DNA of 64,000 nt from Nitrospirota bacterium. Lineage in GTDB: Bacteria > Nitrospirota > Thermodesulfovibrionia > UBA6902. The stretch spans positions 3,439-67,438 of the forward strand of contig JACQXG010000039.1 of NCBI GenBank assembly GCA_016208905.1, written 5' to 3'. The position numbers were made by a program, and so were the translations under genes. This document shows positions 1 to 64,000 of the stretch, in pieces. The notes beneath the pieces are model-generated. The model was not told the origin of the DNA, did no database searches, and saw only the letters and a list, made by a program, of their open reading frames with translations. Every line of letters starts with the position of its first letter. Positions within the stretch are counted from its first letter, which is position 1.

Positions 1-377
1 TCCTCTGTAACAAACTCATCGCCGTGTGCGCCGTAATAACCTATTGCAGATGCGCTGACAAGTGTTTTGGGTTTTGGGTTTGCAGTCCTGATTGACTCCA
101 CCAGCGCACGGGTAATATTTACCCGGCTCGATAGTATCCGTGCCTTTCGATCCTTTGACCAGCGCTTCGGCGCAATCGGCTCACCTGCCAGATTAATAAT
201 AGCATCGAATGCTGAAATTACATCCTGAGGGATAAGATCCGGGGGATTCCATGTTAATTTATCTTTTGCCCCGGTTTGACTTCTTGTGGTGACAGTAACA
301 GAATGCCCATTACCGCGAAGCTCGCGCGTTAAGGGCGTGCCGATAAATCCTGATCCGCCTGTTATGAGGATGTTCAT
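1..377 (-). CDS. TIGR01777/YfcH-like NAD-dependent epimerase/dehydratase family protein, N-terminal part; the gene runs off the window start
   Basis: The reverse complement of 1-377 translates to MNILITGGSGFIGTPLTRELRGNGHSVTV..., with a Rossmann GGSGFIG motif. It is absent from the ORF track only because the window edge truncates it. It lies 22 nt downstream of tgt on the same strand. Confidence 0.6.
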   Translation of the reverse strand, partial: MNILITGGSGFIGTPLTRELRGNGHSVTVTTRSQTGAKDKLTWNPPDLIPQDVISAFDAIINLAGEPIAPKRWSKDRKARILSSRVNITRALVESIRTANPKPKTLVSASAIGYYGAHGDEFVTE

Positions 378-399
378 GGGATAATTATAACAGAAGGGT

Positions 400-1479
<1,080 letters not shown>

Positions 1480-1514
1480 TTACACCTTACATCCTGGTAA
1501 GCGCTATTTTTCAT

Positions 1515-3044
1515 TTACGGAGATTTGTTTTTCTTCTTCAACCGCTGATTCAGCGCCTGACGCGTAATGCCCAGCAGCGAAGCCGCGCTTCCCTGGTTGT
1601 CGTCACAGCATTTCATGGCTTCGGAAATTATGTGGTCTTCCATTTCCTTTAAGGATGGGAAATGTCCGAATATCTTTTTTAAAGAAGATGAGTTTTCATC
1701 CTCAGGCATGGCCTCAGTTTGCGGCAGCGGCCGCCTTTGTTTTATGAACCCCTTGAAACTGTCCAGGGAAAGTTTCCCTGATTTATACTGCGCAACAGCG
1801 TCATGGACCATGGCCTGAAGTTCGCGGACATTTCCCGGGAACTGATAGTTGGAAAGCAGGGTGATGAGTTCAGGAGAAAGCACAGGCTGCTTCTTGTTCA
1901 TGGTGCCGGCTGATTCTCTAATGAAATGATCAAGCAGCAATGGAATGTCCTGAAGACGTTCGCGGAGGGGAGGAATGTGAATGTGATGCGCGCACAGCCG
2001 GTAATATAAATCATTGCGGAACGATCCCTTTTCTATCTGCTCCTGAATGTCCTGGTTTGAACAGGCGATGATGCGCGCGCCGCTTTTCTCCGGTGTGTCT
2101 GATCCGAGGGGGTAGTAAATCCTTTCCTCCAGCAGGCGCAGGAGCTTCACCTGTGATGATTTGTTCAGGTCGCCTATCTCATCCAGTAAAAGGGTGCCTC
2201 CCGAGGCGCGTACTATCAACCCTTCTCTGTCCTTGTCCGCCCCGGTGAATGCGCCTTTTTTATGGCCGAATAACGTATCAGAGAACATCGTGTCATCCAG
2301 ACCGGCCACATTAACGGCAATATATTCACCTTTCAATCCGCTTGCAAGATGGACTGACCTTGCAACCAGCTCTTTACCGACTCCGGTTTCTCCGGTTATG
2401 AATACCGGCTTCTGTGATTTTGCCACGGCCTCGATGTACTGGAAGATGGCCCGCATCTTTTTACTTTTCGTAATGATCGATGAAAAGGCCGCCTCATTCT
2501 CCAGTTCCCCTGTGAGAAGGTGTTTCTTGAGTGAGGTTATCTCTTCTTCCATCTGCTTGCGCTCAGTGATGTCCCTGACGATATGGATTACACCTATGAG
2601 CTGATTGTTGCCGTCAAATTGGGGCATGGCCCTTATCTCAAGGAATTTATTCAAATGGGGCTCGTACGTTTCAAAGGCGACCGGCTTCTCGGATTTAAGG
2701 CACTCGCAGCTTGGGCAGCCTTTGGGAGGGGAACTCTCTCCGTGGTAATGCTGATAACATTTTGCTGTTTTGGACTTTAAGAAAGGCAGCCCGAGAATTT
2801 TTTCTGCTGCCTTGTTGGCGTGTATGATATTGAAGTCTTTGTCGTGGACCGTGATCATGTCGGTTATGTTATTGAAGGTGTCCTCCCAGCTGTATACCGA
2901 TTGAAAGATCAGCTCGTCCGAGCGTGAATGTTCCCTTTCCATATCGGAAACAAGCTTCCGCATTTCTTCCAGCTCTTTTATAAGCTGTTCTTTTGTTTTT
3001 TCATTATCATTCATAATAATGTTTTTTCTGATGAATGCATCCAA
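1515..3044 (-). CDS. sigma-54-dependent Fis-family transcriptional regulator with N-terminal PAS domain
   Basis: Contains the AAA+ sigma-54 interaction domain (GETGVGKE Walker A and the GAFTGA motif) and a C-terminal HTH. A PAS-like region lies upstream. The track start is a TTG, and ATG at 3014 (MNDNEKTK) is an alternative start. Confidence 0.85.
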   Translation of the reverse strand: MDAFIRKNIIMNDNEKTKEQLIKELEEMRKLVSDMEREHSRSDELIFQSVYSWEDTFNNITDMITVHDKDFNIIHANKAAEKILGLPFLKSKTAKCYQHYHGESSPPKGCPSCECLKSEKPVAFETYEPHLNKFLEIRAMPQFDGNNQLIGVIHIVRDITERKQMEEEITSLKKHLLTGELENEAAFSSIITKSKKMRAIFQYIEAVAKSQKPVFITGETGVGKELVARSVHLASGLKGEYIAVNVAGLDDTMFSDTLFGHKKGAFTGADKDREGLIVRASGGTLLLDEIGDLNKSSQVKLLRLLEERIYYPLGSDTPEKSGARIIACSNQDIQEQIEKGSFRNDLYYRLCAHHIHIPPLRERLQDIPLLLDHFIRESAGTMNKKQPVLSPELITLLSNYQFPGNVRELQAMVHDAVAQYKSGKLSLDSFKGFIKQRRPLPQTEAMPEDENSSSLKKIFGHFPSLKEMEDHIISEAMKCCDDNQGSAASLLGITRQALNQRLKKKNKSP

Positions 3045-3203
3045 AGTCAGAGGAGGGTAAATTTAAAAAGTCATCTCGATACCTTAGCACAGCCTTAATA
3101 GTACAAAAAGATGCGAAAACGCCGCAGCAATTAAAACAGGCTGATGACATTATTTAATATCTTATCGAATTATGAATTTTAAAATTTACCCTCCTCTGAC
3201 TTT
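3043..3203. promoter_or_regulatory. 27-bp inverted repeat pair, with one mismatch, flanking about 107 bp in the divergent promoter region between the PAS sigma-54 regulator and the DUF1460-ampG genes
   Basis: aaagtcagaggagggtaaatttaaaaa (3043-3069) against ttttaaaatttaccctcctctgacttt (3177-3203). Confidence 0.7.
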
Positions 3204-3321
3204 ATTATTGTAAATAGATGATCAATTCTGACTTAAGTATAACCCATTACATGCTCTGGATAAAAGATCAATTAAAAGCGCAAGCAGGGCCAATATGATA
3301 TTTTATTAATGTTAAAATACC

Positions 3322-4053
3322 GTGGTCATGAAAGAACAGATTAATTTAGGCAAATGGACGGAGGAGGGATTGAGCCATCTTCTTAAAGAGGCTTCGGATA
3401 TAAGCAGTTCAGGCGGACGAATAGCCTTGCTTTCAAGACACTTCCTCAAAACAGCATACAAAGAATCCACGTTAATCGGAGACGTAAACAGCCCGGAGGT
3501 TTTTGTCATCAATCTTGAGGCTGTTGACTGCTTCACGTTTATTGACTACATCGAGGCGATGAGACTTTCAAATTCTTTCATCGAATTCAGGGAGAATCTT
3601 AATAAGGTGAGATACAAGTCCGGGATGATTGCCTATAAAAACAGGAACCATTTCTTTACAGACTGGCGGGAATTCAATTCCGGCATGGTCGAAGATGTAA
3701 CAGAGAAGATCAGTTACGGCAATAGCCAGAAGGTGGTAAAACGGTTAAACAGGAAAGACGACGGAACATATTTTCTTCCCGGCATTCCCGTTATAGAGCG
3801 GGAGGTTGTCTATATCCATTCAGATGCGATTGATGATGAAGTGATTGAGAATCTGAACACAGGTGATTATGTCGGGATGTATTCAAAAATAGAAGGACTG
3901 GATGTATCACATGCCGGTATTGTTATCAAAGAGCAGGATACAGTTAAATTGAGACACGCCTCATCATTGCAAAAGCACAGGAGGGTGATGGATGAGGATT
4001 TGAGAAAATACTTAAAGGGTAAGCCGGGGATAGTTGTGCTTAGACCAAAGTAA
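3322..4053 (+). CDS. hypothetical protein, possibly a DUF1460 / amidase-like domain protein linked to cell-wall recycling
   Basis: A 243-aa ORF lying immediately upstream of ampG in a cluster with nagZ. The family assignment comes from recall and genomic context, not from a diagnostic motif. Confidence 0.35.
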   Translation: MVMKEQINLGKWTEEGLSHLLKEASDISSSGGRIALLSRHFLKTAYKESTLIGDVNSPEVFVINLEAVDCFTFIDYIEAMRLSNSFIEFRENLNKVRYKSGMIAYKNRNHFFTDWREFNSGMVEDVTEKISYGNSQKVVKRLNRKDDGTYFLPGIPVIEREVVYIHSDAIDDEVIENLNTGDYVGMYSKIEGLDVSHAGIVIKEQDTVKLRHASSLQKHRRVMDEDLRKYLKGKPGIVVLRPK

Positions 4054-4054
4054 G

Positions 4055-4073
4055 GGCGGGGTCACCCCGCCCC
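4055..4073 (+). terminator. GC-rich hairpin after the DUF1460-like gene
   Basis: gggcggggtcaccccgccc. Confidence 0.5.
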
Positions 4074-4095
4074 TACAAGCAACATAAAAAATAAT

Positions 4096-5307
4096 ATGAA
4101 AATGCTTAAGGCAATCTTCAGCCGCAAGATGCTGGTCTCCTTCATCATGGGTTTTGCCTGCGGCCTTCCCCTTCTGCTGACCATTTCCGTTCTGCAGGCA
4201 TGGATGAAGGAAGAGGGCGTGGACCTGGCAGTAATCGGAATGATGGCGCTTGTGGGCCTTCCGTATACAGCGAAATTTATCTGGGCCCCCTTCCTTGACC
4301 GTTTCACCCTTCCTTTTCTGGGACGAAGAAGGGGCTGGCTCCTGATTGCCCAGACAGCATTGATTTTATCGATTGCCGGTCTTGGCATGACCAGTCCCGG
4401 AAAAAGTCCCTGGATGGTCGCCTTTGCAGCGTTTCTCGTTACATTTTTCAGCGCCTCACAGGACATCGTGGTTGACGCTTATCGCAGGGAGGACCTTACC
4501 GACTCAGAGCTGGGATTGGGGTCTTCTCTTTATGTGAACGGTTACCGCGTGGGGATGCTCCTGGCCTCAGGCGGCGGACTTATCATGGCAGACCACATGC
4601 CCTTCTCAATGGTCTATTTGATAATGGCGGCGTGCATGCTGCCCGGTGTATTAACAACCCTGCTTACTCCCGAACCTGATGCCCCGATGGGCACACCGAA
4701 AAACATGAGGGAGGCAGTTGTCGATCCTCTCGTTGAATACTTCAGCAGGCAGGGGGCCATATGGATGCTTGTGTTTGTCCTGCTCTATAAAATCGGTGAT
4801 ACCATGGCGAGCGCGATGACGACCCCCTTTTATCTTGATATCGGATTTTCAAAGACAGAGATCGGCACGGTGGTCAAGCTTTTCGGGTTCTGGGCGACAA
4901 TTATCGGAAGTTTGATCGGGGGGATACTCATGCTGAAGATCGGGATAAACCGGTCTCTCTGGGTCTTTGGTTTTTTGCAGGCCGTATCAACCGCCGGATT
5001 TGCTGTGCTGGCAAAGATCGGGCATAGCGTACCGGCCCTGGCAGGGGTCATTGCCTTTGAAAATTTAAGCGGAGGGATGGGGACCGCTGCATACACGGCG
5101 TTCATGGCAAGCATCACAAACAGGAAATTTACTGCTACACAATATGCCCTTCTGTCCAGCCTTATGGGTGTCCCCAGGGTCATGGCATCTGCGCCGACCG
5201 GATATTTTGCGAAACATCTGGGATGGGTGAACTTCTTTATCATATGTACATTGATAGCAATTCCAGGGATGCTGCTTCTTCTGAAGATTGCGCCGAAGAA
5301 GGATTGA
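4096..5307 (+). CDS. ampG: muropeptide MFS transporter AmpG
   Basis: The sequence GLPLLLTISVLQAWMKEEGVDL...GLPYTAKFIWAPFLDRF matches the AmpG signature. The protein is a multi-TM MFS transporter. Confidence 0.85.
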   Translation: MKMLKAIFSRKMLVSFIMGFACGLPLLLTISVLQAWMKEEGVDLAVIGMMALVGLPYTAKFIWAPFLDRFTLPFLGRRRGWLLIAQTALILSIAGLGMTSPGKSPWMVAFAAFLVTFFSASQDIVVDAYRREDLTDSELGLGSSLYVNGYRVGMLLASGGGLIMADHMPFSMVYLIMAACMLPGVLTTLLTPEPDAPMGTPKNMREAVVDPLVEYFSRQGAIWMLVFVLLYKIGDTMASAMTTPFYLDIGFSKTEIGTVVKLFGFWATIIGSLIGGILMLKIGINRSLWVFGFLQAVSTAGFAVLAKIGHSVPALAGVIAFENLSGGMGTAAYTAFMASITNRKFTATQYALLSSLMGVPRVMASAPTGYFAKHLGWVNFFIICTLIAIPGMLLLLKIAPKKD

Positions 5308-5363
5308 CAAGTTTTATTAAAGGATGTAGATTATTTCTGCTGATCAGGAAAGAGAGGCAGAGG

Positions 5364-5618
5364 ATGTCAAAATATTCCAGCACATTTAATAATGAATACC
5401 ATCCACGTTCCGGCCAGATCGCGGTAGAGCTCGGATTTATAACCGTAGACCAGTTAAAGGAAGCTTTATCAGAGCAGATTGACGATGACGTTTCCCATAG
5501 ACCGCACAGATTTTTGGTGGAGATTTTTTTTGCTAATGGTTGGATTACCCGCGAGCAGATTGATATTATCCTGGACGAGCTTTTCAAAGATGATATGAGA
5601 AGCAAAGGGAAATTGTAA
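5364..5618 (+). CDS. small stand-alone MshEN / T2SSE_N-like domain protein, a putative c-di-GMP binder
   Basis: An 84-aa protein starting at an internal ATG preceded by a GAGAGG RBS. RSGQIAVELGFITVDQLKEALSEQ fits the 24-residue MshEN motif RLGxxLLxxGLLxxxxLxxxLxxQ, and a second degenerate copy is FLVEIFFANGWITREQIDIIL. Confidence 0.55.
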   Translation: MSKYSSTFNNEYHPRSGQIAVELGFITVDQLKEALSEQIDDDVSHRPHRFLVEIFFANGWITREQIDIILDELFKDDMRSKGKL

Positions 5619-5620
5619 TA

Positions 5621-5686
5621 AGTGTCAGTGTCAGTGCATAGTGTCGGTTAATTTATTTCCTGACACTGTCACTAATAACTGACACT
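5621..5686. terminator. hairpin-forming heptamer-repeat element between convergent genes, likely a bidirectional terminator
   Basis: gtgtcagtgtcagtg ... cctgacactgtcactaataactgacact are inverted repeats, followed by a T-run. Confidence 0.5.
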
Positions 5687-5709
5687 TTTTGCGACCATTG
5701 GAACAGAGC

Positions 5710-7203
5710 TCACAATGAACCATTAAGGTCGACCGGCAATCTGCCCTGAAAAACGGCTTCCCCTCTCAGGCATTTAACAACAGAGGACTGCGCCTGCAAG
5801 GTGGTATCATATGCGGCAATGAGCGCGCCGGCTTCCATAAAATGCCTGAGCACATAAGGGCTGCCGAAAGATATCACGATTGAATGGCGGGATTTTTTAA
5901 TGATATCTCTGATTATATTTATTTCTTCATCCCTGATACCCGAACTTCCCTCCCATGCGGCTATTTTGGTAAAGAGCGCAACGATCAGGACTTCCCGCAG
6001 GGTCTCGCCTTTATAAGCCTTTATATTTATTGATCCCGGAATGAAGGTTTTAAGGACTGACAAATCATGTTTGCTCTCGTCGGCTGAGAATACAAGAGAA
6101 ATATTCTGAACGATCTTCAGGGAATGAAAGTCAGGTTTATTTTTAACGAGGGTCACCGATCTGCCGGAGATTGTATCGGAGAGCTTTTTATTTGCATGAT
6201 AGTCCGGCTGGACTTTCTGGATGCTCTTTATCCTGGCTTTGTATTGCAAAATCCGCTCTACGGCAGCGTCTATCTTTTCTTCCTTCATTTCACCGGATGC
6301 GACTGCGTGTTTAAGTTCTTTAACAACGGAGCCGGCATCTGCAGGATGGAGCAGGACATCGACTCCGGCATTTATGCACGTTGAAGGGACATTTTTGAAT
6401 TCCTTAAGCGCGTGCATGTTCAATGCATCTGTGAGCACAAGCCCTTCAAATCCAAGACCTGTTCTTAAAAGACCGGTTATGACCTTCTTTGAAAGAGATG
6501 CTGGGAGGTCATCAATGGCCGGGACTCTGATGTGTCCTGTCATGATACTGCTGACATTTGTTTTAATGGCTTCAATGAATGGAAATAAGTCTGTATCATT
6601 CAGCTCTCTGAAAGATTTCGAGATGACCGGCAGAGATATGTGGGAATCAATAGCTGTGTCCCCGTGTCCGGGAAAGTGTTTGGCGCAGCTTATTAGCCCT
6701 GTATTTTCCAGAGTCCTGATATACATCTTCCCATACCACGCTACAATCTCAGGATTGTCGGAAAAGGCCCTGGTGCAGATTATCGGATTATCGGGGTTCC
6801 TGTTTACATCAAGGACAGGGACCAGCGGCATATTGATCCCGATATCAATTGACTCGATAGCTATTGCCCTGATTGCATCTCCAAGGAGCTTTACACTTTC
6901 GAAGTCATGCCTGTCGATCGCTGCTGCTACAGCCATCTGCCCCGGGAAAGAAGTAGCCCCGTCTATTTGCTGCCCCACGCCCCTTTCTATGTCGGAGGCA
7001 ATAAATAACGGGATTTCAGAGATGGATTGCAGTTTAGCGATAAAATTTTTTATCTCATCTTTTTCACCGCCGAAGACTATGAAACCTCCGATCCCCTTTC
7101 GGACAAGCTCAACAGCATGTTCCGCATATGAAGATAAAGAAATCTTCTCTCCGTCAATCCTGCTGATGATGAGCTGGAAGAGTTTTTTATCAAGACCTGG
7201 CAT
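5710..7203 (-). CDS. nagZ: beta-N-acetylhexosaminidase, GH3 family, NagZ-like, with a C-terminal extra domain
   Basis: Carries the KHFPGHGDT...DSH GH3 catalytic motif and is 497 aa long. Confidence 0.8.
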   Translation of the reverse strand: MPGLDKKLFQLIISRIDGEKISLSSYAEHAVELVRKGIGGFIVFGGEKDEIKNFIAKLQSISEIPLFIASDIERGVGQQIDGATSFPGQMAVAAAIDRHDFESVKLLGDAIRAIAIESIDIGINMPLVPVLDVNRNPDNPIICTRAFSDNPEIVAWYGKMYIRTLENTGLISCAKHFPGHGDTAIDSHISLPVISKSFRELNDTDLFPFIEAIKTNVSSIMTGHIRVPAIDDLPASLSKKVITGLLRTGLGFEGLVLTDALNMHALKEFKNVPSTCINAGVDVLLHPADAGSVVKELKHAVASGEMKEEKIDAAVERILQYKARIKSIQKVQPDYHANKKLSDTISGRSVTLVKNKPDFHSLKIVQNISLVFSADESKHDLSVLKTFIPGSINIKAYKGETLREVLIVALFTKIAAWEGSSGIRDEEINIIRDIIKKSRHSIVISFGSPYVLRHFMEAGALIAAYDTTLQAQSSVVKCLRGEAVFQGRLPVDLNGSL

Positions 7204-7261
7204 GAGACATTATAAACTACTTAGCAAATAAAACACCCACCCGGTTTAAACCCTGAAAATG

Positions 7262-7330
7262 CATTTCAAATAATGCAGATGTTGGAAAATTAATTAATTG
7301 TCGATACCTTAAACGCAATATTCATTAATT
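7262..7330. repeat. 69-bp dispersed repeat, copy 1, lying 5' of nagZ
   Basis: Matches 17804-17872 at 65 of 69 nt in the same orientation. Confidence 0.85.
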
Positions 7331-7390
7331 TTATTTGATACGCATATCAGGCAGTAGACGGGAAGGGGGAAATATTATACGATTAAATTA

Positions 7391-8380
7391 ATGTCTGCCG
7401 GCCGGGACGATAAATTTACCGAGAGAAATTTGAGGGATATGATTGCGAATTGCGTGGACCCTGCGCGCGTGCCGAAAAGGATTAATATAATTACTGACAC
7501 ATCGGACTTTTTCAGGGTCGATTACGACGATGTTGTTATTCTTAACGGCCGTCCTTATTTTATCAGAAATTATGAGAAGGAAGGGCGTTTCAGCATAGAT
7601 GAGCAGCCGAAATTCTGGGTCAGGAGGGCGATTGACCTGCATGACGGGAGTATGAAAATTATTAAAATGGTTTTTCCTGAAAGATTCGATGCTAAAGTCG
7701 GCGATATAACTTTTGACTGTGTGCGAAGTCCTAAAAAAGAGGCCAGAATTCTTGAGTTGGTCAAAGGCCACCGGAATTTCATGCAGGGATTCAGCACCGT
7801 AGATTCAGCGGGGAATATCATAAGAATCGTTGATTATATCCCGGGCGTCGCGATAGATAACCTGGTATCAAAACTCGGCAAGGACCATGAAGACTATTTC
7901 TACAATCATTTTCTCACTGTATTTAACGATTATATCGAACTGGTAAAGGCCATCAAATTTCTTCATGACCACGGGGAGAAACACGGAGACATCAGACGGG
8001 ACCATATTATTAAGGACAAGCGCGACGGATTTTACCGGTGGATTGACTTTGACTATAATTACTGGCATAAAGAAAATATGTTCGGTTACGATCTCTTCGG
8101 GTTAGGCAACATCCTGATTTTTCTTGCCGGTCAGGGCGATGTTACCACGCAGCAGCTTGTACATAATGATCACCCTGTGCTGAACAATTTAACTGCTGAT
8201 GACACGAACATTATTTTCCGTAACAGGGTGGTCAATCTTCAAAAGATTTATCCTTACATCCCTGATGCGCTGAATTTTATTATGCTTCACTTCTCCAGGG
8301 GGACGGAGGTGTTTTACGATGATACAGATCAATTCCTGAATGATTTGCATGAAGCAGGGGATAAATTAGGTAATTCATAG
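7391..8380 (+). CDS. atypical protein-kinase-like (PKL) fold protein
   Basis: Has a catalytic-loop-like HGDIRRDHII (compare HRDLKPxN) and a DFG-like WIDFDY. Candidate beta3 Lys (MKIIK) and alphaC Glu (KKEARILEL) are present. There is no Gly-rich loop. Confidence 0.5.
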   Translation: MSAGRDDKFTERNLRDMIANCVDPARVPKRINIITDTSDFFRVDYDDVVILNGRPYFIRNYEKEGRFSIDEQPKFWVRRAIDLHDGSMKIIKMVFPERFDAKVGDITFDCVRSPKKEARILELVKGHRNFMQGFSTVDSAGNIIRIVDYIPGVAIDNLVSKLGKDHEDYFYNHFLTVFNDYIELVKAIKFLHDHGEKHGDIRRDHIIKDKRDGFYRWIDFDYNYWHKENMFGYDLFGLGNILIFLAGQGDVTTQQLVHNDHPVLNNLTADDTNIIFRNRVVNLQKIYPYIPDALNFIMLHFSRGTEVFYDDTDQFLNDLHEAGDKLGNS

Positions 8381-8447
8381 TGAATTCTATTCCAATGGTT
8401 GTAGACATGGAAGGCTGTGGAAGAATTTCTATACGACACCTCTAAAA

Positions 8448-8480
8448 AAGAGTTAAGAGTTAGGAGTAAAGAGTTAAAAG
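8448..8480. repeat. heptanucleotide tandem repeat array (agagtta-type)
   Basis: Reads agagttaagagttaggagtaaagagttaaaag. It is enclosed by a long-range inverted repeat, 8411-8422 against 8551-8563. Confidence 0.7.
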
Positions 8481-8616
8481 AAGAAAAACAATATGATTGC
8501 TATGAAGCAAAAATCTAATAAGTCGTTTGTCGATTATAGAAATTCTGGAACAGACTTCCATGTCTGCTGAAAGATATCAAATAAAATTTAAGATATTTGA
8601 TGACTAATAACATAGT

Positions 8617-9120
8617 TTGGAAAGGGGGAAGGCTTTGGAAAATAACAACGCGGGGAATTCTGATTTACTAAAAGACAGACACGTCCTCATCGCGCTGGAT
8701 GAGTCGGAAAATGCTAAAAGGGCGCTTCTTTATGCAGCGGATTTTCTTGGGGGTGTGCCGGGATTTCGCGCCACTCTTCTCAGTATTATCCCTGAACCGC
8801 CTGAAGATTTTTTTGGCACGGATAAAGACCGTCAAATGTGGATAGAAGACCAGCATTTCAAGGCAAAAGAGATGCTCGATAAATACCGCCGGATACTTAT
8901 TCAATCCGGGTTCAGTGAAGATAAAGTAGAAGTCCTTATTGATGTCAAAAATTGCCCTTCTGTTGCGGAATGCATACTCGAGGAGCAAAGGAAGCTTGGA
9001 TGCTGTACGGTTATCGTAGGGCGGAGAGGAATATCAAAGACAGAAGAATTTATGTTCGGCAGCACTTCCAGCAAAATCCTGCATGCCGGGAAAAACTGTG
9101 CTGTATGGGTAATCGGATAA
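8617..9120 (+). CDS. universal stress protein (UspA family)
   Basis: Shows the USP fold signature ...VIVGRRGISKTEEFMFGSTSSKIL.... The start is TTG, and an AAGGGGGAAGG RBS precedes an alternative TTG at about 8635. Confidence 0.75.
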   Translation: MERGKALENNNAGNSDLLKDRHVLIALDESENAKRALLYAADFLGGVPGFRATLLSIIPEPPEDFFGTDKDRQMWIEDQHFKAKEMLDKYRRILIQSGFSEDKVEVLIDVKNCPSVAECILEEQRKLGCCTVIVGRRGISKTEEFMFGSTSSKILHAGKNCAVWVIG

Positions 9121-9125
9121 AGTGA

Positions 9126-10670
9126 TTAATTCTCTTTTTCTTCTATCCCGTATTTCTTCATTTTATACCCGATCTGCCTCGGGGTAATGCCGAGAAGACG
9201 CGCTGCCTTTGCATGAATCCAGCCTGACTTTCCCAGGGCATTAAGGATATTGGCCTTTTCAAGTTCCTCGATATTTGCTGTTAAGGATGATAATTTGTCG
9301 GAATTTTTCAAACGGCATATATTCATAGATACAGGCAGATCTGTCGCGGTTATTATATCTGAACCGGACATAACAACGAGCCTTTCAATAGTGTTTTCAA
9401 GCTCTCTTACATTACCTGGCCAGTGGTAATGTATAAAAACCTGCAAAGCGCTTTTATCCATGACCACGAAGCGGACGTTTTCTTCATTGAATTTATGTAA
9501 GAAATGTTCAATGAGGATTGGTATGTCCTCTTCTCTTTCCCGCAGTGGAGGTAAGAAAAGCGGTATCACATTAAGTCTGAAATAGAGGTCTTCCCGGAAT
9601 TTCCCCTGCGATACCAGGTTTTCAAGGTTGCGGCTTGTTGCGGTAATTATCCTGACATCAACCTTCAGTGTCTTTTCACTGCCTATCCTCTCAAATTCCC
9701 TTTCCTGCAGGACACGCAGGATTTTCGGCTGAAGCGCTGTGGGCAGGTCTCCTATTTCATCAAGGAAAATGGTCCCCTTATTTGCAAGCTCGAACTTGCC
9801 GCTTCTGGAGGAAACGGCCCCGGTAAAGGCCCCTTTTTCATGTCCGAAAAGCTCTGATTCTAAAAGTCCTTCGGGAATTGATGCGCAATTAAACTTAATA
9901 AAAGGCCCTTTGTTCCTCTGGCTCATGTAATGGATTGCTTTGGCGATCAGTTCTTTCCCGGTTCCGCTTTCACCCCGCAAAAGTACGGTTGCCTTTGAAG
10001 GAGAGACCCTGTGGACTGCCTTAAAAACCTCCTGCATCCTGTCAGAGTCGCCGATAATGTTATCAATGCTGTATTTGCCTTTTAACTCTCTCTTTAAATG
10101 CTCCTTTTCTTTTTCGATCCGCTCATAGCTTTCCCATAATTTAATAAACTGAGCTATTAATGAAGCCACGATTTCCAGGACCCTGAGGTCGTCATCGACG
10201 TTCCCCTTTTTTTCCGAATAAATCCTGTCAACGCTCAAAACTCCAAGCACTTCATTTTTAAGCTTGATGGGTATGCACAGGAAAGAAATACCGTCTTTTT
10301 CCGGCCTTGCCCCGGTCTTGTTCAGAAACAAAGGCTCTTTCCCGATATTGGGAATTACCATAGGTATCTTTTTTTCCAATACCCGGCCTACTATCCCTTC
10401 ACCAATCCGGTATTTACCTTTCTCGATATTATCTTTTGTAAGACCATGTGCCGCAACAATGCGGAGTTCCCCTGAAATCTTGTCGAGCAGAAATACGCAC
10501 CCCCTCTGCATTTCAAGCAGGCTCCCGATTGTCGACATTACTGACGACAGGTTTTTCTCAAGGGCAAAAGAGGTGGTGAGGACCTTGCTGACCTCAAGAA
10601 TGGCAGTCAGTTCCCTGTTTTTCTGGAGGATGAGGTCGGTTTTTCTATTTTTATCCGGGACGGATTTCAT
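9126..10670 (-). CDS. sigma-54-dependent transcriptional activator with N-terminal GAF domain (NifA/FhlA-like architecture)
   Basis: Has a GAF-like N-terminus, an AAA+ domain with GESGTGKE and GAFTGA, and a C-terminal HTH. It is divergent from the radical-SAM locus. Confidence 0.85.
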
Positions 10671-11036
10671 TGGCTAACACAAATAAATATATTGGAAAAA
10701 AACAGCGCATTATATTCATACTCAATGAATATAATGAGTTTTTTATTTATTCATCTTGAGAATAAATAATACTAACATCAGGTCAAAGCTTATATCAACT
10801 AAAGGTCCTTATATTACTTAAAGAGTATGGGTTAACACTATAGGTCACCATTGCCGGGTTTATGGATGACGCTTTGATTATTAATTGTGAAATATATGTA
10901 TGAAACGGTATAATAAAAAAGTTGAAATTCAATATAGCTGTAGAAGTTATATTCATATCCACTAGGGAAATTCATAGGAAAGAAAATTAACGCTGCATAC
11001 AACACATAAGTGCAGCTATTTTTTAACGGAGATTTT

Positions 11037-13448
11037 ATGGCAAAAGGTTGTTGTGACACAGGGAGAGAACAGCGTATTAAACAATACGATCTTACTGCAT
11101 GGTCTATTGCGGACCCTAATATTAAGGCTTTTAATTCTGATGATGTCTTATACTCCCCTGAATATTTAAAGAAACAAAAAAACGGTATATCTCTTTTTAT
11201 AGACCCTAAGTCGCCAAACTGGATCAGTGTAAATGAGACAGGGGCTGAGGTCATTAAACTTTGTAACGGCAAACGTGCGCTGTCTGATATTCAGGACTAC
11301 ATTTGCGATAAATATAAGGTAACGAACAAAAAGGAAGTCAGAGATGAAATCTCAAAATTCCTGAGCGCAGCAAGATTACTTGAATTCGTATCAAATACCC
11401 AATTTGTAAGACCTGAATATAAGGGAAGAAGCAGTGCGATTGCCCCCCATAAATTAGATGAACTCTGGATATATTATACGCTTGCCTGTAACCTCAGATG
11501 CAGGCATTGTCTTGTAAGCGCCGGAAAAGGCCTGCGAAAGGAATTGACCAATGACGAATTCAAGAAGGTCATAGACGATTCAATTAAGTTAGGGGTTAAA
11601 CGGTTTTACATTACAGGAGGTGAGCCGTTTATAAAAGAAGGAATATTTGACCTTATTAAATATATTACAAAAACAAAAAAACGTGAACTTATTGTTCTTA
11701 CTAATGCCACTCTTTTTGATGACAAGAAAATAGGAGCCTTGAAGAAGTTAGTCAGTCCCAAACTCCTTTTACAGGTCAGCCTTGAAGGCCCGAATGCGGA
11801 AATTCATGACGCGCTTCGCGGGAAAGGCAGTTTTGATAAGGCTGTAGAAGGTATCAGAAAATTAATAGACATAGGTATCACTCCTATTGTTTCAACGGCC
11901 ATCAGTAAGTTGAATGAGAAAGATATTGCAAAAACTTCCCGCTTTCTGTCAAAGCTTGGCATCCAGGAACATAATGTCCTATGGATGCATGCAAAAGGAC
12001 GGGGCGCGAGTAACTTAAGTGATTTATATGTGCCTTCCGATGATATTGCACGGGCGATGAAAAGACTTAAAAAGGAATATAAAGAGAAGGAGATGATATT
12101 TGATAATGTCGAATCATTGAAAGTCCGTGTCAGGACAAAGAGAGGAAGGAAAAATGACCTGTGCAATAACTGTTATGAAAAAATCTGTGTGAATTCTGAC
12201 GGCAATGTATATCCGTGTGCTTCACTCAATGGTGACAAAAATTTCAATGCAGGGTCCGTCCGTAACAAATCACTTAAAGATATCTGGCTGAATTCGAAGG
12301 CCATGGAAAGAGGCAGGAAAAACAGTGTTCAGGACAAACCGGAATGCAGGGATTGTTATCTTGAGTACTTCTGCGGCGGCGGATGCACATCTCATAGTTA
12401 TTATGCATCGGAAGTAGATACAGGAAAGGGGTCCGTCAAGGCCCTTGATCCTTATTGCTCGACGTATAAAGCATTGTTTGAGGACATTATCTGGGAGCTG
12501 GCTTCTGAGGGAGTTACGCCCCAAAGCGGAAAAGGCTACACTTCTCCTCTGGTTTATAATGCTATGGATTCAAAACTGCCCGGTCATCTTGGCGCAGGGA
12601 TTAAATCAATAGATAAGAATTTTGAAGTAGGGTGCTACCATTGTTCATGCGTGCTGTCGGTTGACGTTGAAGATGATGAAGAAGTTTGCAAACCTGAGAT
12701 AAAGGGACATGTGACCAAGACGGTGAAAAAGAAGTTTTCTAAAGCCGCCTATAATCCTGTAGCTGATTACTACTGTCCTACGGGTTACGCTCCCAATGAC
12801 CTGGCGCATATACCGAATGAAGTGCTCGATGTTTCTTATGGATGCGGCAATCCTGCTGCGCTTGCAGACATTAAAGAGGGGGAAACAATCGTTGATTTAG
12901 GCGCAGGTGGCGGCATTGACTGCTTTATTGCCGCGAAGAAGCTCGGGGATAAGGGCAAGGTAATCGGGATAGACATGACCGATGAAATGCTGGAAAAGGC
13001 AAGAGAAAGTGCGAAGAAAGTTGCAACGGTCCTGGGGTACGACATTGTCGAATTCAAGACAGGAAATATCATGGATATGCCTGTTGAGAGCAATTCGGTT
13101 GATCTGGTCATATCCAACTGTGTTATTAATCTTACTGAGGATAAGGCTAAAGTATTGAAAGAAATATATCGAATATTAAAACCAGGAGGGAGGTTTATTA
13201 TTTCGGATATTGTTTCGGATAAACCTGTTCCCGGATATTTAAAGAGAGACAAAGAACTGTGGAATGCATGTCTTTCAGGAGCTCTCACCGATAGTCAGTT
13301 TGAGGCAGTAGCAAAAAATGCCGGGTTCTCCAGTGTAAATATGACGAAAAATTACCTTTATAAGAAAGTTGAATATATAGAGTTTTATTCAATAACCTTA
13401 AAAGGGAGCAAACCACAGGAAGTCAATTGCTGTTGCTCCTGCAGTTGA
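11037..13448 (+). CDS. multidomain fusion: PqqD-like RRE, radical SAM, SPASM and arsenite-methyltransferase (ArsM/AS3MT)-like SAM-dependent methyltransferase
   Basis: The start is refined to ATG 11037, preceded by a GGAG RBS. The RRE reads NETGAEVIKLCNGKRALSDIQDYICDKYKV...ISKFLSAARLLEF. The rSAM cluster is CNLRCRHC, of CX3CX2C form. Cys-rich SPASM segments read CNNCYEKICVNSDGNVYPC and CRDCYLEYFCGGGC. The C-terminal MT domain has YGCGNP, DLGAGGGIDC, ISNCVINL, LKPGGRFIISD and WNAC, conserving the three AS3MT catalytic cysteines. The protein begins MAKGCC and ends CCCSCS. Confidence 0.8.
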   Translation: MAKGCCDTGREQRIKQYDLTAWSIADPNIKAFNSDDVLYSPEYLKKQKNGISLFIDPKSPNWISVNETGAEVIKLCNGKRALSDIQDYICDKYKVTNKKEVRDEISKFLSAARLLEFVSNTQFVRPEYKGRSSAIAPHKLDELWIYYTLACNLRCRHCLVSAGKGLRKELTNDEFKKVIDDSIKLGVKRFYITGGEPFIKEGIFDLIKYITKTKKRELIVLTNATLFDDKKIGALKKLVSPKLLLQVSLEGPNAEIHDALRGKGSFDKAVEGIRKLIDIGITPIVSTAISKLNEKDIAKTSRFLSKLGIQEHNVLWMHAKGRGASNLSDLYVPSDDIARAMKRLKKEYKEKEMIFDNVESLKVRVRTKRGRKNDLCNNCYEKICVNSDGNVYPCASLNGDKNFNAGSVRNKSLKDIWLNSKAMERGRKNSVQDKPECRDCYLEYFCGGGCTSHSYYASEVDTGKGSVKALDPYCSTYKALFEDIIWELASEGVTPQSGKGYTSPLVYNAMDSKLPGHLGAGIKSIDKNFEVGCYHCSCVLSVDVEDDEEVCKPEIKGHVTKTVKKKFSKAAYNPVADYYCPTGYAPNDLAHIPNEVLDVSYGCGNPAALADIKEGETIVDLGAGGGIDCFIAAKKLGDKGKVIGIDMTDEMLEKARESAKKVATVLGYDIVEFKTGNIMDMPVESNSVDLVISNCVINLTEDKAKVLKEIYRILKPGGRFIISDIVSDKPVPGYLKRDKELWNACLSGALTDSQFEAVAKNAGFSSVNMTKNYLYKKVEYIEFYSITLKGSKPQEVNCCCSCS

Positions 13449-13486
13449 GAAATGAGTTTAAATATAAACAAGAGAGGTAGAGATAA

Positions 13487-14968
13487 ATGAGAGTAACTTT
13501 GGTTAACGCACAGGTATTGGACGGCAATAATGTCGTACCCCCTTTAGGGCTTATGTATATCGCTGCCGTATTGGAAAAGGCCGGACATGCTGTCCAGATA
13601 TTTGATTCCGACCCCGAATACCAGGATACCATGCTTAAGGAGATAAAGGAATTTAATCCTGAATTGATAGGATTAAGTTTCCTGACAGTAGCCTATCAGA
13701 GGGCATTTAACCTTTGTAAGACTTTAAAAAAGGAACTGCCTGATGTTACATATTGTGCAGGAGGAGTGCATACAACAGTTAAACCTCATGATACCTTAAA
13801 AGAATTCGACCTCGATTTCATTGTTATTGGAGAAGGTGAAGACACTATAGTTGAAGTATGTGAGAAACTTGCAAAGAAAGAAGGCGTTGCGGGGATAAAG
13901 GGAGTTATGTACCGTGAAAACGGTGTAATTATTGAAAACGAAAAACGTGATATGATTACTGATCTTGATACCATCCCGTTTCCTGCAAGGCACTTAATAG
14001 ATATGAAACCCTACCTGAAGCCGCCGGGAATTATAAGGGGCTATGCTGAAAAGAACCAGACTACCATTGTTACAAGCAGGGGTTGTCCGTTCAAGTGTAT
14101 CTACTGTGGCAGTCATAACATATTTGGCAGAAGGACAAGAAGACGCTCCGTGAAAAATGTTGTTGACGAGATAGAACATCTGGTCAAGAATTACGATATG
14201 AAGGGTATATATTACTGTGATGATACGTTTACTCTCAGCTCCAAATGGGTAAAAGAATATTGTGAAGAACTGAAGAGGAGAAATCTGAATATTAAATGGG
14301 CTTGCCAGTCAAGGGTGGACCAGACCGACAGGGAATTAATGCAGAGAATGAAAGATTCCGGGCTGGTACAGCTTGACTTTGGCGTAGAAAGCGGTTCTGA
14401 AAAGATCCTCAAAGTGCTGGGCAAAGGCGGCGCCGGCGACAGGACATCACAGATAAAACAGTCTTTTAAACTTTGCAAGGAGCTGGATATCAGGACCCTT
14501 GCAACATTTATTATTGGTAATCCTACAGAAACAAGAGAAGATATAGAAGAAAGTTTTCAGGTAGCAAAAGAGATTGATGCCGATTACACAGCTTTTTATT
14601 TCCTGACTCCTTATCCCGGGACGGATATATATAACATGGCCATTGAAAATGGGTGGCTTGACCCTCACGTCCCGTTCTCAGAGATATGGGCGCACAGGCA
14701 GCCGGAGCTCCCATTGATGGCTATAACATTCGGCAAGGAAGAACTCCGGGATATCCGCAGACACCTGCAGAACCAGTTTTTTGTAAAAAATTATCTCAAG
14801 GCTTCGAGCAATATCAGCTTCTACTCGATACTGTTCAGCATTATCTTCAGGCATCCCAAAGTTATTCTGGATTGTCTTGGTAAACTAATCAGGACCCGAA
14901 GAATTGATTATATCGTTGAGACACTTAACGCGGAATACTGGCGGATGAAAAAGTACGAAGGGGCCTGA
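13487..14968 (+). CDS. B12-binding domain radical SAM protein (class B rSAM methyltransferase-like)
   Basis: Has an N-terminal cobalamin-binding-like Rossmann region, an rSAM cluster CPFKCIYC, and a ~16-18-nt gap after the fusion gene with an AGAGGTAGAG RBS. Confidence 0.8.
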   Translation: MRVTLVNAQVLDGNNVVPPLGLMYIAAVLEKAGHAVQIFDSDPEYQDTMLKEIKEFNPELIGLSFLTVAYQRAFNLCKTLKKELPDVTYCAGGVHTTVKPHDTLKEFDLDFIVIGEGEDTIVEVCEKLAKKEGVAGIKGVMYRENGVIIENEKRDMITDLDTIPFPARHLIDMKPYLKPPGIIRGYAEKNQTTIVTSRGCPFKCIYCGSHNIFGRRTRRRSVKNVVDEIEHLVKNYDMKGIYYCDDTFTLSSKWVKEYCEELKRRNLNIKWACQSRVDQTDRELMQRMKDSGLVQLDFGVESGSEKILKVLGKGGAGDRTSQIKQSFKLCKELDIRTLATFIIGNPTETREDIEESFQVAKEIDADYTAFYFLTPYPGTDIYNMAIENGWLDPHVPFSEIWAHRQPELPLMAITFGKEELRDIRRHLQNQFFVKNYLKASSNISFYSILFSIIFRHPKVILDCLGKLIRTRRIDYIVETLNAEYWRMKKYEGA

Positions 14969-15180
14969 ACTGAAGATAAGTAATAATGAAGAAATGGTGT
15001 TGAAATGCAACGAGTTTTCTTTTTATGTCGGAATTCCTTACTCTTGGCATAGAATTTTACATTTTAACCAGGGCTTGAATTATAGGTATCTTTGAAAATC
15101 AAGGACTTTAACATGAGCATAAGTTTTGCATATTTTAATAGGGATTAAATCAATCCAATTTACTATAATGCATTTAGGAT

Positions 15181-15549
15181 ATGCAGATGATTCGAAATAG
15201 GGTAGTGAAGACCGTTGAAATGGAAAAAAGGCGTTCCCAGAGGAAACCTGTGAGTTTAGACGCAGAAGTTTCCTTTGACGGTAAGAATTATCCCGTATAT
15301 ATAGAAAACATTTCCGAGTATGGATTACATGTGATAGCTGCTGCCGGGAAGAAAGCAGTATCTATTGTACCTGAGATGATACTTAAGCTCGAATTTCAAC
15401 CTCCTGCCGGGGAAAAAACAGACCTGCATTACGAGGTAAGATGGGTGCATATCAATAAAACCCCGATACATGGACTGACATACAGAATGGGTATGGATAT
15501 ATCAGATCAATTTTCAGGGCATAAAGACCTTCTTAACATTCTGGAATAA
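15181..15549 (+). CDS. PilZ domain protein (c-di-GMP receptor)
   Basis: Carries the RRSQRKP (RxxxR) and ENISEYGL (D/NxSxxG) PilZ motifs. Confidence 0.8.
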   Translation: MQMIRNRVVKTVEMEKRRSQRKPVSLDAEVSFDGKNYPVYIENISEYGLHVIAAAGKKAVSIVPEMILKLEFQPPAGEKTDLHYEVRWVHINKTPIHGLTYRMGMDISDQFSGHKDLLNILE

Positions 15550-15572
15550 ATAATATCATGCATTAAAATCCA

Positions 15573-15592
15573 GGGCGAGAGTACCTCGCCCC
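15573..15592. terminator. GC-rich hairpin between convergent genes
   Basis: Reads gggcgagagtacctcgcccc and resembles the hairpin at 4055-4073, both ending ...CGCCCCTACA. Confidence 0.5.
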
Positions 15593-15603
15593 TACATTCG
15601 CGC

Positions 15604-16401
15604 TTACAACCCCTGAACAGGCATAGGTGTAAAGGTCAGGACAAAGATTACAAGAGAGATCCAGCCGATAAGCCTTCTCTTTCTGTCTAATTGGATCTCC
15701 GGGTAAACTACTGGTGGATGTTTGTACCCGAGTATTATCATTAGAACAGCCCATATCAGCCAGCCAGGCCAGAATACAAGTCCGAGAACAACGAGAATGG
15801 GAATCATGCTTTTTGAAATCAAGGCATGTTTTTCTCCAAATAGCGCATATGTTATGTGCCCGCCGTCAAGCTGGCCGATTGGAAGCAGATTAAGCGAAGT
15901 CACTAAAAGACCGATCCATCCTGCAAAGGCCACCGGATGTAGTATTACATCGAATTTTTCAGGATCGGCATTTAAAACAATTTTAGATATAAAAGTGAAC
16001 AATAATGAACTGCCGAAGGCAATTCCGTCCTGAACTTCTTCCGCAGGCCTGACCTCGGACAGATGAAGGCCTGCGATGGATGCGATGACGGCAACAATAA
16101 AGCCGCCTATCGGTCCTGATGCCCCGATATCTATGAGTGAACGCCTGTCAGGTATGGGCGGCTTCATTTTTATAACCGCGCCAAAGGTGCCTATTATTGA
16201 GGGCGCTGGTATGAAATATGGGAGAGTCGCAGGTACGTTATGTTTTCGTGACGTCAGGTAATGGGCCATTTCGTGTGTAAGAAGAATAAAGAGCAGAGTG
16301 AGTGAAAAGGGCAGGCCGAGATAGATTTTTTCCGGCTGCTCCCAGGGGATGATGTTGCGCATCAGGGCTCCGGCAGAGAGCGTTGTCAAAAAGGTCTGCA
16401 T
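15604..16401 (-). CDS. site-2 protease family (M50) zinc metalloprotease
   Basis: Has HEMAHY (HExxH) and the downstream NLLPIGQLDGGH motif, and is multi-TM. The start may be the internal Met at about 16362. Confidence 0.8.
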   Translation of the reverse strand: MQTFLTTLSAGALMRNIIPWEQPEKIYLGLPFSLTLLFILLTHEMAHYLTSRKHNVPATLPYFIPAPSIIGTFGAVIKMKPPIPDRRSLIDIGASGPIGGFIVAVIASIAGLHLSEVRPAEEVQDGIAFGSSLLFTFISKIVLNADPEKFDVILHPVAFAGWIGLLVTSLNLLPIGQLDGGHITYALFGEKHALISKSMIPILVVLGLVFWPGWLIWAVLMIILGYKHPPVVYPEIQLDRKRRLIGWISLVIFVLTFTPMPVQGL

Positions 16402-16747
16402 AAAGAAAATTTTCCCAGTCGGCCAGCTTTTTTATCATACTGAGAAGACCCATATTTTTCCAGTCTACTTCCGGAAGTACCTGCTTGATTCCCATCAGCT
16501 TTGCGCCAACCCAGACAGCCAGAGAAGATAATGGCACAATCGTCCATGGATTATTGACGCTTATGCCGATAATTGCAACCAGCCTGTTTAACCGGAAAAG
16601 CCATGCAAGAAAAATCCCCCCGGCATAATGAAGTCCGAGCAATGGGGATATTCCCATAAACACGCCGAAGGCAAAAGCCAGCGCTATTCGATGCGGTGAC
16701 TCTTTAACTTTAAAAATGCTTCTTAATTTATCTCTGAAATAAGACAT
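16238..16747 (-). CDS. DUF2062 family membrane protein
   Basis: ESPHRIALAFAFGVFMGISPLLGLH...AIIGISVNNPWTIVP is typical of DUF2062. Its 3' end overlaps the M50 gene by about 120-160 nt. Confidence 0.6.
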   Translation of the reverse strand: MSYFRDKLRSIFKVKESPHRIALAFAFGVFMGISPLLGLHYAGGIFLAWLFRLNRLVAIIGISVNNPWTIVPLSSLAVWVGAKLMGIKQVLPEVDWKNMGLLSMIKKLADWENFLYADLFDNALCRSPDAQHHPLGAAGKNLSRPALFTHSALYSSYTRNGPLPDVTKT

Positions 16748-16753
16748 AATATT

Positions 16754-16824
16754 AGCTGTCAGCCATCAGCTGTCAGCGTTCAGCTTTTTAACTGACTGCT
16801 GATTGCTGAACGCTTATCGCTGAT
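16754..16824. terminator. heptamer-repeat hairpin at the 3' end of thiL
   Basis: cagctgtcagccatcagctgtcagcgttcagc and gctgattgctgaacgcttatcgctga are inverted, followed by a T-run. Confidence 0.45.
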
Positions 16825-17781
16825 TTTTTTAAAGTGTTCATATCCTTCCGGTTTAAAGAGTGTTTTCTTCCCCTTGCTATCTATGATATACCGGCCTTCT
16901 TTTATTATTTCCCCAATTTTATAATCATTCGTTTTGTAAGTCGGCCGGGCAGTATATAGCAGGGCATAATCTTCACCGCCTTTTAATGCATATTGCACCG
17001 GGTCTTGCCCCATGCTGTTAGATATGGATCGAAGCTCTTCGGATAAAGGAATATTCTCTTTATAAATTATTGCGCCCACCTTGCTTTCATCACATATATG
17101 ACTTAAATCTGCGAGAAGCCCGTCGCTGACATCTATCATGGATGTCAGTTTAGATGTGCTCTTTAACTGCTTAATATCCGGCATCAGATGTTTCTTAATA
17201 AGTTTTAAACGAGGACTGGCCGGGGAGAATATGTGTACCCGTTTGCCCCGTGTTTTTAAAAGCTGTAAGCCAATTGCTGAATCTCCTAAAGTATCCGTAA
17301 TGAATATCCCGTCTCCTTCTTTAGCGCCTGATCGTGAGACGATTCTGTTTGCATTGCCGATGAGTGTTCCGCTCAGCACAAGTCCCTGTCCTGAAGCGCA
17401 GGTGTCTCCTCCGATAATGGCTATTCCAAATTTCCCGGCGATTTTTTTTACCCCAGAATATAACTCATAAATATCTTCCGAATCATAATCCCCCGGTATG
17501 CCGAGACTTACAAGAAAATATTTGGGAGTTCCGCCCATTGCCAGTATATCGCTTATGTTGACGGCCAGAAATTTGTATCCCAGCTGGAAAAATGTCGTGA
17601 ATGAAAGGTCAAAGTGAACATCTTCAATTAACATGTCGGATGTAATCAGGAATTTTCTATCTGTGACTTTTACAACTGCGGCATCGTCACCAATGCCGGT
17701 CAGAACATCAGATAAAGTACCGGAGCATTTTTTTTGTAATTCTTTTATTAGTCCAAATTCACCCAGTTTTGTAATCTTCAT
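16780..17781 (-). CDS. thiL: thiamine-monophosphate kinase
   Basis: AIR-synthase-related fold with IGDDAAVV. The start is refined to the second Met (MKITKLGEFGLIKEL), because the first ATG at 17811 lies inside the 69-bp repeat. Confidence 0.8.
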   Translation of the reverse strand: MKITKLGEFGLIKELQKKCSGTLSDVLTGIGDDAAVVKVTDRKFLITSDMLIEDVHFDLSFTTFFQLGYKFLAVNISDILAMGGTPKYFLVSLGIPGDYDSEDIYELYSGVKKIAGKFGIAIIGGDTCASGQGLVLSGTLIGNANRIVSRSGAKEGDGIFITDTLGDSAIGLQLLKTRGKRVHIFSPASPRLKLIKKHLMPDIKQLKSTSKLTSMIDVSDGLLADLSHICDESKVGAIIYKENIPLSEELRSISNSMGQDPVQYALKGGEDYALLYTARPTYKTNDYKIGEIIKEGRYIIDSKGKKTLFKPEGYEHFKKISDKRSAISSQLKS

Positions 17782-17803
17782 TATTGTATTAACCAGAATG
17801 ATA

Positions 17804-17872
17804 CATTTCAAATAATGCGGATGTTGGAAAATAAATTAATTTTCGATACATTAAACGCAATATTCATTAATT
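17804..17872. repeat. 69-bp dispersed repeat, copy 2, lying 5' of thiL
   Basis: About 94% identical to 7262-7330. Confidence 0.85.
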
Positions 17873-18010
17873 GGAGCGTACACACTTTAATTTAAAGCCT
17901 CATGCATAATTTCTATTATAGTTATCGAGTTAATTAATTTATTTTTCAATGTCTGCATTATTTAGATTAATCACAACGGATTTCAGGGGTTAAGGAGCAG
18001 GATAAAATCC

Positions 18011-18070
18011 AGTTGTTAGTTGTTTGTTTTTAGTTGTTAGTCTGAAAACAAAAAACTGACAACTAACAAC
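18011..18070. terminator. heptamer-repeat hairpin downstream of lon
   Basis: agttgttagttgtttgtttttagttgttagtc ... ctgacaactaacaac are inverted, followed by TTTTTT. Confidence 0.5.
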
Positions 18071-18166
18071 TTTTTTCTCACCTGAATCCCCGCACCCTGT
18101 CTTGACTTACGGAATTAAAGAGGATGTTATTATGTTATGGGATTAAATTCCAGCAATTATTAAAAG

Positions 18167-20566
18167 CTACTTTTGGCCTTTTCTCTTTTTTATGCTCTTT
18201 TTAACTCTCGTCTTACTGCTTGTCTTAAGGGCGTTTTTCAATACCTCGTCCATAGTTTCAACAGGTATAAACTGCATATCTTTTTTAATATATTTAGGGA
18301 TATCTTCAAGATCTTTTTCATTTCTTTTAGGAATAATTACTTTTTTGATGCCCATTCTCTTTGCTGCAAGGGCCTTCTCTTTTAATCCGCCTATCGGCAG
18401 TACGGTACCGCGCAGAGTTACTTCACCGGTCATGGCAATGCTTTTATGGACAGCCCTGCCCGTAAATATGGAAGCAATGGCTGTGGCCATAGTTATCCCC
18501 GCAGAAGGGCCGTCCTTCGGAATCGCGCCTGCCGGGACATGTATATGAATATCATTATCTGAAAACATGGTATTCTTTATACCGAGGCTTTTTGCCTTTG
18601 AACGTATATAACTTAAGGCTGCATGAGCGGACTCTTTCATTATGTCTCCAAGCTGACCGGTAAGGGTAATGCCGCCTTTGCCTTTCATTATAATTGCTTC
18701 AATATATATTATATCCCCCCCCGCTTCAGTCCAGGCCAATCCGGTTGAAACGCCGACCTCATCTTTCTTGATTTCCTCTTCAGGCAGATATTTAGGCACG
18801 CCGAGATATTTTGACAGATTTATCGAGGAAATATTATATTTTTTGGTCTTGCCTTCAGCAATCTTTCTTGCTACCTTCCTGCAGAGATTGGCGATCTCAC
18901 GCTCAAGGTTTCTTACGCCGGCCTCACTCGTATAGTGGGTGGTAATCTGCAAAAGCGCGCTGTCATTTATTTTAATATCTTTTCCAGAAATGCCATGTTC
19001 AGTCAGCTGCTTGGGGATGAGATAATTTTTGGCTATTCCAGCTTTTTCCTCAGCTGTATAACCGGATAAGTAAAGCACCTCCATTCTGTCTCTCAACGGA
19101 GAAGGAATTGGGTCCATCTGATTTGCAGTTGTTATAAACATTACGTTACTTAAGTCAAAAGGGACTCCCAGGTAATGGTCTGTAAAGGCAAAATTCTGCT
19201 CCGGATCCAAAACTTCTAAAAGCGCGGAGGCGGGATCGCCTCTGAAGTCCATGCCTATTTTGTCAACTTCATCGAGCATAAACACAGGATTGTTTTTGCC
19301 TGTTGTTTTGATACCCTGAATGACCCTTCCCGGCATGGCTCCGACATATGTCCTTCTGTGCCCTCTAATCTCGGCTTCGTCTCTCATTCCTCCGAGGGAC
19401 ATCCTGTAAAACTCCCTTCCAAGAGCTCTGGCAATTGACTTGCCGAGTGAAGTCTTGCCGACTCCCGGCGGTCCCACAAAACACAGAATGGGGCCCTTCA
19501 TTTTGTCTTTTAACTTCCTTACTCCAAGATATTCAAGGATTCGTTCTTTGACCTTTTCAAGATCATAGTGGTCTTCATCAAGGACCTTCTTTGCACGTTT
19601 TATGTCGAGATTATCTTTTGTGCTTTTTGACCATGGCAGTTCCACGAGCCAGTCAACATAAGTTCTGATAGTGCCGGCTTCTGCGCTGTCCTGATGCATT
19701 TTATCGAGACGATTGATCTGTTTTATGGCTTCTTTTTCTACCTTTTCGGGCATCTTTGCTTCGTCAATCTTCTTGCGCAGATCCATGATCTCTTCGGTCT
19801 TTTCATCTATTTCGCCAAGTTCTTTCTGTATGGCCTTCAGCTGCTCCCTGAGAAAATATTCCCGCTGAGTTTTATCTATTTCACCTTTGACGTCTGACTG
19901 GATTTTCTGCTGCACGAGCAGCAGCTCAACTTCTCTGTTCAGGATCTCACTGATTTTATTGAGTCTCAGGATGGGGTCTGTTTCCTCCAGTAATGCCTGT
20001 GCCTGCTCAGCCTTCAAGCCCAGATTTGACGCAACTAAATCTGCAAGCCGTCCCGGTTCTTCTATGTTTTCGATCAGGACAATAATATCAGGCAGGAAAG
20101 ACTTTCCGAGCGCCAGGGATTTATCTACAAGTTCTTTTACATTCCGCATAAGCGCTTCAACTTCTAAAGTTAATTCAGGCTGTTCCTGGTCAACGACTTT
20201 TTCAATCTCTCCGATATAAAACGGATCTGTCTGGTTGTAATTGAGAATCCTTGCTTTTGACAGGCCCTGAACAAGAATTTTAAGTCTTCCGTCCGGCAGT
20301 TTCAGCATTCTTAATATTGTCCCGACTGTACCAACTGCGTAAAGGTCATCTTTGGACGGTGACTCTATATTAACGTCTTTCTGCGAGACAAGCAAAATTA
20401 GTTTGTTGCTTTCAACTGCATGTTCAATTGCCTTTATTGATATATCTCTTCCCACAAACAGAGGTAGAATCATATACGGAAATATGACAACATCTCTTAC
20501 CGGAAGAATTGGCAGGGTTGTCGGAATTTCTATTTCACGCTCTTCCTTTATATCAAAATCTGACAT
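18167..20566 (-). CDS. lon: ATP-dependent Lon protease (LonA)
   Basis: Has the Lon N-domain, an AAA+ GPPGVGKTS, and the S16 catalytic PKDGPSAG...K. It is 799 aa long. Confidence 0.95.
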
Positions 20567-20811
20567 GATCTCTCCTTTTTAGATATTAACCTTTTTTCCG
20601 AATATTATCGGGTCAATTTAAGAGAATCTCTCATTAAGCTATAAGACAATAACAAAAAATTAAGGATATTGTACCATGTTATCGGAGTTATTGAAAGAGG
20701 TTGTGAAAAAAGGAAAAGACGAATTTTTTAATTGAAAAAATAATAAATTAAAGATCAAAAATCAAAACGACAAATTGTAACTATTTAGAAAAATGAATTT
20801 CCGGAAACACT

Positions 20812-20835
20812 ACTGACTTATCTATATGATAAGTC
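20812..20835. terminator. hairpin downstream of galU
   Basis: The palindrome is tgacttatctatatgataagtca. Confidence 0.4.
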
Positions 20836-20843
20836 ATCTCTGC

Positions 20844-21722
20844 TTACTCACAATTATTTTTACACACGCAATTTTTAATAAATTCCTTTAAGTCGCCGCC
20901 GATGTCCTCCCTGTCCAGGGCGTATTTAAGTATGGCTTTCAGGTAGTTTAAAGGATCTCCCGTTGTGAGCCATTCACCTCCTTCTACTTCTTTAGCCATA
21001 AATATTCCCCCATTCTTAACGTATGTTCGAATGGCGTCAACAATCCAGAGTTCATTGTCTTTACCAAGGGGAATGCCTCTTAAAATATCAATGATATCCT
21101 GATTTAAAATCATACGTCCGAAATCAGCCAGTTGCGATGGCGCCTCATTGATTGACGGTTTTTCCACAATATCTTCAATCTCCATATTCCCCTTGCGCAA
21201 TTTCACAATCCCGTACCGGTTTACCACCTCTTTGGGCACTTTCTGTACCCCGATCATTAATTTGCCGTGACGTTTATGATCGTCTATCATCTGTTTGGTA
21301 AAAGGAATGTGTGATTTAACCAGATCATCACCCCATATGTATACGAAGGTTTCATTCTCAACCAGGCTGGCGGCCGACAATACCGGCGTGCCGTTTCCGT
21401 AGGGGCCTTTTTGCCTGACATAAATGAAATTAGCCATATCAGCAACTTTTTTAACATCCTTAACTCGCTTAAGCTTGCCTGCTTTTTGAAGTTCATCAAC
21501 CAATGCCCAGTTATGATCAAAGTGGTCCTCCAGGGGTTTTTTGTCCCACTTGGTTACCATAATGATATCCTCAATTCCGGCTGCGACCAATTCTTCGGCA
21601 ACTAATTGAATAATCGGCTTGTCCACGATCGGCAGCATCTCTTTCGGCATGGTCTTTGTGGCCGGTAAAAATCTTGTACCGGAACCGGCTACTGCTACTA
21701 CGGCTTTCCTGATTTTTGGCAT
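20844..21722 (-). CDS. galU: UTP--glucose-1-phosphate uridylyltransferase
   Basis: KAVVAVAGSGTRFLPATKTMPKEMLPIVDKPIIQ is a GalU N-terminal signature. An unusual Cys-rich C-terminus reads CVCKNNCE. Confidence 0.85.
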   Translation of the reverse strand: MPKIRKAVVAVAGSGTRFLPATKTMPKEMLPIVDKPIIQLVAEELVAAGIEDIIMVTKWDKKPLEDHFDHNWALVDELQKAGKLKRVKDVKKVADMANFIYVRQKGPYGNGTPVLSAASLVENETFVYIWGDDLVKSHIPFTKQMIDDHKRHGKLMIGVQKVPKEVVNRYGIVKLRKGNMEIEDIVEKPSINEAPSQLADFGRMILNQDIIDILRGIPLGKDNELWIVDAIRTYVKNGGIFMAKEVEGGEWLTTGDPLNYLKAILKYALDREDIGGDLKEFIKNCVCKNNCE

Positions 21723-22038
21723 AATACGTTAACTCCCTCTCAGTAATATTTATAAACTTTACATATTTATTGCGAGCATCTTCATGCGGTGTCACTTTTT
21801 AATTGACTCCCGAAGATTTTTGATGAAATATAGAACTTATTTATATCATTTTAAAAAAGATTTGAAGATTATGCAATCGATATCTTGTATGGCACTATTG
21901 TTTTAATTGACAAAAAAAGTTTGATTCCTTAAATTTAAGGACAAAAGTTCGAGAATACAAAAGATCAGAATAACTAAGAGTAAAATGCTATTGTACTTTT
22001 GTCCTATTGCACTTTAATGTATCAGGAGGCTGATTATA

Positions 22039-22455
22039 ATGAAAAGCAAGATTAAATTTGTCGAGAATATGCAATTTGTCGGAACTGCCGATTCCGGCCA
22101 CGCGGTTGTAATGGATGCACCGCCGTCTGCCGGCGGGAATAATATCGGGTCAAAACCTTCTGAACTTCTGCTCATGGCTTTTGGCGGGTGTTCAGGGATG
22201 GATGTTATTTCAATACTAAGAAAGAAGAAACAGGATGTTACAAATTTTGAAATAAACGTAAACGGCGAAACGCCTGAAAGTCATCCCCGTTCGTTTACTG
22301 ACATCCATATCGAATATATAGTTACAGGCCGGAATGTTTCGGAAGAGGCGGTAAAGCGTGCAATTGAACTGTCGCTTGGAAATTATTGCATGGTTGGAAA
22401 TACTATCGGCAAGGCCGCAAAGATAACGCATTCGTATAAGATCGTTCAGGAATAA
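22039..22455 (+). CDS. OsmC/Ohr family peroxiredoxin
   Basis: The conserved Cys pair (GGCSGMD ... GNYCMVGN) is present. Confidence 0.75.
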   Translation: MKSKIKFVENMQFVGTADSGHAVVMDAPPSAGGNNIGSKPSELLLMAFGGCSGMDVISILRKKKQDVTNFEINVNGETPESHPRSFTDIHIEYIVTGRNVSEEAVKRAIELSLGNYCMVGNTIGKAAKITHSYKIVQE

Positions 22456-22462
22456 AGGAGGC

Positions 22463-22565
22463 AGAGTTCAGAGTTATGAGTTATGAGTTATAAATCAGAG
22501 AATGATCGCAAGAAATAGGTTACATTCTTAATTCTTAACTCTTGACTCTTGACTCGTAACTCTTT
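22463..22565. repeat. inverted pair of heptanucleotide tandem arrays (gagttat x3 and aactctt-type), forming a hairpin
   Basis: Array 1 reads agagttcagagttatgagttatgagtta and array 2 reads ttaactcttgactcttgactcgtaactct. The pgpA TTG start lies inside array 2. Confidence 0.75.
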
Positions 22566-23016
22566 ATGTCCTTTGCAAACATTATTTAAATACGTCGCTA
22601 CGCTGGGCTTCATTGGATATCTGCCATATGCCCCCGGCACTTTTGGCTCTGCATTTGGCTTTTTATTTGTAGTATTAATCAAGCCTGATGATTTGAATCT
22701 CCTGATAATCTTCCTGCCTTTATTCCTTCTGGGTATAATAACTTCACATAACACTGAGAAGCTTCTTGGAAAAGACAGCGGGCACATCGTTATTGACGAG
22801 CTTTGCGGATACCTGATTTCCGTGTTGTTAGTTCCGAAGACATTCGGTTCTCTCCTTTCTGCATTTATATTATTCAGAGCGTTTGATATTTTTAAGCCGC
22901 CTCCGATACGCAAGATTGAAAAGGTTGTTCCGGGAGGAGCGGGGATTATGCTGGATGACGTCATGGCAGGGGGGTATGCGAATGTTTGTTTGCAGGTTTG
23001 GATGTATCTTACTTAG
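22549..23016 (+). CDS. pgpA: phosphatidylglycerophosphatase A
   Basis: ATLGFIGYLPYAPGTFGS matches the PgpA motif. There is no in-frame ATG, so TTG is the probable start. Confidence 0.75.
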   Translation: MTRNSLCPLQTLFKYVATLGFIGYLPYAPGTFGSAFGFLFVVLIKPDDLNLLIIFLPLFLLGIITSHNTEKLLGKDSGHIVIDELCGYLISVLLVPKTFGSLLSAFILFRAFDIFKPPPIRKIEKVVPGGAGIMLDDVMAGGYANVCLQVWMYLT

Positions 23017-23099
23017 CGGTTATATTTTATTAAGAAAAACTCATTGTCTTCACATGACATATACTTTATAATAACTAGGGCAAAGGATGAGGTAGAATT

Positions 23100-23417
23100 G
23101 TGGCGGAAGATTACAAGCAGACAATTGACGAAATAGTCAGAAAAATAGCTGAGAAATTCAATCCGTTAAAGATTATACTTTTTGGATCATACGCATACGG
23201 CAGTCCGACTAAAGACAGCGACATTGATCTCCTCATAATAAAAGAAAGTATTATCCCAAGGCACCAAAGGACAAAAGAAGTAAGGCGTATACTTAGAGGA
23301 ATGAAGGTGGCTGTAGACATACTTGTTTATACACCGGAAGAAGTCAGGAAGTGGGAAGGGATAGATACAGCATTTATCACAGGAGTGCTCAAAAAAGGTA
23401 AAGTCCTGTATGGATAA
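23100..23417 (+). CDS. minimal nucleotidyltransferase (MNT) domain protein, putative antitoxin
   Basis: Has LFGSYAYGSPTKDSDIDLLII (hG[GS] ... DxD), a GTG start and an AAAGGATGAGG RBS. Confidence 0.75.
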   Translation: MAEDYKQTIDEIVRKIAEKFNPLKIILFGSYAYGSPTKDSDIDLLIIKESIIPRHQRTKEVRRILRGMKVAVDILVYTPEEVRKWEGIDTAFITGVLKKGKVLYG

Positions 23418-23814
23418 ACAAGACAAAAAACAATCTCTTATAAAAGAATGGAGCTATAAGGCTGAAAGGGACATAGATACTGCCCGTTTGACACATGATA
23501 ACAGGCCTGAATATACAGATATCATTTGCTATCATTGTCAACAAGCAGTAGAAAAATATCTAAAGGCATATCTGGTTTACCTTGATACACCGTTTGAAAA
23601 GAAACACGACCTCGACTATCTTATAGATTTGATAGCAGACAACGACAAAGATATTGAACAGTTTTACGACATCGTAGAAACTCTTTCAGGATATGCAGTT
23701 GAAGTGAGATATCCTGATGACTGGTCAGAGCCAAGCCGGGAGGAAGCAAAAAACGCTTATAAGATTGCTTTGGACATAAAAGATTATGTGGTTAAGATGA
23801 TCAAGATGGATTAG
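23410..23814 (+). CDS. HEPN domain protein, putative toxin partner of the MNT
   Basis: Overlaps the MNT gene by 8 nt. Has a HEPN-like QQAVEKYLKAYL helix and EVRYPD, of COG2250 type. Confidence 0.7.
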   Translation: MDKQDKKQSLIKEWSYKAERDIDTARLTHDNRPEYTDIICYHCQQAVEKYLKAYLVYLDTPFEKKHDLDYLIDLIADNDKDIEQFYDIVETLSGYAVEVRYPDDWSEPSREEAKNAYKIALDIKDYVVKMIKMD

Positions 23815-23886
23815 AAGTTACAAGAAATAATACACAGCACTTTTTTATCTTTCTATGGTATCTTATTTGGGAAATCAAGAAAGACC

Positions 23887-24444
23887 TTGAGAAGTTTTAT
23901 TGCAATAGAATTACCGGACACAGTAAAATCAGCATTGCTGTCGCTTCAGCAGGAGCTTAAAACATGCGGAGCGGATGTAAGATGGGTCAGGCCGGAAGGC
24001 GTTCATCTTACATTGAAGTTTCTCGGGGATATCGAGGAAAAGCTGGTTGACGGAATAGTTGAAACATTAAAGGGGACATGCAGAAAATTCCAGAAGTTTA
24101 ATTGTGAAGTAAGGGGTATTGGTGTTTTTCCCGGGAACAAGGCACCGCGTGTATTATGGGCCGGTATAGAGGACCATGACGCATTGAAGCTCATTCAGAA
24201 GGAAATTGATACCGGGATGTCTTCACTCGGATTTGAACGGGAAGACAGAAAATTCACCCCGCATTTGACCCTGGGCAGGTTCAGGTCTTCAGAGGGGAAA
24301 ATGACTTTGATTAATAAGATGGGGGCCTATAAAGAATATAGCGTTGGCATAATTGATGTTAATCGTATATCATTTATGAGAAGCGATTTAGGCCCGGCAG
24401 GGGCAAAGTATACAAAGATAGCTGAGATACCATTGGGGGATTAG
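23887..24444 (+). CDS. thpR: RNA 2',3'-cyclic phosphodiesterase (2'-5' RNA ligase family, ThpR/LigT)
   Basis: Has two H-x-T-x motifs, HLTLKFLG and HLTLGRF. Confidence 0.85.
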   Translation: MRSFIAIELPDTVKSALLSLQQELKTCGADVRWVRPEGVHLTLKFLGDIEEKLVDGIVETLKGTCRKFQKFNCEVRGIGVFPGNKAPRVLWAGIEDHDALKLIQKEIDTGMSSLGFEREDRKFTPHLTLGRFRSSEGKMTLINKMGAYKEYSVGIIDVNRISFMRSDLGPAGAKYTKIAEIPLGD

Positions 24445-24495
24445 ATTTTAGACTGACAACTGACAACTAACAACTTTAAAATATAGGGAGGCAAA

Positions 24496-25491
24496 ATGTC
24501 TGATAAGGACCGTGCGAAGGCGCTTGAAGTTGCCATATCGCAAATAGAAAAGCAGTTCGGCAAAGGCGCTATTATGCGTCTGGGCTCAGAGGGAGTAGTA
24601 GAGATTCCTGCTATTCCGACAGGCTCTATCGGGCTGGATGCAGCCCTCGGAGTAGGCGGTTTTCCAAGAGGGAGGGTCATCGAAATTTACGGCCCTGAAT
24701 CTTCCGGGAAAACGACCCTCGCGCTTAGCGCCATCGCGCAGGCCCAGAAGGCAGGGGGAGCAGCAGCTTTTATTGATGCGGAACACGCGCTGGATGTATC
24801 CTATGCAGGAAGACTCGGGGTCAATATTAATGACCTGCTTATCAGCCAGCCGGACACCGGTGAACAGGCCCTGGAAGTCACTGAAACATTAGTCCGCAGC
24901 GGGGCAATTGATATCATAGTTATAGATTCAGTCGCGGCGCTTGTCCCGCGGGCGGAGATTGAAGGTGAAATGGGTGACAGTCTGCCGGGGCTTCAGGCAA
25001 GGCTTATGAGTCAGGCTTTAAGAAAACTCACCGCTGCTATTTCAAAGGGGCAGACAACGGTCATCTTCATCAATCAGATAAGAATGAAGATAGGGGTCAT
25101 GTTTGGAAATCCTGAAACAACGACCGGGGGAAACGCGCTCAAGTTTTATTCCTCAGTACGGCTTGATATCAGGAGGATTGAAGGCCTAAAAAACGGCCAG
25201 GAATCAATAGGCAACAGGGTGAGGGTAAAGGTTGTAAAAAATAAAGTCGCGCCTCCTTTTAAACAGGCGGAATTTGATATATTCTTTAATGAAGGGATTT
25301 CAAGGCTTGGCGAGCTTGTTGACCTCGGAATTGAGAAAAAAATAGTAGAGAGGGCGGGCGCATGGTATTCTTATAAAGGCAACAAGATAGGACAGGGTAG
25401 AGAAAATGCAAAGGAATATCTCAAGTCAAATCCTGAAATAGCAGGGGAGATTGAGACAAAAATACTTGAGGAATATAATTTTAAGAGGTAG
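24496..25491 (+). CDS. recA: recombinase RecA
   Basis: Has [12 protein letters not shown] Walker A and is colinear with RecA. Confidence 0.97.
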
Positions 25492-25494
25492 GTT

Positions 25495-26616
25495 ATGTCA
25501 AGAGATATTAATTCGCTTCTGGAAATAGCCGTTAAGCGGAATGCGTCGGACATGCATATAAAAGTAGGCAGTCCCCCGATTATCCGAATTGACGGCGCCC
25601 TGACAGCACTGCAGGATGAGCCCAAAATTACCGGGGAAGATGTTCAGAGTATAACCGCCATTGTACTGAAAGAACCTCAACAGGAACAGTTCGAAAAAAA
25701 CCGTGAGATTGATATGGCGTATAGTGTTTCAGGACTTGGAAGGTTCAGGTGTAATGTCTATTATCAGAGAGGCACGATAGGTATTGTTTTCAGGGTTATC
25801 CCCCCTAAAATTCTTGAACTGGAAGAGTTAATGATGCCCGTTGTAACAAAAAAAATCTCTTTAGAGCCCAGAGGCCTGGTCCTTGTGACCGGTACGACGG
25901 GAAGCGGCAAAAGCACTACGCTTGCATCAATGATAGATTATATAAACTCTCACAGGGCAGTGAATATTATAACGATTGAAGATCCGATTGAATTTTTACA
26001 CAGAGATAAAATGAGCATTGTAAGTCAACGGGAGATAGGCGCTGATGCAACGAATTTTGCCAAGTCCTTAAGAGCGGCTTTAAGACAGGACCCTGATGTT
26101 ATCCTGGTTGGTGAGATGCGTGATTTTGAAACCATAAAAACAGCGCTGGATGCCGCGGAAACAGGGCATCTGGTCCTCAGCACTTTACATACAACCGACA
26201 CCGTTGAGACCATAAACAGAATTATATCGGTTTTTCCGCCTTACCAGCACGGGCAGGTAAGGGCGCAGCTCGCTTCTGTTCTGAAGGCCATTATATCCAT
26301 GCGGCTTATTCCAAGGGCCGGCGGCAAAGGGAGGGTGCCTGCTGTCGAGATACTCATTAATACCGCCACAATAAGAAGCTGCATAGAGGAGCGGGACAAG
26401 ACAAAAAATATTCATGACTATATAGCGGAAGGTGTAAGCCAGTACGGGATGCAGACATTTGATCAGTCCCTTATGGGCCTATATAAGAAGGAGCTTATCA
26501 CGTATGAGGATGCAGTTAGTATTGCTACGAATCCCGATGATTTTATCCTCAAAATTAAGGGGGTTGAGTCCACAAAGGATATCTGGGGACCTGGCGGTCA
26601 CATAACCGGGAACTAA
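25495..26616 (+). CDS. pilT: type IV pilus retraction ATPase PilT
   Basis: Has GTTGSGKSTTLASMIDYIN, DPDVILVGEMRD and a His box. It lies 3 nt after recA. Confidence 0.9.
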   Translation: MSRDINSLLEIAVKRNASDMHIKVGSPPIIRIDGALTALQDEPKITGEDVQSITAIVLKEPQQEQFEKNREIDMAYSVSGLGRFRCNVYYQRGTIGIVFRVIPPKILELEELMMPVVTKKISLEPRGLVLVTGTTGSGKSTTLASMIDYINSHRAVNIITIEDPIEFLHRDKMSIVSQREIGADATNFAKSLRAALRQDPDVILVGEMRDFETIKTALDAAETGHLVLSTLHTTDTVETINRIISVFPPYQHGQVRAQLASVLKAIISMRLIPRAGGKGRVPAVEILINTATIRSCIEERDKTKNIHDYIAEGVSQYGMQTFDQSLMGLYKKELITYEDAVSIATNPDDFILKIKGVESTKDIWGPGGHITGN

Positions 26617-26617
26617 A

Positions 26618-27094
26618 ATGAAGAGGTCCCCGGGATCGAACGGTCCTCAAGTCAACGCAAAAACCTACGCTTTAAAACTCCTGAGTTACCGTTCCAGAAG
26701 CAAAAAGGAAATGCTCGAACGGCTGGGAAGAAAAGGCTTTGACAGCAGTCAGATTGACAGTGTAATAAAATTTCTGGAAGATACGGGTCTGATCAACGAC
26801 AGACTCCTCGCCTCGGACCTGGTCAAATATTCAACAGAAAGAAGACCCCTCGGCAAAAAAGGCATCGCGATGCTTCTCGCGAAGCGCGGAATAGACAGAG
26901 AACTTGCAGATAAAACCCTGTCGGTCCATACAGCAGAAATGGAAGACGCGGCAGCCCTCGAATTTGTGGAAAGAAAGATGAAGACTCTAAAGAACTATCC
27001 TGAGAATGTTATAAAACGAAGACTGTGGGGAATGCTCCAGCGGCGAGGGTTTTCCATTGAAGTAATTATCAGGGTTGTAAATTCAGTACGGTAG
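26618..27094 (+). CDS. recX: recombination regulator RecX
   Basis: ALKLLSYRSRSKKEMLERLGRKGF matches the RecX repeats. It starts 1 nt after pilT. Confidence 0.85.
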   Translation: MKRSPGSNGPQVNAKTYALKLLSYRSRSKKEMLERLGRKGFDSSQIDSVIKFLEDTGLINDRLLASDLVKYSTERRPLGKKGIAMLLAKRGIDRELADKTLSVHTAEMEDAAALEFVERKMKTLKNYPENVIKRRLWGMLQRRGFSIEVIIRVVNSVR

Positions 27095-27156
27095 GAAATC
27101 CCTCAGTTACGAGGGGGATTATCCAATCCCCACGACCGGATATGCAACATTAAATC

Positions 27157-28491
27157 TTACATCCTGAATATCTCAGGCTTGATCCATAAGATGGCAAGTG
27201 TTCCGGCAAGACAAAAACTTGCGCTTGTTAAAAGGGCATTTTGAGTGCCCACGTAATGTGCCAGGCTTCCGACGGTAAAATTCCCAAGGGGCGCCATTCC
27301 GAGAAACATTGTTGTAAAAGAACTCATTACCCTTCCCCTTAATTCATCAGGGACGGTAAGCTGTATAAGGTTGTTTGCCGTGGCTATCTGATTGATTGCT
27401 CCGAGGCCGACAAAAAAGAGCATCGCATAGGAAAGCCAGACTGTTTCAGAAAATGAAAATATAAGGAGCGCCACCGAAAAAATTATTCCTGCCGCTGCCA
27501 TGACCATCCCTTTTTTTGAGGTATTCCCCTTTAATGCCAGTCCTATCGCGCCTGTAAGGGCGCCTGCGCCTGCACATCCCATTAATATGCCGAGGCCTGT
27601 CTCTCCTGTTTTCAATATGTCCCTGGCATATACCGGTAAAAAAGAAATATAGGGGAACCCGAAGAAACTGATTATGCCTGCTGCTATCAAAAGAGTATAT
27701 ACCGACGGAGTGTTGCGGATATATTTAAGTCCTTCCTTTAAAGAAGTTTTGATTCCGGATGTCGTGCCTCTTTGCACATCAACAGGCTTGAAGCGCATTT
27801 TAATCAGGGCAGCGATTAAAGCAAGAAAGCTCAAGGCATTAATAAAAAAACATGAAGCAAGACCGACAGAACCCATGAGAATACCGGCCACTGCCGGTCC
27901 GATCATCCTTGCACTCTGAAAAGCCATGGAATTGAGCGCGATGCCATTGAGCAGGTCCTCCTTGCCAACCAGCTCAATGATAAAGGACTGCCGTGCAGGA
28001 ATTTCAAAAGCAAGCACAGTGCCTATGAGAAAGGCTATGATTAGCGCGTGCCAGATATTGACAACTCCGGTTGCGACCAGGACAGCGAGTATCAGTGTAA
28101 GAGATAAAAGTATGATATGGGCTATCAGCACTATAATCCTTTTTGAGTGCCTGTCTGCAATCACCCCGCCGGCCAGTGAGAAAAGGAGGATCGGGGCCGA
28201 CGCTGCTGTCCCTGCCAGTCCCAGAAAGAAAGGGGAGTTTGTTAATTCATAGACCAGCCAGCTCTGGGCGGCCTGGTGCATCCAGGTCCCTGTAAGTGAT
28301 ATTATCTGCCCGGTCCAGAAAAGCCTGAAATTCCTGTGTCTGAGCGCTGCAAAAGGGTGATATGCTTCCATTGTTAGTAATGATAACATACGAGGCTCTT
28401 GCAGAAGTCTTCTCTTTGTCACCTCGAACGAAGAGAGAGGTCTTATACATTGTTGATAGCAAAAGATTTCTCTCTTTGGTCGAAATGACAT
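27157..28491 (-). CDS. MFS transporter
   Basis: Has 12-TM MFS topology and an FRLFWTGQ N-terminal motif. The likely start is the internal Met at about 28389. Confidence 0.7.
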   Translation of the reverse strand: MSFRPKREIFCYQQCIRPLSSFEVTKRRLLQEPRMLSLLTMEAYHPFAALRHRNFRLFWTGQIISLTGTWMHQAAQSWLVYELTNSPFFLGLAGTAASAPILLFSLAGGVIADRHSKRIIVLIAHIILLSLTLILAVLVATGVVNIWHALIIAFLIGTVLAFEIPARQSFIIELVGKEDLLNGIALNSMAFQSARMIGPAVAGILMGSVGLASCFFINALSFLALIAALIKMRFKPVDVQRGTTSGIKTSLKEGLKYIRNTPSVYTLLIAAGIISFFGFPYISFLPVYARDILKTGETGLGILMGCAGAGALTGAIGLALKGNTSKKGMVMAAAGIIFSVALLIFSFSETVWLSYAMLFFVGLGAINQIATANNLIQLTVPDELRGRVMSSFTTMFLGMAPLGNFTVGSLAHYVGTQNALLTSASFCLAGTLAILWIKPEIFRM

Positions 28492-28571
28492 CTACAGGAA
28501 TTGAATTCTTTTGCAAGAGGCTCATATCATAAAGCGGTTCAAGCGGCTTATATTGTGGTATAATTTTAACC

Positions 28572-29459
28572 GTGATAACCTTAAGAAAATTGATATTTCT
28601 TGCTCTGATCTGTCCGGTTATTAGTCTTCATGCATGCCGGCAGCCTGTCACTCAAACCGGTGGAAAACTCAGAATCCTTACGACCATTGCGCCGCTATAC
28701 AGCTTTGCAAAAAATGTCGCCGGTGACGAAGCAATCGTTGATAATCTTATCCCTTCAGGCGTTGGTCCGCATGAGTACTCTTTGAGCCCCGGAGATGCCA
28801 GGAAAGTTTCAGAGACGCGGATTCTTATAATAAACGGCGTTAAACTGGAGGCATGGTTAAATAAACTGCAAGGCCCTGCGTCAGAGTCTCCGACAAATGA
28901 CAATAAAAAATTAATTATTGTTGACACGAGCGCCGGAGTTGAGCTTATCGGCAATGATCCCCATATATGGCTTTCTCCCAGGAATGCCATTATGCAGGTA
29001 AAAAACATAAGGGACGCCCTTGTAAAAGTTGATCCTGACAATAGCGAAACATATACGAAGAATTCCTCTGAATATATTCAACGCCTGGGGAATCTGGACA
29101 AAGAGATCAGAAACGAAATCAGGACGTGGAAGCAAAACCGGATTGTTACTTATCATCCCGCGTTTAAATATTTTGCCGGAGAATACGGATTGGAGCTGGC
29201 TGTTGTAATTCAGGAGACTCCGGAAATAGAGCCCTCTCCCAAACATATAGCTCATGTTATTGAAACAATTAAGTCAAAGGGTATCAGGGCCATTTTTACC
29301 GAGCCCCAATTTTCTCACAAGATAGTAACGTCACTTGCCGGTGATTTAAACTTGCAGGTTTACAGCCTTGATACACTGGAGACCGGACTGTTTTCCAAAG
29401 AGTGGTATGAAGACAGTATTAGGTCAAATTTACAAGTCTTGAAAAAAGCATTAAACTGA
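28572..29459 (+). CDS. znuA: metal (Zn/Mn) ABC transporter substrate-binding protein
   Basis: ZnuA/TroA-like, with DPHIWLSP and a signal peptide. Confidence 0.8.
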   Translation: MITLRKLIFLALICPVISLHACRQPVTQTGGKLRILTTIAPLYSFAKNVAGDEAIVDNLIPSGVGPHEYSLSPGDARKVSETRILIINGVKLEAWLNKLQGPASESPTNDNKKLIIVDTSAGVELIGNDPHIWLSPRNAIMQVKNIRDALVKVDPDNSETYTKNSSEYIQRLGNLDKEIRNEIRTWKQNRIVTYHPAFKYFAGEYGLELAVVIQETPEIEPSPKHIAHVIETIKSKGIRAIFTEPQFSHKIVTSLAGDLNLQVYSLDTLETGLFSKEWYEDSIRSNLQVLKKALN

Positions 29460-29467
29460 GGAACTCA

Positions 29468-30220
29468 ATGCATGCCATTAGTGTAGAAAATTTATGCGTA
29501 AAGGCCGACAACCGTCACCTTATTGAGAACATAACTTTCTCGATAGAAGAAGGCAGGATAGCGGCGATTATCGGGCCTAACGGCGCCGGCAAGACGACAT
29601 TAATCAAAGCGATACTCGGACTCATCCCATATGAAACCGGTTCCGTAACTCTTTTTGGACACCTTTTTAAACATGGTAATTCTCATAACAAGATCGGTTA
29701 TGTCCCTCAGAGGCTTGAATTTGACAGGACATTTCCGCTTACAGTTTCAGAGCTTTTGCATTTTACTATTCCTCCCCGTTATTCTTTCCCTTTTCACAGG
29801 AAAAAAGGAGAGGAAGCCCATATTGACAGACTGCTGAAAACTGTCGGGGCCCAGGAATTAAAAGAGAGACGGATCGGCAGCCTGTCAGGAGGAGAACTCC
29901 AGAGGGTCATGATTGCCAAGGCGATTGTTAATGGACCCAGGCTTCTCATACTTGACGAGCCGGCATCAGGTGTGGATATCGAGGGGCAGGAAAGGTTTCA
30001 TGATCTGGTCAGGCGCCTTAATAAAGACAAGGGGTTGACGGTGATATTGATCTCTCATGATTTGAATGTTGTCTACCGTTTCGCAGATGACGTCCTTTGC
30101 ATAAACCGGAGGCTTGTATGCACCGGAAGGCCTGAGGAGACGCTGACTGATGATGTCATAAAGAGTGTATACGGAGAGATGATGGGGGCGTATATCCATA
30201 GTTGTCATGAACATGATTAG
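29468..30220 (+). CDS. znuC: metal ABC transporter ATP-binding protein
   Basis: Has GPNGAGKTT and LSGGELQRV. Confidence 0.85.
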   Translation: MHAISVENLCVKADNRHLIENITFSIEEGRIAAIIGPNGAGKTTLIKAILGLIPYETGSVTLFGHLFKHGNSHNKIGYVPQRLEFDRTFPLTVSELLHFTIPPRYSFPFHRKKGEEAHIDRLLKTVGAQELKERRIGSLSGGELQRVMIAKAIVNGPRLLILDEPASGVDIEGQERFHDLVRRLNKDKGLTVILISHDLNVVYRFADDVLCINRRLVCTGRPEETLTDDVIKSVYGEMMGAYIHSCHEHD

Positions 30221-31019
30221 CGAATATTTATCATATCCGTTTATCCAGAGGGCGCTGCTTGCTTCAGTGATGGTGGGCATTCTCTGCCCCTTTGTCGGTA
30301 ACTTTGTAGTGCTGCGCAGGATGTCCTTTTTTTCAGATGCAATATCGCATTCGGCCTTTGCCGGCATTGCAGTCGGCGCGTTGTTTGGAATCGACCTTTC
30401 GCTCTCGTCTGTTATTGTTGCAATACTCATTGCCCTGATCATTGCATTTCTCTCTGAAAGAACGACCTTATCACATGATACGGTCATTGGAATCGCATTT
30501 TCCGGGGCCATTGCATCGGGTATGCTGGTCATTGGAATGCTTAAGGGTTACAGGGCCGATCTGTTTACATTCCTTTTCGGTGATATACTTGCAATAACGA
30601 ACAATGACCTCTTATTGATCCTTATTGTCAGCGTGCTGACTGTTACGGCCCTCCTTGCTTTTTTAAAGCCCTTTTTACAGATAACATTCAACAGGGACCT
30701 CGCAAGGGTGGAAGGCATCAATGTCCGCTTCTTTGAATACATGCTTTTTTTAATCATTGCGATTGTAATAACAATAAGTCTCAAGATCATCGGGATTGTG
30801 CTTGTAACATCGCTTTTGATTGTGCCTGCTGCATCGGCAAAAAATCTTGCGTCAAGCATGAGCCGTTTGTTTATGCTTTCAAGCGTCTTTGGCATTATTT
30901 CAGGAGTTGCCGGCCTTGCAGCTTCTATTTACCTGAACACTTCATCAGGCCCGACGATTGTGCTTGTGAGCATAGGGATATTTTCCCTGACTATGTTTAA
31001 ACGGGGAAACGGTCACTAG
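30207..31019 (+). CDS. znuB: metal ABC transporter permease
   Basis: ABC-3 family permease, overlapping the 3' end of znuC. Confidence 0.85.
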   Translation: MNMISEYLSYPFIQRALLASVMVGILCPFVGNFVVLRRMSFFSDAISHSAFAGIAVGALFGIDLSLSSVIVAILIALIIAFLSERTTLSHDTVIGIAFSGAIASGMLVIGMLKGYRADLFTFLFGDILAITNNDLLLILIVSVLTVTALLAFLKPFLQITFNRDLARVEGINVRFFEYMLFLIIAIVITISLKIIGIVLVTSLLIVPAASAKNLASSMSRLFMLSSVFGIISGVAGLAASIYLNTSSGPTIVLVSIGIFSLTMFKRGNGH

Positions 31020-31108
31020 CCGTTGACCGGCTTGAACGACGTAAAGATTTCCTTTATTTGTTCCGAATAATAAGCAGATTGTTTGAGGGCATAGGTTAAA
31101 GATATTTC

Positions 31109-32011
31109 TTGGTTATGAACGAAAAACTATTAAACCAGGAAGATGATGTCAAAAAGGCTGCGGAACTTGTAAGCAGTATAGGCATCCCTTCCCAACCCGC
31201 GCTTCTGCTTGAAATCAATAAAAAGATAGGCCGGCCCGAGACAAGCATAGGGGACATAGCCGATCTTATTTCAAAGGACGTTGCCATGTCTGCCAAGCTG
31301 TTAAAGATGGCTAATTCGTCATTTTTCGGCCTCAGGGAAAAGGTCGATTCGATCCAGAGGGCGCTCTCCCTTGTAGGACTGAAAAATTTCAACAGGATTA
31401 TCCTGGCAACTTCTTTGCGTGAGTCTGTTGGTGGTCATGGCAGCAGCACGGAGAAATTCTGGAACCACTCAATGACTGTTGCCGGGGCATCGGCGTATAT
31501 AGCGAAAAAAGCAGGCTTCGAATCCGAAGAGCAGGCTTATATCGCAGGACTTTTCCACGACTGCGGCGTGCCCATGCTCATGAAGAAATATCCGGACTAC
31601 AGTCAGATACTTGATTATGCCCTGAGCGTTGTGAACTCTGCGTCATTATCAGGGATTAAGAAATCAATAATTGGAATAGAAGAAGAGCGTTATAACACTC
31701 ACCACTGTGCTGTGGGTTATCTCATAACCAAATCCTGGCATCTTCCCATCACCATATCCAAATCGGTATGGTACCATCACTTTGTTAATATCGATATACA
31801 CAGTGACCCGGTGACCAGACGGCTTTCGGCGATTCTGCTGCTGGCGGATTATATAGGCGGACACATTCTTTATCTCGGAGGAAGCGATTGTCCTGTTGAG
31901 ACCGAGACTGAATGGGCAAAAATGCATAAGAAGGTCGTTACAGAGCTTGCCATGAATGCTGAAAGCGTCAAGGACATGAAAGACGATCTGGTCGAGAAGT
32001 TATACATCTAA
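31109..32011 (+). CDS. HDOD domain protein
   Basis: ...DIADLISKDVAMSAKLLKMANSSFFGL...IQRALSLVGLKN is an HDOD signature. Confidence 0.75.
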   Translation: MVMNEKLLNQEDDVKKAAELVSSIGIPSQPALLLEINKKIGRPETSIGDIADLISKDVAMSAKLLKMANSSFFGLREKVDSIQRALSLVGLKNFNRIILATSLRESVGGHGSSTEKFWNHSMTVAGASAYIAKKAGFESEEQAYIAGLFHDCGVPMLMKKYPDYSQILDYALSVVNSASLSGIKKSIIGIEEERYNTHHCAVGYLITKSWHLPITISKSVWYHHFVNIDIHSDPVTRRLSAILLLADYIGGHILYLGGSDCPVETETEWAKMHKKVVTELAMNAESVKDMKDDLVEKLYI

Positions 32012-32051
32012 TATTCAGCCTCCCCCTGATTTGATATAATTACTAATATAA

Positions 32052-32112
32052 AAGTGAGAAGTGGGAAGTAAGAAGTGAGAAGTAAAGAAAACGCCTTGAA
32101 CTTCCTTCTTAC
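32052..32112. repeat. heptanucleotide tandem array (gaagtga-type) with inverted partner
   Basis: aagtgagaagtgggaagtaagaagtgagaagtaaag ... acttccttcttactt. The same unit occurs in frame inside murD. Confidence 0.75.
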
Positions 32113-32137
32113 TTAATCTATTAAAAGGAGCAATGTC

Positions 32138-33331
32138 ATGAGATATGTAGTCATAGGCAACGGAGTCGCCGGGACAACCGCTGCTGAAAATATCAGAACG
32201 ATGGACCATGACGGAGAAATAATAATTTTGACTGAGGAGACTGTTCCTTTTTACAGCCGTATCAGGCTGATTGAATATCTTGCAAAAGAGGCGGCGGAGA
32301 AGGACATTATAATCCGTAAGAGCGACTGGTATGAAAAAAACATGCTTATGCTCCGGTTGAACGCTCATGTGTCTGAAATAGATAAAGACAATAAAAGAGT
32401 CGTTACAAAAAATGGAGAAAGTCTGCCATACGACAGACTGCTTATTGCAACCGGCGGCATTTCATTCGTCCCTCCTATTCCCGGTTCGGATAAAAAAGGC
32501 GTCTTTACCTTAAGAACAATCAGGGATGCGAATGAAATCCTTGCTTATGCGGAAGGCGTGAAAAAGGTAATTCTTATCGGCGGAGGCGTCCTGGGTCTTG
32601 AAGCAGGCAACAGCCTGAGAAAGACAGGACATGAAGTCACTGTTGTAGAATTCTTCCCCCGCCTGCTGCCGAGACAGATGGACCCGGAAGGCGCGGAGGT
32701 CCTCAAGGCGCAGATGGAAGGCATGGGTTTTAAATTTTATCTCGGGGCAAAATCAAAAGAGATCACCGGAGAAGACAGAGTAAAGGGGCTGCTGCTTGAA
32801 GACGGGACCAGGATCGATAGTGATCTCATTATCATTTCCGCCGGGGTAAGACCGCAAGCGGGCTTGTGCAAGGGTCTCGGCCTTACAATCAGCAAAGGAG
32901 CAGTTATCAATGACAGGATGGAGACAGAGATAAAGGACATTTACGCAGCCGGAGACCTTGTGGAACACAGGGGGATGTTTTATGGTATATGGCCTGCGGC
33001 ACAGAAACAGGGGGAAATAGCAGGAATAAACATGGCGGGAGGAAATGCAGTATATGAAGGGACAACAATGTCTAATATGCTTAAAGTCGTCGGCATTGAC
33101 CTCGCGGCAGCAGGGGACATAGATGCAGACGGTAAATTAGAATCAATTGTTCAAAAGGATAAAGATAAATATATCTACAGAAAGCTTGTGATAAAGGACA
33201 ATGTTATTACAGGCTGTATTTTATATGGCGATATATCCGGCTATCAAAAAATCCTAAGGGCCATAGACGGGAAGAAAAATACAGGAGATATCAGGCGGAA
33301 GATCGAAAAGTGGGATTTGAGCGGGCTGTAA
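32138..33331 (+). CDS. FAD/NAD(P)-dependent pyridine nucleotide-disulfide oxidoreductase (rubredoxin reductase / NirB-N-like)
   Basis: Has two Rossmann GxGxxG motifs, VVIGNGVAGT and LIGGGVLGLEAG. Confidence 0.7.
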   Translation: MRYVVIGNGVAGTTAAENIRTMDHDGEIIILTEETVPFYSRIRLIEYLAKEAAEKDIIIRKSDWYEKNMLMLRLNAHVSEIDKDNKRVVTKNGESLPYDRLLIATGGISFVPPIPGSDKKGVFTLRTIRDANEILAYAEGVKKVILIGGGVLGLEAGNSLRKTGHEVTVVEFFPRLLPRQMDPEGAEVLKAQMEGMGFKFYLGAKSKEITGEDRVKGLLLEDGTRIDSDLIIISAGVRPQAGLCKGLGLTISKGAVINDRMETEIKDIYAAGDLVEHRGMFYGIWPAAQKQGEIAGINMAGGNAVYEGTTMSNMLKVVGIDLAAAGDIDADGKLESIVQKDKDKYIYRKLVIKDNVITGCILYGDISGYQKILRAIDGKKNTGDIRRKIEKWDLSGL

Positions 33332-33333
33332 TT

Positions 33334-33885
33334 TTATTTTATCCTCTTTGATATCGCCTTGAATTCCGGGGTGCCCGCCTTTTCAAGGAGTTGAAATAAT
33401 ACGGTCTCCGTGCAGGTTATCACGGCCCCGGCATTACGCATTATTTCCCTGCCGGTCTTATAATCGTCTTTCTTCCGCGAGCAGACAGCATCGCTGACCA
33501 GGTGGACAAAATATCCTTTTCCCAGCAGTCCCAGGCAGGTCTGCAATACGCAAACGTGAGTTTCCATCCCGGCAAGTATGATCTGCGTTTTTCTCAATGA
33601 GGCAATTTTCTGCAAAAACCCGTCTCCCCTGCAGCAGTCGAATGTAACTTTCTCAAGAGGCGCATACTCAGACAACGCTTCTTTTATCTCACTGATTGTC
33701 TGCCCCAGACCTTTAGGGTACTGTTCTGTAACTAGTACGGGAATGCTGAGCAGTTTGGCTGCCTCAATGACATGCAGACAGTTGGTTGTGACCTTTTCCT
33801 TCTGACTCATTACTACGGCAAGCTTGTCCTGAATATCTACGATTAAGAGAACGCAATTATCTTTGTTAAGAGTGAATTTGTCCAC
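33334..33885 (-). CDS. isochorismatase-family cysteine hydrolase
   Basis: Has LLIVDIQ and a catalytic Cys in VCVLQT. Confidence 0.75.
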   Translation of the reverse strand: MDKFTLNKDNCVLLIVDIQDKLAVVMSQKEKVTTNCLHVIEAAKLLSIPVLVTEQYPKGLGQTISEIKEALSEYAPLEKVTFDCCRGDGFLQKIASLRKTQIILAGMETHVCVLQTCLGLLGKGYFVHLVSDAVCSRKKDDYKTGREIMRNAGAVITCTETVLFQLLEKAGTPEFKAISKRIK

Positions 33886-33938
33886 GCTTCTTTCTTCCCT
33901 TTCTCCGGATTCAGGCTTACCAATATAGCATAAATATT

Positions 33939-34418
33939 CTAGTGAAAAGTTAAGGAGGAGTTGTCCGCATTCATGTCCAGGTCCATAATAATGGCATCTT
34001 CTATTGGTTTTTTATAGTAGCCTTTTCTTCTGCCGATTTCTTTAAATCCGGCTTTTTCGTATAACTTTATAGCTGCAATATTGGATTCTCTGACCTCAAG
34101 GGTCACAAGATTTAAGTCCTGTTTTATTCTGCGCAATTCCTGCAATGCTGCTCTTAACAGCAGACTGCCAATTCCGGTTTGTCTTAATTTGGGCTTTACG
34201 GCAATCTCCATCAAATGCGTAACATCGACAATAGTTCTAAGACACACATAGCCTACTATTTCTTTACCCAGGGATGCGACATTCAGAATTGAATCTTTAT
34301 TTCCGAGCTCATATTCAAAGGAGTTTAATTGCCAGGGCATAGTAAAACTTTCTTTTGCTATGGCATGCACCTCCAAGATATCGGCATACAGCATTTTCCT
34401 GATTTTTATCCCTGCCAA
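33939..34418 (-). CDS. rimI: ribosomal-protein-alanine N-acetyltransferase (GNAT)
   Basis: Has a GNAT fold motif RQTGIGSLLL and sits downstream of tsaB with overlap. Confidence 0.75.
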   Translation of the reverse strand: MAGIKIRKMLYADILEVHAIAKESFTMPWQLNSFEYELGNKDSILNVASLGKEIVGYVCLRTIVDVTHLMEIAVKPKLRQTGIGSLLLRAALQELRRIKQDLNLVTLEVRESNIAAIKLYEKAGFKEIGRRKGYYKKPIEDAIIMDLDMNADNSSLTFH

Positions 34419-35092
34419 TGAATCTCCGCTTCGGATTTTCTTATGTATAATGGGACAAGGCCCACCGGATCTGTGATTATACCCTGTTTTACTTTTTCTA
34501 TTGCTATTTCAGCTACAGTTGACGCTGATGGAGACATTTTTGACAGCGGCGCAAACACAGCTTTTGTTTCCAATAATTCAGAGATCAGGTTTTTATAGAT
34601 TTTTGATCCCTCCCCCGTAAAGACAACCGGCTCTGAAATATTTTTTAACAGATCTCCAGGGCTGATCACGATTTCGGGCATTATCTTTGTGCAACCGTCA
34701 TTGTCCCATCTGTAAAGCGCCGCATATACTTCGTTTTTTCTTGCATCAAGCATGGGGCAGATAAGGTGTCTGCAAAAAGGTATGTTACGCGCAAAGGCAT
34801 CAAGGGTCGGCACAGGTATAATTGGCTTATCAGTTGCGAAGGCAAGGCCTTTTACCGTACTGAGACCTATCCTGAGCCCGGTAAATGAACCTGGTCCGAT
34901 AGAAACAGCAAACACATCGATTTCCTTTATTGATATGCCTGAAGAACCCAAAAGCCATACTATGGACGGCATCAGTCTTTCCGCATGCGCAATTTTGACG
35001 TTAATGCCGGCTTCTCCGATCAGTCCTTCAGCATCATCAACAATTGCAATGCTCCCGGCCAGGGTTGCTGTCTCAATGGCAAGAACTTTCAT
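34406..35092 (-). CDS. tsaB: tRNA t6A biosynthesis protein TsaB
   Basis: MKVLAIETATLAGSIAIV at the N-terminus, and the tsaB-rimI synteny. Confidence 0.8.
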   Translation of the reverse strand: MKVLAIETATLAGSIAIVDDAEGLIGEAGINVKIAHAERLMPSIVWLLGSSGISIKEIDVFAVSIGPGSFTGLRIGLSTVKGLAFATDKPIIPVPTLDAFARNIPFCRHLICPMLDARKNEVYAALYRWDNDGCTKIMPEIVISPGDLLKNISEPVVFTGEGSKIYKNLISELLETKAVFAPLSKMSPSASTVAEIAIEKVKQGIITDPVGLVPLYIRKSEAEIHWQG

Positions 35093-35103
35093 AATTAACT
35101 ATC

Positions 35104-35730
35104 CTATTTTTTTAAAATACTTTTCAGAACAATGATTGCATTCTCTCTAAGAAAGTCTGCGTTACCCTGAAACATAGACGGACTTGTTTTAAGGTTGCCG
35201 GCAATAACCAGCGTAGGAGTTTCTTCAATATTGTAAGTCTTGGACATAATTATTGCCTCTCCAACGTTTTTTGCTTTTTCTCCTGTCCTCAATCTGTGGC
35301 TGAAATCAAATCCGAGCCCCACCTTCATACCGATATCTTCCAGCACTTCAATATTTCCTATGTCCCTTTTATTTACAAAAACAGCCTCGAACAGGGCTTT
35401 CTTCATTTCCTCGCCTTTGCCTGCCTCCTCTGCCAGGAAATATGCCTCTCCAGGTTTAGGAGAACCTTCGCCCCAGTATACGGGAATTGTCTTCCACCTG
35501 ATCTTCCCCGGGAAATTCCCCTTGATAACAGGGATCGATTTTTCAAAGTGATAACAATGACTGCAATAAAAGCTGAGAAATTCCATGACCTCCACCTGCT
35601 TGCCGTCAAAAGAAAATTTATGCTCGGTCAGTTTTTCATATACCCCTTCAATACCGGCGCTCTGATCTGCGTATGCTGGAATCGAAAGCAAAAATAAGGA
35701 CAACACTACAAATAATTTTCTGAAACTCAT
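35104..35730 (-). CDS. DsbA-like thiol:disulfide oxidoreductase (secreted)
   Basis: Has a signal peptide and a CSHC active site. Confidence 0.7.
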   Translation of the reverse strand: MSFRKLFVVLSLFLLSIPAYADQSAGIEGVYEKLTEHKFSFDGKQVEVMEFLSFYCSHCYHFEKSIPVIKGNFPGKIRWKTIPVYWGEGSPKPGEAYFLAEEAGKGEEMKKALFEAVFVNKRDIGNIEVLEDIGMKVGLGFDFSHRLRTGEKAKNVGEAIIMSKTYNIEETPTLVIAGNLKTSPSMFQGNADFLRENAIIVLKSILKK

Positions 35731-35750
35731 TAAAGCCTCCTTTTTATAGT

Positions 35751-36932
35751 TTAATGAATAATTTTTTCCAGATATACCGGATAATCAAAGTCCGGACTGT
35801 TGTCCCTTGTATGACATTTCAGGCATGCGGCCTCTGTCACACGTTTCATGGGCTTAGAGAAGTCCTCAACATGGTCCCTGTCCAGTCCATGGCATGCTTC
35901 ACACTGAACATTTGCCAATTCGGGAGTTGTCTCTATACTATAAAATCCACCCTTTTCTCCAAACCCTACGGTATGGCATATTATACATTCAGGATCATTG
36001 GATTTCCCTGCCTGTTGAAGACTTTTAAAAGCTCCGGCATGACGCGTCTTTTTCCAGCTCTCCTCAAAAAGCTGATGACACTCCGCGCACCTGGTCACGC
36101 CAAGGTAAGTATCTCCATCCGGTGGTCTTTTTGACTCCTTTAACAGATTAGCAACCTTTAAATCATAATCATTCAGAATAGCGCGGACCCCGGGATCTTC
36201 CTTAACGTCGCTGCCGAGAGAAAGCCATTTATGCCTGAAATTCCTTACCCCTCCCTCACTACCTGCCGTGAGGGTGAGCACGCCGGTCTTCTTGCCTCTT
36301 GGATAGCCTGCAAGAATTACCGCGTTATTTACTGTGACAGGTTCATTGAGCGTCTCTCCGGAAGATGTAATAATAACATCCCAGCCTTTCATCAGCCCGG
36401 CCTTTGAAACGGGCAGGTCCGTAAGAAGGACATTAAGACTTTTGTCACGGAGGGCCCCCGGATCAATGCTTATACTTACATCAAGACCGTTACGGCTTAT
36501 AAAAAGTGATTGACTATTCGGGATCGAATCGGAGACTGCCGGTATTGCATTATCACTCAGGACAGCAGAATAAAAATCATCCGGAAATGCTTTCTCATTA
36601 TTCATAAATGCTACGGCATCATATTTCATGATGTTATAGGATTTTAATATGGCCTCTGCCTTTAGTTTTCCCTGGGGAGTATTCTGGTCAGTAAAGTTTC
36701 CCGCGTCAATCAAGATAAAGGGTGATAATTCATTCCTGTGTTCGGCAAGATAGCCTGACAGCCTCGCCAGTCCCCCGAAATCTGTTTTCAGAGAACAGCC
36801 GCACGGTTCAAGTTCACCGCTTATGCTGCCTGTATAAATAATGCTGAAAGCCTGCTCCTGGGCATACATTGCAAACGGGGCAAGCAAAGCAGAAAATACT
36901 AGCGTCAGAGATAAAATATATTTCGTCATCAT
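35751..36932 (-). CDS. secreted tetraheme c-type cytochrome with N-terminal metallophosphoesterase/5'-nucleotidase-like domain
   Basis: Has four CxxCH motifs (CAECHQ, CIICHT, CEACHG, CLKCHT) in the C-terminal third, plus a signal peptide. Confidence 0.7.
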   Translation of the reverse strand: MMTKYILSLTLVFSALLAPFAMYAQEQAFSIIYTGSISGELEPCGCSLKTDFGGLARLSGYLAEHRNELSPFILIDAGNFTDQNTPQGKLKAEAILKSYNIMKYDAVAFMNNEKAFPDDFYSAVLSDNAIPAVSDSIPNSQSLFISRNGLDVSISIDPGALRDKSLNVLLTDLPVSKAGLMKGWDVIITSSGETLNEPVTVNNAVILAGYPRGKKTGVLTLTAGSEGGVRNFRHKWLSLGSDVKEDPGVRAILNDYDLKVANLLKESKRPPDGDTYLGVTRCAECHQLFEESWKKTRHAGAFKSLQQAGKSNDPECIICHTVGFGEKGGFYSIETTPELANVQCEACHGLDRDHVEDFSKPMKRVTEAACLKCHTRDNSPDFDYPVYLEKIIH

Positions 36933-37029
36933 CCTCGGATGTATTTTAACAATAAATTATCACCATAAAAAAACCCCCTGCCTGTAAAAGTAGAAATTAA
37001 TTGACAACGCCCCTTCTCATCTTTTATAT

Positions 37030-37045
37030 TTGAACATATGTTCAA
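37030..37045. promoter_or_regulatory. perfect 16-bp palindrome TTGAACATATGTTCAA, putative ArsR/SmtB-family operator
   Basis: Lies about 28 nt upstream of the arsR-family gene ATG (37073). Confidence 0.55.
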
Positions 37046-37429
37046 TTGATTAACGGAGGGAGTACCGCACCGATGAATAAACAGCATGATGTTTGTGAGG
37101 TCAGGGCAATAAATAAAAAGAAAGTAAAATCAGTCAAACAATTAATGCTTACCGATAATGAAGCCAATAGCTTATCCGGTACCTTCAGCGTCCTGGCTGA
37201 TCCTACTCGCACAAAGATAATCTATGCCTTATCAAATGACGAGCTCTGTGTTTGTGATATTGCGAGTATATTGGGTATGAGTGTTTCCGCCATTTCTCAT
37301 CAGTTGAGGATATTAAGGAACATGCGTCTCGTGAAGTTCAGAAAGGAGTCAAAGATGGTTTATTACTCCCTGGACGATGAGCATATAACAACACTATTTA
37401 ACGAGGGATTAAACCATATAAGGGAATGA
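37046..37429 (+). CDS. ArsR/SmtB-family metalloregulator (CadC-like)
   Basis: Has an ELCVCDIA metal-binding motif and an HTH. The probable start is ATG 37073. Confidence 0.8.
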   Translation: MINGGSTAPMNKQHDVCEVRAINKKKVKSVKQLMLTDNEANSLSGTFSVLADPTRTKIIYALSNDELCVCDIASILGMSVSAISHQLRILRNMRLVKFRKESKMVYYSLDDEHITTLFNEGLNHIRE

Positions 37430-37468
37430 AGAGAGAGTCAAGAGTTAAGAATCGGAAGGACTGATATT

Positions 37469-39427
37469 ATGGATCGTATTAAACTGCATATTGAGCCGAA
37501 CACTTGCAACCGGGATGAGACAACCTGCTCCTGCTGTGCTGCTGATATGTTCGTAGAAAAACCTCCCTTCTGGAAACGCCGGAAGTTAATTACCGGAGGC
37601 GCTGCCGGTTTGCTTATGGTCGCTGCCCTTATTATTAATGTATTCACATCCCTTGATATCGCCGCTCAATTTATGTATGTCATTGTAGTGGCTGTTGCCG
37701 GAAAGGAAATCCTGTTGAAGGCATTCCGCTCGGCGCTGAAACGGCGTCTGGACATGAACTGTCTCATGAGTCTTGCCGCCTTCGGGGCCTTTTTCATAGG
37801 CCATGGCGAGGAAGGCGCTGCGGTGATTTTCCTTTTCTTTATTGCTGAGAGCCTGGAAGAGTACGCTGCTGACAAGGCAAAACAGTCAATAAGTCAGCTG
37901 CTGAGTCTGGCGCCGGAAACAGCGAAAGTAAAGAGAGGAGGCGGCGAAATAGAGATGCACACACATGAAATCAATGTGGGAGATATCATCGTCATCAGAC
38001 CAGGAGAAAAAGTACCTCTGGATGCGAAAGTTGTAAACGGTCATTCATATGTTAACGAAGCGCCTATTACCGGAGAATCGGTCCCCGCAGAGAAAGCAGG
38101 CGGTGACAGGGTTTATGCCGGGACTCTAAACGAAGAAGGCTATCTTGAGGCTGAGGTCACAAAAAAAGCGGACGACACCGTGCTCTCCAGGATTGTAAAA
38201 CTTGTCGAGGAAGCCGAGAGGAAAAAATCAAAGACCGAAAAGTTCATAGATAAATTTGCGCGTATATATACTCCGGCGGTGATCAGCCTGGCCTTTGCCG
38301 CCTTTCTTATCCCGACCTTTATTCTGGGGCTTCCCTGGGACGTATGGCTCTACCGTGCATTAGTGCTGCTCGTTATATCCTGTCCGTGCGCCCTCGCAAT
38401 ATCAACACCTGTCGCAATGGTATCAGCTATAACCTGCGCCGCAAGGCACGGCGTACTTATTAAAGGAGCAACGTTTATTGAGGAGCTGAGTAAAATAAAG
38501 GCCTTTGCGTTCGACAAGACCGGCACGCTGACAAAAGGCAGGCTGGAAGTTACCGACATAATCGGCTTAAACGGCAATTCTCCGGAGAGTGTCCTGGCTA
38601 TCGCTGCGTCGCTGGAGTCACGTTCAGGACATCCCATTGCAAAGGCAATTCTTAATAAGGCCGCGGGGGAAGGGACAAACCCGAAAGAAATTACTTCCTT
38701 CAAATCAATTCAGGGAAAGGGCCTGAGGGCTGAAATCAACGGAACAGTGTATTACGCGGGGGCAAAGAACCTTTTTGATGAATTGTCCATAAAAGTGCCG
38801 GATGAATTATCTCGCTTTGAATCAGAAGGTAAGACCTCAATCCTTATCTCGAATGAAGACGCGGGCGTAGGGATTATCGCTCTAGGCGATAAAATTCGGG
38901 ACAAAACCCCCGCGACAATATCAGACCTTAAGAAGTTACATATCAGGACTGAAATGCTCACGGGCGATAATAAAGAAGTTGCCGCCGCACTGGCAAAAAT
39001 GACTGGGGTTGATGAATATTACGCGGAGCTTTTACCTGAAGACAAGGTAATAGTCGTCGAAAAACTCGCCAGGAGATTCGGCTCCGTAGCCATGGTCGGT
39101 GATGGAGTTAACGATGCCCCTTCCCTTGCCGCTGCCAACGTGGGCATAGCCATGGGGACTGCCGGTTCCGACGTAGCAATAGAAACCGCGGACATAGCTT
39201 TAATGCATGATGACCTGTCAAAAATAGATTATCTTATCCATTTAAGCAAAAAAACCATGCGTATAGTTAAGCAGAATATTATGGTCTCAATCATTATTAA
39301 GGGCAGCTTAACGGTCCTGGCAATTCCGGGTTTTATTAATCTCTGGATCGCTGTCGGTATCGGCGATATGGGACTGAGTCTTGCGGTTATTTTAAATGCG
39401 ATAAGGTTGACCAGGGTAAGGGACTGA
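37469..39427 (+). CDS. heavy-metal (Cd/Zn/Pb-type) P1B-type ATPase
   Basis: Has a CPC TM motif, DKTGTLT and GDGVNDAP, and a Cys-rich N-terminus. Confidence 0.9.
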   Translation: MDRIKLHIEPNTCNRDETTCSCCAADMFVEKPPFWKRRKLITGGAAGLLMVAALIINVFTSLDIAAQFMYVIVVAVAGKEILLKAFRSALKRRLDMNCLMSLAAFGAFFIGHGEEGAAVIFLFFIAESLEEYAADKAKQSISQLLSLAPETAKVKRGGGEIEMHTHEINVGDIIVIRPGEKVPLDAKVVNGHSYVNEAPITGESVPAEKAGGDRVYAGTLNEEGYLEAEVTKKADDTVLSRIVKLVEEAERKKSKTEKFIDKFARIYTPAVISLAFAAFLIPTFILGLPWDVWLYRALVLLVISCPCALAISTPVAMVSAITCAARHGVLIKGATFIEELSKIKAFAFDKTGTLTKGRLEVTDIIGLNGNSPESVLAIAASLESRSGHPIAKAILNKAAGEGTNPKEITSFKSIQGKGLRAEINGTVYYAGAKNLFDELSIKVPDELSRFESEGKTSILISNEDAGVGIIALGDKIRDKTPATISDLKKLHIRTEMLTGDNKEVAAALAKMTGVDEYYAELLPEDKVIVVEKLARRFGSVAMVGDGVNDAPSLAAANVGIAMGTAGSDVAIETADIALMHDDLSKIDYLIHLSKKTMRIVKQNIMVSIIIKGSLTVLAIPGFINLWIAVGIGDMGLSLAVILNAIRLTRVRD

Positions 39428-39660
39428 CATTAAGACAGCATAGCCCCCGGTCTTATTATGTGTTCATAAGTTTTTCATAATTGATTCATTATAATATTTC
39501 CTGGAAAAAGGGAAATTAAAAAATTATGGCGTTTGAGTAATAATATGTCCATGTAGCCTGTAATTTCAGAAACAGCAGGATAAATTCCTCTTTGAGATAT
39601 GGCCTGCCTGACATTGACTTCAAGAATCATGAAACGCTATAGTTAAAATCGGAGGTTTTT

Positions 39661-41100
39661 TTGGAAGAGAAAGAAAAGAAAGATATATTTGAATCAGTAT
39701 GGAAGTTTCTGGCTTCGGTCAAGCTTGCCATTTTTGTATTGATTACATTAGCCGTATCCTCAATTGTGGGGACAATTGTTGAGCAGAAGGCTGAACCGGC
39801 CCAGAACATAGCCCTCCTTGCCAAGTTTTTCGGGGACTCAGCTGCCCCGACTGTTTATAACATATTCGCAAAACTCGGTTTTATGGACATGTACGGTTCA
39901 TGGTGGTTTACTGCTTTTCTGGTAGTATTCAGCATTAATCTGATTGTTTGTTCAATCGACCGCTTTCCCAAAACATGGCGCCTCATTCAAACACCGCAAA
40001 AACCGTTGTCTGATACTGCGATAAAATCCATGCCTGTTAAAAAAGAACTGACGTTAAAGACGGGCGTTAATGTAGCCAGGGATGAATTTTTGAACATACT
40101 TAAGGCATCCAGATACCGTGTTTTTGAGGCCTCAGAACCTGATTCTGTCCGGCTTTACACTCAAAAAGGCAAGTATGCGCGGCTGGCAGTTTATGTTGTT
40201 CACCTGAGCATAATTTTGATTTTCATAGGGGCAATAATTGGTATAAGGTTCGGCTTTAAGGGATATTTAAATCTGCCTGAAGGCCGCACTTCAACCATCG
40301 CATATGAATCCCCCACTAAACAGATTCCTCTTGATTTTGCGGTAAAGTGTAACTGGTATGATACGCAATATTACGAAGGGATAGACACCCCAAGGGAATT
40401 TCAGAGTGAACTGGTTATTATTGAAAACGGGAAGGAAGTACTTAAAAAGGTCATTGAAGTTAATGACCCGCTTACATATAAGGGTATCACATTTTACCAG
40501 GCGAGTTACGGTATGATGCCTGAGGCAGCGGGATATTTTGTCCTGGATGTTACTCCAAATGGGGGTCAGGAAAAAAGGCTGTGGCTGAAAAACGGAGACT
40601 CCTTTGAAATACCAGGGACAGGCATAACAGGTAGAATTTATGATTTTTCACCGGCCCTTACACGCAATCCAATGACAGGTAAATTAACTACTTATTCCGA
40701 TAGTATGGTCAACCCGGGGTTGGCTATTGAATTCGATCAGCCCGGCAGGGACAAATTTATCGGATGGATATTGAAACGTTATCCGGACACGGGGCTGATC
40801 CCCGGCGGGCATTCAGTCAAATTTGTGGATTACTGGGGTGTCGAATACACGGGACTCCAGGTTGCAAAAGATCCCGGGGTATGGCTCATCTATATCGCCT
40901 CTGTAATTATGACTGTTGGTTTATATGTATGCTTTTTTGTAAGCAATAAAAAAATATGGATAAATATTATTGACGATAATAAATCCGTCAATGTTATTAT
41001 TGGAGGCTCGACCAATAGAAACAGGCTTAATTTTGAACAGGAAATCGACAGAATCTTATCTCATGCAACACAAGCTATAGAAGGAAGGAGTAACAAATGA
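39661..41100 (+). CDS. resB: cytochrome c biogenesis protein ResB/CcsB (system II)
   Basis: The N-terminus WKFLASVKLAIFVLITLAVSSIVGT is typical of ResB. Confidence 0.8.
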   Translation: MEEKEKKDIFESVWKFLASVKLAIFVLITLAVSSIVGTIVEQKAEPAQNIALLAKFFGDSAAPTVYNIFAKLGFMDMYGSWWFTAFLVVFSINLIVCSIDRFPKTWRLIQTPQKPLSDTAIKSMPVKKELTLKTGVNVARDEFLNILKASRYRVFEASEPDSVRLYTQKGKYARLAVYVVHLSIILIFIGAIIGIRFGFKGYLNLPEGRTSTIAYESPTKQIPLDFAVKCNWYDTQYYEGIDTPREFQSELVIIENGKEVLKKVIEVNDPLTYKGITFYQASYGMMPEAAGYFVLDVTPNGGQEKRLWLKNGDSFEIPGTGITGRIYDFSPALTRNPMTGKLTTYSDSMVNPGLAIEFDQPGRDKFIGWILKRYPDTGLIPGGHSVKFVDYWGVEYTGLQVAKDPGVWLIYIASVIMTVGLYVCFFVSNKKIWINIIDDNKSVNVIIGGSTNRNRLNFEQEIDRILSHATQAIEGRSNK

Positions 41101-42203
41101 GCAGCTCTATCTTTTTTGATATATCGGCAGGCGCATATATTGTCGCAATGATTACCTATGTGATTTATCTTGTCGTCAAAAATAATACTACGGGCATAAT
41201 TGCCACTACTCTTACAATATTCGGGTTTGTCAGCCAGAGCACAGCGCTGATTATCAGATGGATTAATTCTTACCACTTCTGGTTGTCCGGCAATCCAACA
41301 TCAGGAGTTATCGAGTCACTATTGAGATCAGCTCCTCTGAGGAACCTTTATGAGTCGCTTGTCTTCTTTATATGGTCTCTGATATTGATCCATCTTTTTA
41401 TTGAGTTCAAATATAAAAACCGTTCTCTCGGAGCTTTTGTTACGCCTATTGCCGCGCTTGCCTTGCTCTTTATAGATATATCAGGCACCTCAAAGGAGAT
41501 TCAGCCTTTGATACCGGCATTGCAGTCAAACTGGCTGCTCTTTCATGTGCTGTTGAGTTTCCTTGGTTATGCCGCATTCGGGGTATCTTTCGGGGCCGCT
41601 TCAGCATATCTTGTAATGGTCACAGAATCAAAAACAGAGAAAACATATATCTTCTGGAGCATCATAACCAGCATCTTCCTGATAGTCCTTATTGGTATGG
41701 GCATTGACTTTCTAAGCCTGTCAACCGCGGAGCGCGCTGAATTAATACAGAACCATTTTCTTAAGACCACTCTCAGGAGTCCATCAGGAGGGGTGGCTGC
41801 GATAAGCTGGGTAGTGTCCATTGCTTTTATGTTTGTTATATGGCAAGTCGGCCACGGGCTTAAGAAGGTGCTTACAGGTCTTAACCTTACGCCAATCATG
41901 CTTGATGAAATAGCATATAAGAGCATAGCTGTAGGATTCCCCTTGTTTACCATAGGCGGCCTTATCATGGGCGCTATATGGGCAAACAGCGCATGGGGCA
42001 AATACTGGACCTGGGACCCGAAAGAAACATGGTCACTCATAACATGGTTTGTTTATGCGCTTTACCTGCACGCCCGCTTCGTAGCCGGCTGGAAAGGGAA
42101 ACGGGTGGCAATCCTTGCAGTCGTCGGTTTTGTGGCGGTAATCTTCACATATCTCGGAGTCAACCTTGTTCTGTCAGGACTTCATGCTTATGGAAGCGGA
42201 TAG
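41097..42203 (+). CDS. ccsA: cytochrome c biogenesis protein CcsA (system II heme handling)
   Basis: Has a WWD-like domain W-x-WDPKETWSLITW. Confidence 0.8.
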   Translation: MSSSIFFDISAGAYIVAMITYVIYLVVKNNTTGIIATTLTIFGFVSQSTALIIRWINSYHFWLSGNPTSGVIESLLRSAPLRNLYESLVFFIWSLILIHLFIEFKYKNRSLGAFVTPIAALALLFIDISGTSKEIQPLIPALQSNWLLFHVLLSFLGYAAFGVSFGAASAYLVMVTESKTEKTYIFWSIITSIFLIVLIGMGIDFLSLSTAERAELIQNHFLKTTLRSPSGGVAAISWVVSIAFMFVIWQVGHGLKKVLTGLNLTPIMLDEIAYKSIAVGFPLFTIGGLIMGAIWANSAWGKYWTWDPKETWSLITWFVYALYLHARFVAGWKGKRVAILAVVGFVAVIFTYLGVNLVLSGLHAYGSG

Positions 42204-42267
42204 GATGGCTGCAAGTTTAATTTAATTAACTCTCCCTGATTGCCGGGGTGTATAAATTGATGATTGT

Positions 42268-42600
42268 ATGACAACAGTTATTAACCTCAATATTCTGAAT
42301 TTCTTCCGTTTAAAGCTCAATAAGTTTACGGTTAATAATGTTCAGTTAAATGCTCAGCTTCCATATAGAAGACAGGATACTCAGGCGGAGAGGGAAGATG
42401 TTATTGATGTAACCCCTTACAGTAACGTAGTGGCAGACAATGAGGGTATTAATAGAACAGGTATAAATTATCCTGTCAGTCCGTATCGCCATGCTGAGGT
42501 TGTAAAGGGATCTGATGTAATTGACAAAACATATGACCGTATGGGTAATAAGATTCAGTGCTGTCATCCAAAAGGCACGCACATAGATTCATACGCTTAA
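42268..42600 (+). CDS. hypothetical protein
   Basis: ORF only, with no recognisable motifs. Confidence 0.25.
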   Translation: MTTVINLNILNFFRLKLNKFTVNNVQLNAQLPYRRQDTQAEREDVIDVTPYSNVVADNEGINRTGINYPVSPYRHAEVVKGSDVIDKTYDRMGNKIQCCHPKGTHIDSYA

Positions 42601-42667
42601 ATCAGGAATGAGTTAATCTTCATCGGAAACTTATCAGGGAATCTTCTAAAAAATAATAAAAACCGCG

Positions 42668-43045
42668 TTACTGTTTTTCTTTTGCAGGCTGAGGGGCTGC
42701 TTCCTGTACCTCACCCTGTCCCGGTGCTGCAGGCTGTTCCTGAACAGGCCCTGTTGCTTTATCAGCAAGAGGTTTTGCGGGGGATTCCTTAACTGGCGCT
42801 GAAGACATAATGGAAGTCTTCTTGATTGTGAAAATTGCAAGTGTAAGTGAAGTGAGCATGAATAAAATAGCTGCAACGGTCGTCATTTTACTGAGAAAGG
42901 TTGCAGCGCCTCTGCTGCCGAAAAGGGTCTGGCTTGAACCTCCGAATGCAGCGCCCATTTCAGCGCCTTTACTGCTCTGAATCAGGATTATGAAGATTAA
43001 AAAGAGGCAGACTATCAAGTGAATAATAACTATTGCTGTATACAT
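42668..43045 (-). CDS. secG: preprotein translocase subunit SecG, with a Pro/Gln/Ala-rich C-terminal tail
   Basis: [27 protein letters not shown] is the SecG signature. It sits downstream of tpiA, a conserved pairing. Confidence 0.85.
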
Positions 43046-43058
43046 AATATTTCCTTTT

Positions 43059-43805
43059 TTATTTTATTCTCGCGCTTAATACAAGCTTGGCAAAACTGTC
43101 AGGTTTGAGACTCGCGCCTCCGACAAGGGCTCCGTCCACTTCCGGCTGTGACATAAGAGATTCGATATTGTCGGGAGTAACACTGCCGCCATACTGTATT
43201 CGAACAGCATCGGCGCCTTCTTTGTACTTCATCAACCATTCCCGAATATATGTATGTGCCTCGTTTGCCTGCTCCTTTGTAGCTGTTTTTCCTGTCCCGA
43301 TTGCCCATATAGGCTCATAAGCGATGGTCATCCCATCAAGCGGCATGTCTTTCAGAGAACCGGCAAGCTGCATGTCCAATACTTCAAATGTCTTGTCAGC
43401 TTCCCTTTCCTCCAAAGACTCTCCTATACAAAGAATGACATCAAGGCCGCTTTTTCTGGCAATCTTAATTTTCCTGTTTACGATATCATCGGTTTCAGAA
43501 AAATACTGCCTTCTCTCAGAATGTCCTATAATTACACTGGAACATCCGGCGGACTTGAGCATCCCAGGAGATATTTCACCGGTATAAGCCCCTTTTTCCT
43601 CATAAAAGATATTTTGAGCAGCCAGAATTACATTAGATGACTTAAGAAGCCTGGATGCTGCTCCTAAAGATGTGAAGGGCGCTGCAATCGAAATATCGAC
43701 ATCTGAAACATCGTTAACCAGGGGAAGGAAAGAGTTAATGAACTCTTCTGTCTCCTCAATGGTTTTATTCATCTTCCAGTTTGCTGCTATATATGGTTTG
43801 CGCAT
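43059..43805 (-). CDS. tpiA: triosephosphate isomerase
   Basis: Has [15 protein letters not shown]. Confidence 0.95.
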
Positions 43806-43865
43806 AACGGATAATTTAGTTGAATTTGACCCTTAAAGTCAAGGTCGGGTAAAAGTCGACAAGCA

Positions 43866-45167
43866 TTACGCCCTTCCGATGGAATAATATTTGAAACCCA
43901 GTTTAGATAATCTCTCGGACTCATATATGTTGCGCAGGTCAAAGAAAAATTTATCTTTTACAAGCTTCTTTATCCTGTTGAGGTCCAGGTTCCTGAACTG
44001 GTTCCATTCAGTGACTATTACCACTGCCTCAGCTCCTTTTGCGGCATCATATACATCCTTGCAAAATGTAACTTTCGGGAGGACTTCTTTGGCGTCCTGC
44101 ATGGCAACCGGATCAAATGCCCTGACTTTGGCCCCTGCATCTAACAGTTTGTTAATAATGAAAAGAGATGGTGCGTCCCTGATGTCATTAGTATTTGGCT
44201 TGAATGAAAGGCCGAGAATGCATATGGTCTTTCCCTTTGGCTTTTCCAATACGCTTAAAATTTTTTCAGCAGCCTTTTCTTTTTGAAATTCATTGGCCTT
44301 TACTGTTGCTGAAATAATTCCCATATTGACGTTGTTTTCTTTCCCTATCTGTAAAAGGGCAAGTGTGTCTTTTGGAAAACAGGAGCCGCCGTAGCCGGGG
44401 CCCGCGTGGAGGAATTTCGGGCCGATCCTTCGGTCGAGTCCCATCCCCTTTGCAACTGTCTGAACATTTGCCCCTACTACTTCGCAGAGATTGGCGAGTT
44501 CATTGATAAAAGAAATTTTTGTGGCCAGAAACGCATTAGATGCGTATTTGATGAGTTCCGCGGTTTTAACATCTGTAATTACGATAGGGGTTTCAATAAG
44601 ATAAAGAGGTCTGTAAAGATCTTTCATAATGGCAGTTGCCTGATCGCTTGAGGCGCCGATTACAATTCTGTTTGGCCTCATGAAGTCCTCAATACCTGCG
44701 CCCTCTCTCAGAAACTCAGGATTGGAAACAACATCGAAGTCTGTATTTTCCTTCAGGTTTTTTGAAATTATGTTTCGGACTTTCTCGCCGGTGCCTACCG
44801 GGACAGTACTTTTTGTTACGATTACTTTATAGCTGTTAATATGTTTTGCCATTTCTTTTGCAACACCTTCAACATACTTCATGTCTGCAGAGCCGTCGCC
44901 GCGGGGAGGAGTCCCGACTGCTATAAAAATAACGAGTGAGGAATCCACGGCATCAGCGATGTTTGATGTGAAGTGCATACGTCCTGCTTTAATATTTCTT
45001 TGCATTAACTCTTCAAGGCCGGGCTCATAAAATGGCACAACACCTTTTTTTAACGACTTTATTTTTTTTGTGTCATTATCCACACAGGTGACATTGATTC
45101 CAAACTCTGCAAAGCACGCGCCTGTAATTAGTCCGACATAACCGCTTCCAATAACAGATATATTCAT
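43866..45167 (-). CDS. nucleotide-sugar dehydrogenase (UDP-glucose 6-dehydrogenase family)
   Basis: MNISVIGSGYVGL Rossmann start, GGSCFPKD catalytic Cys. Confidence 0.85.
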   Translation of the reverse strand: MNISVIGSGYVGLITGACFAEFGINVTCVDNDTKKIKSLKKGVVPFYEPGLEELMQRNIKAGRMHFTSNIADAVDSSLVIFIAVGTPPRGDGSADMKYVEGVAKEMAKHINSYKVIVTKSTVPVGTGEKVRNIISKNLKENTDFDVVSNPEFLREGAGIEDFMRPNRIVIGASSDQATAIMKDLYRPLYLIETPIVITDVKTAELIKYASNAFLATKISFINELANLCEVVGANVQTVAKGMGLDRRIGPKFLHAGPGYGGSCFPKDTLALLQIGKENNVNMGIISATVKANEFQKEKAAEKILSVLEKPKGKTICILGLSFKPNTNDIRDAPSLFIINKLLDAGAKVRAFDPVAMQDAKEVLPKVTFCKDVYDAAKGAEAVVIVTEWNQFRNLDLNRIKKLVKDKFFFDLRNIYESERLSKLGFKYYSIGRA

Positions 45168-45318
45168 TTTACCTCCTCAGATGAGTGACAACTACTGATT
45201 AACGCATTATTTTATATGGAAATATTCTTTTTGGCAAATTGGAAGTAAATACGGGCAAAAATACCGGGATCATCATAATAAGGGAAAACTTTTTGAAGAT
45301 AACGGGCCTCAATCGTAT

Positions 45319-46101
45319 TTAATAATCTCCTTCCACCAGCACAGCCGAAAAATGACCGATGACAGCTTTGCTTTTTAAAAGTACAGGAAGTTTCTTGTCA
45401 TCATCAGTTGCCCAGATAGTAATGTCTCCGGTCTTCGGGAAAATCCCTTCTGATTTAATAATAGGTTTAATAACTATTGTGTCGAAGTCACCCGCAGGCA
45501 CACTGATCCTTTCTTTCCTCAGTACCTGCACTTCGGTCTTCCAGAGTTTCTTGCTGTCAAAAATATCAATATAAGCAGGCTGTCCTGTTTTCAGGTCCCA
45601 CTTTGTCATTTCATAAAAGGCTGACAGGGGATCATACGCGGGATTGTCAAAATAGAACTCCTCAATTTCTTCATCCAGTATATTATGATATATGATTTTC
45701 AGGGGTTTGCCGTCAATTTTTCTTTCGAAATATGTGACCTTATCTCTTTTGTGGCGTCCCTTCTGCACCTTTAAAATAAATTTTTTAGGATATCCGTCAG
45801 GATAAAGTATGCTTTCCGTAATATCGTCAACTTCATAGAAAAGAGAAATCAGCGGGGCCGAGGTCGCATGGGTTTTTATTGTTATACCTTCCGGTGTGCT
45901 GTTATACTCCAATACTGCCTCACCGGCCTTTATCCCGGACCAGTATATGTAATAAACAAATCTTTTATTGACTGTCTGGCCGGCTTCAACGGAGAAAGGG
46001 GAGACAGAAGAAAGAACACAGAGTACAGAGCACAGATTCAGGATTATAACGAATATTCTTGCTTGCATGTATTTTGAATTCCGGATGCAGGGCTTTCTCA
46101 T
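45319..46101 (-). CDS. secreted hypothetical protein, possibly DUF3108, adjacent to LPS core genes
   Basis: A signal peptide follows the internal Met at about 46068. The family is a guess from context. Confidence 0.35.
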   Translation of the reverse strand: MRKPCIRNSKYMQARIFVIILNLCSVLCVLSSVSPFSVEAGQTVNKRFVYYIYWSGIKAGEAVLEYNSTPEGITIKTHATSAPLISLFYEVDDITESILYPDGYPKKFILKVQKGRHKRDKVTYFERKIDGKPLKIIYHNILDEEIEEFYFDNPAYDPLSAFYEMTKWDLKTGQPAYIDIFDSKKLWKTEVQVLRKERISVPAGDFDTIVIKPIIKSEGIFPKTGDITIWATDDDKKLPVLLKSKAVIGHFSAVLVEGDY

Positions 46102-47162
46102 AAATACTCTCTTATGGCCTCATAGACGGACTCAACGCTTATGTTCTTCATGCAGATGAATTCTCCACATTTCTTTCTGCGGCACGGACTGCACGGGACA
46201 TCTGCCTTAATTACCTTTAGATTTCTGTTTGTCTGCCATCCGTAAGGCCCGGTTTTTAAAGGGTCCGTAGGACCGAAGAGGGCAATTGCAGGTATATCAA
46301 GCGCCGCCGCAATATGCAATGGACCGGAATCATTGCTGACAACTGCCTTTGCGCCGGCAATCAAGGCAGTCAGTTCTTTTAAATCAGTCTTACCGCACAG
46401 GTCAATTATTATATTTTTCCCTTTAAGATTTGAATTTTTGATTTTTGTCGTCTGTGTTCTTTGCTCTGCGCTCTGAATTCTGTCTTCTATTATTTCCTGA
46501 GCTATTTCTTTATCACCTTTACTGCCGGTAATAACACACGGGATGGATATTTTTTTCATAAGCGAAGCAAAATTTTCAGAAGGCCATCTCTTGGTAAGCC
46601 ATCTGGCTGACGGCACGATAACAATGTATTCGTCTATATCTCCCAAAAGCTTTTTTGTTTTGTCCTTTACTGCCTGACTTATATGCAGAGGGAAATCTGC
46701 TTTCCCGACTTTAGCGCCGATTTCCCGCGCAATCTCAAGGCACTTGTCTACCGCGTGATGAGATTTATTTGCTGAAATTTTTTTGTCGTAAAAATATCGG
46801 CTTCCCTCACGCGCATTTGCAAAACCGATCTTTAAATTTGTCTTTGCAGAATAAGTTATAAGACCGCTTCTCAAAAGACCCTGCAGATCCACTACAATAT
46901 CGTAGCTCTTTGACTTTAAAGTTTTTCTTAAAGATGAAATATCCGAAAAAGTTTTGTGAATGTTTTTAATATTTTTCCAGGCATCCTTATTGAAGATGAT
47001 AAGTTCATTGATGAGGGGATTATCTTCTAAAATCCCTTTCAAATTTTTACTTATTACCCAGTCTATCTGTGCCTTGGGAAAGGTGTCTTTTACGGCCTTT
47101 AAAAAAGGCAGTGCATGAATTACATCTCCCAGTGAACTGGGTTTTATGACCAGTATTTTCAT
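46098..47162 (-). CDS. LPS heptosyltransferase (GT9)
   Basis: Has MKILVIKPSSLGDVIHALP, the GT9 N-terminal signature. Confidence 0.8.
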   Translation of the reverse strand: MKILVIKPSSLGDVIHALPFLKAVKDTFPKAQIDWVISKNLKGILEDNPLINELIIFNKDAWKNIKNIHKTFSDISSLRKTLKSKSYDIVVDLQGLLRSGLITYSAKTNLKIGFANAREGSRYFYDKKISANKSHHAVDKCLEIAREIGAKVGKADFPLHISQAVKDKTKKLLGDIDEYIVIVPSARWLTKRWPSENFASLMKKISIPCVITGSKGDKEIAQEIIEDRIQSAEQRTQTTKIKNSNLKGKNIIIDLCGKTDLKELTALIAGAKAVVSNDSGPLHIAAALDIPAIALFGPTDPLKTGPYGWQTNRNLKVIKADVPCSPCRRKKCGEFICMKNISVESVYEAIREYL

Positions 47163-48736
47163 TTTACAGACTTCTCATGCGCCAATATCCACTTAACGGC
47201 ATCATTTAAATCTTTTGCAATATAAGAAGCGCAGGTGTTTTCAAAAAGCGGTGTCGAAGACAACAAAATTCCGTTTGAGCGGATTTTTTTTGCAAGAAGC
47301 ACGTCGGATTCTTTATCACCTATCACATAGGTGGTTTTAAAATCTATCTTGTGTTTAAGCTTTGCTTTGAGCGGCAGCACGGATCCAGGCTTTCTGCAGA
47401 GGCACTGTTCATCAGGATGGTGAGGGCAATAGTAAAAATCATCTATCCCCAATTCTTTCTTAAGATATTCATTTGATTGTTGCACAAACTTTTCATCAAC
47501 AATTCCCCTTGCGATGCCTGACTGGTTTGTTATACCGATGAGTTTAAAGCCCGCCTCTTTCAATTTCTTCAGACTGCCCTTAACGCCTCGCAAAATCACG
47601 AGATCATCAAAACTGTTCAGATAGTTTTTATCTTCGATGATCGTCCCGTCTTTATCCAAAAAAACGGCTTTATTTACAGGAAGCGTTTTCTTGACAGCAT
47701 TAAAAACTTCATCGGCGGTCATATCTGTCATACAATTCAGATGTCCTTCGGGGCATTCCCTCTTCATGCAAGGCGCGCACGGCAGGTCTTTAGTAATAAT
47801 AGTATGACCTTCTCCAAAAGGCCCGGTAGTCGTTTTGTTAGTTGAACCGAATATGGCAACTATCGGCACAAGCAGCGCTGAAGCCATATGCATTGGACCC
47901 GAGTCATTGGTTATAAAAATATCACATTCAGATATCAGGGCAGCCAGCTCCCGGAGATTTGTTTTTCCCGACATTACCAATATGCGTGATCCGTATTTTT
48001 CCATTTTCAGTTTAATTTTAAGTTTATTGATTTCTGTAATAATTTCATCCGCTATTTCAACCTCTGAAGGGCCGCCGAATATAATGACCCGTCCGTTTAA
48101 TTCGTTGATTATCTTGATTATCAAATCAGCGAACCGGTCAGGCAGCCATCTTTTGGCAGATCCATATGTGGCGCCGGGATTGACTCCGATCAACGGGCCG
48201 TTATCAGTGGAGAAATAGGAAGAAAGCAGATTTCCTGCCCTTTGTCTTTCATTATCAGACAAATAAATATAAGGTTGTGTATCTGAACTTTCAATGCCTG
48301 CTGACTTGAGGAGATTCAGGTAATAATAGACCTGATGTTGTTCGAGGATATCTTTTTCAACGGTAATCGCTTTTGTTAACAGGAAACCCCTAGTGTCTCT
48401 TTTATATCCGATCCGTTCGGGTATACCTGAAAGCCAGGCAATGAGGGCTGCATCAAAGGCATTCTGAAGGAGTATTGCCATATCGAATTTATATTGTCTT
48501 AATTTTTTTACAAGTTTAACCTTTCCCGAGAATCCGCTGAAACTGTCTTCATAAAGGATAATTTCGTTGATATCAGGACTGTCTTTGAATATTTCTGAAA
48601 CCCATGGTTTTACAAGCAGGCTTATATGAGCATCCGGGAATGCATGGCGAATCGACCTGATTGCAGGGATTGTAAGAACCGCATCCCCTATCCAATTTAC
48701 TCCCCGTATCAAGATTTTTAATGATTGTTTGTCCAC
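47159..48736 (-). CDS. bifunctional GT9 heptosyltransferase / D,D-heptose 1,7-bisphosphate phosphatase (GmhB) fusion
   Basis: The N-terminus reads LKILIRGVNWIGDAVLTIPA (GT9). The C-terminus has VFLDKDGTII (HAD DxD) and a CPHHPDEQCLC GmhB zinc motif. Confidence 0.75.
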   Translation of the reverse strand: MDKQSLKILIRGVNWIGDAVLTIPAIRSIRHAFPDAHISLLVKPWVSEIFKDSPDINEIILYEDSFSGFSGKVKLVKKLRQYKFDMAILLQNAFDAALIAWLSGIPERIGYKRDTRGFLLTKAITVEKDILEQHQVYYYLNLLKSAGIESSDTQPYIYLSDNERQRAGNLLSSYFSTDNGPLIGVNPGATYGSAKRWLPDRFADLIIKIINELNGRVIIFGGPSEVEIADEIITEINKLKIKLKMEKYGSRILVMSGKTNLRELAALISECDIFITNDSGPMHMASALLVPIVAIFGSTNKTTTGPFGEGHTIITKDLPCAPCMKRECPEGHLNCMTDMTADEVFNAVKKTLPVNKAVFLDKDGTIIEDKNYLNSFDDLVILRGVKGSLKKLKEAGFKLIGITNQSGIARGIVDEKFVQQSNEYLKKELGIDDFYYCPHHPDEQCLCRKPGSVLPLKAKLKHKIDFKTTYVIGDKESDVLLAKKIRSNGILLSSTPLFENTCASYIAKDLNDAVKWILAHEKSVK

Positions 48737-48935
48737 AACAAATCCAGTTGATTAAATATTATTTGCAGATTTTATTATATAGAGATTTTAGATATTATAA
48801 CTATTTCAGCAAAGGATGAAATGCGCTAGATCCTGGGCCGGATAAGATTCAGCACATTTCTCAGAATGACAAGGAGAGGGCTCTTGCATAATACATAGAA
48901 GCAGCAAATGATAACCAAGGGGTCTATTGCCTGCC

Positions 48936-51404
48936 TTATTTTTTGCTTTTTTTGTTTTTACTATTATCTTTTTTCTTTTTGCCGTTATCGTTATTTTCCG
49001 GCTCTTTTTCACCTTTCAGGGCTTCGGAAAATTCTTTTAGCCTTTTTGCGACAAGGGAATTGAATGTGCCTTCCGGATAAGTCCCGTCGGGCTTCATTTC
49101 TCCGGGGAGCATGCCGGTGAGGATTTCAATGCCGTCCTCGATATTGTCAATGGAATATACGTTGAATTTGCCGTTTTCAACCGCTTCAATAACGTCAGTT
49201 TTTAACATAAGGTGCATCAGGTTCCGCTTAGGAATAATGACGCCATGCTGACCACTGAGATTGTATAGTTTGCAGACCTCATAAAATCCCTCTATCTTTT
49301 CATTAACTCCGCCGATAGGCTGGACTTCACCGTGCTGGTTCATAGAACCGGTAATTGCAAAAGACTGTTTCAGCGGCACTCCTGCTATGCTGCTTAAAAG
49401 GGCATAGATCTCAGCGCAAGTCGCGCTGTCACCCTCTACCCCGCCGTATAACTGCTCGAATGTGAGGGATGCGGTCAGGCTAAGGGACTGCCTCGTGGCA
49501 TATTTCCCGCCGAGATAAGCAGTAAGTATCAGGATCGCCTTTTCATGAATTTTGCCGCTCATCTTTGTTTCCCTCTCAATGTTAACAATACCTGCCTTTC
49601 CCGCATATGTCCTGGCAGTGATCCTTGAAGGCATTCCAAACCTGTAATCTCCGAGATCAAGGACTGAAAGCCCGTTTATCTGACCTATAACGGCCCCTTC
49701 TGTATCAATGAGGATTATTCCCTCCTCAGTCGCTTCGAGTATTTTTTTCTCCACCTTATTACAGCGATATGTTTTCTCTTCAAGGGCTTTATCAACGTCA
49801 TCGGATGTCACAAGGTTGTGTTTATTGTACCGTGCCCAGTGGTCGGCTTCCCTGAGAAGGTCCGCTATATCGCTGAATTTGGCCGACAGCTTACGCTGGT
49901 GTTCGGCAAGTCTTGAACCGTATTCAATAACCTTTGCAACCGCGTCACGGTCAAAAGGACGCAGTCCCCTTTCATCACATTTTGTTTTTACAAAACTTGC
50001 ATACTTGAGCATGTGCTCCGGATTTCTGTCCATACGATTTTCATAATCCGCTTTTACCTTAAACAGCTCCCTGTATTCCTCATCAAGATTATAAAGGAGA
50101 TAATAAAGATGGGGGTTTCCTACCAATATAATTTTTACGTTAAATGGGATTGCCTGGGGCTTAAGCGTGGCTGTTGACAGTAAACGGTACTGTTCCCATA
50201 CATCTTCTATCTTTATTTCTTTGTCTTTTATGGTTCTTTTCAGGGCGTCGTAGGAAAAGATGTTTTTCAGGAGCTCAAGCGCGTCGACAACCAGGTAACC
50301 GCCGTTTGCCTGCTGAAGTGAGCCGGTCTTTATCATAGTGAAATCAGTCATTGCAACACCGTACTGCAGTTTATGTTCAACTCTTCCAAAGAGGTTGTAA
50401 TACGTTGGATTGCTTTCTATAACTACAGGGGCGCCTTTTAAATCGCGGTTATTGACAAAGACGTTTATGGAATATCGGATGAATGAAGGTTCAGTCTTTG
50501 GAGGTTTCATAAAAGGAAGGGTCGGGGCTGCCTGTTCTTCTTGAGGTTTGAAGTCATCAAGATGTTCCAGAATGTCTTCTTTTACCTGTTCAAGGTAATT
50601 TAAAACTTCCGGGTTGTCCATATGCTTACTTTTTATTTCATCGATCCTGTGACCTATAGAAGACAGTGTGGCCTGACGTTCAAGGTCTTTCATCATATCT
50701 TTAATCTTTTTTTCTTCATCTCTTACAACCCTTATAACATCATCGAGTTTTTCCTGCAGCTCCTTCCCTATAGTTTCAATCTTCTTTTTTACCTTTGGAT
50801 CGAGACTCTCATATTCTTCCTCACTTAAAGTTTCACCCGTTGTTTTCACAGGAACAAGAATCAGCCCGCTGACGGTTTTTCTCAACGTAAAATCCTTGTC
50901 CTTTGCCTCTTTTTCAAGGTCGGTGAAATGTTCTTTCTGCTTGTGTTGGAAATCCTCCAGAATTTTAGTGCGCTGTTTTTCATACTCTTTAGATTCAAAA
51001 ATCTTTGGAATTTCCTGCCTGAGGACCGATATCAATTCGTCCATTTCTTTTTGGAACGCAAGCCCTGTTCCGGGATGCAGGCTGATAGCGCGGGGTACGT
51101 CGGTATTTTTGAAATTATATACATAACACCAGTCATCTGGCACAGGCTCACTCTTTGATTTATCTTCCAGGATCGTTTTTATCGTAGTTAATTTGCCGGT
51201 GCCGCTTTCACCGAGAATGTAAATATTGAATCCATGACTGTCAATGTCCAGGCCGAATTTCAGAGCACTCAACGCCCTTTTCTGCCCAATTGTTTCTGTT
51301 AATATGGGGATATCATCGGTTGTTTTAAAGGGTAGATCTTCTGGTTTGCAGCAATAATAAAGTTCTTTTTTATTGACTTTTTGTAACATACACTGACCTC
51401 CCAA
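48936..51404 (-). CDS. Lon-related AAA+ ATP-dependent protease (LonB/Lon-like family, stand-alone)
   Basis: Has Walker A GESGTGKLTT, and a C-terminal S16-like domain with a GDSATCA catalytic Ser region and a downstream Lys. The tail is lysine-rich. The probable start is the Met at about 51389. Confidence 0.7.
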   Translation of the reverse strand: MGGQCMLQKVNKKELYYCCKPEDLPFKTTDDIPILTETIGQKRALSALKFGLDIDSHGFNIYILGESGTGKLTTIKTILEDKSKSEPVPDDWCYVYNFKNTDVPRAISLHPGTGLAFQKEMDELISVLRQEIPKIFESKEYEKQRTKILEDFQHKQKEHFTDLEKEAKDKDFTLRKTVSGLILVPVKTTGETLSEEEYESLDPKVKKKIETIGKELQEKLDDVIRVVRDEEKKIKDMMKDLERQATLSSIGHRIDEIKSKHMDNPEVLNYLEQVKEDILEHLDDFKPQEEQAAPTLPFMKPPKTEPSFIRYSINVFVNNRDLKGAPVVIESNPTYYNLFGRVEHKLQYGVAMTDFTMIKTGSLQQANGGYLVVDALELLKNIFSYDALKRTIKDKEIKIEDVWEQYRLLSTATLKPQAIPFNVKIILVGNPHLYYLLYNLDEEYRELFKVKADYENRMDRNPEHMLKYASFVKTKCDERGLRPFDRDAVAKVIEYGSRLAEHQRKLSAKFSDIADLLREADHWARYNKHNLVTSDDVDKALEEKTYRCNKVEKKILEATEEGIILIDTEGAVIGQINGLSVLDLGDYRFGMPSRITARTYAGKAGIVNIERETKMSGKIHEKAILILTAYLGGKYATRQSLSLTASLTFEQLYGGVEGDSATCAEIYALLSSIAGVPLKQSFAITGSMNQHGEVQPIGGVNEKIEGFYEVCKLYNLSGQHGVIIPKRNLMHLMLKTDVIEAVENGKFNVYSIDNIEDGIEILTGMLPGEMKPDGTYPEGTFNSLVAKRLKEFSEALKGEKEPENNDNGKKKKDNSKNKKSKK

Positions 51405-51622
51405 ATACTCAAGAAGAAAATTTATTTATAGATGTAGTATTCCTTAGTAATGTAATATATCAATAATGGAAATTATTCTGAGTTGATGACATTATAGCTT
51501 TGATACGCTTTGTTGACAAGTATTTTTTTGTGGTAAGAGGGTATAACAATATAATATAAAATAAAAAACTATTACCAGAAAGCTGTTTTGGCTTTTACCC
51601 GTGATATTTTTGCAGACAATTA

Positions 51623-52498
51623 TTAGCTTCGTGGATGATGCTTTTTGTGGATTTTCCTTAGTCTTTCAGGTGTGACTTTTGTATATATTTGAGTTGTTGA
51701 AATATCTGTATGTCCAAGCATTTTCTGAAGCGCTCTAAGGTCTGCGCCGCCGTCTAAAAGGTGGCTCGCAAAACAGTGCCTCAGAGTATGGGGGGATATT
51801 TTTATTGATAATTCATTCGAATATTTTTTAATTAACTGCCACAATCTCTGCCTTGTCATGGGTTTGCCGCCCTTGGCAAGAAACAGGAATTGACAGCTCT
51901 TTCTCTTTAAAAGTTGCAGTCTTGATTCTTCAATATATTTTTTAACTGTTGTCAGCGCGATTTCATTTACAGGCACTACTCGTTCCTTAGACCCTTTACC
52001 TGTTATGGTAATAAATCCTGCTTCAAAATTTATATCACACATTTTTATATTAATAACTTCACTGGCCCGCAAGCCGGATGAATAAATCATTTCAAGAATT
52101 GCCCTGTCCCGCAAAGAGAGATTGTTTCCTTCAGGTTTTTTTAACAATGAGAATATTTCATCTGTTCCGATGATTTTTGGAATGCGTTTCCATCCCTTTG
52201 GTGTAGAGAGGGTTTCAATTGGATCTTCTTTTATTATTCCTTCTGTCAGCATGAATTTGCAGAGACCGCGCAACGTAGCAATATTCCTTGCTAAAGTAGT
52301 GGTCTGATTTCCGGAATTACGAAGATGATTAACAAAGGATACAAGATCACTCTTATTAAAGCTTGTTATATTTTGTCCGCTTTCCTGCAAGAAATTGTTA
52401 AATTTCTGAATATCTCTCCTATATGCCTCTAATGTATTTGCCGAAAGCCCTTTTTCGACAGTCAGGTAATTAAGGAATTTCTCTATAATGTTAATCAT
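51623..52498 (-). CDS. xerD: tyrosine recombinase XerD/XerC family
   Basis: Has ...HTLRHCFASHLL...LGHTDISTTQIYTKV with the catalytic R-H-R-Y. The start is refined to MINIIEKFLNYL. Confidence 0.8.
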   Translation of the reverse strand: MINIIEKFLNYLTVEKGLSANTLEAYRRDIQKFNNFLQESGQNITSFNKSDLVSFVNHLRNSGNQTTTLARNIATLRGLCKFMLTEGIIKEDPIETLSTPKGWKRIPKIIGTDEIFSLLKKPEGNNLSLRDRAILEMIYSSGLRASEVINIKMCDINFEAGFITITGKGSKERVVPVNEIALTTVKKYIEESRLQLLKRKSCQFLFLAKGGKPMTRQRLWQLIKKYSNELSIKISPHTLRHCFASHLLDGGADLRALQKMLGHTDISTTQIYTKVTPERLRKIHKKHHPRS

Positions 52499-52714
52499 TA
52501 GTATCAGGATACATGATAGCGTGAGAGGGAAGCAAATCCAATCGCAAACGGCAAATTCCAACGAATTGAATAACTTTTTTTTTAATTATTTGAAACCATA
52601 ATTATTAAGTATAAAATTTAAAATTTAATATTGATTAATGTCCTATAAATGGTATCTATGGTTTCAATACACCACAAAATGTAGTAAATGTAAAAAAATA
52701 TTATTTTTTCTCTT

Positions 52715-52742
52715 GACAAGTATTAAAAACATAAATATACTC
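52715..52742 (+). promoter_or_regulatory. sigma-70-type promoter of the dcw cluster (TTGACA-16-TATACT)
   Basis: A near-consensus -35/-10 lying about 40 nt upstream of mraZ. Confidence 0.55.
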
Positions 52743-52753
52743 ATTTGTATTGG

Positions 52754-52778
52754 TGGGAGAAAGTGTCATAAAGTGGAG
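52754..52778 (+). promoter_or_regulatory. three direct GTGGG-like repeats spaced 10 nt apart, putative MraZ operator
   Basis: GTGGGagaaaGTGTCataaaGTGGA between the promoter and the mraZ ATG. It resembles the E. coli MraZ box architecture. Confidence 0.5.
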
Positions 52779-52783
52779 GAAAG

Positions 52784-53236
52784 ATGTCGGGATTTGCTGG
52801 AAAGTATTATAACTCTCTAGATCCAAAAGGTCGACTAATAGTACCCGCGCCTTTTCGTGATATCCTCTCCTCCATGAATTCCTCTAAGTTGATTATAACA
52901 AATGATGTGTTTGATAGGTGTCTATGTGCTTATCCAGTTGATGACTGGCAGTCGCTGATAGATAAGGTAAGTCAAAAGCCTCAGACAATTGATGCTGTTA
53001 AATATTTTATGCGCAGGGTAATCGGCTCTGCTGTCGAATGCGATATTGACAAGCAGGGCAGAGTACTTGTCTCTTCAGCGCTCAGGGTAGATGCAGGTCT
53101 CAATAGTGAGGTTGTTCTATTGGGTCTCGGTAATCGAATTGAAATATGGGACAAGAATGAATTTGACGGGGTGGCAGATCCGTCAAAGATAGACAAACAA
53201 TCTTTTAAAGAGGTATTTGCTAATCTTGGTTTGTAA
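52784..53236 (+). CDS. mraZ: transcriptional regulator MraZ
   Basis: LDPKGRLIVP and a second DxxxR repeat. Confidence 0.9.
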   Translation: MSGFAGKYYNSLDPKGRLIVPAPFRDILSSMNSSKLIITNDVFDRCLCAYPVDDWQSLIDKVSQKPQTIDAVKYFMRRVIGSAVECDIDKQGRVLVSSALRVDAGLNSEVVLLGLGNRIEIWDKNEFDGVADPSKIDKQSFKEVFANLGL

Positions 53237-53317
53237 GCTTATTACCAGAAAATGACAGATAAGAATATCACATATTTAGAGACTGATGGTTCAAACATTA
53301 ATTCACTTACCGTGTAA

Positions 53318-54193
53318 ATGGAAATTGTCCATGTCCCGGCAATGCTGGAGGAGGTTCTGGAGGCCTTGAAGATAAAGAGTTCAGGGATATATGTTGACGC
53401 AACTGTCGGATTGGGAGGGCATACTGAAGGCATTATGCAGCGTGCCGGGGAATGCACCTTAATCGGTATCGACAGAGACGATAAGGCAATTGAAATTGCC
53501 CGTGAGCGTCTAAGAGATTATAAAACAGTTCATTTTGTACGGGAAAGTTTTTCAAATATAGGAACTGCTGTCAGGAATCTGGGCTATGACAAGGTAAATG
53601 GGATTATCCTCGATCTTGGAATATCTGCTTTGCATCTGAAATCTGAGGGCAGGGGATTCAGCTTCCTTAAGGATGAACCTCTGGACATGAGAATGGACAG
53701 AAGACAGGCCCTAACCGCTGAAGCAGTGGTAAATAAATATTCTGAAAAGGCCCTTGCCGACATCATATGGCAATACGGAGAGGAGAGATTCAGCAGGAGG
53801 ATAGCAAGAGCAATAATTTATGCCAGACACATAAATCCGATCAGGTCTTGCGGAGACCTTGCCGGAATTATTGAAAAGTCAGTCAGAAGACGGGGACGGA
53901 TACATCCGGCAACCAGAACATTCCAGGCGCTCAGGATCGAGGTAAATAAGGAGCTTGAAGAATTGCCGATAGCCATAGAGACAGGGGCCGAACTGCTTGA
54001 TACAGGCGGCAGATTGTGCATTTTATCCTATCATTCACTCGAAGATCGTATAGTGAAGAATGCTTTTAAAAAACTGGCAGCGGAAGGCATCTTCAACATT
54101 ATCTCAAAAAAACCTTTAGTGCCAGGGCAACAGGAACGAAAATTAAATCCTTCATCAAGGAGCGTAAAACTAAGAGTGGGAGAAAAAATATGA
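53318..54193 (+). CDS. rsmH: 16S rRNA (cytosine1402-N4)-methyltransferase
   Basis: Has HVPAMLEEVLEAL...YVDATVGLGGH. Confidence 0.9.
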   Translation: MEIVHVPAMLEEVLEALKIKSSGIYVDATVGLGGHTEGIMQRAGECTLIGIDRDDKAIEIARERLRDYKTVHFVRESFSNIGTAVRNLGYDKVNGIILDLGISALHLKSEGRGFSFLKDEPLDMRMDRRQALTAEAVVNKYSEKALADIIWQYGEERFSRRIARAIIYARHINPIRSCGDLAGIIEKSVRRRGRIHPATRTFQALRIEVNKELEELPIAIETGAELLDTGGRLCILSYHSLEDRIVKNAFKKLAAEGIFNIISKKPLVPGQQERKLNPSSRSVKLRVGEKI

Positions 54194-54522
54194 CTGGCAG
54201 AAGAATGAGAAATAATAAAAAGAACAGAACTTTTATTAAGTTTGGTTTCTTTCTTTACCTCGGCTTTTCGTTATTTGCCACTGTTTGGCTGAGGGCTGCT
54301 GTTGTCAATCTGGAATACGAACTTGGTAAGATTGACAGGCTAAGGTCAGATTTCCTCAATGAGAGAAAAACGGTTGTTGCGCAAAGGGCAAGTTTTATTT
54401 CAACCGGGAATGTAGAAAGTGTTGCTATAAATAAACTCGGGATGAGCCATGCAGAGAGAGAGAATATATACTTTGTAACAAGGACAGCAGTTGCGGGTCC
54501 CCACAGGGCATCTGTAAAGTAA
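54190..54522 (+). CDS. ftsL: cell division protein FtsL
   Basis: A small single-TM coiled-coil protein lying between rsmH and ftsI. Confidence 0.65.
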   Translation: MTGRRMRNNKKNRTFIKFGFFLYLGFSLFATVWLRAAVVNLEYELGKIDRLRSDFLNERKTVVAQRASFISTGNVESVAINKLGMSHAERENIYFVTRTAVAGPHRASVK

Positions 54523-54636
54523 CGTTCTAACCGGCATTTATAGATGCAATAAGTTGAGTGCAATTTATGAAAATAATTGTTTTCTGGGACGAGGAATAGT
54601 ATCAGTAATCACTAAATAATATCTTTAAGCGAAACA

Positions 54637-56433
54637 ATGAGAAGAAGAATAAAAGAAAGAATTGAAACCAGAAAACTCTGGGACGAAGATCCTGTAAAGA
54701 TACCGCTTCAAAAAAGCAAAAAAAGGGCCATGGTGCTTGTGTCGGTAGTCCTTTTTTGTTTTGCCGCAATCTTTCTGCGTTTAATCAATCTGATGATTCT
54801 TGATCATGGCAAACTGTCGGAAAGGGCCGCGCAGCAGTACAATAAAGAAAAAGTCCTGACCCCTCAGCGTGGCGTGATATGGGACAGAAAGATGAAAGAG
54901 CTTGCCACGAACATCGAAACAAATTCTCTGTACGCAGTCCCTTCCCAAATAGAAAATATACGCACCCTGTCTTCGGAGATTGCGCCTATAATAAAGGTCT
55001 CCACAGGAGAGCTTGACGGTATGTTGTCTAAGAAGAAGAAAAAGTCCTTTGCGTGGGTTGCAAGGAGAATGGATTCGGACACAAGCCGAAAATTGGGCGA
55101 ACTGAAGGAGTATATCCAGGACGGCGAGATAGGTTTTGTGACTGAGCCGAAGCGCTGTTATCCGAAAGGGCAGATAGCATCGCATATTTTGGGTTTTTCA
55201 AATATCGATGATCACGGCATTGCCGGCCTTGAGCTTGTCTACAATGAGTACTTGAAAGGCGAGGTCAAAAGTGTCTCTGTCGGGGTCGACGCCCGCGGGA
55301 GGAGTATTGCCGGCGATATTAAAGAAGCTATGCCCGGCAATAATATCATTCTCACTATTGACGAGGGAATTCAGCATATTGTCGAGAGAGAGTTAACAAC
55401 TGCAATGGAGGAGTGGCAGGCGAAGGCCGCCGTAGCAATAATGATGGACCCCGCGACAGGTGAAATCCTTGCCCTTGCTAACAGGCCGACATACGATCCT
55501 AATATCCCGGCAGCGGCCGGAGCAGACGAAAAGAGAAACAGGGCGATTACCGATATCTATGAGCCGGGCTCTACCATGAAGTCGATCCTCGCATCTGCGG
55601 CGCTGGAAGAAAAGGCGGTCAGCCTGAGAGATATGTTTGATGCGTCGAGAGGCGCCATCACAGTAGGCGGGAAGACAATCCATGACGTTCACAGACACGG
55701 AGTGCTCAGCTTTCAGGAGGTCATTCAAAAATCTTCAAACGTCGGCGCGGTCAAGATCGGACAGAGGCTCGGTTCGGCGAAATATTATGAGTATATAAAG
55801 AAATTCGGCTTTGGAGATAAGACCGGCATCGATTTCCCCGGCGAAGTGAGAGGCATTGCAAGAAATGTTAAGAGCTGGTCGGGTACTTCACTTGCCGCCA
55901 TGTCAATAGGACAGGAAATTGGCATGACGCCACTACAGATGGTGAGGGCGTATTCAGCAATAGCAAACGGGGGCTTATTAATGAAACCCTATATAGTGTC
56001 TGATATAATTTCTCCTTCCGGCAAAGTTATTAAAAAGAATGTCCCTACTGAAGAAAGGCGGGTAATCTCCAAAGACACTTCCGATAGAATAAAAGACATA
56101 CTAAAAACAGTTGTTGAGGAAGGAGGGACTGCGCGGAAGGCAAGCATAAAAGGTAATCTGGTTGCAGGGAAGACCGGTACGGCACAGATATTCGATCCTA
56201 AGTCCGGCCGTTACTCCAGGGATAAATTTGTAAGTTCTTTTGTCGGCTTTGTTCCGGCAGATAATCCCAGGTTAGCGCTGATAGTAGTTGTTTTCGAGCC
56301 GAAGGGGGCCTCATATGGCGGGGTAGTCGCTGCCCCTGTGTTTAAAAACATTATCGAAAATACGCTCGTATATCTTGATGTTCCAATGGAAAAAGATGAA
56401 AACCGGATTGTGCTTGTCAGCACAAAGCAGTAG
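54637..56433 (+). CDS. ftsI: peptidoglycan D,D-transpeptidase FtsI (PBP3)
   Basis: Has STMK, SSN and KTGT motifs. Confidence 0.9.
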   Translation: MRRRIKERIETRKLWDEDPVKIPLQKSKKRAMVLVSVVLFCFAAIFLRLINLMILDHGKLSERAAQQYNKEKVLTPQRGVIWDRKMKELATNIETNSLYAVPSQIENIRTLSSEIAPIIKVSTGELDGMLSKKKKKSFAWVARRMDSDTSRKLGELKEYIQDGEIGFVTEPKRCYPKGQIASHILGFSNIDDHGIAGLELVYNEYLKGEVKSVSVGVDARGRSIAGDIKEAMPGNNIILTIDEGIQHIVERELTTAMEEWQAKAAVAIMMDPATGEILALANRPTYDPNIPAAAGADEKRNRAITDIYEPGSTMKSILASAALEEKAVSLRDMFDASRGAITVGGKTIHDVHRHGVLSFQEVIQKSSNVGAVKIGQRLGSAKYYEYIKKFGFGDKTGIDFPGEVRGIARNVKSWSGTSLAAMSIGQEIGMTPLQMVRAYSAIANGGLLMKPYIVSDIISPSGKVIKKNVPTEERRVISKDTSDRIKDILKTVVEEGGTARKASIKGNLVAGKTGTAQIFDPKSGRYSRDKFVSSFVGFVPADNPRLALIVVVFEPKGASYGGVVAAPVFKNIIENTLVYLDVPMEKDENRIVLVSTKQ

Positions 56434-56515
56434 TCATTAAGCTGGGACTAAAAAGACAGAGGCTTCGGGAAAAAGTAATAACTGACTTTGGAAATGGATT
56501 TCGTTAATCTGATAA

Positions 56516-58039
56516 ATGGTCGATTCAAAACTTTTAGAGGGTCTGAAGATAATATTCAAACACGGCCCCCGGGACAAGGAGATAAAAGGCATTGCCTATG
56601 ATTCCAGATTAGTCAAAAAAGATTTTCTTTTCGTGGCCGTCAGAGGATTTGCTGTAAACGGCCATGATTATATAAAGGATGCAGTAAACAGGGGGGCTAC
56701 CGTGGTAGTCGCAGAGCATCCGGTAAAAAAAACAGATTTAAGACAGTTTGGTATAGAAGAGGAACCCACATTTGTCTGCGTTCCCGACAGCAGGGAAGCG
56801 CTGGCCCTCATATCTGCTGCTTTTTACGGACATCCTTCTGATAGTTTGTCATTGATAGGAATTACAGGGACAAATGGAAAAACGACCACGAGTTTTATTA
56901 CGAAAAGTATAATCGACAGCGGAGGGGAAAATGCTGGTCTGTTGGGAACAATTTGTTATATGACAGGAGACAGGACTACGAATGCATTTAATACAACTCC
57001 GGAGTCATTAGACCTGCAAAGATATTTAAGCGAAATGACGGACAATAAACTGGAATATGCCGTTATGGAAGTTTCTTCACATGCGCTGGCACTCAAAAGA
57101 GTCCAGGGATGTTCTTTTAAGGTGGCTGCCTTTACAAACTTTACCCAGGACCATCTTGATTTTCACGGCACAATGGATGAGTACTTTAAGGCCAAGAGCA
57201 GGCTTTTCAATTATCTCGACGCAGACGGAACTGCTGTCTTAAACCGGGATGATAAAAGGGTAAGGACTATGGCCAGAAAACTGAATTGTAATGTAATAAC
57301 ATTTGGCATTGAAGAAGGGGCCATGATAAGGGCGGAGAATATAAGAGAGTCAGGGGCAAGGGGCAAGGGGCAAGGGGCGAGGGAAGGCGCATTTGGTATG
57401 TCATTTGACGTCAAAACACCAGAAGGAGGATTTGAAATCAATTCATCTTTTATCGGGCGTTTTAATGTCTTCAACATTCTTACATCTATCGGGATAGCGA
57501 ATGCACTGGGCTTTAATGAAGATATAATCCGGCAAGGAATAAAGGACGCGAAACCTGTTGACGGGCGGTTTGAAAACATTGACGAGGGGCAGAATTTCTT
57601 ATGCATTGTTGATTATGCCCATACGGAGGACGCGCTAACAAAGCTCATTGAAGAGGCAAGGGCCATAACGGGAAAGAGGATTATTACGGTCTTCGGATGC
57701 GGCGGCGACAGGGACAGGAGCAAAAGGCCGATAATGGGCGCCGTAGCCACGGAGTTGAGCGATATGGTTGTGATTACCTCGGACAACCCGCGCACAGAAG
57801 ATCCTGACGAGATTATAAGGGACATCGTAAAGGGAGTTAAAAAAAATAATTATACCGTACAACCCGGCAGGGAGGACGCCATTAAGGAAGCGATAGCAAT
57901 GGCAAGAGAAGGAGACACGGTGCTGATCGCGGGAAAAGGGCATGAGAACTATCAGGAGATTAAAGGGGTGAGGCATCACTTCAGTGATAAGGAGATATTA
58001 AAGAAGGAAATAAAGAAGCGATTAGCGGTAAGCGGATAG
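56516..58039 (+). CDS. murE: UDP-N-acetylmuramoyl-L-alanyl-D-glutamate--2,6-diaminopimelate ligase
   Basis: Has GITGTNGKTT, and DNPR indicating meso-DAP specificity. It carries an in-frame heptamer array at 57354-57388. Confidence 0.9.
   Translation: MVDSKLLEGLKIIFKHGPRDKEIKGIAYDSRLVKKDFLFVAVRGFAVNGHDYIKDAVNRGATVVVAEHPVKKTDLRQFGIEEEPTFVCVPDSREALALISAAFYGHPSDSLSLIGITGTNGKTTTSFITKSIIDSGGENAGLLGTICYMTGDRTTNAFNTTPESLDLQRYLSEMTDNKLEYAVMEVSSHALALKRVQGCSFKVAAFTNFTQDHLDFHGTMDEYFKAKSRLFNYLDADGTAVLNRDDKRVRTMARKLNCNVITFGIEEGAMIRAENIRESGARGKGQGAREGAFGMSFDVKTPEGGFEINSSFIGRFNVFNILTSIGIANALGFNEDIIRQGIKDAKPVDGRFENIDEGQNFLCIVDYAHTEDALTKLIEEARAITGKRIITVFGCGGDRDRSKRPIMGAVATELSDMVVITSDNPRTEDPDEIIRDIVKGVKKNNYTVQPGREDAIKEAIAMAREGDTVLIAGKGHENYQEIKGVRHHFSDKEILKKEIKKRLAVSG
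57354..57388 (+). repeat. in-frame heptanucleotide tandem array (ggggcaa x3-4) inside murE
   Basis: ggggcaaggggcaaggggcaaggggcgagggaagg encodes GARGKGQGAREG. Confidence 0.8.
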
Positions 58040-58060
58040 TCTATAGCCGCTCTTTTCTAA

Positions 58061-59467
58061 TTGCTAACAGCTGATTTTTTAAATATGGCTATATTGACTG
58101 TCGAAGACATTATTGAAGCAACAGGTGGAGAGCTTCTGTCGGAGGACTCTAAAACATTCAGCGGGGTCTCCATCGATTCCCGGAAGATATCTGAAGGCGA
58201 GGTTTTTTTTGCCATAAGAGGAGATAAATTTGACGGCCATGATTTTCTTACTAATGCTCTTGTAAAAGGCAGCGGTGCAATCGTGGGAATAAGGCCTGAA
58301 TCATTACCGGCAGGCAAGGTAATTATTTGTGTAAACGACACTCTCAGGTCTTTGCAGGATCTTGCGCATTTTCTGCGGATGAGACGAAAAATCCCGGTAG
58401 TTGCTGTTACCGGAAGCAATGGCAAGACTACAACAAAGGAAATGATTTACCAGATCCTGTCAGGGAAATATAGGACACTAAAAAATGAAGGGAATCTTAA
58501 TAACCATATTGGTCTGCCTTTAAGCCTTACGAGACTGCACCCGGATGACGAAGTTGTTGTGCTTGAAATGGGGATGAATGCATCAGGGGAAATAAGAAGG
58601 TTATGTGAAATAGCCGTGCCGAGCCACGGCGTTATAACAAACATTGGCTCTGCACATGTCGGCATGCTCGGCAGTTATGAGGCGGTCAGGGCCGCAAAAC
58701 TTGAAATCCTTGAGGGTTTGAGTGTCGCAGTGGTCAACGCAGATAATGATTTTTTAATGCAGGGCCTGGAACGGACAAAAGACTTTGAAGGGGAAATGAT
58801 TACTTTTGCAGTAAATAATGAGGCCCATGTCATGGCCAGGGACGTTCGCGCTACAAAGACGGGCAGTGATTTCTTACTTGAGATAAAAGGGAATGGCGGT
58901 GCAACCGTCAATCTGAAAGTGCACGGCCTTTTCAATGTGTATAACGCGCTTGCGGCATCAGCCGTGACTTTTTCACTCGGCATGAGTATTGATGAAATCA
59001 GGGCCGCGCTTGGGGCCTATAGCGGATTCCCGATGAGATTTGAAGTGATTGAAAAAAACGGTATTACTGTAATCAATGATTCCTATAATGCTAATCCTTC
59101 CTCAGTAGAAAAGTCGGTAAAAGAGCTCGTCCGTCTTGGCTCCGGGGGCAGGGTGGTGGCTGTCCTTGGCGACATGCGTGAGCTGGACGAATTTTCGGAA
59201 AAAGAGCACAGGGCCATCGGAAGAATGATATCTGAAACCGGAGTGGATGTTTTTGTGGCAGTCGGGGAAATGATGAATATGGCGGCAGAAGAAAGCGCGA
59301 GTGAGAAAAGCGGGGCTGCGGCCCCTGAGGTATTTACTTATATAGACGCTGATTCAGCAAAAGACAACATCATGGCTATTTTGAGACCGGGTGACACCGT
59401 ACTTGTAAAAGGTTCGAGGTCGATGACTATGGAAAAGATTATTGAGGGAATAACTGATGCTGTATAA
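58061..59467 (+). CDS. murF: UDP-N-acetylmuramoyl-tripeptide--D-alanyl-D-alanine ligase
   Basis: Has GSNGKTTTKEM, and the likely start is MAILTVEDI at about 58085. Confidence 0.9.
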   Translation: MLTADFLNMAILTVEDIIEATGGELLSEDSKTFSGVSIDSRKISEGEVFFAIRGDKFDGHDFLTNALVKGSGAIVGIRPESLPAGKVIICVNDTLRSLQDLAHFLRMRRKIPVVAVTGSNGKTTTKEMIYQILSGKYRTLKNEGNLNNHIGLPLSLTRLHPDDEVVVLEMGMNASGEIRRLCEIAVPSHGVITNIGSAHVGMLGSYEAVRAAKLEILEGLSVAVVNADNDFLMQGLERTKDFEGEMITFAVNNEAHVMARDVRATKTGSDFLLEIKGNGGATVNLKVHGLFNVYNALAASAVTFSLGMSIDEIRAALGAYSGFPMRFEVIEKNGITVINDSYNANPSSVEKSVKELVRLGSGGRVVAVLGDMRELDEFSEKEHRAIGRMISETGVDVFVAVGEMMNMAAEESASEKSGAAAPEVFTYIDADSAKDNIMAILRPGDTVLVKGSRSMTMEKIIEGITDAV

Positions 59468-60539
59468 ACTTATTTATTCCTTTCATGAGCTTTATTCTCC
59501 CTTAAATGTATTCAGGTACATAACCTTCCGGGCCGCCCTTGCAGTCATAACCGCGCTGTTAATTCATTTCTTATTGGCGCCATGGATTATTAAAAAGCTC
59601 AGAAAGGTCAGTTTTACCCAGTATGAAAGAGATGACGGGCCGAAGACCCATCTTCATAAAGCAGGCACTCCGACAATGGGCGGCATCCTTATTATTTTGT
59701 CTGTGCTTGCAAGTGTTTTAATGTGGGGAGATTTGAGCAATAAATTTATTTTAATAATGATGCTGGCAATAACAGGATATGGTTGTATCGGTCTGGCAGA
59801 TGACTATCTGAAGGTAATAAAGAAAGATTCGAAGGGGCTAAAGGGGTGGTATAAATTTACTTTACAGATTGTGCTTGCCATGGCCATAGGACTTCTGTTT
59901 TATCATGATCCGAATGATTTATATGTCGCAAAATTAAGCATCCCTTTTTTTAAAAAATGGCTGATTGATCTTGGATGGTTCTATATCCCTTTTTCCATCC
60001 TTGTGATTGTCGGCTCTTCAAATGCCGTTAACCTTACAGACGGCATAGACGGTCTTGCCATTGGACTGGTCGGCATTGCCTGCCTGGCCAACGGCGCGCT
60101 TGTTTATATATCGGGTCATGCTGGTTTTTCGCAATACCTCCATGTATTACACCTGCCCGGCGTAGGGGAGCTGACTGTTTTTTGCGGCGCCATGTTCGGG
60201 GCCTCTCTCGGTTTTTTGTGGTACAACAGTTATCCCGCGGAAATATTTATGGGGGATGTCGGCTCACTCGGGCTTGGAGGGGCGCTGGGAACACTTGCTG
60301 TAATTACAAAGCAGGAAATCGTTCTCGCTATTGTCGGGGGTATTTTTGTGATAGAGACCTTTTCAGTGATGATTCAGGTGGCCTCATTCAAAATGACCGG
60401 GAAAAGGGTCTTTAAAATGGCCCCGATTCACCACCACTTTGAAGCAAAAGGATGGCCGGAGCCGAAGGTAATAGTCAGATTCTGGATAATTGGTATAATA
60501 CTGGCGCTGTTAAGTTTGACGACGCTGAAGGTGAGATGA
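59457..60539 (+). CDS. mraY: phospho-N-acetylmuramoyl-pentapeptide transferase
   Basis: Has the DD..GLAIG and PIHHH(F) MraY motifs. Confidence 0.95.
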   Translation: MLYKLIYSFHELYSPLNVFRYITFRAALAVITALLIHFLLAPWIIKKLRKVSFTQYERDDGPKTHLHKAGTPTMGGILIILSVLASVLMWGDLSNKFILIMMLAITGYGCIGLADDYLKVIKKDSKGLKGWYKFTLQIVLAMAIGLLFYHDPNDLYVAKLSIPFFKKWLIDLGWFYIPFSILVIVGSSNAVNLTDGIDGLAIGLVGIACLANGALVYISGHAGFSQYLHVLHLPGVGELTVFCGAMFGASLGFLWYNSYPAEIFMGDVGSLGLGGALGTLAVITKQEIVLAIVGGIFVIETFSVMIQVASFKMTGKRVFKMAPIHHHFEAKGWPEPKVIVRFWIIGIILALLSLTTLKVR

Positions 60540-60548
60540 AAAAGAGGT

Positions 60549-60626
60549 ATCAGCAATCAGGGATCAGCAGTCAGGACTTCGATAATTTTAAGACTGACAG
60601 CTTACAGCTGAAAGCTGATAGCTTAT
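60549..60626. repeat. inverted pair of heptamer arrays (atcagca-type and gctgaya-type) in the mraY-murD spacer
   Basis: atcagcaatcagggatcagcagtcagga ... gactgacagcttacagctgaaagctgatagcttat. Confidence 0.75.
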
Positions 60627-60629
60627 AAA

Positions 60630-62156
60630 ATGATACAGGTAGAAGAAAAGAAAAATAAATTTAAGGGCAAAAAAGTGCTCGTTGTCGGTCTTGCAAGAAG
60701 CGGCACCGGGGCGGCCAACCTTCTTGTTGAATTAGGGGCCAAGGTAACAATTACCGACAGGAAATCGCCCGGTTCTTTAGAAGATCAAATAAATAAATTG
60801 CTGCCGGCTGTCAAGTTCATAGAAGACAGCAAAGCCGCGGACATTATTGATTCACTCGACTTAATAGTTATCAGTCCCGGGGTGCCTCTATATGTTCCAT
60901 TCCTTGTTAAGGCAAGTATAAAAGGGATACCTGTTATCGGCGAGCTTGAGCTCGCGTATCAGGTAATAAAGGGGCAAGGGGCAAGGGGCAAGGGGCAAGA
61001 GGAGTTTATCGGCATTACCGGCACGAACGGGAAATCTACGGTCACTACGCTTGTTGACCTTATGCTGAGAGAAGCAGGGTACAATACACTGTTAGGTGGG
61101 AATATCGGTAATGCATTGACAGAAGAAATTTTAAAATGGGGCAAAGGGCAAGGGGCAAGGGGCGAGGGAGAAGAAACAACGGATCCGTCATCCGTCACCC
61201 GTCACCCGTTACCTGATTTTATCGTTGCGGAGATATCAAGTTTTCAGCTTGAAACAATAGAGGAATTCAGGCCGAACATTGCGGCTATTCTTAACATAAC
61301 TCCGGACCACCTTGACAGGTATAACAGCATGAGCGATTACATAGATGCAAAGGCAAGGATTTTTGAAAAACAGACACCGGAAGATTTTTTGATCATTAAT
61401 GCGGATGATCCGGAGATAGCAAAAGTGAGAAGTGAGAAGTTGGAAGTAAGAAGTGAAAAACCAAAAACTATTTATTTCAGCCGGACGAAAGAGATGGAAG
61501 GCGCATATTTAAGAGATGGAATAATTTATTGCAATTTTGCCCACTTCTCCCTTCCCGCTTCTCCCTTCCCGCTTATATCTCAGAATGAGATAAAAATTAA
61601 GGGAGCGCACAATCTTGAAAATGCCATGGCGGCTTCTTTGATGGCTCTGATCTCAGGATGCAGTCCAGCTGCCGTCAGGACCGTATTGAAGACTTTTCCC
61701 GGACTTGAACACCGGATTGAATTTGTTGATGAAGTCAATGGCGTCAGATTCATAAATGATTCAAAAGGCACAAACGTAGGCGCTGTTGCCAAATCCCTGG
61801 AAGACTTTAACGACGTAATCCTGATTATGGGGGGGTTGGATAAAGGGAATGACTTTTCGATATTGCGGGATTTGATAGAGAAAAAAGTTAAAGTCCTCAT
61901 TTTAATCGGCAAGGCAAAAGAGGTCATTGCAAAGGCGTTGGGCGCGATAACTGAGACGCATCAGGTGTCTGATCTCGGAGAGGCGGTTGCATTATCAATG
62001 TCAAAAGCCTCTGCAGGTGATGTTGTAATGTTATCGCCGGGTTGCGCCAGCTTTGACATGTTTAAAGACTTTGAAGACAGGGGAAGGAAGTTTAAGGAAG
62101 CGGTAGAAGAGTTAAGAGTGAACAGGAATATATTTTCCAGCACTGACACTATTTGA
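60630..62156 (+). CDS. murD: UDP-N-acetylmuramoylalanine--D-glutamate ligase, about 50-60 aa longer than usual because of in-frame repeat insertions
   Basis: The GITGTNGKST P-loop is present and the protein is colinear with MurD, but with low-complexity inserts encoded by heptamer arrays. Confidence 0.9.
   Translation: MIQVEEKKNKFKGKKVLVVGLARSGTGAANLLVELGAKVTITDRKSPGSLEDQINKLLPAVKFIEDSKAADIIDSLDLIVISPGVPLYVPFLVKASIKGIPVIGELELAYQVIKGQGARGKGQEEFIGITGTNGKSTVTTLVDLMLREAGYNTLLGGNIGNALTEEILKWGKGQGARGEGEETTDPSSVTRHPLPDFIVAEISSFQLETIEEFRPNIAAILNITPDHLDRYNSMSDYIDAKARIFEKQTPEDFLIINADDPEIAKVRSEKLEVRSEKPKTIYFSRTKEMEGAYLRDGIIYCNFAHFSLPASPFPLISQNEIKIKGAHNLENAMAASLMALISGCSPAAVRTVLKTFPGLEHRIEFVDEVNGVRFINDSKGTNVGAVAKSLEDFNDVILIMGGLDKGNDFSILRDLIEKKVKVLILIGKAKEVIAKALGAITETHQVSDLGEAVALSMSKASAGDVVMLSPGCASFDMFKDFEDRGRKFKEAVEELRVNRNIFSSTDTI
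60971..61003 (+). repeat. in-frame heptamer array (ggggcaa x4) in murD, preceding the P-loop
   Basis: Encodes KGQGARGKGQEE. Confidence 0.8.
61137..61213 (+). repeat. in-frame double heptamer array (ggggcaa-type, then ccgtcay x4) in murD
   Basis: Encodes GKGQGARGEGEETTDPSSVTRHPLP. Confidence 0.8.
61425..61458 (+). repeat. in-frame heptamer array (gtgagaa/gtaagaa) in murD
   Basis: Encodes VRSEKLEVRSEK. The same unit occurs in the intergenic array at 32052. Confidence 0.8.
61543..61577 (+). repeat. in-frame heptamer array (cttctcc/cttcccg x2) in murD
   Basis: Encodes HFSLPASPFPLI. Confidence 0.75.
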
Positions 62157-62157
62157 T

Positions 62158-63348
62158 ATGAATACTAAACACACAAGGAGCATTTTAATATCAGTGCTGA
62201 TACTCGTAGGGATCGGGATCATGATGGTTTACAGCTCCACGGCCCTCATGTCCATGAGGGAAAGTGGAAGCGGATTTAATTTTTTATTGAAACATCTTTT
62301 TACAGTATGCATTGGAACAGTTGTAATGATATTACTGTCAAAAATAGATTATCTGAAATACAGGCCGGTGGTTTATGTCCTGTTAGCGGTCTCCTTTGTA
62401 TTATTGGTATTGGTATTTATGCCCGGTATTGGAATTTCGGCCAATGGCGCAAGGAGATGGCTGAGGCTGTGGCCGACTACATTTCAGCCCTCAGAGCTTG
62501 TAAAGGTGGTCATGGTGATTTTTCTGGCGGATTATATGGACAGGAACATTCACAGGATGAGGGATTTCCGTTACGGTATTATGGTCCCTGTCGGTGTCAT
62601 GCTCATCTTCCAGGCTGTTATTATCAAGCAGCCTGATTTTGGCGCTGTGATGAGTCTGGGGATACTTACAGTAGGCCTGTTAATACTGGGGGGCGCAAGA
62701 TTAAGCCACATAGGCTCACTTGTACTTCTCGCTCTTCCGGCTGTTTATATGCTAATTATGACTTCGTCATACCGGTCGAAAAGATTATTGTGTTTTCTCG
62801 ATCCGTGGAAGGACTCGCAGGGCTGCGGGTTTCAACTCGTTCAATCTTTTATCGCCTTTGGGAACGGACGGTTTATGGGTCTCGGTCTGGGAGGCAGCAA
62901 GCAGAAATTATATTTTTTGCCGGAGGCCCATACCGACTTTATTTTCTCCCTGATTGGTGAAGAGCTTGGTCTGGTCGGGGCAGTGGTTGTGCTCTGTATT
63001 TTTGTCTGGCTTTTTCTGAAAGGTTTCCAGGTCTCGGCGGGGACCAGGGACCCTTTCAGTTACTTTCTGACATTGGGACTAACTATGTTGATCGGAGTGC
63101 AGGCTATTATAAATATTGCCGTATCAACAGGCTTAATGCCGACAAAGGGACTGCCCCTGCCTTTTATAAGTTACGGCGGATCAGCGCTTCTCGTAAATAT
63201 GGCGGCTGTGGGGATACTTATAAATATCGCTGCAAAAAATGAAGACGTCACTTCCCGTCAAACCTCTCATTTTCAGTTTAAAGGGGAAAACAAAGGCGGA
63301 TTGTTAAGGACGGGAAGGGCGGATTCCTGGAGTTACAGGCGGAGATGA
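62158..63348 (+). CDS. ftsW: peptidoglycan glycosyltransferase FtsW
   Basis: SEDS family, 10 TM, in the dcw position. A C-terminal tail extends to overlap the murG start (ATGA). Confidence 0.9.
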   Translation: MNTKHTRSILISVLILVGIGIMMVYSSTALMSMRESGSGFNFLLKHLFTVCIGTVVMILLSKIDYLKYRPVVYVLLAVSFVLLVLVFMPGIGISANGARRWLRLWPTTFQPSELVKVVMVIFLADYMDRNIHRMRDFRYGIMVPVGVMLIFQAVIIKQPDFGAVMSLGILTVGLLILGGARLSHIGSLVLLALPAVYMLIMTSSYRSKRLLCFLDPWKDSQGCGFQLVQSFIAFGNGRFMGLGLGGSKQKLYFLPEAHTDFIFSLIGEELGLVGAVVVLCIFVWLFLKGFQVSAGTRDPFSYFLTLGLTMLIGVQAIINIAVSTGLMPTKGLPLPFISYGGSALLVNMAAVGILINIAAKNEDVTSRQTSHFQFKGENKGGLLRTGRADSWSYRRR

Positions 63349-64000
63349 AAATTATTATTGCAGGAGGAGGAACAGGAGGGCATATTTTCCCGGCGTTAGC
63401 AATAGCGAAAGAATTAAGAAACGCGCTTGCTGACGCGGTAGTTACTTTTGTCGGGACTTCCAGGGGGATGGAGTCCAGGATTATCCCCAAAGAAGGGTAT
63501 GATGTAAGATTCATAAGGTCTGAAGGTCTTGTGGGCAAGAGTATTTTTAAAACTATTAAATCAATTTTTAAAATCCCGGCGTCTTTAAAGGATTCGCGTG
63601 ACTTGCTGAAGGAAATCAAACCGGACCTGGTTTTGGGTGTCGGAGGATACAGTTCAGGCCCTGTGGTTTTAAGCGCGAAGATGATGGGTATCCCTACAAT
63701 CATCCATGAACAGAATACGCTGCCGGGTCTTGCCAACAGGATTCTGGGCAGATTTGTTGACACTGTTGCCGTTACATATCATGAGAGCATTAAATATTTT
63801 CCGCGGGACAAAACCTATATGACCGGCAATCCCATAAGGGCGGAAATATTGAAAGGCGATAGAGAAAGAGGCTGCGAGAACTTCAGTCTTGACAGGGACC
63901 GGTTTACGATATTTGTATTCGGCGGCAGTTTAGGCGCAAGCAGTATTAACAGCGCAGTGGGGGAGGCGCTGGTATACCTTGAACCTCTTAAAAACCATAT
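63345..64000 (+). CDS. murG: UDP-N-acetylglucosamine--N-acetylmuramyl-(pentapeptide) pyrophosphoryl-undecaprenol N-acetylglucosamine transferase, 5' part; the gene continues past the window end
   Basis: MKIIIAGGGTGGHIFPALAIAKEL is the MurG N-terminus. Confidence 0.9.
   Translation, partial: MKIIIAGGGTGGHIFPALAIAKELRNALADAVVTFVGTSRGMESRIIPKEGYDVRFIRSEGLVGKSIFKTIKSIFKIPASLKDSRDLLKEIKPDLVLGVGGYSSGPVVLSAKMMGIPTIIHEQNTLPGLANRILGRFVDTVAVTYHESIKYFPRDKTYMTGNPIRAEILKGDRERGCENFSLDRDRFTIFVFGGSLGASSINSAVGEALVYLEPLKNH

Follow-up and report, generated by a model that had tools for sequence, protein, structure and literature searches.

Tandem heptanucleotide arrays, often in inverted pairs, occur in gene spacers and in frame within murD and murE of a Nitrospirota bacterium

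A 64-kb stretch of DNA (the window) from a Nitrospirota bacterium related to Thermodesulfovibrionia was found to carry dispersed tandem arrays of 7-nt units, at about 15 to 20 per 64 kb and in several unit families. The weight of the evidence leaned toward a slippage-prone heptamer family located at insertion-tolerant sites, with hairpin complementarity kept at the nucleotide level. On a similarly modest balance of probability, the arrays would represent a lineage-wide tandem heptanucleotide family of the class named STRR in cyanobacteria or, generally, long simple-sequence repeats. The genomes nearest to the window were Nitrospirota/Thermodesulfovibrionales MAGs, and all counts given here refer to the window and to ~20-kb loci from relatives.

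Tandem Repeats Finder (TRF) returned ~20 period-7 rows in the window. A strict scan detected seven arrays of period 7, 0 to 1 at the other periods from 4 to 12, and none in shuffled sequences; a lenient scan detected 18 regions of period 7, compared with 0 to 1 at the other periods (4 to 12) and 0.2 in dinucleotide shuffles. The units included GAGTTAT, AAGAGTT, CTGACAA, AGCTGTC, AGTTGTT, AAGTGAG, AAGGGGC, and CCGTCAC. An excess of period 7 was also present in many related Nitrospirota loci (11 arrays in L006, 8 in L030, and 6 in L017), other periods being near 0 in these and similar loci. Relatives L004, L005, L009, L010, and L022 were poor in arrays. A preliminary description of this DNA had reported heptamer arrays and had named two outcomes that would refute them, confinement to the window and lack of a period-7 signal on computational scanning; the two scans and TRF, set against other periods and shuffles, and the related loci gave the opposite result on both counts. 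Arrays >300 nt apart in the same genome shared a unit (≤1 mismatch) in 25% of pairs; the corresponding values were 7.3% for arrays of different genomes and 2.0% when units were shuffled. The AAGGGGC unit, for example, was present in the window in murE and at sites 1 and 2 of murD. An automatic division of the arrays in the loci into coding and intergenic (103:25) was discarded because the method accepted stop-to-stop ORFs on any strand.

Nine intergenic sites had been listed in the preliminary description, and these were delimited as follows.

5621-5686, unstranded: hairpin in a convergent-gene spacer, built of mixed 6/7-nt units (AGTGTC / TGACACT), with TTTTT following on the plus strand.
8446-8480, plus strand: unpaired (AAGAGTT) x4.3 downstream of ORF 7391-8380 (TRF and lenient scan).
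16754-16824, unstranded: inverted pair NNTCAGC / GCTGANN from the thiL end to near the DUF2062 start, both genes on the minus strand.
18011-18071, unstranded: inverted pair AGTTGTT / CAACTAA in the lon-thiL spacer, both genes on the minus strand (TRF period 7 and 14).
22462-22565, unstranded: inverted pair (GAGTTAT)n / (TCTTAAC)n, the arms ~30 nt apart, in the osmC-pgpA interval (TRF arms 22471-22491 and 22526-22564).
24452-24475, plus strand: unpaired (ACTGACA) x3.4 in the thpR-recA spacer, 5' of the recA Shine-Dalgarno sequence (TRF and lenient scan).
32052-32112, unstranded: (AAGTGAG) x4.6 and a short complementary right arm in the spacer that separates a gene with an HDOD domain from an NAD(P)H oxidoreductase gene (TRF).
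37431-37459, plus strand: weak AAGAGTT-like array in the spacer between arsR and a P-type ATPase gene, of doubtful membership.
60545-60626, unstranded: inverted pair ATCAGCA / CTGACAG filling the mraY-murD spacer and ending 3 nt from the murD ATG.

Seven of the nine sites (8448, 16754, 18011, 22463, 24453, 32052, and 60549) were clear; the mixed units at 5621 gave a TRF period of 6, and the site at 37431 was missed by TRF and by the lenient scan and gave no fold signal. Long hairpins from inverted pairs, claimed for the arrays in general, were recovered at six of the nine sites, which folded better than shuffles (z of -3.2 to -7.4) with arms separated by 9 to 35 nt. The z values were -7.4 at 5621-5686 (-36.1 kcal/mol; folded span 5615-5695), -5.7 at 60545-60626 (span 60540-60630), -5.3 at 16754-16824 (span 16750-16832), -4.2 at 18011-18071 (span 18005-18080), -3.8 at 22462-22565 (-37 kcal/mol, one mismatch per 7 nt; span 22455-22570), and -3.2 at 32052-32112 (span 32045-32120). 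The arrays at 8448, 24452, and 37431 were unpaired: no complementary partner was present in the 250 nt searched around each, and folding detected no hairpin at 8446-8480. The reported overlap of arrays with coding ends was borne out. The 16754-16824 array encoded the final ~16 codons of thiL (KKISDKRSAISSQLKS), the thiL profile match stopping at residue 327 of 343, and ended 7 nt from the DUF2062 start codon, while the TTG codons at 22549 and 22573, the two candidate starts of pgpA, lay in, or immediately 3' of, the right arm of 22462-22565. Orthologous mraY-murD spacers were variable yet structured. Eight arrays were situated between co-directional genes and one between convergent genes; the 7 divergent spacers contained none.

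Seven arrays absent from the preliminary list were located within genes (46002, 57352, 60969, 61138, 61185, 61423, and 61540), and all of these were in frame and free of stop codons. The genes and sites are listed below.

45319-46101, minus strand: DUF3108 gene, with a degenerate AGAGCAC array at 46002-46036 (minus strand) in the N-terminal non-domain part (TRF and lenient scan).
56516-58039, plus strand: murE, with one array site.
57352-57383, plus strand: murE array, in-frame (AGGGGCA) x4.6 encoding SGARGKGQGAREG, an insertion at a strand-turn-strand position (TRF).
60630-62156, plus strand: murD, with four array sites.
60969-60999, plus strand: murD site 1, in-frame (AAGGGGC) x4.4 immediately before the P-loop, unpaired, with four G-tracts.
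61138-61213, plus strand: murD site 2, (GGGGCAA) x4.4 and (CCGTCAC) x4.1, in frame.
61423-61456, plus strand: murD site 3, left arm (AAGTGAG)n, in frame, encoding KVRSEKLEVRSEK.
61540-61574, plus strand: murD site 4, right arm (CCCNCTT)n, complementary to site 3.

The Pfam domain of the DUF3108 protein began at residue 50. The murD product was 508 aa long, compared to 431 to 447 aa in insertion-free orthologues, and alignments with these orthologues and with solved MurD structures located the four insertion sites. Filtering against stop codons could be read directly in the sequence of site 3, where the third unit was AAGTTGG and the in-frame TGA of a perfect array was thereby removed. A structure model placed site 1 at intermediate confidence, site 2 in a disordered loop (pLDDT ~50), and sites 3 and 4 in well-structured segments (pLDDT 82 to 95). 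The two arrays of site 2 paired weakly (z of -2.4). Site 3 was 19 to 20 aa long in 112 of 125 homologues and site 4 was 19 aa long in 65 of 125. Sites 3 and 4 may now be under protein-level selection as ordinary segments, with the nucleotide periodicity being a relic in part of the clade.

Heptamer arrays, often of other units, were also detected at the murD and murE sites in relatives. At the murE site, L001 and L006 had (GGGGCAA)n, L007 and L008 had (AGAAGTC)n, and L009, L012, and others had an empty site. At murD site 1 the unit was AAGGGGC in the window and TCAGCTG in L001. Different families at one site are hard to reach by point mutation and slippage, a hint of replacement or insertion events. 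The L006 locus had a heptamer hairpin at the MurG C-terminus. Small GC-rich palindromes also occupied array hot spots, one of them (GGGCGA..TCGCCC) being present in four copies in L001, two of which were within murD; the peptide words GRGEAVPRP, GERPFAPT, and GAIHESPLQ recurred at murD sites 1, 2, and 4 in many homologues.

A search for near-identical relatives of the window MurD with differing copy numbers found the nearest protein to be only 78% identical, and strain-level variation was therefore read from another cluster. Loci L081 and L002 were 97% identical over ~700 nt, and their sole indel, the one strain-level case from which whole-unit turnover is deduced, was exactly 21 nt or three units long (CCCATCA CTCATCA CCCGCCA) and fell within the right arm of murD site 1. 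L081 had lost three of the four units of that arm.

The arms at murD sites 3 and 4 formed a long-range fold of -51.9 kcal/mol (z of -4.5) that bracketed 63 nt of conserved MurD coding sequence, a segment also present in array-free orthologues. Three mutually incompatible arm classes were found among the loci (AAGTGAG/CTCACTT, GGTTGAA/TTCAACC, and GATAGGC/GCCTATC). A matrix of duplex energies for same-locus and cross-locus arms was used in place of a formal base-pair covariation test, as the arrays could not be aligned column by column across unit families and just 13 loci shared the segment length. Energies were -29 to -51 kcal/mol for arms of the same locus or class and approximately -12 to -20 kcal/mol for arms of different classes. 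Furthermore, the fraction of identical codons at conserved residues was 0.66 in the murD arms and 0.44 in the remainder of murD (Fisher p of 1e-13). This synonymous excess was observed in all 10 pairs among five hairpin-keeping lineages, pairs that are not phylogenetically independent, and was absent from pairs involving L009, in which the hairpin has decayed. The excess could reflect a functional RNA hairpin rather than homogenization.

Under the favored reading, whole units would be gained or lost in the DNA when adjacent 7-nt units misalign as the DNA is replicated or repaired. This turnover, combined with inter-array exchange, would keep arrays homogeneous and let a few unit families recur across one genome. 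Arrays would survive only where added sequence is tolerated: in transcribed spacers 3' of genes, at the very termini of genes, and in linker or surface segments of proteins, represented by the four sites in MurD and the one in MurE. Within genes, selection passes only frame-keeping changes (of 21 nt, three units, or a multiple of this) and units without an in-frame stop. Inverted partners form a long stem that is mismatched at about one position in seven. The complementarity of the arms would be kept at the nucleotide level, either because the transcript or DNA is under selection in its folded form or because one arm is copied from the other. The hairpins would not be canonical terminators, and any RNA role, such as 3'-end protection or processing, would be secondary.

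Selection of the hairpins as functional RNAs is the alternative that fared best, though it was judged unlikely. The spacer hairpins would then be terminators, protectors of 3' ends from exonucleases, or processing sites, and the murD site 3/4 hairpin would be an intragenic regulator; slowing of ribosomes around a folding unit and control of mRNA decay were roles proposed for the latter. The folds were strong and significant, the arrays lay in transcribed spacers 3' of genes and in 0 of 7 divergent spacers, the murD arms co-varied in three classes, and synonymous excess was confined to lineages keeping the murD hairpin. The regular mismatches would also be expected to blunt double-strand-specific RNases. 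A probable terminator role had been suggested for many of the arrays and was for the most part unsupported. A consensus terminator scan of 5000-24999 called no paired-arm hairpin whole, matching only two short stems, both within one arm at 16754-16785. The short G+C-rich stem, 3- to 8-nt loop, and 3' U-tract on the transcribed strand of an intrinsic terminator were not what was found; the paired-arm hairpins had A/U-rich stems with a mismatch every 7 nt and loops of 9 to 35 nt. The T-runs at 16825 and 18071 were on the plus strand, whereas the flanking genes were on the minus strand, and the 22463 and 60549 arrays ended directly at the next start codon of co-directional gene pairs. Arrays of this type were moreover located within murD and murE. 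Only 5621-5686, a hairpin followed by TTTTT in the expected position between convergent genes, looks terminator-like, and the fit is partial. Three intergenic arrays, the murE array, and murD site 1 had no partner, and Rfam covariance models at the gathering threshold gave 0 matches in the entire window. In a G-U wobble strand test, the plus strand folded better at 8 of 8 sites, including two with minus-strand genes, and wobble pairs favored the plus strand even where the genes were on the minus strand (6 to 1); the test gave no support for selection on the sense transcript and spoke against it. Finally, L081, a close relative of L002, had lost three of four right-arm units, and many orthologues lacked pairing between murD sites 3 and 4, which indicated that the hairpin is dispensable.

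A more doubtful proposal sees in the arrays of this clade more than the debris of slippage. Hot spots, among them loops of the essential ligases MurD and MurE, would be rewritten again and again by an active process specific to each family, so that orthologous sites acquire different near-perfect arrays in different species, and the murD site 3/4 arms would co-evolve around the conserved 63-nt segment as a selected intragenic hairpin in mRNA or DNA.

Another reading, which we considered improbable, is that the arrays are miniature mobile elements in the manner of REPINs, of MITEs, or of the small repeats dispersed in Nostoc, with hairpin units being inserted at preferred targets by an enzyme acting in trans. 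REP/REPIN elements and the Rickettsia palindromic elements are of fixed length and have no internal 7-nt periodicity, and REPINs depend on a RAYT transposase. The Rickettsia elements are palindromic repeats inserted in frame at tolerated positions of protein genes. The arms in the window differed from both in being tandem arrays of variable copy number, one pair of which brackets native coding sequence. The resemblance to REPINs lay in dispersed inverted-repeat hairpins in transcribed extragenic space (PMC3116915). An element-based origin would account for the inverted-pair architecture, the dispersal of unit families within genomes, the sharing of hot spots by families that differ between genomes, and the occurrence of GC-rich palindromes and recurring peptide words at the same hot spots. 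However, the "loop" between murD sites 3 and 4 was native conserved sequence present also in array-free orthologues, and hence the two arms did not arrive as one element. Arm length varied by whole-unit copy number, many arrays were single, and the array borders showed no target-site duplications, which in MITEs accompany terminal inverted repeats and insertion as one unit. Pfam and NCBIfam scans of all long window ORFs detected no transposase or reverse transcriptase, only one XerC/D-like recombinase, and no RAYT (IS200/IS605-like) transposase was present among the window ORFs.

Still less probable was a role as single-stranded binding or structure sites, either for a predicted heptad-recognizing protein acting on translation or transcription, of the kind proposed for TAACTGA repeats, or, for the AAGGGGC arrays, as G-quadruplexes. 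Family-specific units recurred within and between genomes, and the arrays at 16754, 22463, and 60549 adjoined start codons without a Shine-Dalgarno sequence, as in Beggiatoaceae (PMC4679880). The three AAGGGGC arrays (57352, 60969, and 61138) had 4 to 5 G-tracts and 3-nt loops, the quadruplex-forming pattern of the Xanthomonas and Nostoc repeats (PMC4692102), but most other arrays were not G-rich. Many unrelated unit families were present side by side, so that no single recognition sequence would fit; units at one site differed among relatives, and no candidate binding protein was identified. A split ribosome-binding site (Shine-Dalgarno-like AAGGAGG at 22455 and AAGAGG at 60541, just 5' of hairpins whose 3' ends touch the start codon) was also tried and was dropped because the motif was unconserved in orthologous mraY-murD spacers and no member of the clade has a Shine-Dalgarno sequence at murD. 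The weak site at 37431 and two AT-rich regions of period 7 (20738 and 52598) could be due to chance, but an origin of the arrays as random low-complexity sequence or as artifacts of assembly is already refuted for the main array set by the isolation of period 7 from other periods and shuffles, the intact frames of essential genes, and recurrence at orthologous sites in independently assembled genomes.

Cyanobacterial STRRs, known from Calothrix and Anabaena/Nostoc, consist of tandem 7-nt units with few copies per array and have no established function. Their units include CCCCAGT, TTGGTCA, and CAACAGT, and their hosts are heterocystous cyanobacteria. The "STRR-like" label of the preliminary description was apt in respect of tandem heptamers, several families per genome, and a mostly intergenic location in transcribed regions 3' of genes. 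The units of the window were, however, unlike those of STRRs, the host is a member of the Nitrospirota, and the window arrays were frequently inverted arms and also lay in frame within essential genes. The likeness is one of behavior and not of membership; neither unit sequence nor host fits. Three Calothrix heptanucleotides are mentioned in PMC4692102.

Parallels were also found in the GGGAATC / GGGGA(C/T)T heptamers of Xanthomonas and Nostoc (Rehm et al. 2015; PMC4692102). Xanthomonas genomes have 70 to 75 cases each of two convergent opposite-strand arrays able to form stem-loops. The heptamers of this system prefer about four units and are over-represented in spacers of co-directional ORFs but under-represented in those of divergent ORFs (PMC4692102), a preference and a distribution shared by the window arrays. 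Convergent opposite-strand arrays close together were likewise present in the window as six intergenic and one or two intragenic pairs, and the AAGGGGC arrays had an equal layout of four G-tracts. In Xanthomonas and Nostoc, however, one G-rich family dominates and coding regions are under-represented (PMC4692102), whereas the window had many unrelated families, most of them not G-rich and several in coding sequence. The TAACTGA repeats of marine Beggiatoaceae, some cyanobacteria, and some Bacteroidetes (MacGregor 2015; PMC4679880) occur in 2 to 6 copies, often directly 5' of starts lacking a Shine-Dalgarno sequence and occasionally in ORFs, where they encode peripheral parts of the protein such as the end of MurG. 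The window unit CAACTGA is one base apart from TAACTGA, and the L006 hairpin was likewise at the MurG C-terminus. The Beggiatoaceae system has one unit that is almost never inverted (1 indirect repeat in 170 sets; PMC4679880), in contrast to the many units, common inverted pairs, and protein-internal positions of the window. As cited in PMC4679880, Mrazek et al. 2007 found heptanucleotides to be the commonest of 5- to 11-nt units in long simple-sequence repeats of many genomes, proposed polymerase slippage in a 7-nt register as the cause, and found in-gene repeats mostly to have units of multiples of three. The whole-unit copy change of 21 nt between the close relatives L081 and L002 was one case of the copy-number variation typical of slippage-prone repeats of this class. 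Nitrospirae were absent from the main text, including the table phylum key, of the Huang and Mrazek survey (PMC4060949), and no earlier description of heptamer arrays in this Nitrospirota lineage was found in the literature.

Inverted heptamer pairs are thus already described in Xanthomonas, and the Nitrospirota arrays add a new lineage. The heptanucleotide-repeat phenomenon, known from cyanobacteria, Xanthomonas, and Beggiatoaceae, now reaches a phylum that is deep-branching and for the most part uncultured. This wider reach speaks for a mutational process that is general and lineage-switchable. The arrays also have consequences for annotation, since they lengthen proteins (MurD of 508 aa versus ~440 aa), add C-terminal extensions (thiL, and MurG in L006), and blur start-codon calls (pgpA). 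The murD and murE positions, with different arrays or none across dozens of relatives, constitute a natural experiment in which turnover, frame filtering, and arm co-evolution can be measured. If the murD hairpin is indeed selected, it would be a rare case in which an essential gene contains a structured element made of tandem repeats.

Period-7 repetition in the window was examined with Tandem Repeats Finder, which returned approximately 20 period-7 rows, and with two further scans. The strict scan detected seven period-7 arrays; each of the other periods between 4 and 12 gave one array at most, and shuffled sequence gave none. The lenient scan detected 18 period-7 regions, compared with 0 to 1 for each other period and 0.2 for shuffles that preserved dinucleotides. 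This excess indicated that the heptamer arrays were real. Seven of the nine sites listed in the preliminary description were clear heptamer arrays, and the other two were a hairpin with units of 6 and 7 nt and a weak array; the intragenic arrays of murE, murD and the DUF3108 gene were absent from that list.

Arrays and other features of the window (z, folding versus shuffles)
5615-5695: inverted pair, z -7.4; strong hairpin at 5621-5686 with 6- and 7-nt units alternating
8448: clear heptamer array
15573-15591, - strand: GC-rich palindrome reading GGGGCGAGGTACTCTCGCCCT followed by GGATTTT
16750-16832: inverted pair, z -5.3; clear heptamer array at 16754
18005-18080: inverted pair, z -4.2; clear heptamer array at 18011
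22455-22570: inverted pair, z -3.8; clear heptamer array at 22463, the flagged site
23100-23814: nucleotidyltransferase and HEPN gene pair (toxin-antitoxin-like), between pgpA and thpR
24453: clear heptamer array
32045-32120: inverted pair, z -3.2; clear heptamer array at 32052
37431-37459: weak array
46002: degenerate array in the N-terminal, non-domain part of the DUF3108 protein
51623-52561: XerC/D-like recombinase gene, just upstream of the cell-division gene cluster headed by mraZ
57352-57383: (AGGGGCA) x4.6 in murE (56516-58039)
60540-60630: inverted pair, z -5.7; clear heptamer array at 60549
60969: (AAGGGGC) x4.4 in murD (60630-62156)
61138: (GGGGCAA) x4.4 in murD
61185: (CCGTCAC) x4.1 in murD
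61423: (AAGTGAG) x4.9 in murD
61540: (CCCNCTT) x5 in murD, complement of the 61423 array

Tandem Repeats Finder also reported a 14-nt super-period at 16754-16785, 18042-18071, 60545-60575 and 61540-61574, where two unit variants alternated inside one array. The arrays were not limited to the window, as, among 80 loci of ~20 kb fetched from relatives, period-7 arrays were frequent in many Nitrospirota (11 in L006, 8 in L030, 6 in L017 and 5 each in L001 and L013), with other periods essentially absent. None was detected in the corresponding 20 kb of the close relatives L004, L005, L009 and L010. One or two were present in L069 and L071, from Pyrinomonadaceae (Acidobacteriota), and hence the trait extends beyond a single phylum. 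MurD was matched best by metagenome-assembled genomes of Nitrospirota, Nitrospiraceae and Thermodesulfovibrionales, with 78% identity for the closest.

The arrays had been described as occurring in inverted pairs that form long hairpins, often with the reverse-complement array 20 to 40 nt away. Folding supported inverted pairing at six of the nine sites; arrays 8448, 24452 and 37431 were single, with no complementary partner within 250 nt. Stems exhibited a mismatch or small internal loop every ~7 bases because arm units differed systematically at one or two positions. Eight of the nine intergenic arrays were in co-directional spacers and one was in a convergent spacer; none was in any of the seven divergent spacers, which make up 30% of the intergenic length (chance, ~0.04). 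The suggestion that the hairpins were probably terminators was mostly unsupported. A consensus terminator scan covering 5000-24999 called none of the paired-arm hairpins and matched just two short stems inside one arm (16754-16785). The paired stems were A/U-rich with periodic mismatches and loops of 9 to 35 nt, the T-runs after 16824 and 18070 were on the + strand, opposite to lon, thiL and the DUF2062 gene (- strand), and the hairpins at 22463 and 60549 ended at the start codon of the next gene. Like elements were also found inside genes, and only 5621-5686 resembled a terminator among the paired arrays. G-U wobble pairs favored the + strand whatever the gene direction; as GC skew was positive over most of the window, this fits better with a compositional bias of the DNA strand than with selection on sense transcripts.

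Overlaps with the end of thiL and the start of pgpA had been noted correctly: the last ~16 ThiL residues were encoded by an array, and both candidate TTG starts of pgpA lay within or just past the right arm (22549-22575). Shine-Dalgarno-like motifs, AAGGAGG (22453-22461) and AAGAGG (60541-60547), lay directly 5' of the two hairpins touching the next start codon, and folding would draw the motif close to the start codon. This motif lacked conservation among orthologous mraY-murD spacers, and a murD Shine-Dalgarno sequence was found in no relative examined. No Rfam family matched the 64 kb at the gathering threshold. It is unlikely that the paired arrays serve as functional RNA hairpins. Units containing CTGACA (24453-24482; 16776-16749, - strand) resembled the -35 hexamer TTGACA and, together with a TAAAAT or TAATAT box downstream, received promoter-like scores. 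The implied transcription starts would lie too near, or beyond, start codons, and this is probably a coincidence.

All intragenic arrays of the window were in frame. As 7 is not a multiple of 3, an array is read in three frames successively and three units encode seven residues (e.g., KGQGARG), and perfect arrays of units containing stop triplets cannot persist in genes. Direct reading of 61419-61456 detected AAGTTGG as the third AAGTGAG unit of murD, exactly at the would-be in-frame TGA, and alternating variants, such as GAGTTAA/GAGTTAT in L002, can avoid stop codons. When MurD sequences of the window and of 24 loci were aligned, four insertion sites were apparent relative to orthologues of 431 to 447 residues. 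Site 1 precedes the P-loop, site 2 falls between GNALTEE and VAEISSFQLE, site 3 follows NADDP and site 4 precedes IKIKGAHN. The solved MurD structure 3lk7 had alignment gaps at all four. In a confident MurD model (mean pLDDT, 86), site 2 was disordered (pLDDT, ~50), site 1 was intermediate and sites 3 and 4 were structured. Among 120 MurD homologues, the sites were 7 to 37, 10 to 46, 13 to 30 and 10 to 33 residues long, respectively. Identical sites were occupied by arrays in different genomes, often with unlike units. At site 1, these were AAGGGGC (window), TCAGCTG (L001), GAGTTAT/CATCACC (L002), GGGGTCA/AACCCCC (L003), GGGTCAA/GCCCCTT (L006), AAGGGTC (L013), TCGGCAA (L014) and GGCAAGA/GCCTATC (L017), and several inserts were complete inverted pairs. 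Several G-rich units were one step apart, which is consistent with drift from a common ancestral array; TCAGCTG and GAGTTAT were unrelated to them.

Array turnover was apparent between L081 and L002, two strains with 97% identity over 700 nt whose one indel measured exactly 21 nt. This corresponded to three right-arm heptamers at murD site 1, so that the frame was kept and the hairpin was lost. Scoring units in any rotation or strand with at most one mismatch, 25% of same-genome array pairs more than 300 nt apart had a common unit, compared with 7.3% of between-genome pairs and 2.0% for shuffled units; in L030, all ten arrays in 20 kb belonged to an A[AT]T[GC]CGG family. Sites 3 and 4 of murD were complementary to each other, with 63 nt of conserved coding sequence between them (-51.9 kcal/mol; z, -4.5). 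Three arm classes were detected across loci (AAGTGAG/CTCACTT, GGTTGAA/TTCAACC and GATAGGC/GCCTATC), with pairing energies of -29 to -51 kcal/mol within a locus or class and ~-12 to -20 kcal/mol between classes, and pairing was wholly lost in many loci. Synonymous conservation was also observed: where species had a residue in common, they also had its codon in common in 66% of cases for the arms, compared with 44% for the remainder of murD and 50% for the loop (Fisher P, ~1e-13, indicative only because the pairs are phylogenetically non-independent). The excess was present in 10 of 10 pairs among five hairpin-keeping lineages and absent from pairs that involved L009, in which the hairpin has decayed. 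An active rewriting process combined with a selected intragenic hairpin in murD is a rather doubtful reading. Mobilization in trans of miniature elements is improbable, being weakened by arms at sites 3 and 4 that flank native coding sequence, and no transposase or reverse transcriptase was encoded in the window.

At the murE site, (GGGGCAA)n was common to the window, L001 and L006, although protein identity was just 66 to 82%. L007 and L008 had (AGAAGTC)n there, and the site was unoccupied in L009, L012 and relatives further removed. Arrays at murE and at murD site 2 both had the terminal variant GGGGCAAGGGGCGAGGGA, which suggests that one may have been copied from the other. Read on the sense strand, the AAGGGGC arrays of murE and murD (57352-57383, 60969-60999 and 61138-61168) had four or five GGGG runs with 3-nt spacing, a canonical G-quadruplex layout like that reported for Xanthomonas and Nostoc heptamers. 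As an explanation of the arrays in general, quadruplex or protein-binding sites are very unlikely, and chance can be dismissed for the main set of arrays given the scans of shuffled sequence. Small GC-rich palindromes (GGGCGA..TCGCCC and relatives) also occupied heptamer hot spots, including murD sites 1 and 2 of L001 and the murE site of L006 (L001 9954-9973, 10372-10392, 10576-10596 and 16644-16664; L006 ~6640-6670 and 11541-11561), reminiscent of Nostoc, where small dispersed repeats are nested in heptamer repeats. Many MurD homologues contained recurrent peptide words derived from these palindromes (GRGEAVPRP, GERPFAPT, GAIHESPLQ and GANGRSPL). The window copy at 15573-15591, downstream of an M50 peptidase gene, looks like a real terminator.

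The classic case of heptamer repeats is the STRRs of heterocystous cyanobacteria. The arrays had been termed STRR-like; the resemblance held, but membership did not. Heptamers are cited as the commonest long simple-sequence repeats of prokaryotes, with polymerase slippage proposed as their origin (Mrazek et al. 2007, as cited in PMC4679880). Cyanobacterial STRR heptamers are noted alongside Xanthomonas GGGAATC arrays, which form 70 to 75 convergent inverted pairs per genome with possible stem-loops, favor co-directional spacers and shun divergent ones (PMC4692102); the paired architecture is thus not new. In Beggiatoaceae, TAACTGA repeats lie directly next to start codons without a Shine-Dalgarno sequence and occasionally occur within ORFs at the protein periphery, MurG included (PMC4679880). 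Similarly, a complete heptamer hairpin (GGGTCAA and CGGACCC arms) formed the MurG C terminus in L006 (13850-13916), followed directly by the stop codon and, 4 nt on, by the murC ATG. Literature searches found no published link of such repeats to Nitrospirota, and this phylum is absent from the main text of a later cross-phylum survey of sequence patterns.

We favor a family of heptanucleotide arrays, of the STRR or long-simple-sequence-repeat class, that is prone to slippage. Slippage would generate the arrays, and exchange of arrays or arms may homogenize them within and among sites. They would be kept where extra sequence is tolerated, which may be why hot spots exist, and in genes they are filtered for frame and for lack of stops, with arm complementarity probably upheld at the nucleotide level. 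These arrays differ from known repeats in their many coexisting unit families, in the repeated occupation of identical internal protein sites across the clade and in one arm pair that co-varies around conserved coding sequence.

Follow-up and report, generated by a model that had tools for sequence, protein, structure and literature searches.

A heptanucleotide repeat array in frame within murE of a member of the Thermodesulfovibrionia

The array described here lies in the murE gene of a MAG of the Nitrospirota (Thermodesulfovibrionia), in a 64-kb stretch of DNA that was analysed as a whole and is called the window below. The host gene (56516-58039, forward strand) was identified from the list of open reading frames and from structure matches. 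It encodes a UDP-MurNAc-tripeptide synthetase of 507 amino acids, which matches solved MurE structures with E-values of 1e-84 to 1e-100. The protein is 100% identical to a database sequence (P0001) named by NCBI as MurE of a Nitrospirae bacterium MAG, for which all three Mur-ligase Pfam domains (PF01225, PF08245 and PF02875) are recorded, and it contains the P-loop GITGTNGKTT. murE is an essential, single-copy gene. Its neighbours here are those of the dcw cluster, mraZ, rsmH, ftsI, murF, mraY, murD and ftsW. No tRNA genes were found in the window.

The original prediction described a 35-nt heptamer array in frame in murE at 57354-57388. The array exists and is in frame, within residues G280-G291 of the 507-residue ORF, but these coordinates are one base too high and the array occupies 57353-57387. 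Between the flanking triplets tca and cgc there are three GGGGCAA units and one GGGGCGA unit, which form a core with four sense-strand G-quadruplex (G4) tracts (57353-57380, forward strand; sequence, TRF and chance test). These are followed by a degenerate fifth unit, GGGAAGG (57381-57387, forward strand), and the 3' end, GGGGCAAGGGGCGAGGGA, is common to an array in murD (site 2 below). TRF reports a period of 7, 4.6 copies and 96% matches at 57352-57383. The 12 codons concerned (57353-57388, forward strand) encode GARGKGQGAREG. GGGGCAA is without a stop codon in all sense phases and encodes only small or charged residues. The flanking heptamer GAGTCAG (57347-57353, forward strand) is in register with the array when the window is compared with two relatives, L082 and L081. 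It is doubled in L081, which has an allele shorter by 21 nt, and is related to AGTCAGN arrays at the same MurE site in L002, L003, L004 and L009.

The 14-mer GGGGCAAGGGGCAA, with at most one mismatch, has nine matches in the window, every one of them in murE or murD. Over 100 shuffles the mean was 0.02 matches and the highest count 1, so that no shuffle reached nine. An independent Logan assembly of run SRR12113406 encodes an identical MurE protein and has zero DNA differences from the window across murE. Because this separate assembly repeats the array exactly, an assembly artefact is ruled out. No C-rich complementary array that could serve as a hairpin partner lies within 300 nt; a hairpin-partner reading is rejected for the murE copy only, as inverted array pairs are known elsewhere (the mraY-murD spacer and L132). 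An antisense ORF at 57211-57606 was taken as spurious.

An AF2 model of the window MurE has a TM-score of 0.80-0.85 to MurE structures and a mean pLDDT of 85. Residues 281-291 have pLDDT below 50 with a strand on either side, and the 12 array codons are predicted to lie at the tip of a beta-hairpin whose strands are 271-279 and 294-301. The loop is in the central ATP-binding domain, is positively charged and is surface-exposed in the model. The array had been said to add residues within MurE. This is supported by a gap of 7-11 residues opposite the array in the alignment of solved MurE structures, by outgroup homologues whose loop is just 6-7 residues long and by the shorter allele of P0004/L081. 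Relative to this nearest short allele, only seven of the 12 residues are extra.

Outside the loop the proteins of P0004/L081 and its neighbour P0003 share 95% identity; P0004/L081 is shorter by exactly 21 nt (three units, seven amino acids), in register. Steps of 21 nt at the loop separate the close pairs P0003/P0004, P0007/P0011, P0009/P0006, P0045/P0073 and P0056/P0060. Of the 17 close pairs (identity of at least 0.9), six have loops that differ in length by 7 or 14 residues. This is an enrichment, but a strict quantisation in seven-residue steps is rejected, as other indels are present too. Across the 120 homologues in the loop comparison the shortest loop has 6 residues and the longest 38, and loop sequences can be wholly different in MurE proteins with 95-97% identity elsewhere. 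The homologues aligned in full (26) and in the loop comparison (120) are complete proteins of 495-523 aa that align on either side of the loop; they are predicted proteins, from databases in which broken genes are under-sampled.

Several different units occupy the orthologous site: CAGCAGT in L002 and L003, AGAAGTC in L004 and L009, GGGGCAA in L005, L082 and L083, and a GGGACAA-like unit in L006. Arrays are present at this site in related MAGs from other studies as well, and in some relatives a GC-rich palindrome adjoins the array. The original prediction would have been refuted by a Gly-rich segment, general to MurE orthologues and encoded there by non-repetitive DNA; the orthologues have no such segment in common, and the prediction stands. 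The window array is identical to that of L005 over 24 nt, while the third positions of conserved four-fold-type codons in the two genes agree at 41% only.

Further heptamer arrays are found in murD (60630-62156, forward strand), which encodes 508 amino acids against about 440-450 in solved MurD proteins and contains five internal in-frame arrays and one at its 3' end; murF, mraY and ftsW have no internal arrays. All of the following features are on the forward strand. The first murD site (60969-60999) consists of four exact GGGGCAA units directly ahead of the P-loop. The second (61138-61168) reads GGGGCAA AGGGCAA GGGGCAA GGGGCGA GGGA, and 31 of its first 32 nt match the murE array. The occurrence of the identical GGGGCAA unit in murD, noted originally, thus concerns two sites. 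The third site, a CCGTCAC array (61185-61213, encoding PSSVTRHPLP), is inside a stretch of about 29 residues that is without a counterpart in the alignment with solved MurD. The fourth is an AAGTGAG array (61423-61456, KVRSEKLEVRSE) whose unit recurs in an intergenic array at 32052-32083, and the fifth is a CCCGCTTCTCCCTT / CCCNCTT array (61540-61574, encoding SLPASPFPL). The 3' end of the gene carries AAGAGTT AAGAGTG (62107-62120).

The spacers of the cluster contain heptamers as well. Two inverted arrays, of ATCAGCA type and CTGACAG type, were found by TRF and in the sequence of the mraY-murD spacer (60545-60623). They are predicted to form a long imperfect hairpin that ends 6 nt ahead of the murD start (RNA fold of -30.4 kcal/mol, z = -5.2). 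The murE-murF spacer contains CTAATTG CTAACAG CTGATTT (58057-58077), and TRF reports an intergenic TAAAATT/TAATATT array upstream of mraZ (52612-52632).

In the whole window there are 20 period-7 arrays against a mean of 1.33 in 30 shuffles (maximum 6), an enrichment of about 15-fold, and periods other than 7 are mostly near the shuffle expectation. Most of the heptamer arrays in the window are intergenic. Relatives have 3-8 period-7 arrays per 10 kb of dcw region and most other phyla have 0-1. Units recur at unrelated sites of the window in six identical-class pairs, against 0.17 expected (P about 2.5e-8). The unit vocabulary is common to genomes whose MurE proteins are just 66-82% identical; within one genome sites tend to share units, and between genomes orthologous sites differ. 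The original prediction of a common repeat family, as opposed to independent low complexity, is supported by the period-7 excess, the recurring units, the 24-nt identity with L005 and the in-frame copies in metagenomes described below. Judged from the sequences, this family is a shared vocabulary of simple-sequence units and not a discrete element with defined ends, because conserved flanks and target-site duplications were not found.

Two Logan contigs (L206 and L207) from a near-identical strain share 99.5-99.8% identity with the window across about 12.4 kb, where 5 SNPs separate the two; the 3' part of the murD gene of this strain was obtained via an FtsW match. All three length differences fall exactly in heptamer arrays. 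The strain has one extra CTAATTG unit (+7 nt) in the murE-murF spacer, one extra unit (+7 nt) in the TAAAATT/TAATATT array upstream of mraZ and two extra units (+14 nt) at the 3' end of murD; the last difference shifts the frame and gives a shorter MurD C-terminus (...EELRVKS*). The murE array does not change between the two strains, and the second murD site in L207 is the same as in the window. The first murD site is wholly replaced in L206 by an unrelated 77-nt insert of GTTATGA-type and CCCATTA-type arrays with no GGGGCAA seed, an allele that lies at the end of a de Bruijn contig and could be from a co-occurring strain or be a graph artefact. No exact match to the window MurD protein is on record.

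GGGGCAA arrays are also present in at least 120 metagenomic contigs. About four GGGGCAA units occur in frame in ThyX, CobQ, LeuRS, LarC, MnmA, GatB, a HemN-like protein, UDG and TsaD, frequently in the stretch between Pfam domains, and the peptide GARGKGQ is found in unrelated enzymes. Among low-GC contigs in which a long ORF (about 300 aa or more) spans the array, 10 were counted, and in 9 of them the sense strand is the G-rich one; the boundaries of the low-GC in-frame arrays are abrupt. Exact units number exactly four in 67 of 119 arrays and five in 11, in a distribution clipped from below by the search pattern. Many arrays are embedded in degenerate or variant-unit copies. The flanks of the 119 arrays have no conserved ends and show a decaying period-7 signal only, and flanking direct repeats of 7-9 nt are no commoner than in permuted controls. 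A defined mobile element was rejected on these grounds, the 119 arrays being without conserved ends and without target-site duplications above chance. A phage association was also rejected; only two viral contigs carry the array.

The G-tracts of the murE array (three GGGG-CAA, one GGGG-CGA and a GGG) amount to at least four tracts of at least three G with short loops. ViennaRNA with G-quadruplex terms predicts a four-tier G4, with a minimum free energy of -40.6 kcal/mol against -15.7 kcal/mol without these terms. The array has strong predicted G-quadruplex potential and may form such a structure. The potential of four sense-strand tracts may be the reason for the preference for about four units.

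A literature search for heptamer repeats in Nitrospirae or Thermodesulfovibrionia found no report, but several known systems are comparable. Heptanucleotide long simple-sequence repeats (LSSRs) in prokaryotes were described by Mrazek et al. 2007, as summarised in PMC4679880, and the earlier literature stresses that coding regions seldom contain units whose length is indivisible by three. The arrays described here share with LSSRs and cyanobacterial STRR-type heptamers the head-to-tail 7-nt units, the period-7 excess, the reuse of few units at many loci, a mostly intergenic location (in the window) and whole-unit variation between strains. The murE array consists of four good units and one degenerate unit in tandem, beyond chance; the period-7 excess holds for the 64-kb window and for the dcw regions of relatives, and GGGGCAA is found at three window sites. 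Whole-unit variation is seen at three sibling arrays, and for the murE copy only as the between-species difference of 21 nt (three units). The arrays differ from LSSRs and STRRs in the Nitrospirota (Thermodesulfovibrionia) host and in that several are in frame within essential genes at conserved hotspots.

G4-forming heptamers are known from Xanthomonas (GGGNATC) and Nostoc (GGGGA(C/T)T); they show the same four-unit preference and are under-represented in ORFs, above all on the coding strand (Rehm et al. 2015, PMC4692102). The murE array has in common with them a G-rich heptamer with four G-tracts, a strong four-unit mode, dispersed copies and occasional inverted tandem pairs. It has neither of their units and does not follow their depletion from ORFs and the coding strand. 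Its unit is GGGGCAA, with the G-rich strand as the sense strand in murE, murD and about 9 of 10 low-GC in-frame metagenomic cases, and its G4 is a prediction of an energy model.

TAACTGA direct repeats occur in Beggiatoaceae, Cyanobacteria and Bacteroidetes, a possible role of repeats just upstream of start codons has been discussed, and their origin is unexplained, with horizontal spread suspected (MacGregor 2015, PMC4679880). They resemble the arrays described here in forming arrays of 2-6 copies in short spacers ahead of start codons and in having a few tolerated copies in ORFs (one at the end of MurG). Those copies are at protein ends because the unit has stop codons in all forward frames. 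The genomes concerned have one dominant unit, whereas many units coexist in the window and stop-free ones occur mid-protein in loops.

Rickettsia palindromic elements (RPEs) and other in-frame MITEs (reviewed in PMC10969869) are likewise repetitive DNA in frame in unrelated housekeeping enzymes, at positions compatible with the fold, and add a family-specific peptide. The murE array is an in-frame insertion in a housekeeping gene at such a permissive position. RPEs are palindromic, about 150 bp long and have a consensus; the murE array is a tandem of 28-35 nt that lacks a 100-150 bp consensus, a palindrome, terminal inverted repeats, defined ends and a target-site duplication. Phase-variable contingency repeats also have tandem units that are not a multiple of three, with copy changes that shift the frame, as at the 3' end of murD. 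The hosts here do not encode surface or restriction-modification proteins but are essential housekeeping genes, the alleles that survive vary in length with the frame kept, no on/off murE alleles are seen among the 120 homologues and the sister-strain MurE is identical.

We think it probable that the murE array is a heptanucleotide simple-sequence repeat, one of the lineage-wide hypermutable arrays of the Thermodesulfovibrionia, which by chance lies inside the murE frame. With a unit of 7 nt the ribosome meets all three unit phases in turn, and each three units (21 nt) add the seven-residue period GARGKGQ. In the model the loop is disordered, and solved MurE structures do not have it, which would allow the enzyme to tolerate the array. 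Whole units are gained and lost, most likely by replication slippage, with occasional wholesale replacement, and within genes only alleles with a net length divisible by 3 nt would survive selection. Such a frame filter would account for loop lengths that change in seven-residue steps and would keep the site an indel hotspot throughout the clade. Copy number at murE is equal in the two near-identical strains, and for this reason slippage as the mechanism of change at this copy is inferred from sibling arrays and between-species differences. The array most likely has no role in MurE and would be a neutral, tolerated by-product.

Slippage in situ alone leaves some observations unaccounted for. 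It does not explain the exact GGGGCAA at three sites in two neighbouring genes, the switch from an unrelated 77-nt insert to four GGGGCAA units at the first murD site between 99.8%-identical strains, or the 24-nt identity with L005 despite a third-position match of 41%. Some copying, recombination or nucleotide-level selection must also act. The five arrays in murD, with none in murF, mraY and ftsW, are in addition more tightly clustered than random tolerance predicts.

Copying might take the form of a templated copy-and-paste, in which a GGGGCAA block is copied from another array into an existing hotspot and is not grown in place, by non-allelic gene conversion, by template switching while a fragile array is being repaired or by recombination with a different strain. 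The arrays would then be exchangeable cassettes spreading in the genome from murE to the second and then the first murD site. We consider this possible but unlikely as the origin of the array. The replacement at the first murD site is flanked on both sides by 99.8% identity and has no seed in the alternative allele, although that allele is at a de Bruijn contig end. The variant end common to murE and the second murD site points to copying, as do units shared within genomes at sites whose orthologues differ between genomes, and the second murD site in L081, L082 and L083 has CAGCAGT-type or other inserts. In these three relatives GGGGCAA is confined to murE, which suggests a later spread within the window lineage. 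The 67 of 119 metagenomic copies with exactly four units and the abrupt boundaries of low-GC in-frame cases are also consistent with cassettes, but the lack of conserved flanks, terminal repeats and target-site duplications is not. The degenerate and variant-unit surroundings of many arrays fit growth and decay in place, the +7, +7 and +14 nt indels are classic slippage, and the murE copy itself gives no direct evidence either way.

A broader version of this model holds that the heptamer arrays are an actively exchanged, cassette-like system. A small vocabulary in each genome would be copied into fixed fragile hotspots including loops and linkers of essential enzymes (murE, then the second and then the first murD site), with gene conversion or templated repair at work in addition to any slippage; its conservation across divergent genomes would be due to an action of the units as nucleic acid, either as G-quadruplexes or as multi-site platforms for a single-strand-binding protein that tune translation within the dcw operon. 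This is decidedly unlikely in our judgement.

A function in DNA or RNA as such is very unlikely. The arrays, including the four-unit murE array, would in that case be cis elements, either G-quadruplexes or multi-site platforms for a single-strand-binding protein of Csp/S1 type, which pause ribosomes or alter mRNA stability and so tune dcw-operon expression or co-translational folding. Conservation of the nucleotide sequence of the array in the part of MurE that varies most would suit such a role, and so would the very stable predicted G4, the preference for four units, which is the G4 minimum, and a vocabulary common to genomes with 66-82% identical MurE. Intergenic arrays also lie directly upstream of start codons, with a strong predicted hairpin ahead of murD. 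However, the same MurE site has non-G4 units (CAGCAGT, AGAAGTC) or is arrayless (P0004, P0011 and outgroups), and arrays are swapped or lost between close strains with no visible compensation. No Rfam family was matched at the gathering score in the window and no candidate binding protein was found.

It is extremely improbable that the Gly/Arg/Lys-rich loop is an adaptive flexible surface of the protein, for example for contact with Mur ligases or divisome proteins. The loop is exposed and positively charged, and the clade always holds some insert longer than the outgroup loops, but its sequence is unconstrained, differing completely between 95-97% identical MurE proteins, its length varies from 6 to 38 residues, the peptide is dictated by whichever heptamer occupies the site and GARGKGQ is found in unrelated enzymes. 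A phase-variation switch toggling murE by frameshift, or an assembly artefact, is almost certainly wrong: a one-unit change of 7 nt would shift the frame, and the 14-nt change at the murD 3' end does alter the C-terminus, but murE is essential and single-copy, the predicted homologues are complete and align on either side of the loop, the independent Logan assembly repeats the array exactly and MAGs from other studies have arrays at the site.

Essential genes are expected to be cleared of repeats whose unit length is indivisible by three, and bacterial mRNAs are reportedly depleted of canonical G-quadruplex motifs. In this case an entire class of the Nitrospirota has in-frame arrays, at one MurE site and five MurD sites, with turnover between 99.8%-identical strains. 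The arrays are a natural map of insertion-tolerant sites in conserved enzymes. They also call for caution in annotation and phylogeny, as the array loops are not homologous residue by residue. They offer a tractable system for studying the origin, spread and frame filtering of 7-nt repeats, and for asking whether sense-strand G4 motifs suit the translation of essential genes.

The original prediction placed a GGGGCAA heptamer array in frame within murE, and both the sequence and TRF (4.6 copies, period 7, 96% matches) bear this out, although at 57353-57387, one base below the 57354-57388 first given. This 35-nt string, between tca and cgc, consists of three GGGGCAA units followed by GGGGCGA and GGGAAGG, and is read in frame as G280-G291 (GARGKGQGAREG) of a 507-codon ORF (56516-58039). 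The ORF is assigned to MurE by its similarity to solved MurE structures (E = 1e-84 to 1e-100), and the three Pfam domains of Mur ligases are all recorded for it. The protein is 100% identical to one from a Nitrospirae bacterium MAG, and the genomes nearest to it are Thermodesulfovibrionia MAGs. The surrounding dcw cluster comprises mraZ, rsmH, ftsI, murE, murF, mraY, murD and ftsW. The double unit, with at most one mismatch, occurs nine times in the window (0.02 expected from shuffles), and every match falls in the murE ORF or in the ORF at 60630-62156, which is MurD; the unit is thus also present in murD, as had been claimed.

The murE array is an insertion, and in the model it occupies the disordered tip of a hairpin. 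Solved MurE sequences have 7-11 gap positions opposite it in the alignment. An AlphaFold2 model of the window MurE, with 26 homologues as input, has a mean pLDDT of 85 and TM scores of 0.80-0.85 to the MurE of S. aureus, M. tuberculosis, T. maritima and E. coli. Between strands 271-279 and 294-301 of the central domain it places residues 281-291 in a loop whose pLDDT is below 50. The idea that the array sits in a surface loop agrees with this hairpin tip; solvent exposure and distance to the active site are features that we infer. Five separate heptamer arrays, built from four different units, lie in frame within MurD (sites 1 to 5, at 60969-60999, 61138-61168, 61185-61213, 61423-61456 and 61540-61574). 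Each coincides with a gap or an unaligned stretch in the comparison with the solved MurD 3lk7, and the ~55 extra residues of MurD relative to 3lk7 come mostly from these arrays. The murD positions are hypervariable in every relative examined; murF, mraY and ftsW have no such inserts.

In a 26-sequence alignment the segment from AENI to FDV is the sole hypervariable part of MurE, and its length ranges from 6 to 38 residues among 120 homologues. The heptamer found there is CAGCAGT in two contigs of relatives (L002, L003), AGAAGTC or GAAGTCA in L004 and L009, GGGGCAA in L005, L082 and L083, and GGGACAA or GGAACAA in L006, with a degenerate remnant in L001. Judged from these sequences, the site is a clade-wide hotspot filled by differing heptamers. 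MurE proteins with 95-97% identity elsewhere can have loops that differ greatly. Therefore the site does not hold a Gly-rich segment conserved among MurE orthologues and encoded by non-repetitive DNA, the alternative set against the original prediction. Three sequences can be aligned in 7-nt register: the window (GAGTCAG, GGGCAAG three times, GGGCGAG, GGAAGGC), L082 (GAGTCAG, GGACTTG, GGGCAAG three times, GGGGGGC) and L081 (GAGTCAG twice, GGGGGGC). The L081 site is shorter by exactly 21 nt, which is three units or seven residues, and outside the loop its protein (P0004) shares 95% identity with that of L082 (P0003). Loop differences of 7 or 14 residues are found in further close pairs (P0007/P0011, P0009/P0006, P0045/P0073, P0056/P0060, P0059/P0035 and P0113/P0119); other indel sizes are also present among close pairs. 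Some relatives have an in-frame GC-rich palindrome after the array (L004 6822-6900, L005 6837-6900; proteins P0045, P0053, P0059 and P0073), examples being GGGGCGGGGTGACCCCGCCC and CCCCCCCTTTGCAAAAGGGGGG, which encode peptides such as PPFAKGG and PLIPSLARGDKEG.

Comparison with a sister strain gives direct evidence that heptamer arrays are hypermutable. Two Logan contigs (SRR12113406) cover 51523-60964 (99.81% identity) and 61005-64000 (99.50%) of the window, with five SNPs in total, four of them in the 9.4 kb that also holds the two differing intergenic arrays, and every length difference lies inside a heptamer array. The sister strain has one more unit (+7 nt) in the intergenic TAAAATT/TAATATT array upstream of mraZ (52612-52632) and one more CTAATTG (+7 nt) in the intergenic murE-murF spacer (58057-58077). 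At the 3' end of murD (62107-62120; contig L207, 1103) two additional AAGAGTT units (+14 nt) shift the frame of the last residues to an earlier stop, and the C-terminus changes from EELRVNRNIFSSTDTI to EELRVKS. No change is seen in the murE array or at murD sites 2-5. At murD site 1 (60965-61001; contig L206, 9457-9540) an unrelated, longer insert replaces GGGGCAA x4; this insert combines a GTTATGA-type with a CCCATTA-type array, encodes VVMSYELRVMSKKDNIKSPSPVTHYPLPA and is similar to the insert of L001. On both flanks of this allele the strain is 99.8% identical to the window, and the difference looks like a cassette-style replacement. Both contigs end exactly at this site, the alternative allele being joined to the rest via 31-mers only, and this break suggests a graph branch from co-occurring alleles.

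The window contains 20 period-7 TRF arrays, compared with a mean of 1.33 and a maximum of 6 over 30 shuffles that preserve dinucleotides; other periods were mostly near expectation in this test. Some units are found at more than one non-homologous site (AAGGGGC at three; AAGTGAG, AACTCTT and ACAGCTG at two each), and six identical-class unit pairs are found among 19 arrays (0.17 expected, P ~2.5e-8). The excess and the recurrence support a common repeat family, as originally proposed, over independent low complexity. The murE array also does not evolve like ordinary coding sequence, because its first 24 nt are identical in L005 despite a third-position match of 41% at conserved four-fold-type codons. 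By count from the array table, the non-coding ~14% of the window holds about half of the period-7 arrays, and an apparent coding array at 22526 is actually upstream of pgpA; those that are internal and in frame cluster in murE (one) and murD (five). In relatives, dcw regions have up to 3-8 period-7 arrays per 10 kb. Those of other phyla mostly have 0-1, with a few Bacteroidota higher (3-7 per 10 kb in L022, L024, L033, L043 and L080), which agrees with reports that heptamer repeats are scattered sporadically across the phylogeny. In the mraY-murD spacer (60545-60623) two heptamer arrays in inverted orientation form a predicted long imperfect hairpin (-30.4 kcal/mol, z = -5.2), which could occlude the murD ribosome-binding region because it ends 6 nt ahead of the start codon. 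Neither tRNA genes nor Rfam families at gathering score were found across the 64-kb window.

The pattern (GGGGCAA)3GGGGC is present in at least 120 metagenomic contigs of 38-75% GC; among viral contigs, only two carry the motif. Among the matches listed, low-GC contigs carry the array in frame within long ORFs, identified by Pfam as ThyX, CobQ, LeuRS, LarC, MnmA, GatB, a HemN-like radical-SAM enzyme, uracil-DNA glycosylase and TsaD. It often has an interdomain position, as in MnmA, GatB and the HemN-like protein. In nine of the ten low-GC long-ORF cases counted, the sense strand is the G-rich one, so that hydrophilic GARGKGQ is encoded rather than LPLAPCP. The exact copy number has a sharp maximum at four (67 of the 119 matches listed; five units in 11). 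In the flanks, a 7-nt periodicity that decays with distance from the array, or blocks of variant units (GTGGCAA, GGGACAA, GGAGCAA), are all that is seen; among the matches listed, conserved ends are absent and target-site duplications do not exceed chance. One metagenomic TsaD (L132 7559-8875, minus strand) has an in-frame insert of ~75 residues in which G-rich heptamer arrays are followed by a complementary C-rich GGGGCAA array, an inverted pair that interrupts the TsaD domain.

The murE array is best read as a heptanucleotide simple-sequence repeat whose length changes in whole units and which is replaced now and then. Arrays would be filtered for a net length that is a multiple of 3 nt and for a site that tolerates inserts, such as a loop or linker. 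The loop changes in 7-residue steps because 7 and 3 have no common factor, and three units make one heptapeptide period. GGGGCAA has no stop in any sense phase and encodes small or charged residues. The four G4 tracts of the array are predicted to form a 4-tier RNA quadruplex (MFE -40.6 vs -15.7 kcal/mol), and if such a structure stabilised a slipped strand, this could account for the preference for about four units. Slippage alone does not explain the abrupt swap at murD site 1, the variant end (GGGGCGA-GGGA) common to the murE and murD site 2 arrays, or the units common to several sites within one genome; all three point to some templated copying or recombination, which we regard as a rather unlikely, secondary contributor. 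A regulatory role of the arrays at the nucleic-acid level is conceivable, but it is unsupported and we consider it improbable. It is unlikely that the array is an adaptive protein loop, a phase switch or an artefact.

In several groups of bacteria, long simple-sequence repeats most commonly have a heptanucleotide unit (Mrazek et al. 2007, as summarised in PMC4679880). Published arrays of G4-forming GGGNATC and GGGGA(C/T)T (PMC4692102) and of TAACTGA (PMC4679880) are reported to lie mostly between genes and to be depleted in ORFs, and a four-unit preference was also noted for other G-rich heptamers (Rehm et al. 2015, PMC4692102). At the protein level the closest analogue of the murE array is the in-frame Rickettsia palindromic element (PMC10969869), but the array lacks the size, palindrome and consensus of that family and was rejected as a member. 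Our literature search found no report of such heptamer arrays for Nitrospirota. What is new here is the presence of several in-frame arrays at conserved hotspots of essential Mur ligases across a whole class, their turnover at the level of strains, and an array motif that is, by prediction, a canonical sense-strand G4.

Follow-up and report, generated by a model that had tools for sequence, protein, structure and literature searches.

Introduction

Heptameric repeats have long been noticed in bacteria; they are unexplained, and have been described almost entirely from intergenic DNA. The cyanobacterial kind, the short tandemly repeated repetitive (STRR) heptamers, was reportedly described by Mazel et al. 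in 1990 and has CCCCAGT, TTGGTCA and CAACAGT as its units, whilst a 1997 paper by Vioque is said, by its title, to place STRRs inside the gene for RNase P RNA in heterocyst-forming cyanobacteria. These 7-bp STRRs form hairpins, as in the hupS-hupL intergenic region (PMC2670836). The heptameric simple sequence repeats (SSRs) of Xanthomonas/Nostoc, with units GGGAATC / GGGGA(C/T)T, have a four-unit mode and in many cases are arranged as convergent inverted pairs; 89-93% of them lie between genes, the coding strand has fewer than expected, and they are without known function (Rehm et al. 2015, PMC4692102).

Repeat DNA read in frame is known from two further systems. The Rickettsia palindromic elements (RPEs) are about 150 bp long, have conserved family sequences and are regarded as MITE-like (Ogata et al. 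2000, via PMC10969869). The heptanucleotide tract of neuO in E. coli K1 runs from 3 to 53 units, most commonly 20, and encodes a 7-residue peptide repeat; translation of the gene requires a repeat number that is a multiple of 3, and 65.6% of alleles are out of frame (PMC13001214).

Here we describe heptamer arrays inside murD of a Nitrospirota bacterium, within a 64,000-nucleotide stretch of DNA (the ‘window’), and compare them with those of its relatives. In peptidoglycan synthesis murD is essential and present as a single copy. The case offers a comparative system for such arrays in an essential enzyme of solved structure; changes must pass the strict filter of the protein frame, so that array birth, three-unit expansion, stop-codon repair and arm co-evolution can be read from alignments. 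In the literature that we searched, heptamer arrays were found neither for Nitrospirota nor for Mur ligases; the present case extends the phenomenon to this phylum.

Results and Discussion

Five heptamer arrays fill four sites in MurD

The murD gene (Table 1) sits inside a dcw cluster, with murE, murF and mraY upstream and ftsW downstream, and the identity of its product is clear: MurD entries of the PDB match it at E=1e-76, its AF2 model aligns with MurD structures at a TM of up to 0.86 (Foldseek), and the nearest database protein is 78% identical. The three-domain Mur ligase fold is evident from the Pfam families PF21799, PF08245 and PF02875, precomputed for MurD homologues, and the P-loop and catalytic residues (K135, S136, T137, E201, D226, H227 and K241) are invariant in an alignment of those homologues.

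Solved MurD structures are 437-456 aa long. Against 3lk7 (451 aa), the window protein carries an additional 9, 22, 5 and 9 residues at four sites, which make up 45 of its 57 extra residues, with the N- and C-terminal tails providing the remainder. The first-pass annotation of this DNA had ascribed the extra length to at least five in-frame heptanucleotide insertions; the repeat origin stands, and Tandem Repeats Finder (TRF) recovers all five arrays, each of 4.1-5.0 head-to-tail units, within an intact reading frame. The count of insertions does not, since arrays 2 and 3 share one site (insert 2).

Table 1. Repeat features of the window and the murD gene; positions count from its first nucleotide, and TRF gives unit, copy number and per cent matches
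Feature	Position	Strand	Details
murD (UDP-N-acetylmuramoyl-L-alanine--D-glutamate ligase)	60630..62156	+	intact ORF, 508 aa
Array 1 / insert 1	60969..60999	+	AAGGGGC x4.4, 100% matches (TRF)
Array 2 / insert 2, 5' arm	61138..61168	+	GGGGCAA-type x4.4, 87% (TRF)
Array 3 / insert 2, 3' arm	61185..61213	+	CCGTCAC x4.1, 90% (TRF)
Array 4 / insert 3	61423..61456	+	AAGTGAG x4.9, 81% (TRF)
Ancestral MurD coding segment (PKTIYFSRTKEMEGAYLRDGIIYCNFA) between arrays 4 and 5	61457..61539	+	alignments
Array 5 / insert 4	61540..61574	+	period 14, CCCGCTTCTCCCTT x2.5, 95%; as period 7 only 71% (TRF)
murE in-frame array	57352..57383	+	AGGGGCA x4.6 (TRF); encodes GARGKGQGAR
Intergenic AAGTGAG-type array	32052..32086	+	between HDOD and Pyr_redox genes (TRF)
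Intergenic mraY-murD inverted pair	60545..60623	+	ATCAGCA-type then CTGACAG-type arrays (TRF)
Intergenic OsmC-PgpA inverted pair	22462..22564	+	GAGTTAT-type / TCTTAAC-type; duplex z -5.7 and -4.5
Intergenic inverted pair	17998..18084	+	AGTTGTT / AACAACT-type; 43-nt arms, 74% complementary; duplex z=-4.5
Canonical G4 motif, array 1	60971-60995	sense	motif scan
G4 motif, array 2	61138-61162	sense	motif scan
G4 motif, murE array	57353-57377	sense	motif scan
G4 motif, array 5	61549-61570	antisense	motif scan

The inserts span 27-66 nt, and only one of the five tracts, array 1, is perfect. Their units are diverse: GGGGCAA, common to arrays 1 and 2 and to an array in murE, then CCGTCAC, AAGTGAG and CTTCTCC. 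None of these is a published unit (GGGNATC; STRR1-3), and the closest approach to GGGNATC among the relatives is GGGATCA, in L007.

At the level of the protein, insert 1 encodes KGQGARGKGQ directly before the P-loop strand, and array 5, in which CTTCTCC and CTTCCCG alternate, encodes HFSLPASPFPL in a β-hairpin loop. Array 4 encodes KVRSEKLEVRSEK, predicted to be part of a helix; its third unit is AAGTTGG, which reads as Leu and removes an in-frame TGA; in relatives this position is Trp. In the AF2 model, pLDDT falls below 50 at residues 118-123 (insert 1) and 174-191 (insert 2), and block means of about 88-93 are found for helix 261-271 in the region of insert 3. The four sites, all at loops or helix ends, are thus filled in frame with the fold kept.

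Period 7 is a property of the lineage

In the window, seven period-7 arrays were detected where Markov shuffles under one scoring scheme gave an expectation of 0.05; other periods between 4 and 21 are essentially absent, save for four arrays of period 14 (a multiple of 7) and one of period 8. For this genome the excess is judged on 64 kb, and it recurs across the clade: 443 kb drawn from 29 loci hold 144 arrays of period 7, whereas period 6 accounts for 14 and period 8 for 26. The proposal of a genome-wide class resembling cyanobacterial STRRs is therefore upheld, and widened to the lineage.

Copy number in the clade peaks at 4, with 67 of the 144 arrays at 4.0-4.9 units and three at 6 or more, in a distribution whose low end is clipped by the detection threshold. 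The mode is equally strong in units that are not G-rich, so G-quadruplex (G4) formation, considered as its cause, was rejected for the clade; the preference for four units is independent of G4 potential.

By crude stop-to-stop ORF calls, murD carries 10 arrays per 10 kb, intergenic DNA 8.5 and other coding sequence at most 0.78, which puts murD at least 13-fold above the latter. A density in murD equal to the intergenic one is what one would predict were a few loops under practically no constraint.

How far units are shared between these places is a separate matter. The 14-mers GGGGCAAGGGGCAA, AAGTGAGAAGTGAG and CCGTCACCCGTCAC have 10, 8 and 4 matches in the window against 0.48, 0.36 and 0.12 expected, and 14-mers of the three units recur only in murD, in murE and in the intergenic array at 32052-32086, apart from single two-mismatch matches at 38665 and 29505. 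It had been suggested that the murD units also build intergenic hairpin arrays. This holds in part for AAGTGAG, the unit of insert 3, which does recur between genes at 32052-32086, but there it stands unpaired, with no clear inverted partner; it fails for GGGGCAA, which recurs only in murE coding sequence (adding about 8 aa to MurE by alignment to its PDB homologue), and the intergenic arrays that do form hairpins (18011/18042, 22462/22524 and 60545/60594) use other units.

Set beside the Xanthomonas/Nostoc SSRs, the present arrays share the 7-nt unit, the over-representation of period 7, the four-unit peak and inverted pairs capable of forming stem-loops; G-rich members likewise fit the G4 motif, and sites are likewise conserved between related species whilst length and sequence vary. 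They differ in phylum, in a far greater diversity of units (GGGGCAA, AAGTGAG, CCGTCAC, GTCAGCG, GAGTTAT, AAATTTC and others), in a four-unit mode that holds equally for units unable to form G4, and in the presence of five in-frame, coding-strand arrays within one essential gene at sites conserved across the clade. With cyanobacterial STRRs they have in common tandem heptamers, hairpins between genes and occurrence inside a functional gene, though with other unit sequences and in another host taxon; moreover, the known intragenic STRR case concerns an RNA gene, and that of murD an in-frame insertion into protein-coding sequence. Judged by these sequence characters, the murD repeats are of the same kind as the published heptamer arrays, but of another sequence family.

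Sites are conserved whilst arrays turn over

About 35 non-redundant relatives (Nitrospirota, Thermodesulfovibrionia-like MAGs) have inserts at the same four MurD sites, built of other units, and the four sites are filled, in many cases by arrays or hairpins, in the majority of relatives as far out as about 54% identity. In Magnetobacteria-like and Nitrospiria relatives the loops are short or non-repeat, and repeat arrays are absent from the four sites in the unrelated phyla compared. The idea that repeats have invaded coding sequence thus needs qualifying, in that the invasion is not recent in this genome; similarly, the caveat that the inserts might be ancestral low-complexity loops is partly borne out by the sites which most relatives share. 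Mis-assembly of short tandem repeats is a possible source of such patterns, but the intact murD frame and the analogous arrays at the same sites in dozens of MAGs and metagenome contigs, independently assembled in different studies, make the chance of an assembly or sequencing artefact practically negligible.

Where a lineage bears arrays, loop identity is 7-43% at a core identity of 81-92%, as against 82-100% for the loops and 86-91% for the core in the array-less lineage L018-L025; on these alignments, array-bearing loops are evolving far faster than the protein core. Growth in situ is visible at insert 1, where L092 equals L021 plus 21 nt (three GTCAGCG-type units, at a core identity of 91%), the array having grown from a two-unit proto-repeat, and P0007 carries 7 additional residues at insert 4. 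The description of these tracts as slippage-prone is accordingly apt on an evolutionary timescale. For annotation and phylogenetics there is a warning here, as low-complexity segments of this kind are repeat-derived and not homologous residue by residue.

The first-pass annotation had gone further, casting the arrays as candidate contingency loci in which copy-number slippage by other than a multiple of three units would switch murD off and on within a population. Heptanucleotide coding tracts can act in this way, as neuO does (PMC13001214), array 1 is a perfect tract, and species do differ in copy number by steps of three units; 7 not being divisible by 3, in-frame changes must come in such steps, in murD as in neuO. 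Here, however, the likeness ends. The neuO tract has perfect units and occupies the 5' end of a phage gene that is dispensable, whereas the murD tracts are mostly imperfect, lie in internal loops of an essential gene and have 4-5 units, compared with the usual 20. None of about 40 complete homologues (from 45 loci) is frameshifted, all being full length, against the majority of neuO alleles that are out of frame. A dispensable surface or modification gene would be expected for such a switch, and murD, with all its catalytic motifs and its place in the dcw cluster, is single-copy and essential, so that an OFF state would be lethal and not adaptive. Inserts 3 and 4, furthermore, have been stable enough to be recognised across the clade. 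We thus regard phase variation as most improbable.

Inserts 1 and 2 of one genome tend to resemble each other. Similarity between them is 24.5 in the window, 16 in L001 and 14 in L006, where comparisons across genomes average about 6-7 (6.8 in the row for the window), and the within-genome sum was reached in none of 20000 permutations; in L001, both inserts hold one composite of a GTCAGC array and the palindrome GGGGCGAGGCG..CGCCTCGCCC. The effect is local: genome-specific units were not found across all arrays (8.9% of distant within-genome pairs lie within one mismatch, and 6.8% of between-genome pairs), and a genome-wide homogenisation of units was dropped on these figures.

Such resemblance would also be expected of miniature mobile elements with hairpins, of the MITE, REPIN or RPE type, inserted as a unit into permissive sites by a transposase whose gene lies elsewhere in the genome, and insert 1 of relatives, as a self-contained array, spacer and inverted array, could have arrived as a single unit. 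The RPEs are a precedent, being hairpin-capable repeat DNA that lies in frame in housekeeping genes, is compatible with the fold and adds peptide (PMC10969869). The murD inserts are nevertheless ~30-nt arrays or pairs that grow in situ, as L021 and L092 demonstrate, with very diverse units that are not genome-specific overall; they show no conserved element sequence, terminal inverted repeats or target duplications, nor anything like a conserved dispersed element of ~100-150 bp bounded by terminal inverted repeats. Neither a transposase nor a RAYT was found by Pfam scan in 40 window ORFs, a set that leaves aside about 15 smaller or remaining ones. Arrival as one element is, moreover, ruled out for inserts 3 and 4, whose arms bracket ancestral coding sequence. 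On balance, we consider mobile elements an improbable source of these inserts.

Inverted pairs, hairpins and G-quadruplex motifs

Convergent inverted pairs with the capacity to form hairpins occur at four places in the window: 61423/61542, 60545/60594, 22462/22524 and 18011/18042. The arrays upstream of murD, between it and mraY, have 30-nt arms that are 73% complementary and 19 nt apart (duplex z -2.6 and -3.3). In murD itself, arrays 4 and 5 make up such a pair, array 4 serving as the 5' arm and array 5 as its reverse-complementary 3' arm; an inverted-repeat search places the arms at 61423-61455 and 61542-61574 (33 nt, 79% complementary, 86 nt apart), and the stem has a predicted RNA fold of -47.2 kcal/mol (z=-4.0). 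The segment between them is also present in MurDs without inserts. This inverted-pair architecture, including the pair that brackets conserved coding sequence, does not appear in the first-pass annotation.

In the window, insert 1 consists of one arm only; at this site 10 relatives have a hairpin that reaches significance (z<=-3). The arms of insert 2 are weakly complementary (GGG:CCC) and, with a fold z of -1.9, it was rejected as a good hairpin; its 3' arm, array 3, is homologous to the CCTGTCG array of L083, and its 5' arm has apparently given way to the GGGGCAA unit. Arms have decayed in many relatives.

The arms of inserts 3 and 4 switch unit together in another lineage. Complementarity is block-diagonal, scoring 17.0 within the AAGTGAG family and 15.3 within the ATAGGCG family, against 6.7-7.7 for the crosses, and in unit family B the insert 3 peptide is wholly different whilst DNA complementarity to insert 4 is kept. 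We note that this co-switching is limited to about two independent families of unit (A and B), a third (C) being weak.

That last comparison bears on whether the Gly/Lys/Gln/Arg-rich and Pro/Ser-rich peptides were themselves selected, for instance for contacts with the divisome. Insert 3 is a confidently predicted helix, and the peptides of inserts 3 and 4 are recognisable across many relatives, as such selection would have it. Selection on codons cannot, however, yield a 7-nt period in DNA; inserts 1 and 2 are predicted to be disordered, with the low identities among close relatives given above; and family B retains the complementarity and not the peptide. We hold selection of the peptides to be very unlikely, and the arrays are probably not an adaptation of the protein.

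Selection could instead act on nucleic-acid structure, with the hairpins and G4 motifs in the mRNA (or DNA) of murD and murE regulating translation speed, co-translational folding at domain boundaries, or the processing or stability of the dcw transcript. The clade-wide conservation of the sites, the significant fold of the insert 3/4 stem with arms that co-vary between two unit families, and the strong hairpins formed in relatives by insert 1, at the junction of domains 1 and 2, are all consistent with this, and transcript stabilisation has been proposed for intergenic STRR hairpins (PMC2670836). Defined as four or more G3+ tracts with loops of 1-7 nt, G4 motifs also number 6 in the window against 0.48 expected, and three arrays in murD and murE have a predicted motif on the sense strand; since sense-strand placement is under-represented among the published repeats (PMC4692102), these three may have a function.

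The details of the stems point the other way. Mismatches in the insert 3/4 stems comprise 10 G-U, 22 A-C and 26 others, so that sense-strand G-U pairs are not in excess; this argues for an origin at the level of DNA, and selected sense-strand RNA structure was rejected for this stem on the ground that G-U does not exceed A-C. Hairpins have decayed in most relatives, the window's insert 1 has lost its partner arm, units and lengths are hypervariable, no Rfam family reaches the gathering threshold anywhere in the window, and a regulatory role was not found for the analogous published repeats (PMC4692102). Selected structure is, in our estimation, an unlikely account of the inserts, which do supply test cases for deciding if it is a DNA mechanism or selection that preserves complementarity in inverted arrays.

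A model for array formation and turnover

We propose, as the probable explanation, that the inserts are lineage-specific heptanucleotide arrays of the STRR/Xanthomonas-Nostoc class, which arose through slippage and template switching and are tolerated in permissive MurD loops. Members of the class have about four units (~30 nt) and stand either singly or as convergent inverted pairs with the potential to form hairpins. In this lineage the replication machinery would be biased towards 7-nt slippage, by which arrays are seeded and resized, with the resulting 7-nt loops presumably escaping mismatch repair. Template switching or gene conversion would then copy arrays from one site to another nearby, and from arm to arm within an inverted pair, such that arms stay complementary and inserts 1 and 2 of one genome come to be alike. 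We infer these slippage and template-switch steps from end states in different species.

There is some precedent for the second step in quasipalindrome template-switch mutagenesis, known reportedly from Ripley in 1982 and from later work in E. coli, which is said to create point-mutation hotspots in short quasipalindromes. In that process, an imperfect inverted repeat has one of its arms corrected to match the other at the level of DNA, and correction of this type would keep the arms of inserts 3 and 4 complementary without selection. The murD case differs in having 30-nt repeat arms set 86 nt apart, and the action of such a process upon them is suggested by analogy.

As the comparison between species indicates, purifying selection on the essential enzyme removes every variant that shifts the frame or creates a stop, so that only net changes of 3n bases survive, such as plus or minus three units. 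Where a unit would otherwise give an in-frame TGA, there is a point change to TTG or TGG, the would-be stop codons within arrays having mutated to Leu or Trp. The encoded peptides would then be by-products, predicted by AF2 to form two disordered loops, a helix extension and a β-hairpin loop, and they provide test cases for how much disordered insertion the Mur ligases tolerate beside the P-loop. The arrays look like tolerated, evolutionarily fast-turning repeat DNA in an essential gene, and not like a switch; that they have persisted in exactly these four places through deep divergence may also be a sign of usefulness.

We would also entertain, as a bolder and doubtful extension, that a lineage-wide process in Thermodesulfovibrionia-like Nitrospirota writes and maintains ~30-nt arrays of 7-nt units as complementary pairs, even around conserved coding sequence, with loops of MurD, MurE and probably MurC as permanent hot spots; this would involve either a distinct form of hairpin-templated copying, or hairpins and G4 recruited for the expression or folding of the dcw enzymes. 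In MurE, arrays are seen in relatives at residue ~278, built of the window's own murE unit in L001 and L006, and of AGAAGTC in L007 and L008.

Heptameric arrays within murD

Tandem Repeats Finder (TRF) locates five period-7 arrays in the murD gene of the window, where the first-pass annotation had placed them. These are not chance occurrences: under a single scoring rule the window holds seven period-7 arrays against 0.05 in Markov shuffles, while the other periods from 4 to 21 give nothing beyond a single period-8 array and those of period 14, itself a multiple of 7. For the three units searched for, patterns of two consecutive copies occur 4-10 times against 0.1-0.5 expected. Because 7 is 1 modulo 3, all three frames are read through each array, generating a 7-residue peptide period that is evident in the sequence itself (e.g. 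GARGKGQ).

The gene sits within the dcw cluster and its product matches solved MurD ligases (3lk7, E=1e-76; also those of E. coli, P. aeruginosa and A. baumannii). The P-loop and the catalytic Glu, Asp-His and Lys positions (K135, S136, T137, E201, D226, H227, K241) do not vary across the family alignment. MurD here is very probably a working enzyme. The additional length of the protein had been attributed to the arrays, and in an alignment to 3lk7 (451 aa), against which extra residues were counted, this holds for 45 of the 57, which fall at four array-filled insert sites. An AlphaFold2 model built on 25 homologues (mean pLDDT 82), on which MurD crystal structures superpose with a TM of up to 0.86, gives pLDDT below 50 for residues 118-123 and 174-191, such that inserts 1 and 2 are predicted to be disordered loops; insert 3 is predicted as a confident helix (residues 261-271), and insert 4 as a beta-hairpin loop joining strands 298-301 and 313-317.

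Genes, arrays, inserts and associated motifs (window coordinates unless a relative's locus, L-number, is named)
Feature	Position	Detail
murD ORF	60630-62156 (+)	508-aa product
MurE	56516-58039	identified by PDB matches
MurF, MraY, FtsW		flank murD; assigned from position and ORF size
mraZ, rsmH, ftsI		assigned from position only
murD array 1	60969-60999	AAGGGGC x4.4, perfect
murD array 2	61138-61168	GGGGCAA x4.4
murD array 3	61185-61213	CCGTCAC x4.1
murD array 4	61423-61456	AAGTGAG x4.9
murD array 5	61540-61574	two 7-mers alternating; period 14 x2.5 scores best
MurD insert 1	residues 114-122	+9 vs 3lk7; array 1
MurD insert 2	residues 167-195	+22 vs 3lk7; arrays 2 and 3
MurD insert 3	residues about 262-276	+5 vs 3lk7; array 4
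MurD insert 4	residues about 301-313	+9 vs 3lk7; array 5
murE array	57352-57383	AGGGGCA x4.6
murE-site arrays, relatives	L001 6734-6755; L006 6604-6633	unit as in window murE
murE-site arrays, relatives	L007 6713-6744; L008 6735-6771	AGAAGTC
Arrays in ~500-aa ORF, relatives	L001 14911-14966; L002 15152-15184; L006 15006-15026	
G-quadruplex motifs	396-422, 5931-5954, 57353-57377, 60971-60995, 61138-61162, 61549-61570	
Inverted intergenic array pairs	60545/60594, 22462/22524, 18011/18042	
Other inverted repeats	3043-3203, 8403-8565, 17810-17963, 28388-28527	arms 25-32 nt, loops 90-101 nt
Array in DUF3108 protein	46013-46036, in ORF 45319-46101 (-)	AGAGCAC-type

The same sites carry other units in relatives

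The best 120 protein matches were Nitrospirota / Thermodesulfovibrionales-type MAG proteins of 476-538 aa, the closest among the matches listed being 78% identical to the window MurD; DNA was taken for 80 genome and 80 metagenome loci, and murD was aligned from 45 of them. Inserts at all four window sites are shared by most relatives, to as low as about 54% identity, but their sequences differ: at insert 1, the AAGGGGC of the window corresponds to TCAGCTG (L001), AGTTATG (L002), GGGGTCA (L003), GGGTCAA (L006), GGGATCA (L007), AAGGGTC (L013), TCGGCAA (L014) or GGCAAGA (L017). Magnetobacteria-like (L018-L026) and Nitrospiria-like (L030, L096, L097) relatives have loops at these sites that are short or without repeat arrays (the L018-type insert 4 is longer, yet not an array), and MurD of unrelated phyla (PDB sequences) is without inserts. 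By this distribution, the inserts are confined to one sub-clade and, as sites, are old. The earlier proposal that repeats had invaded the gene fails as a recent event in the window genome, and an assembly artefact is likewise ruled out by the relatives, whose murD carries inserts at the same four sites.

Within these sites turnover is fast. In array-bearing lineages, pairs whose protein cores are 81-92% identical share just 7-43% identity in inserts 1 and 2; among the array-less L018-L025 the corresponding loops are 82-100% identical, with cores at 86-91%. Insert 1 of L021 and L092 (core identity 91%) differs by exactly 21 nt, the two-unit ‘proto-repeat’ GGTCAGT AGTCAAA of L021 having become five units in L092, and insert 4 of the homologous protein P0007 is longer by seven residues; none of the extracted homologous alleles is frameshifted. 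Three consecutive AAGTGAG units would put TGA in frame, and in window array 4 the third unit is AAGTTGG, encoding Leu instead (Trp in relatives; SEKLEV / SEKWEV); in L002, AGTTAAG takes the place of the middle AGTTATG unit, removing another TGA. Such a pattern is to be expected where slippage products in an essential gene pass through selection.

At the C-terminus of another homologue, P0076 (alignment A1, columns ~583-603), sits a 7-residue repeat, MQDARCK MQDARYK IQDARCK MQDA, which suggests that this MurD tail absorbed a downstream heptamer array.

Arrays as inverted pairs

The main point absent from the first-pass annotation is the inverted-pair architecture. Arrays 4 and 5 provide 33-nt arms (61423-61455 and 61542-61574), 79% Watson-Crick complementary and 86 nt apart, and the region folds as RNA into a single long stem (-47.2 kcal/mol, z=-4.0; z=-2.0 as DNA). 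Since the enclosed 86 nt encode a segment, PKTIYFSR...GAYLRDGIIYCN, that is found in every MurD, insert-less ones included, the arms were not acquired jointly as one element. In L013, L014 and L017 both arms carry an entirely different unit, ATAGGCG on the left and, on the right, its exact reverse complement CTATCGC. Insert 3 arms of the AAGTGAG family (A) give 17.0 with family A insert 4 arms and 7.7 with those of the ATAGGCG family (B), and family B arms 6.7 and 15.3, respectively; this block-diagonal sum is reached by 0 of 20000 permutation shuffles, a result that is inflated by relatedness and in truth stands for some two independent unit families. Of about 35 non-redundant genomes, 8 retain strong insert 3/4 pairing (duplex z<=-3.6); in the remainder it has decayed.

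A selected mRNA helix should favour G-U among mismatches; across nine well-paired stems the sense strand shows 10 G-U, 22 A-C and 26 others. The absence of that preference speaks for an origin at the DNA level, with neutral decay afterwards.

In relatives, insert 1 is an array, spacer and inverted array, or a long hairpin (L006, GGGTCAA x4 ... GCCCCTT x4; L003, GGGGTCA x4 ... CAACCCC x4), with fold z <=-3 in 10 genomes; the window retains the left arm alone. Its insert 2 is a weak pair (z=-1.9), with a 3' arm homologous to the CCTGTCG array of L083 and a 5' arm whose GGGGCAA unit is common to insert 1 and the murE array. Similarity between inserts 1 and 2 is higher inside one genome (window 24.5, L001 16, L006 14) than between genomes, where it averages about 6-7, which suggests local copying between the two sites. 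Intergenic array pairs of the window are likewise inverted, and about half of all arrays are without an inverted partner. No Rfam family was found in the window, and no transposase or RAYT among the 40 window ORFs scanned.

Short perfect palindromes also occur at the insert 1 and 2 sites: a GC-rich one, GGGGCGAGGCG ... CGCCTCGCCC, is shared by both inserts of L001 (about 10367-10400 and 10540-10575) after a GTCAGC-type array, with others in L002 (CAGGGACAGGTTTAAAACCTGTCCCTG) and L083 (AGGGACGATTCATGAATCGTCCT); a small dispersed class of palindromic repeat may accompany the arrays. Four further inverted repeats in the window, with mutually unrelated sequences and arms 80-94% complementary, have the geometry of the insert 3/4 pair; three lie in intergenic spacers and the fourth (28388-28527) covers the 5' end of ORF 27157-28491 plus its upstream spacer, and that at 8403-8565 encloses a heptamer array (8448-8477).

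Proposed origin and comparison with known repeats

Synthesising these observations, we consider a three-step account of the murD arrays most likely, each step inferred from sequence comparison: 7-nt slippage would seed arrays and alter their size; template switching or gene conversion would copy them between nearby sites, and from arm to arm; and selection would let through just in-frame, stop-free variants within permissive loops.

The G-rich heptamers that Rehm et al. 2015 (PMC4692102) describe from Xanthomonas and Nostoc show a four-unit mode, form 70-75 convergent inverted pairs per genome, are 89-93% intergenic and under-represented on the coding strand, and have sites conserved across species with variable length; no function was identified, and the authors cite the idea that slippage of the polymerase underlies the preference for 7 nt. 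In cyanobacteria, the 7-bp STRR repeats form hairpins between genes (PMC2670836) and, judging by its title, Vioque 1997 places them inside the RNase P RNA gene as well. In behaviour the murD arrays are like both classes, but they fall outside the published sequence families, as units and phylum differ. In protein consequence they resemble Rickettsia RPEs, outlined in PMC10969869 as classic palindromic repeats inserted in frame in housekeeping genes. The literature searched contained no mention of heptamer arrays from Nitrospirota or Mur ligases.

The first-pass reading of STRR-like, slippage-prone repeats in coding sequence thus stands; that of a contingency locus is not supported. An example of a true heptanucleotide phase switch is neuO, with 3-53 units and 65.6% of genomes out of frame (PMC13001214), and the murD arrays fail the tests for a locus of that kind.

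Wider distribution

Across 443 kb (the window plus 28 clade loci, namely L001-L017 and 11 metagenome loci), TRF finds 144 arrays of period 7, while periods 6 and 8 give 14 and 26, respectively. The copy-number mode is four (67 of 144), and just three arrays have as many as six units. By crude gene calls, array density is about 10 per 10 kb in murD, on a par with intergenic DNA (8.5) and no less than 13-fold the density in the remaining coding sequence. The window murE carries an in-frame array (GARGKGQGAR, residue ~278) that adds about 8 aa relative to solved MurE, and four relatives have arrays at the homologous site. In three relatives, an ORF of ~500 aa that is probably MurC and starts about 3.5 kb further downstream than murD holds in-frame arrays at residues ~353-391 (in L001, the inverted pair GAGTTAG / AACTCAT); this may be a third Mur ligase with a repeat hot spot.

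Six canonical G-quadruplex motifs lie in the window against 0.48 expected; four are heptamer arrays of murD or murE, and of these the murE array and murD arrays 1 and 2 have the motif on the sense (mRNA) strand. G-quadruplex formation does not explain the preferred array length in the clade, since arrays of 4.0-4.9 copies make up 50% of those whose units contain a G3/C3 run and 46% of those whose units lack one, so that the four-unit mode is as strong in either group.

The array in the DUF3108 protein, at N-terminal residues ~22-29 and upstream of the Pfam domain (residues 50-255), is a further coding array, at a position that is probably unconstrained. Among L030, L050, L063, L069, L071 and other loci, enrichment of period-7 arrays is likewise seen in some high-GC Nitrospirota (for example L030, 8 arrays in 21 kb), and Pyrinomonadaceae (Acidobacteriota) loci hold a few; the bias towards heptamers may extend past the Thermodesulfovibrionia-like clade.
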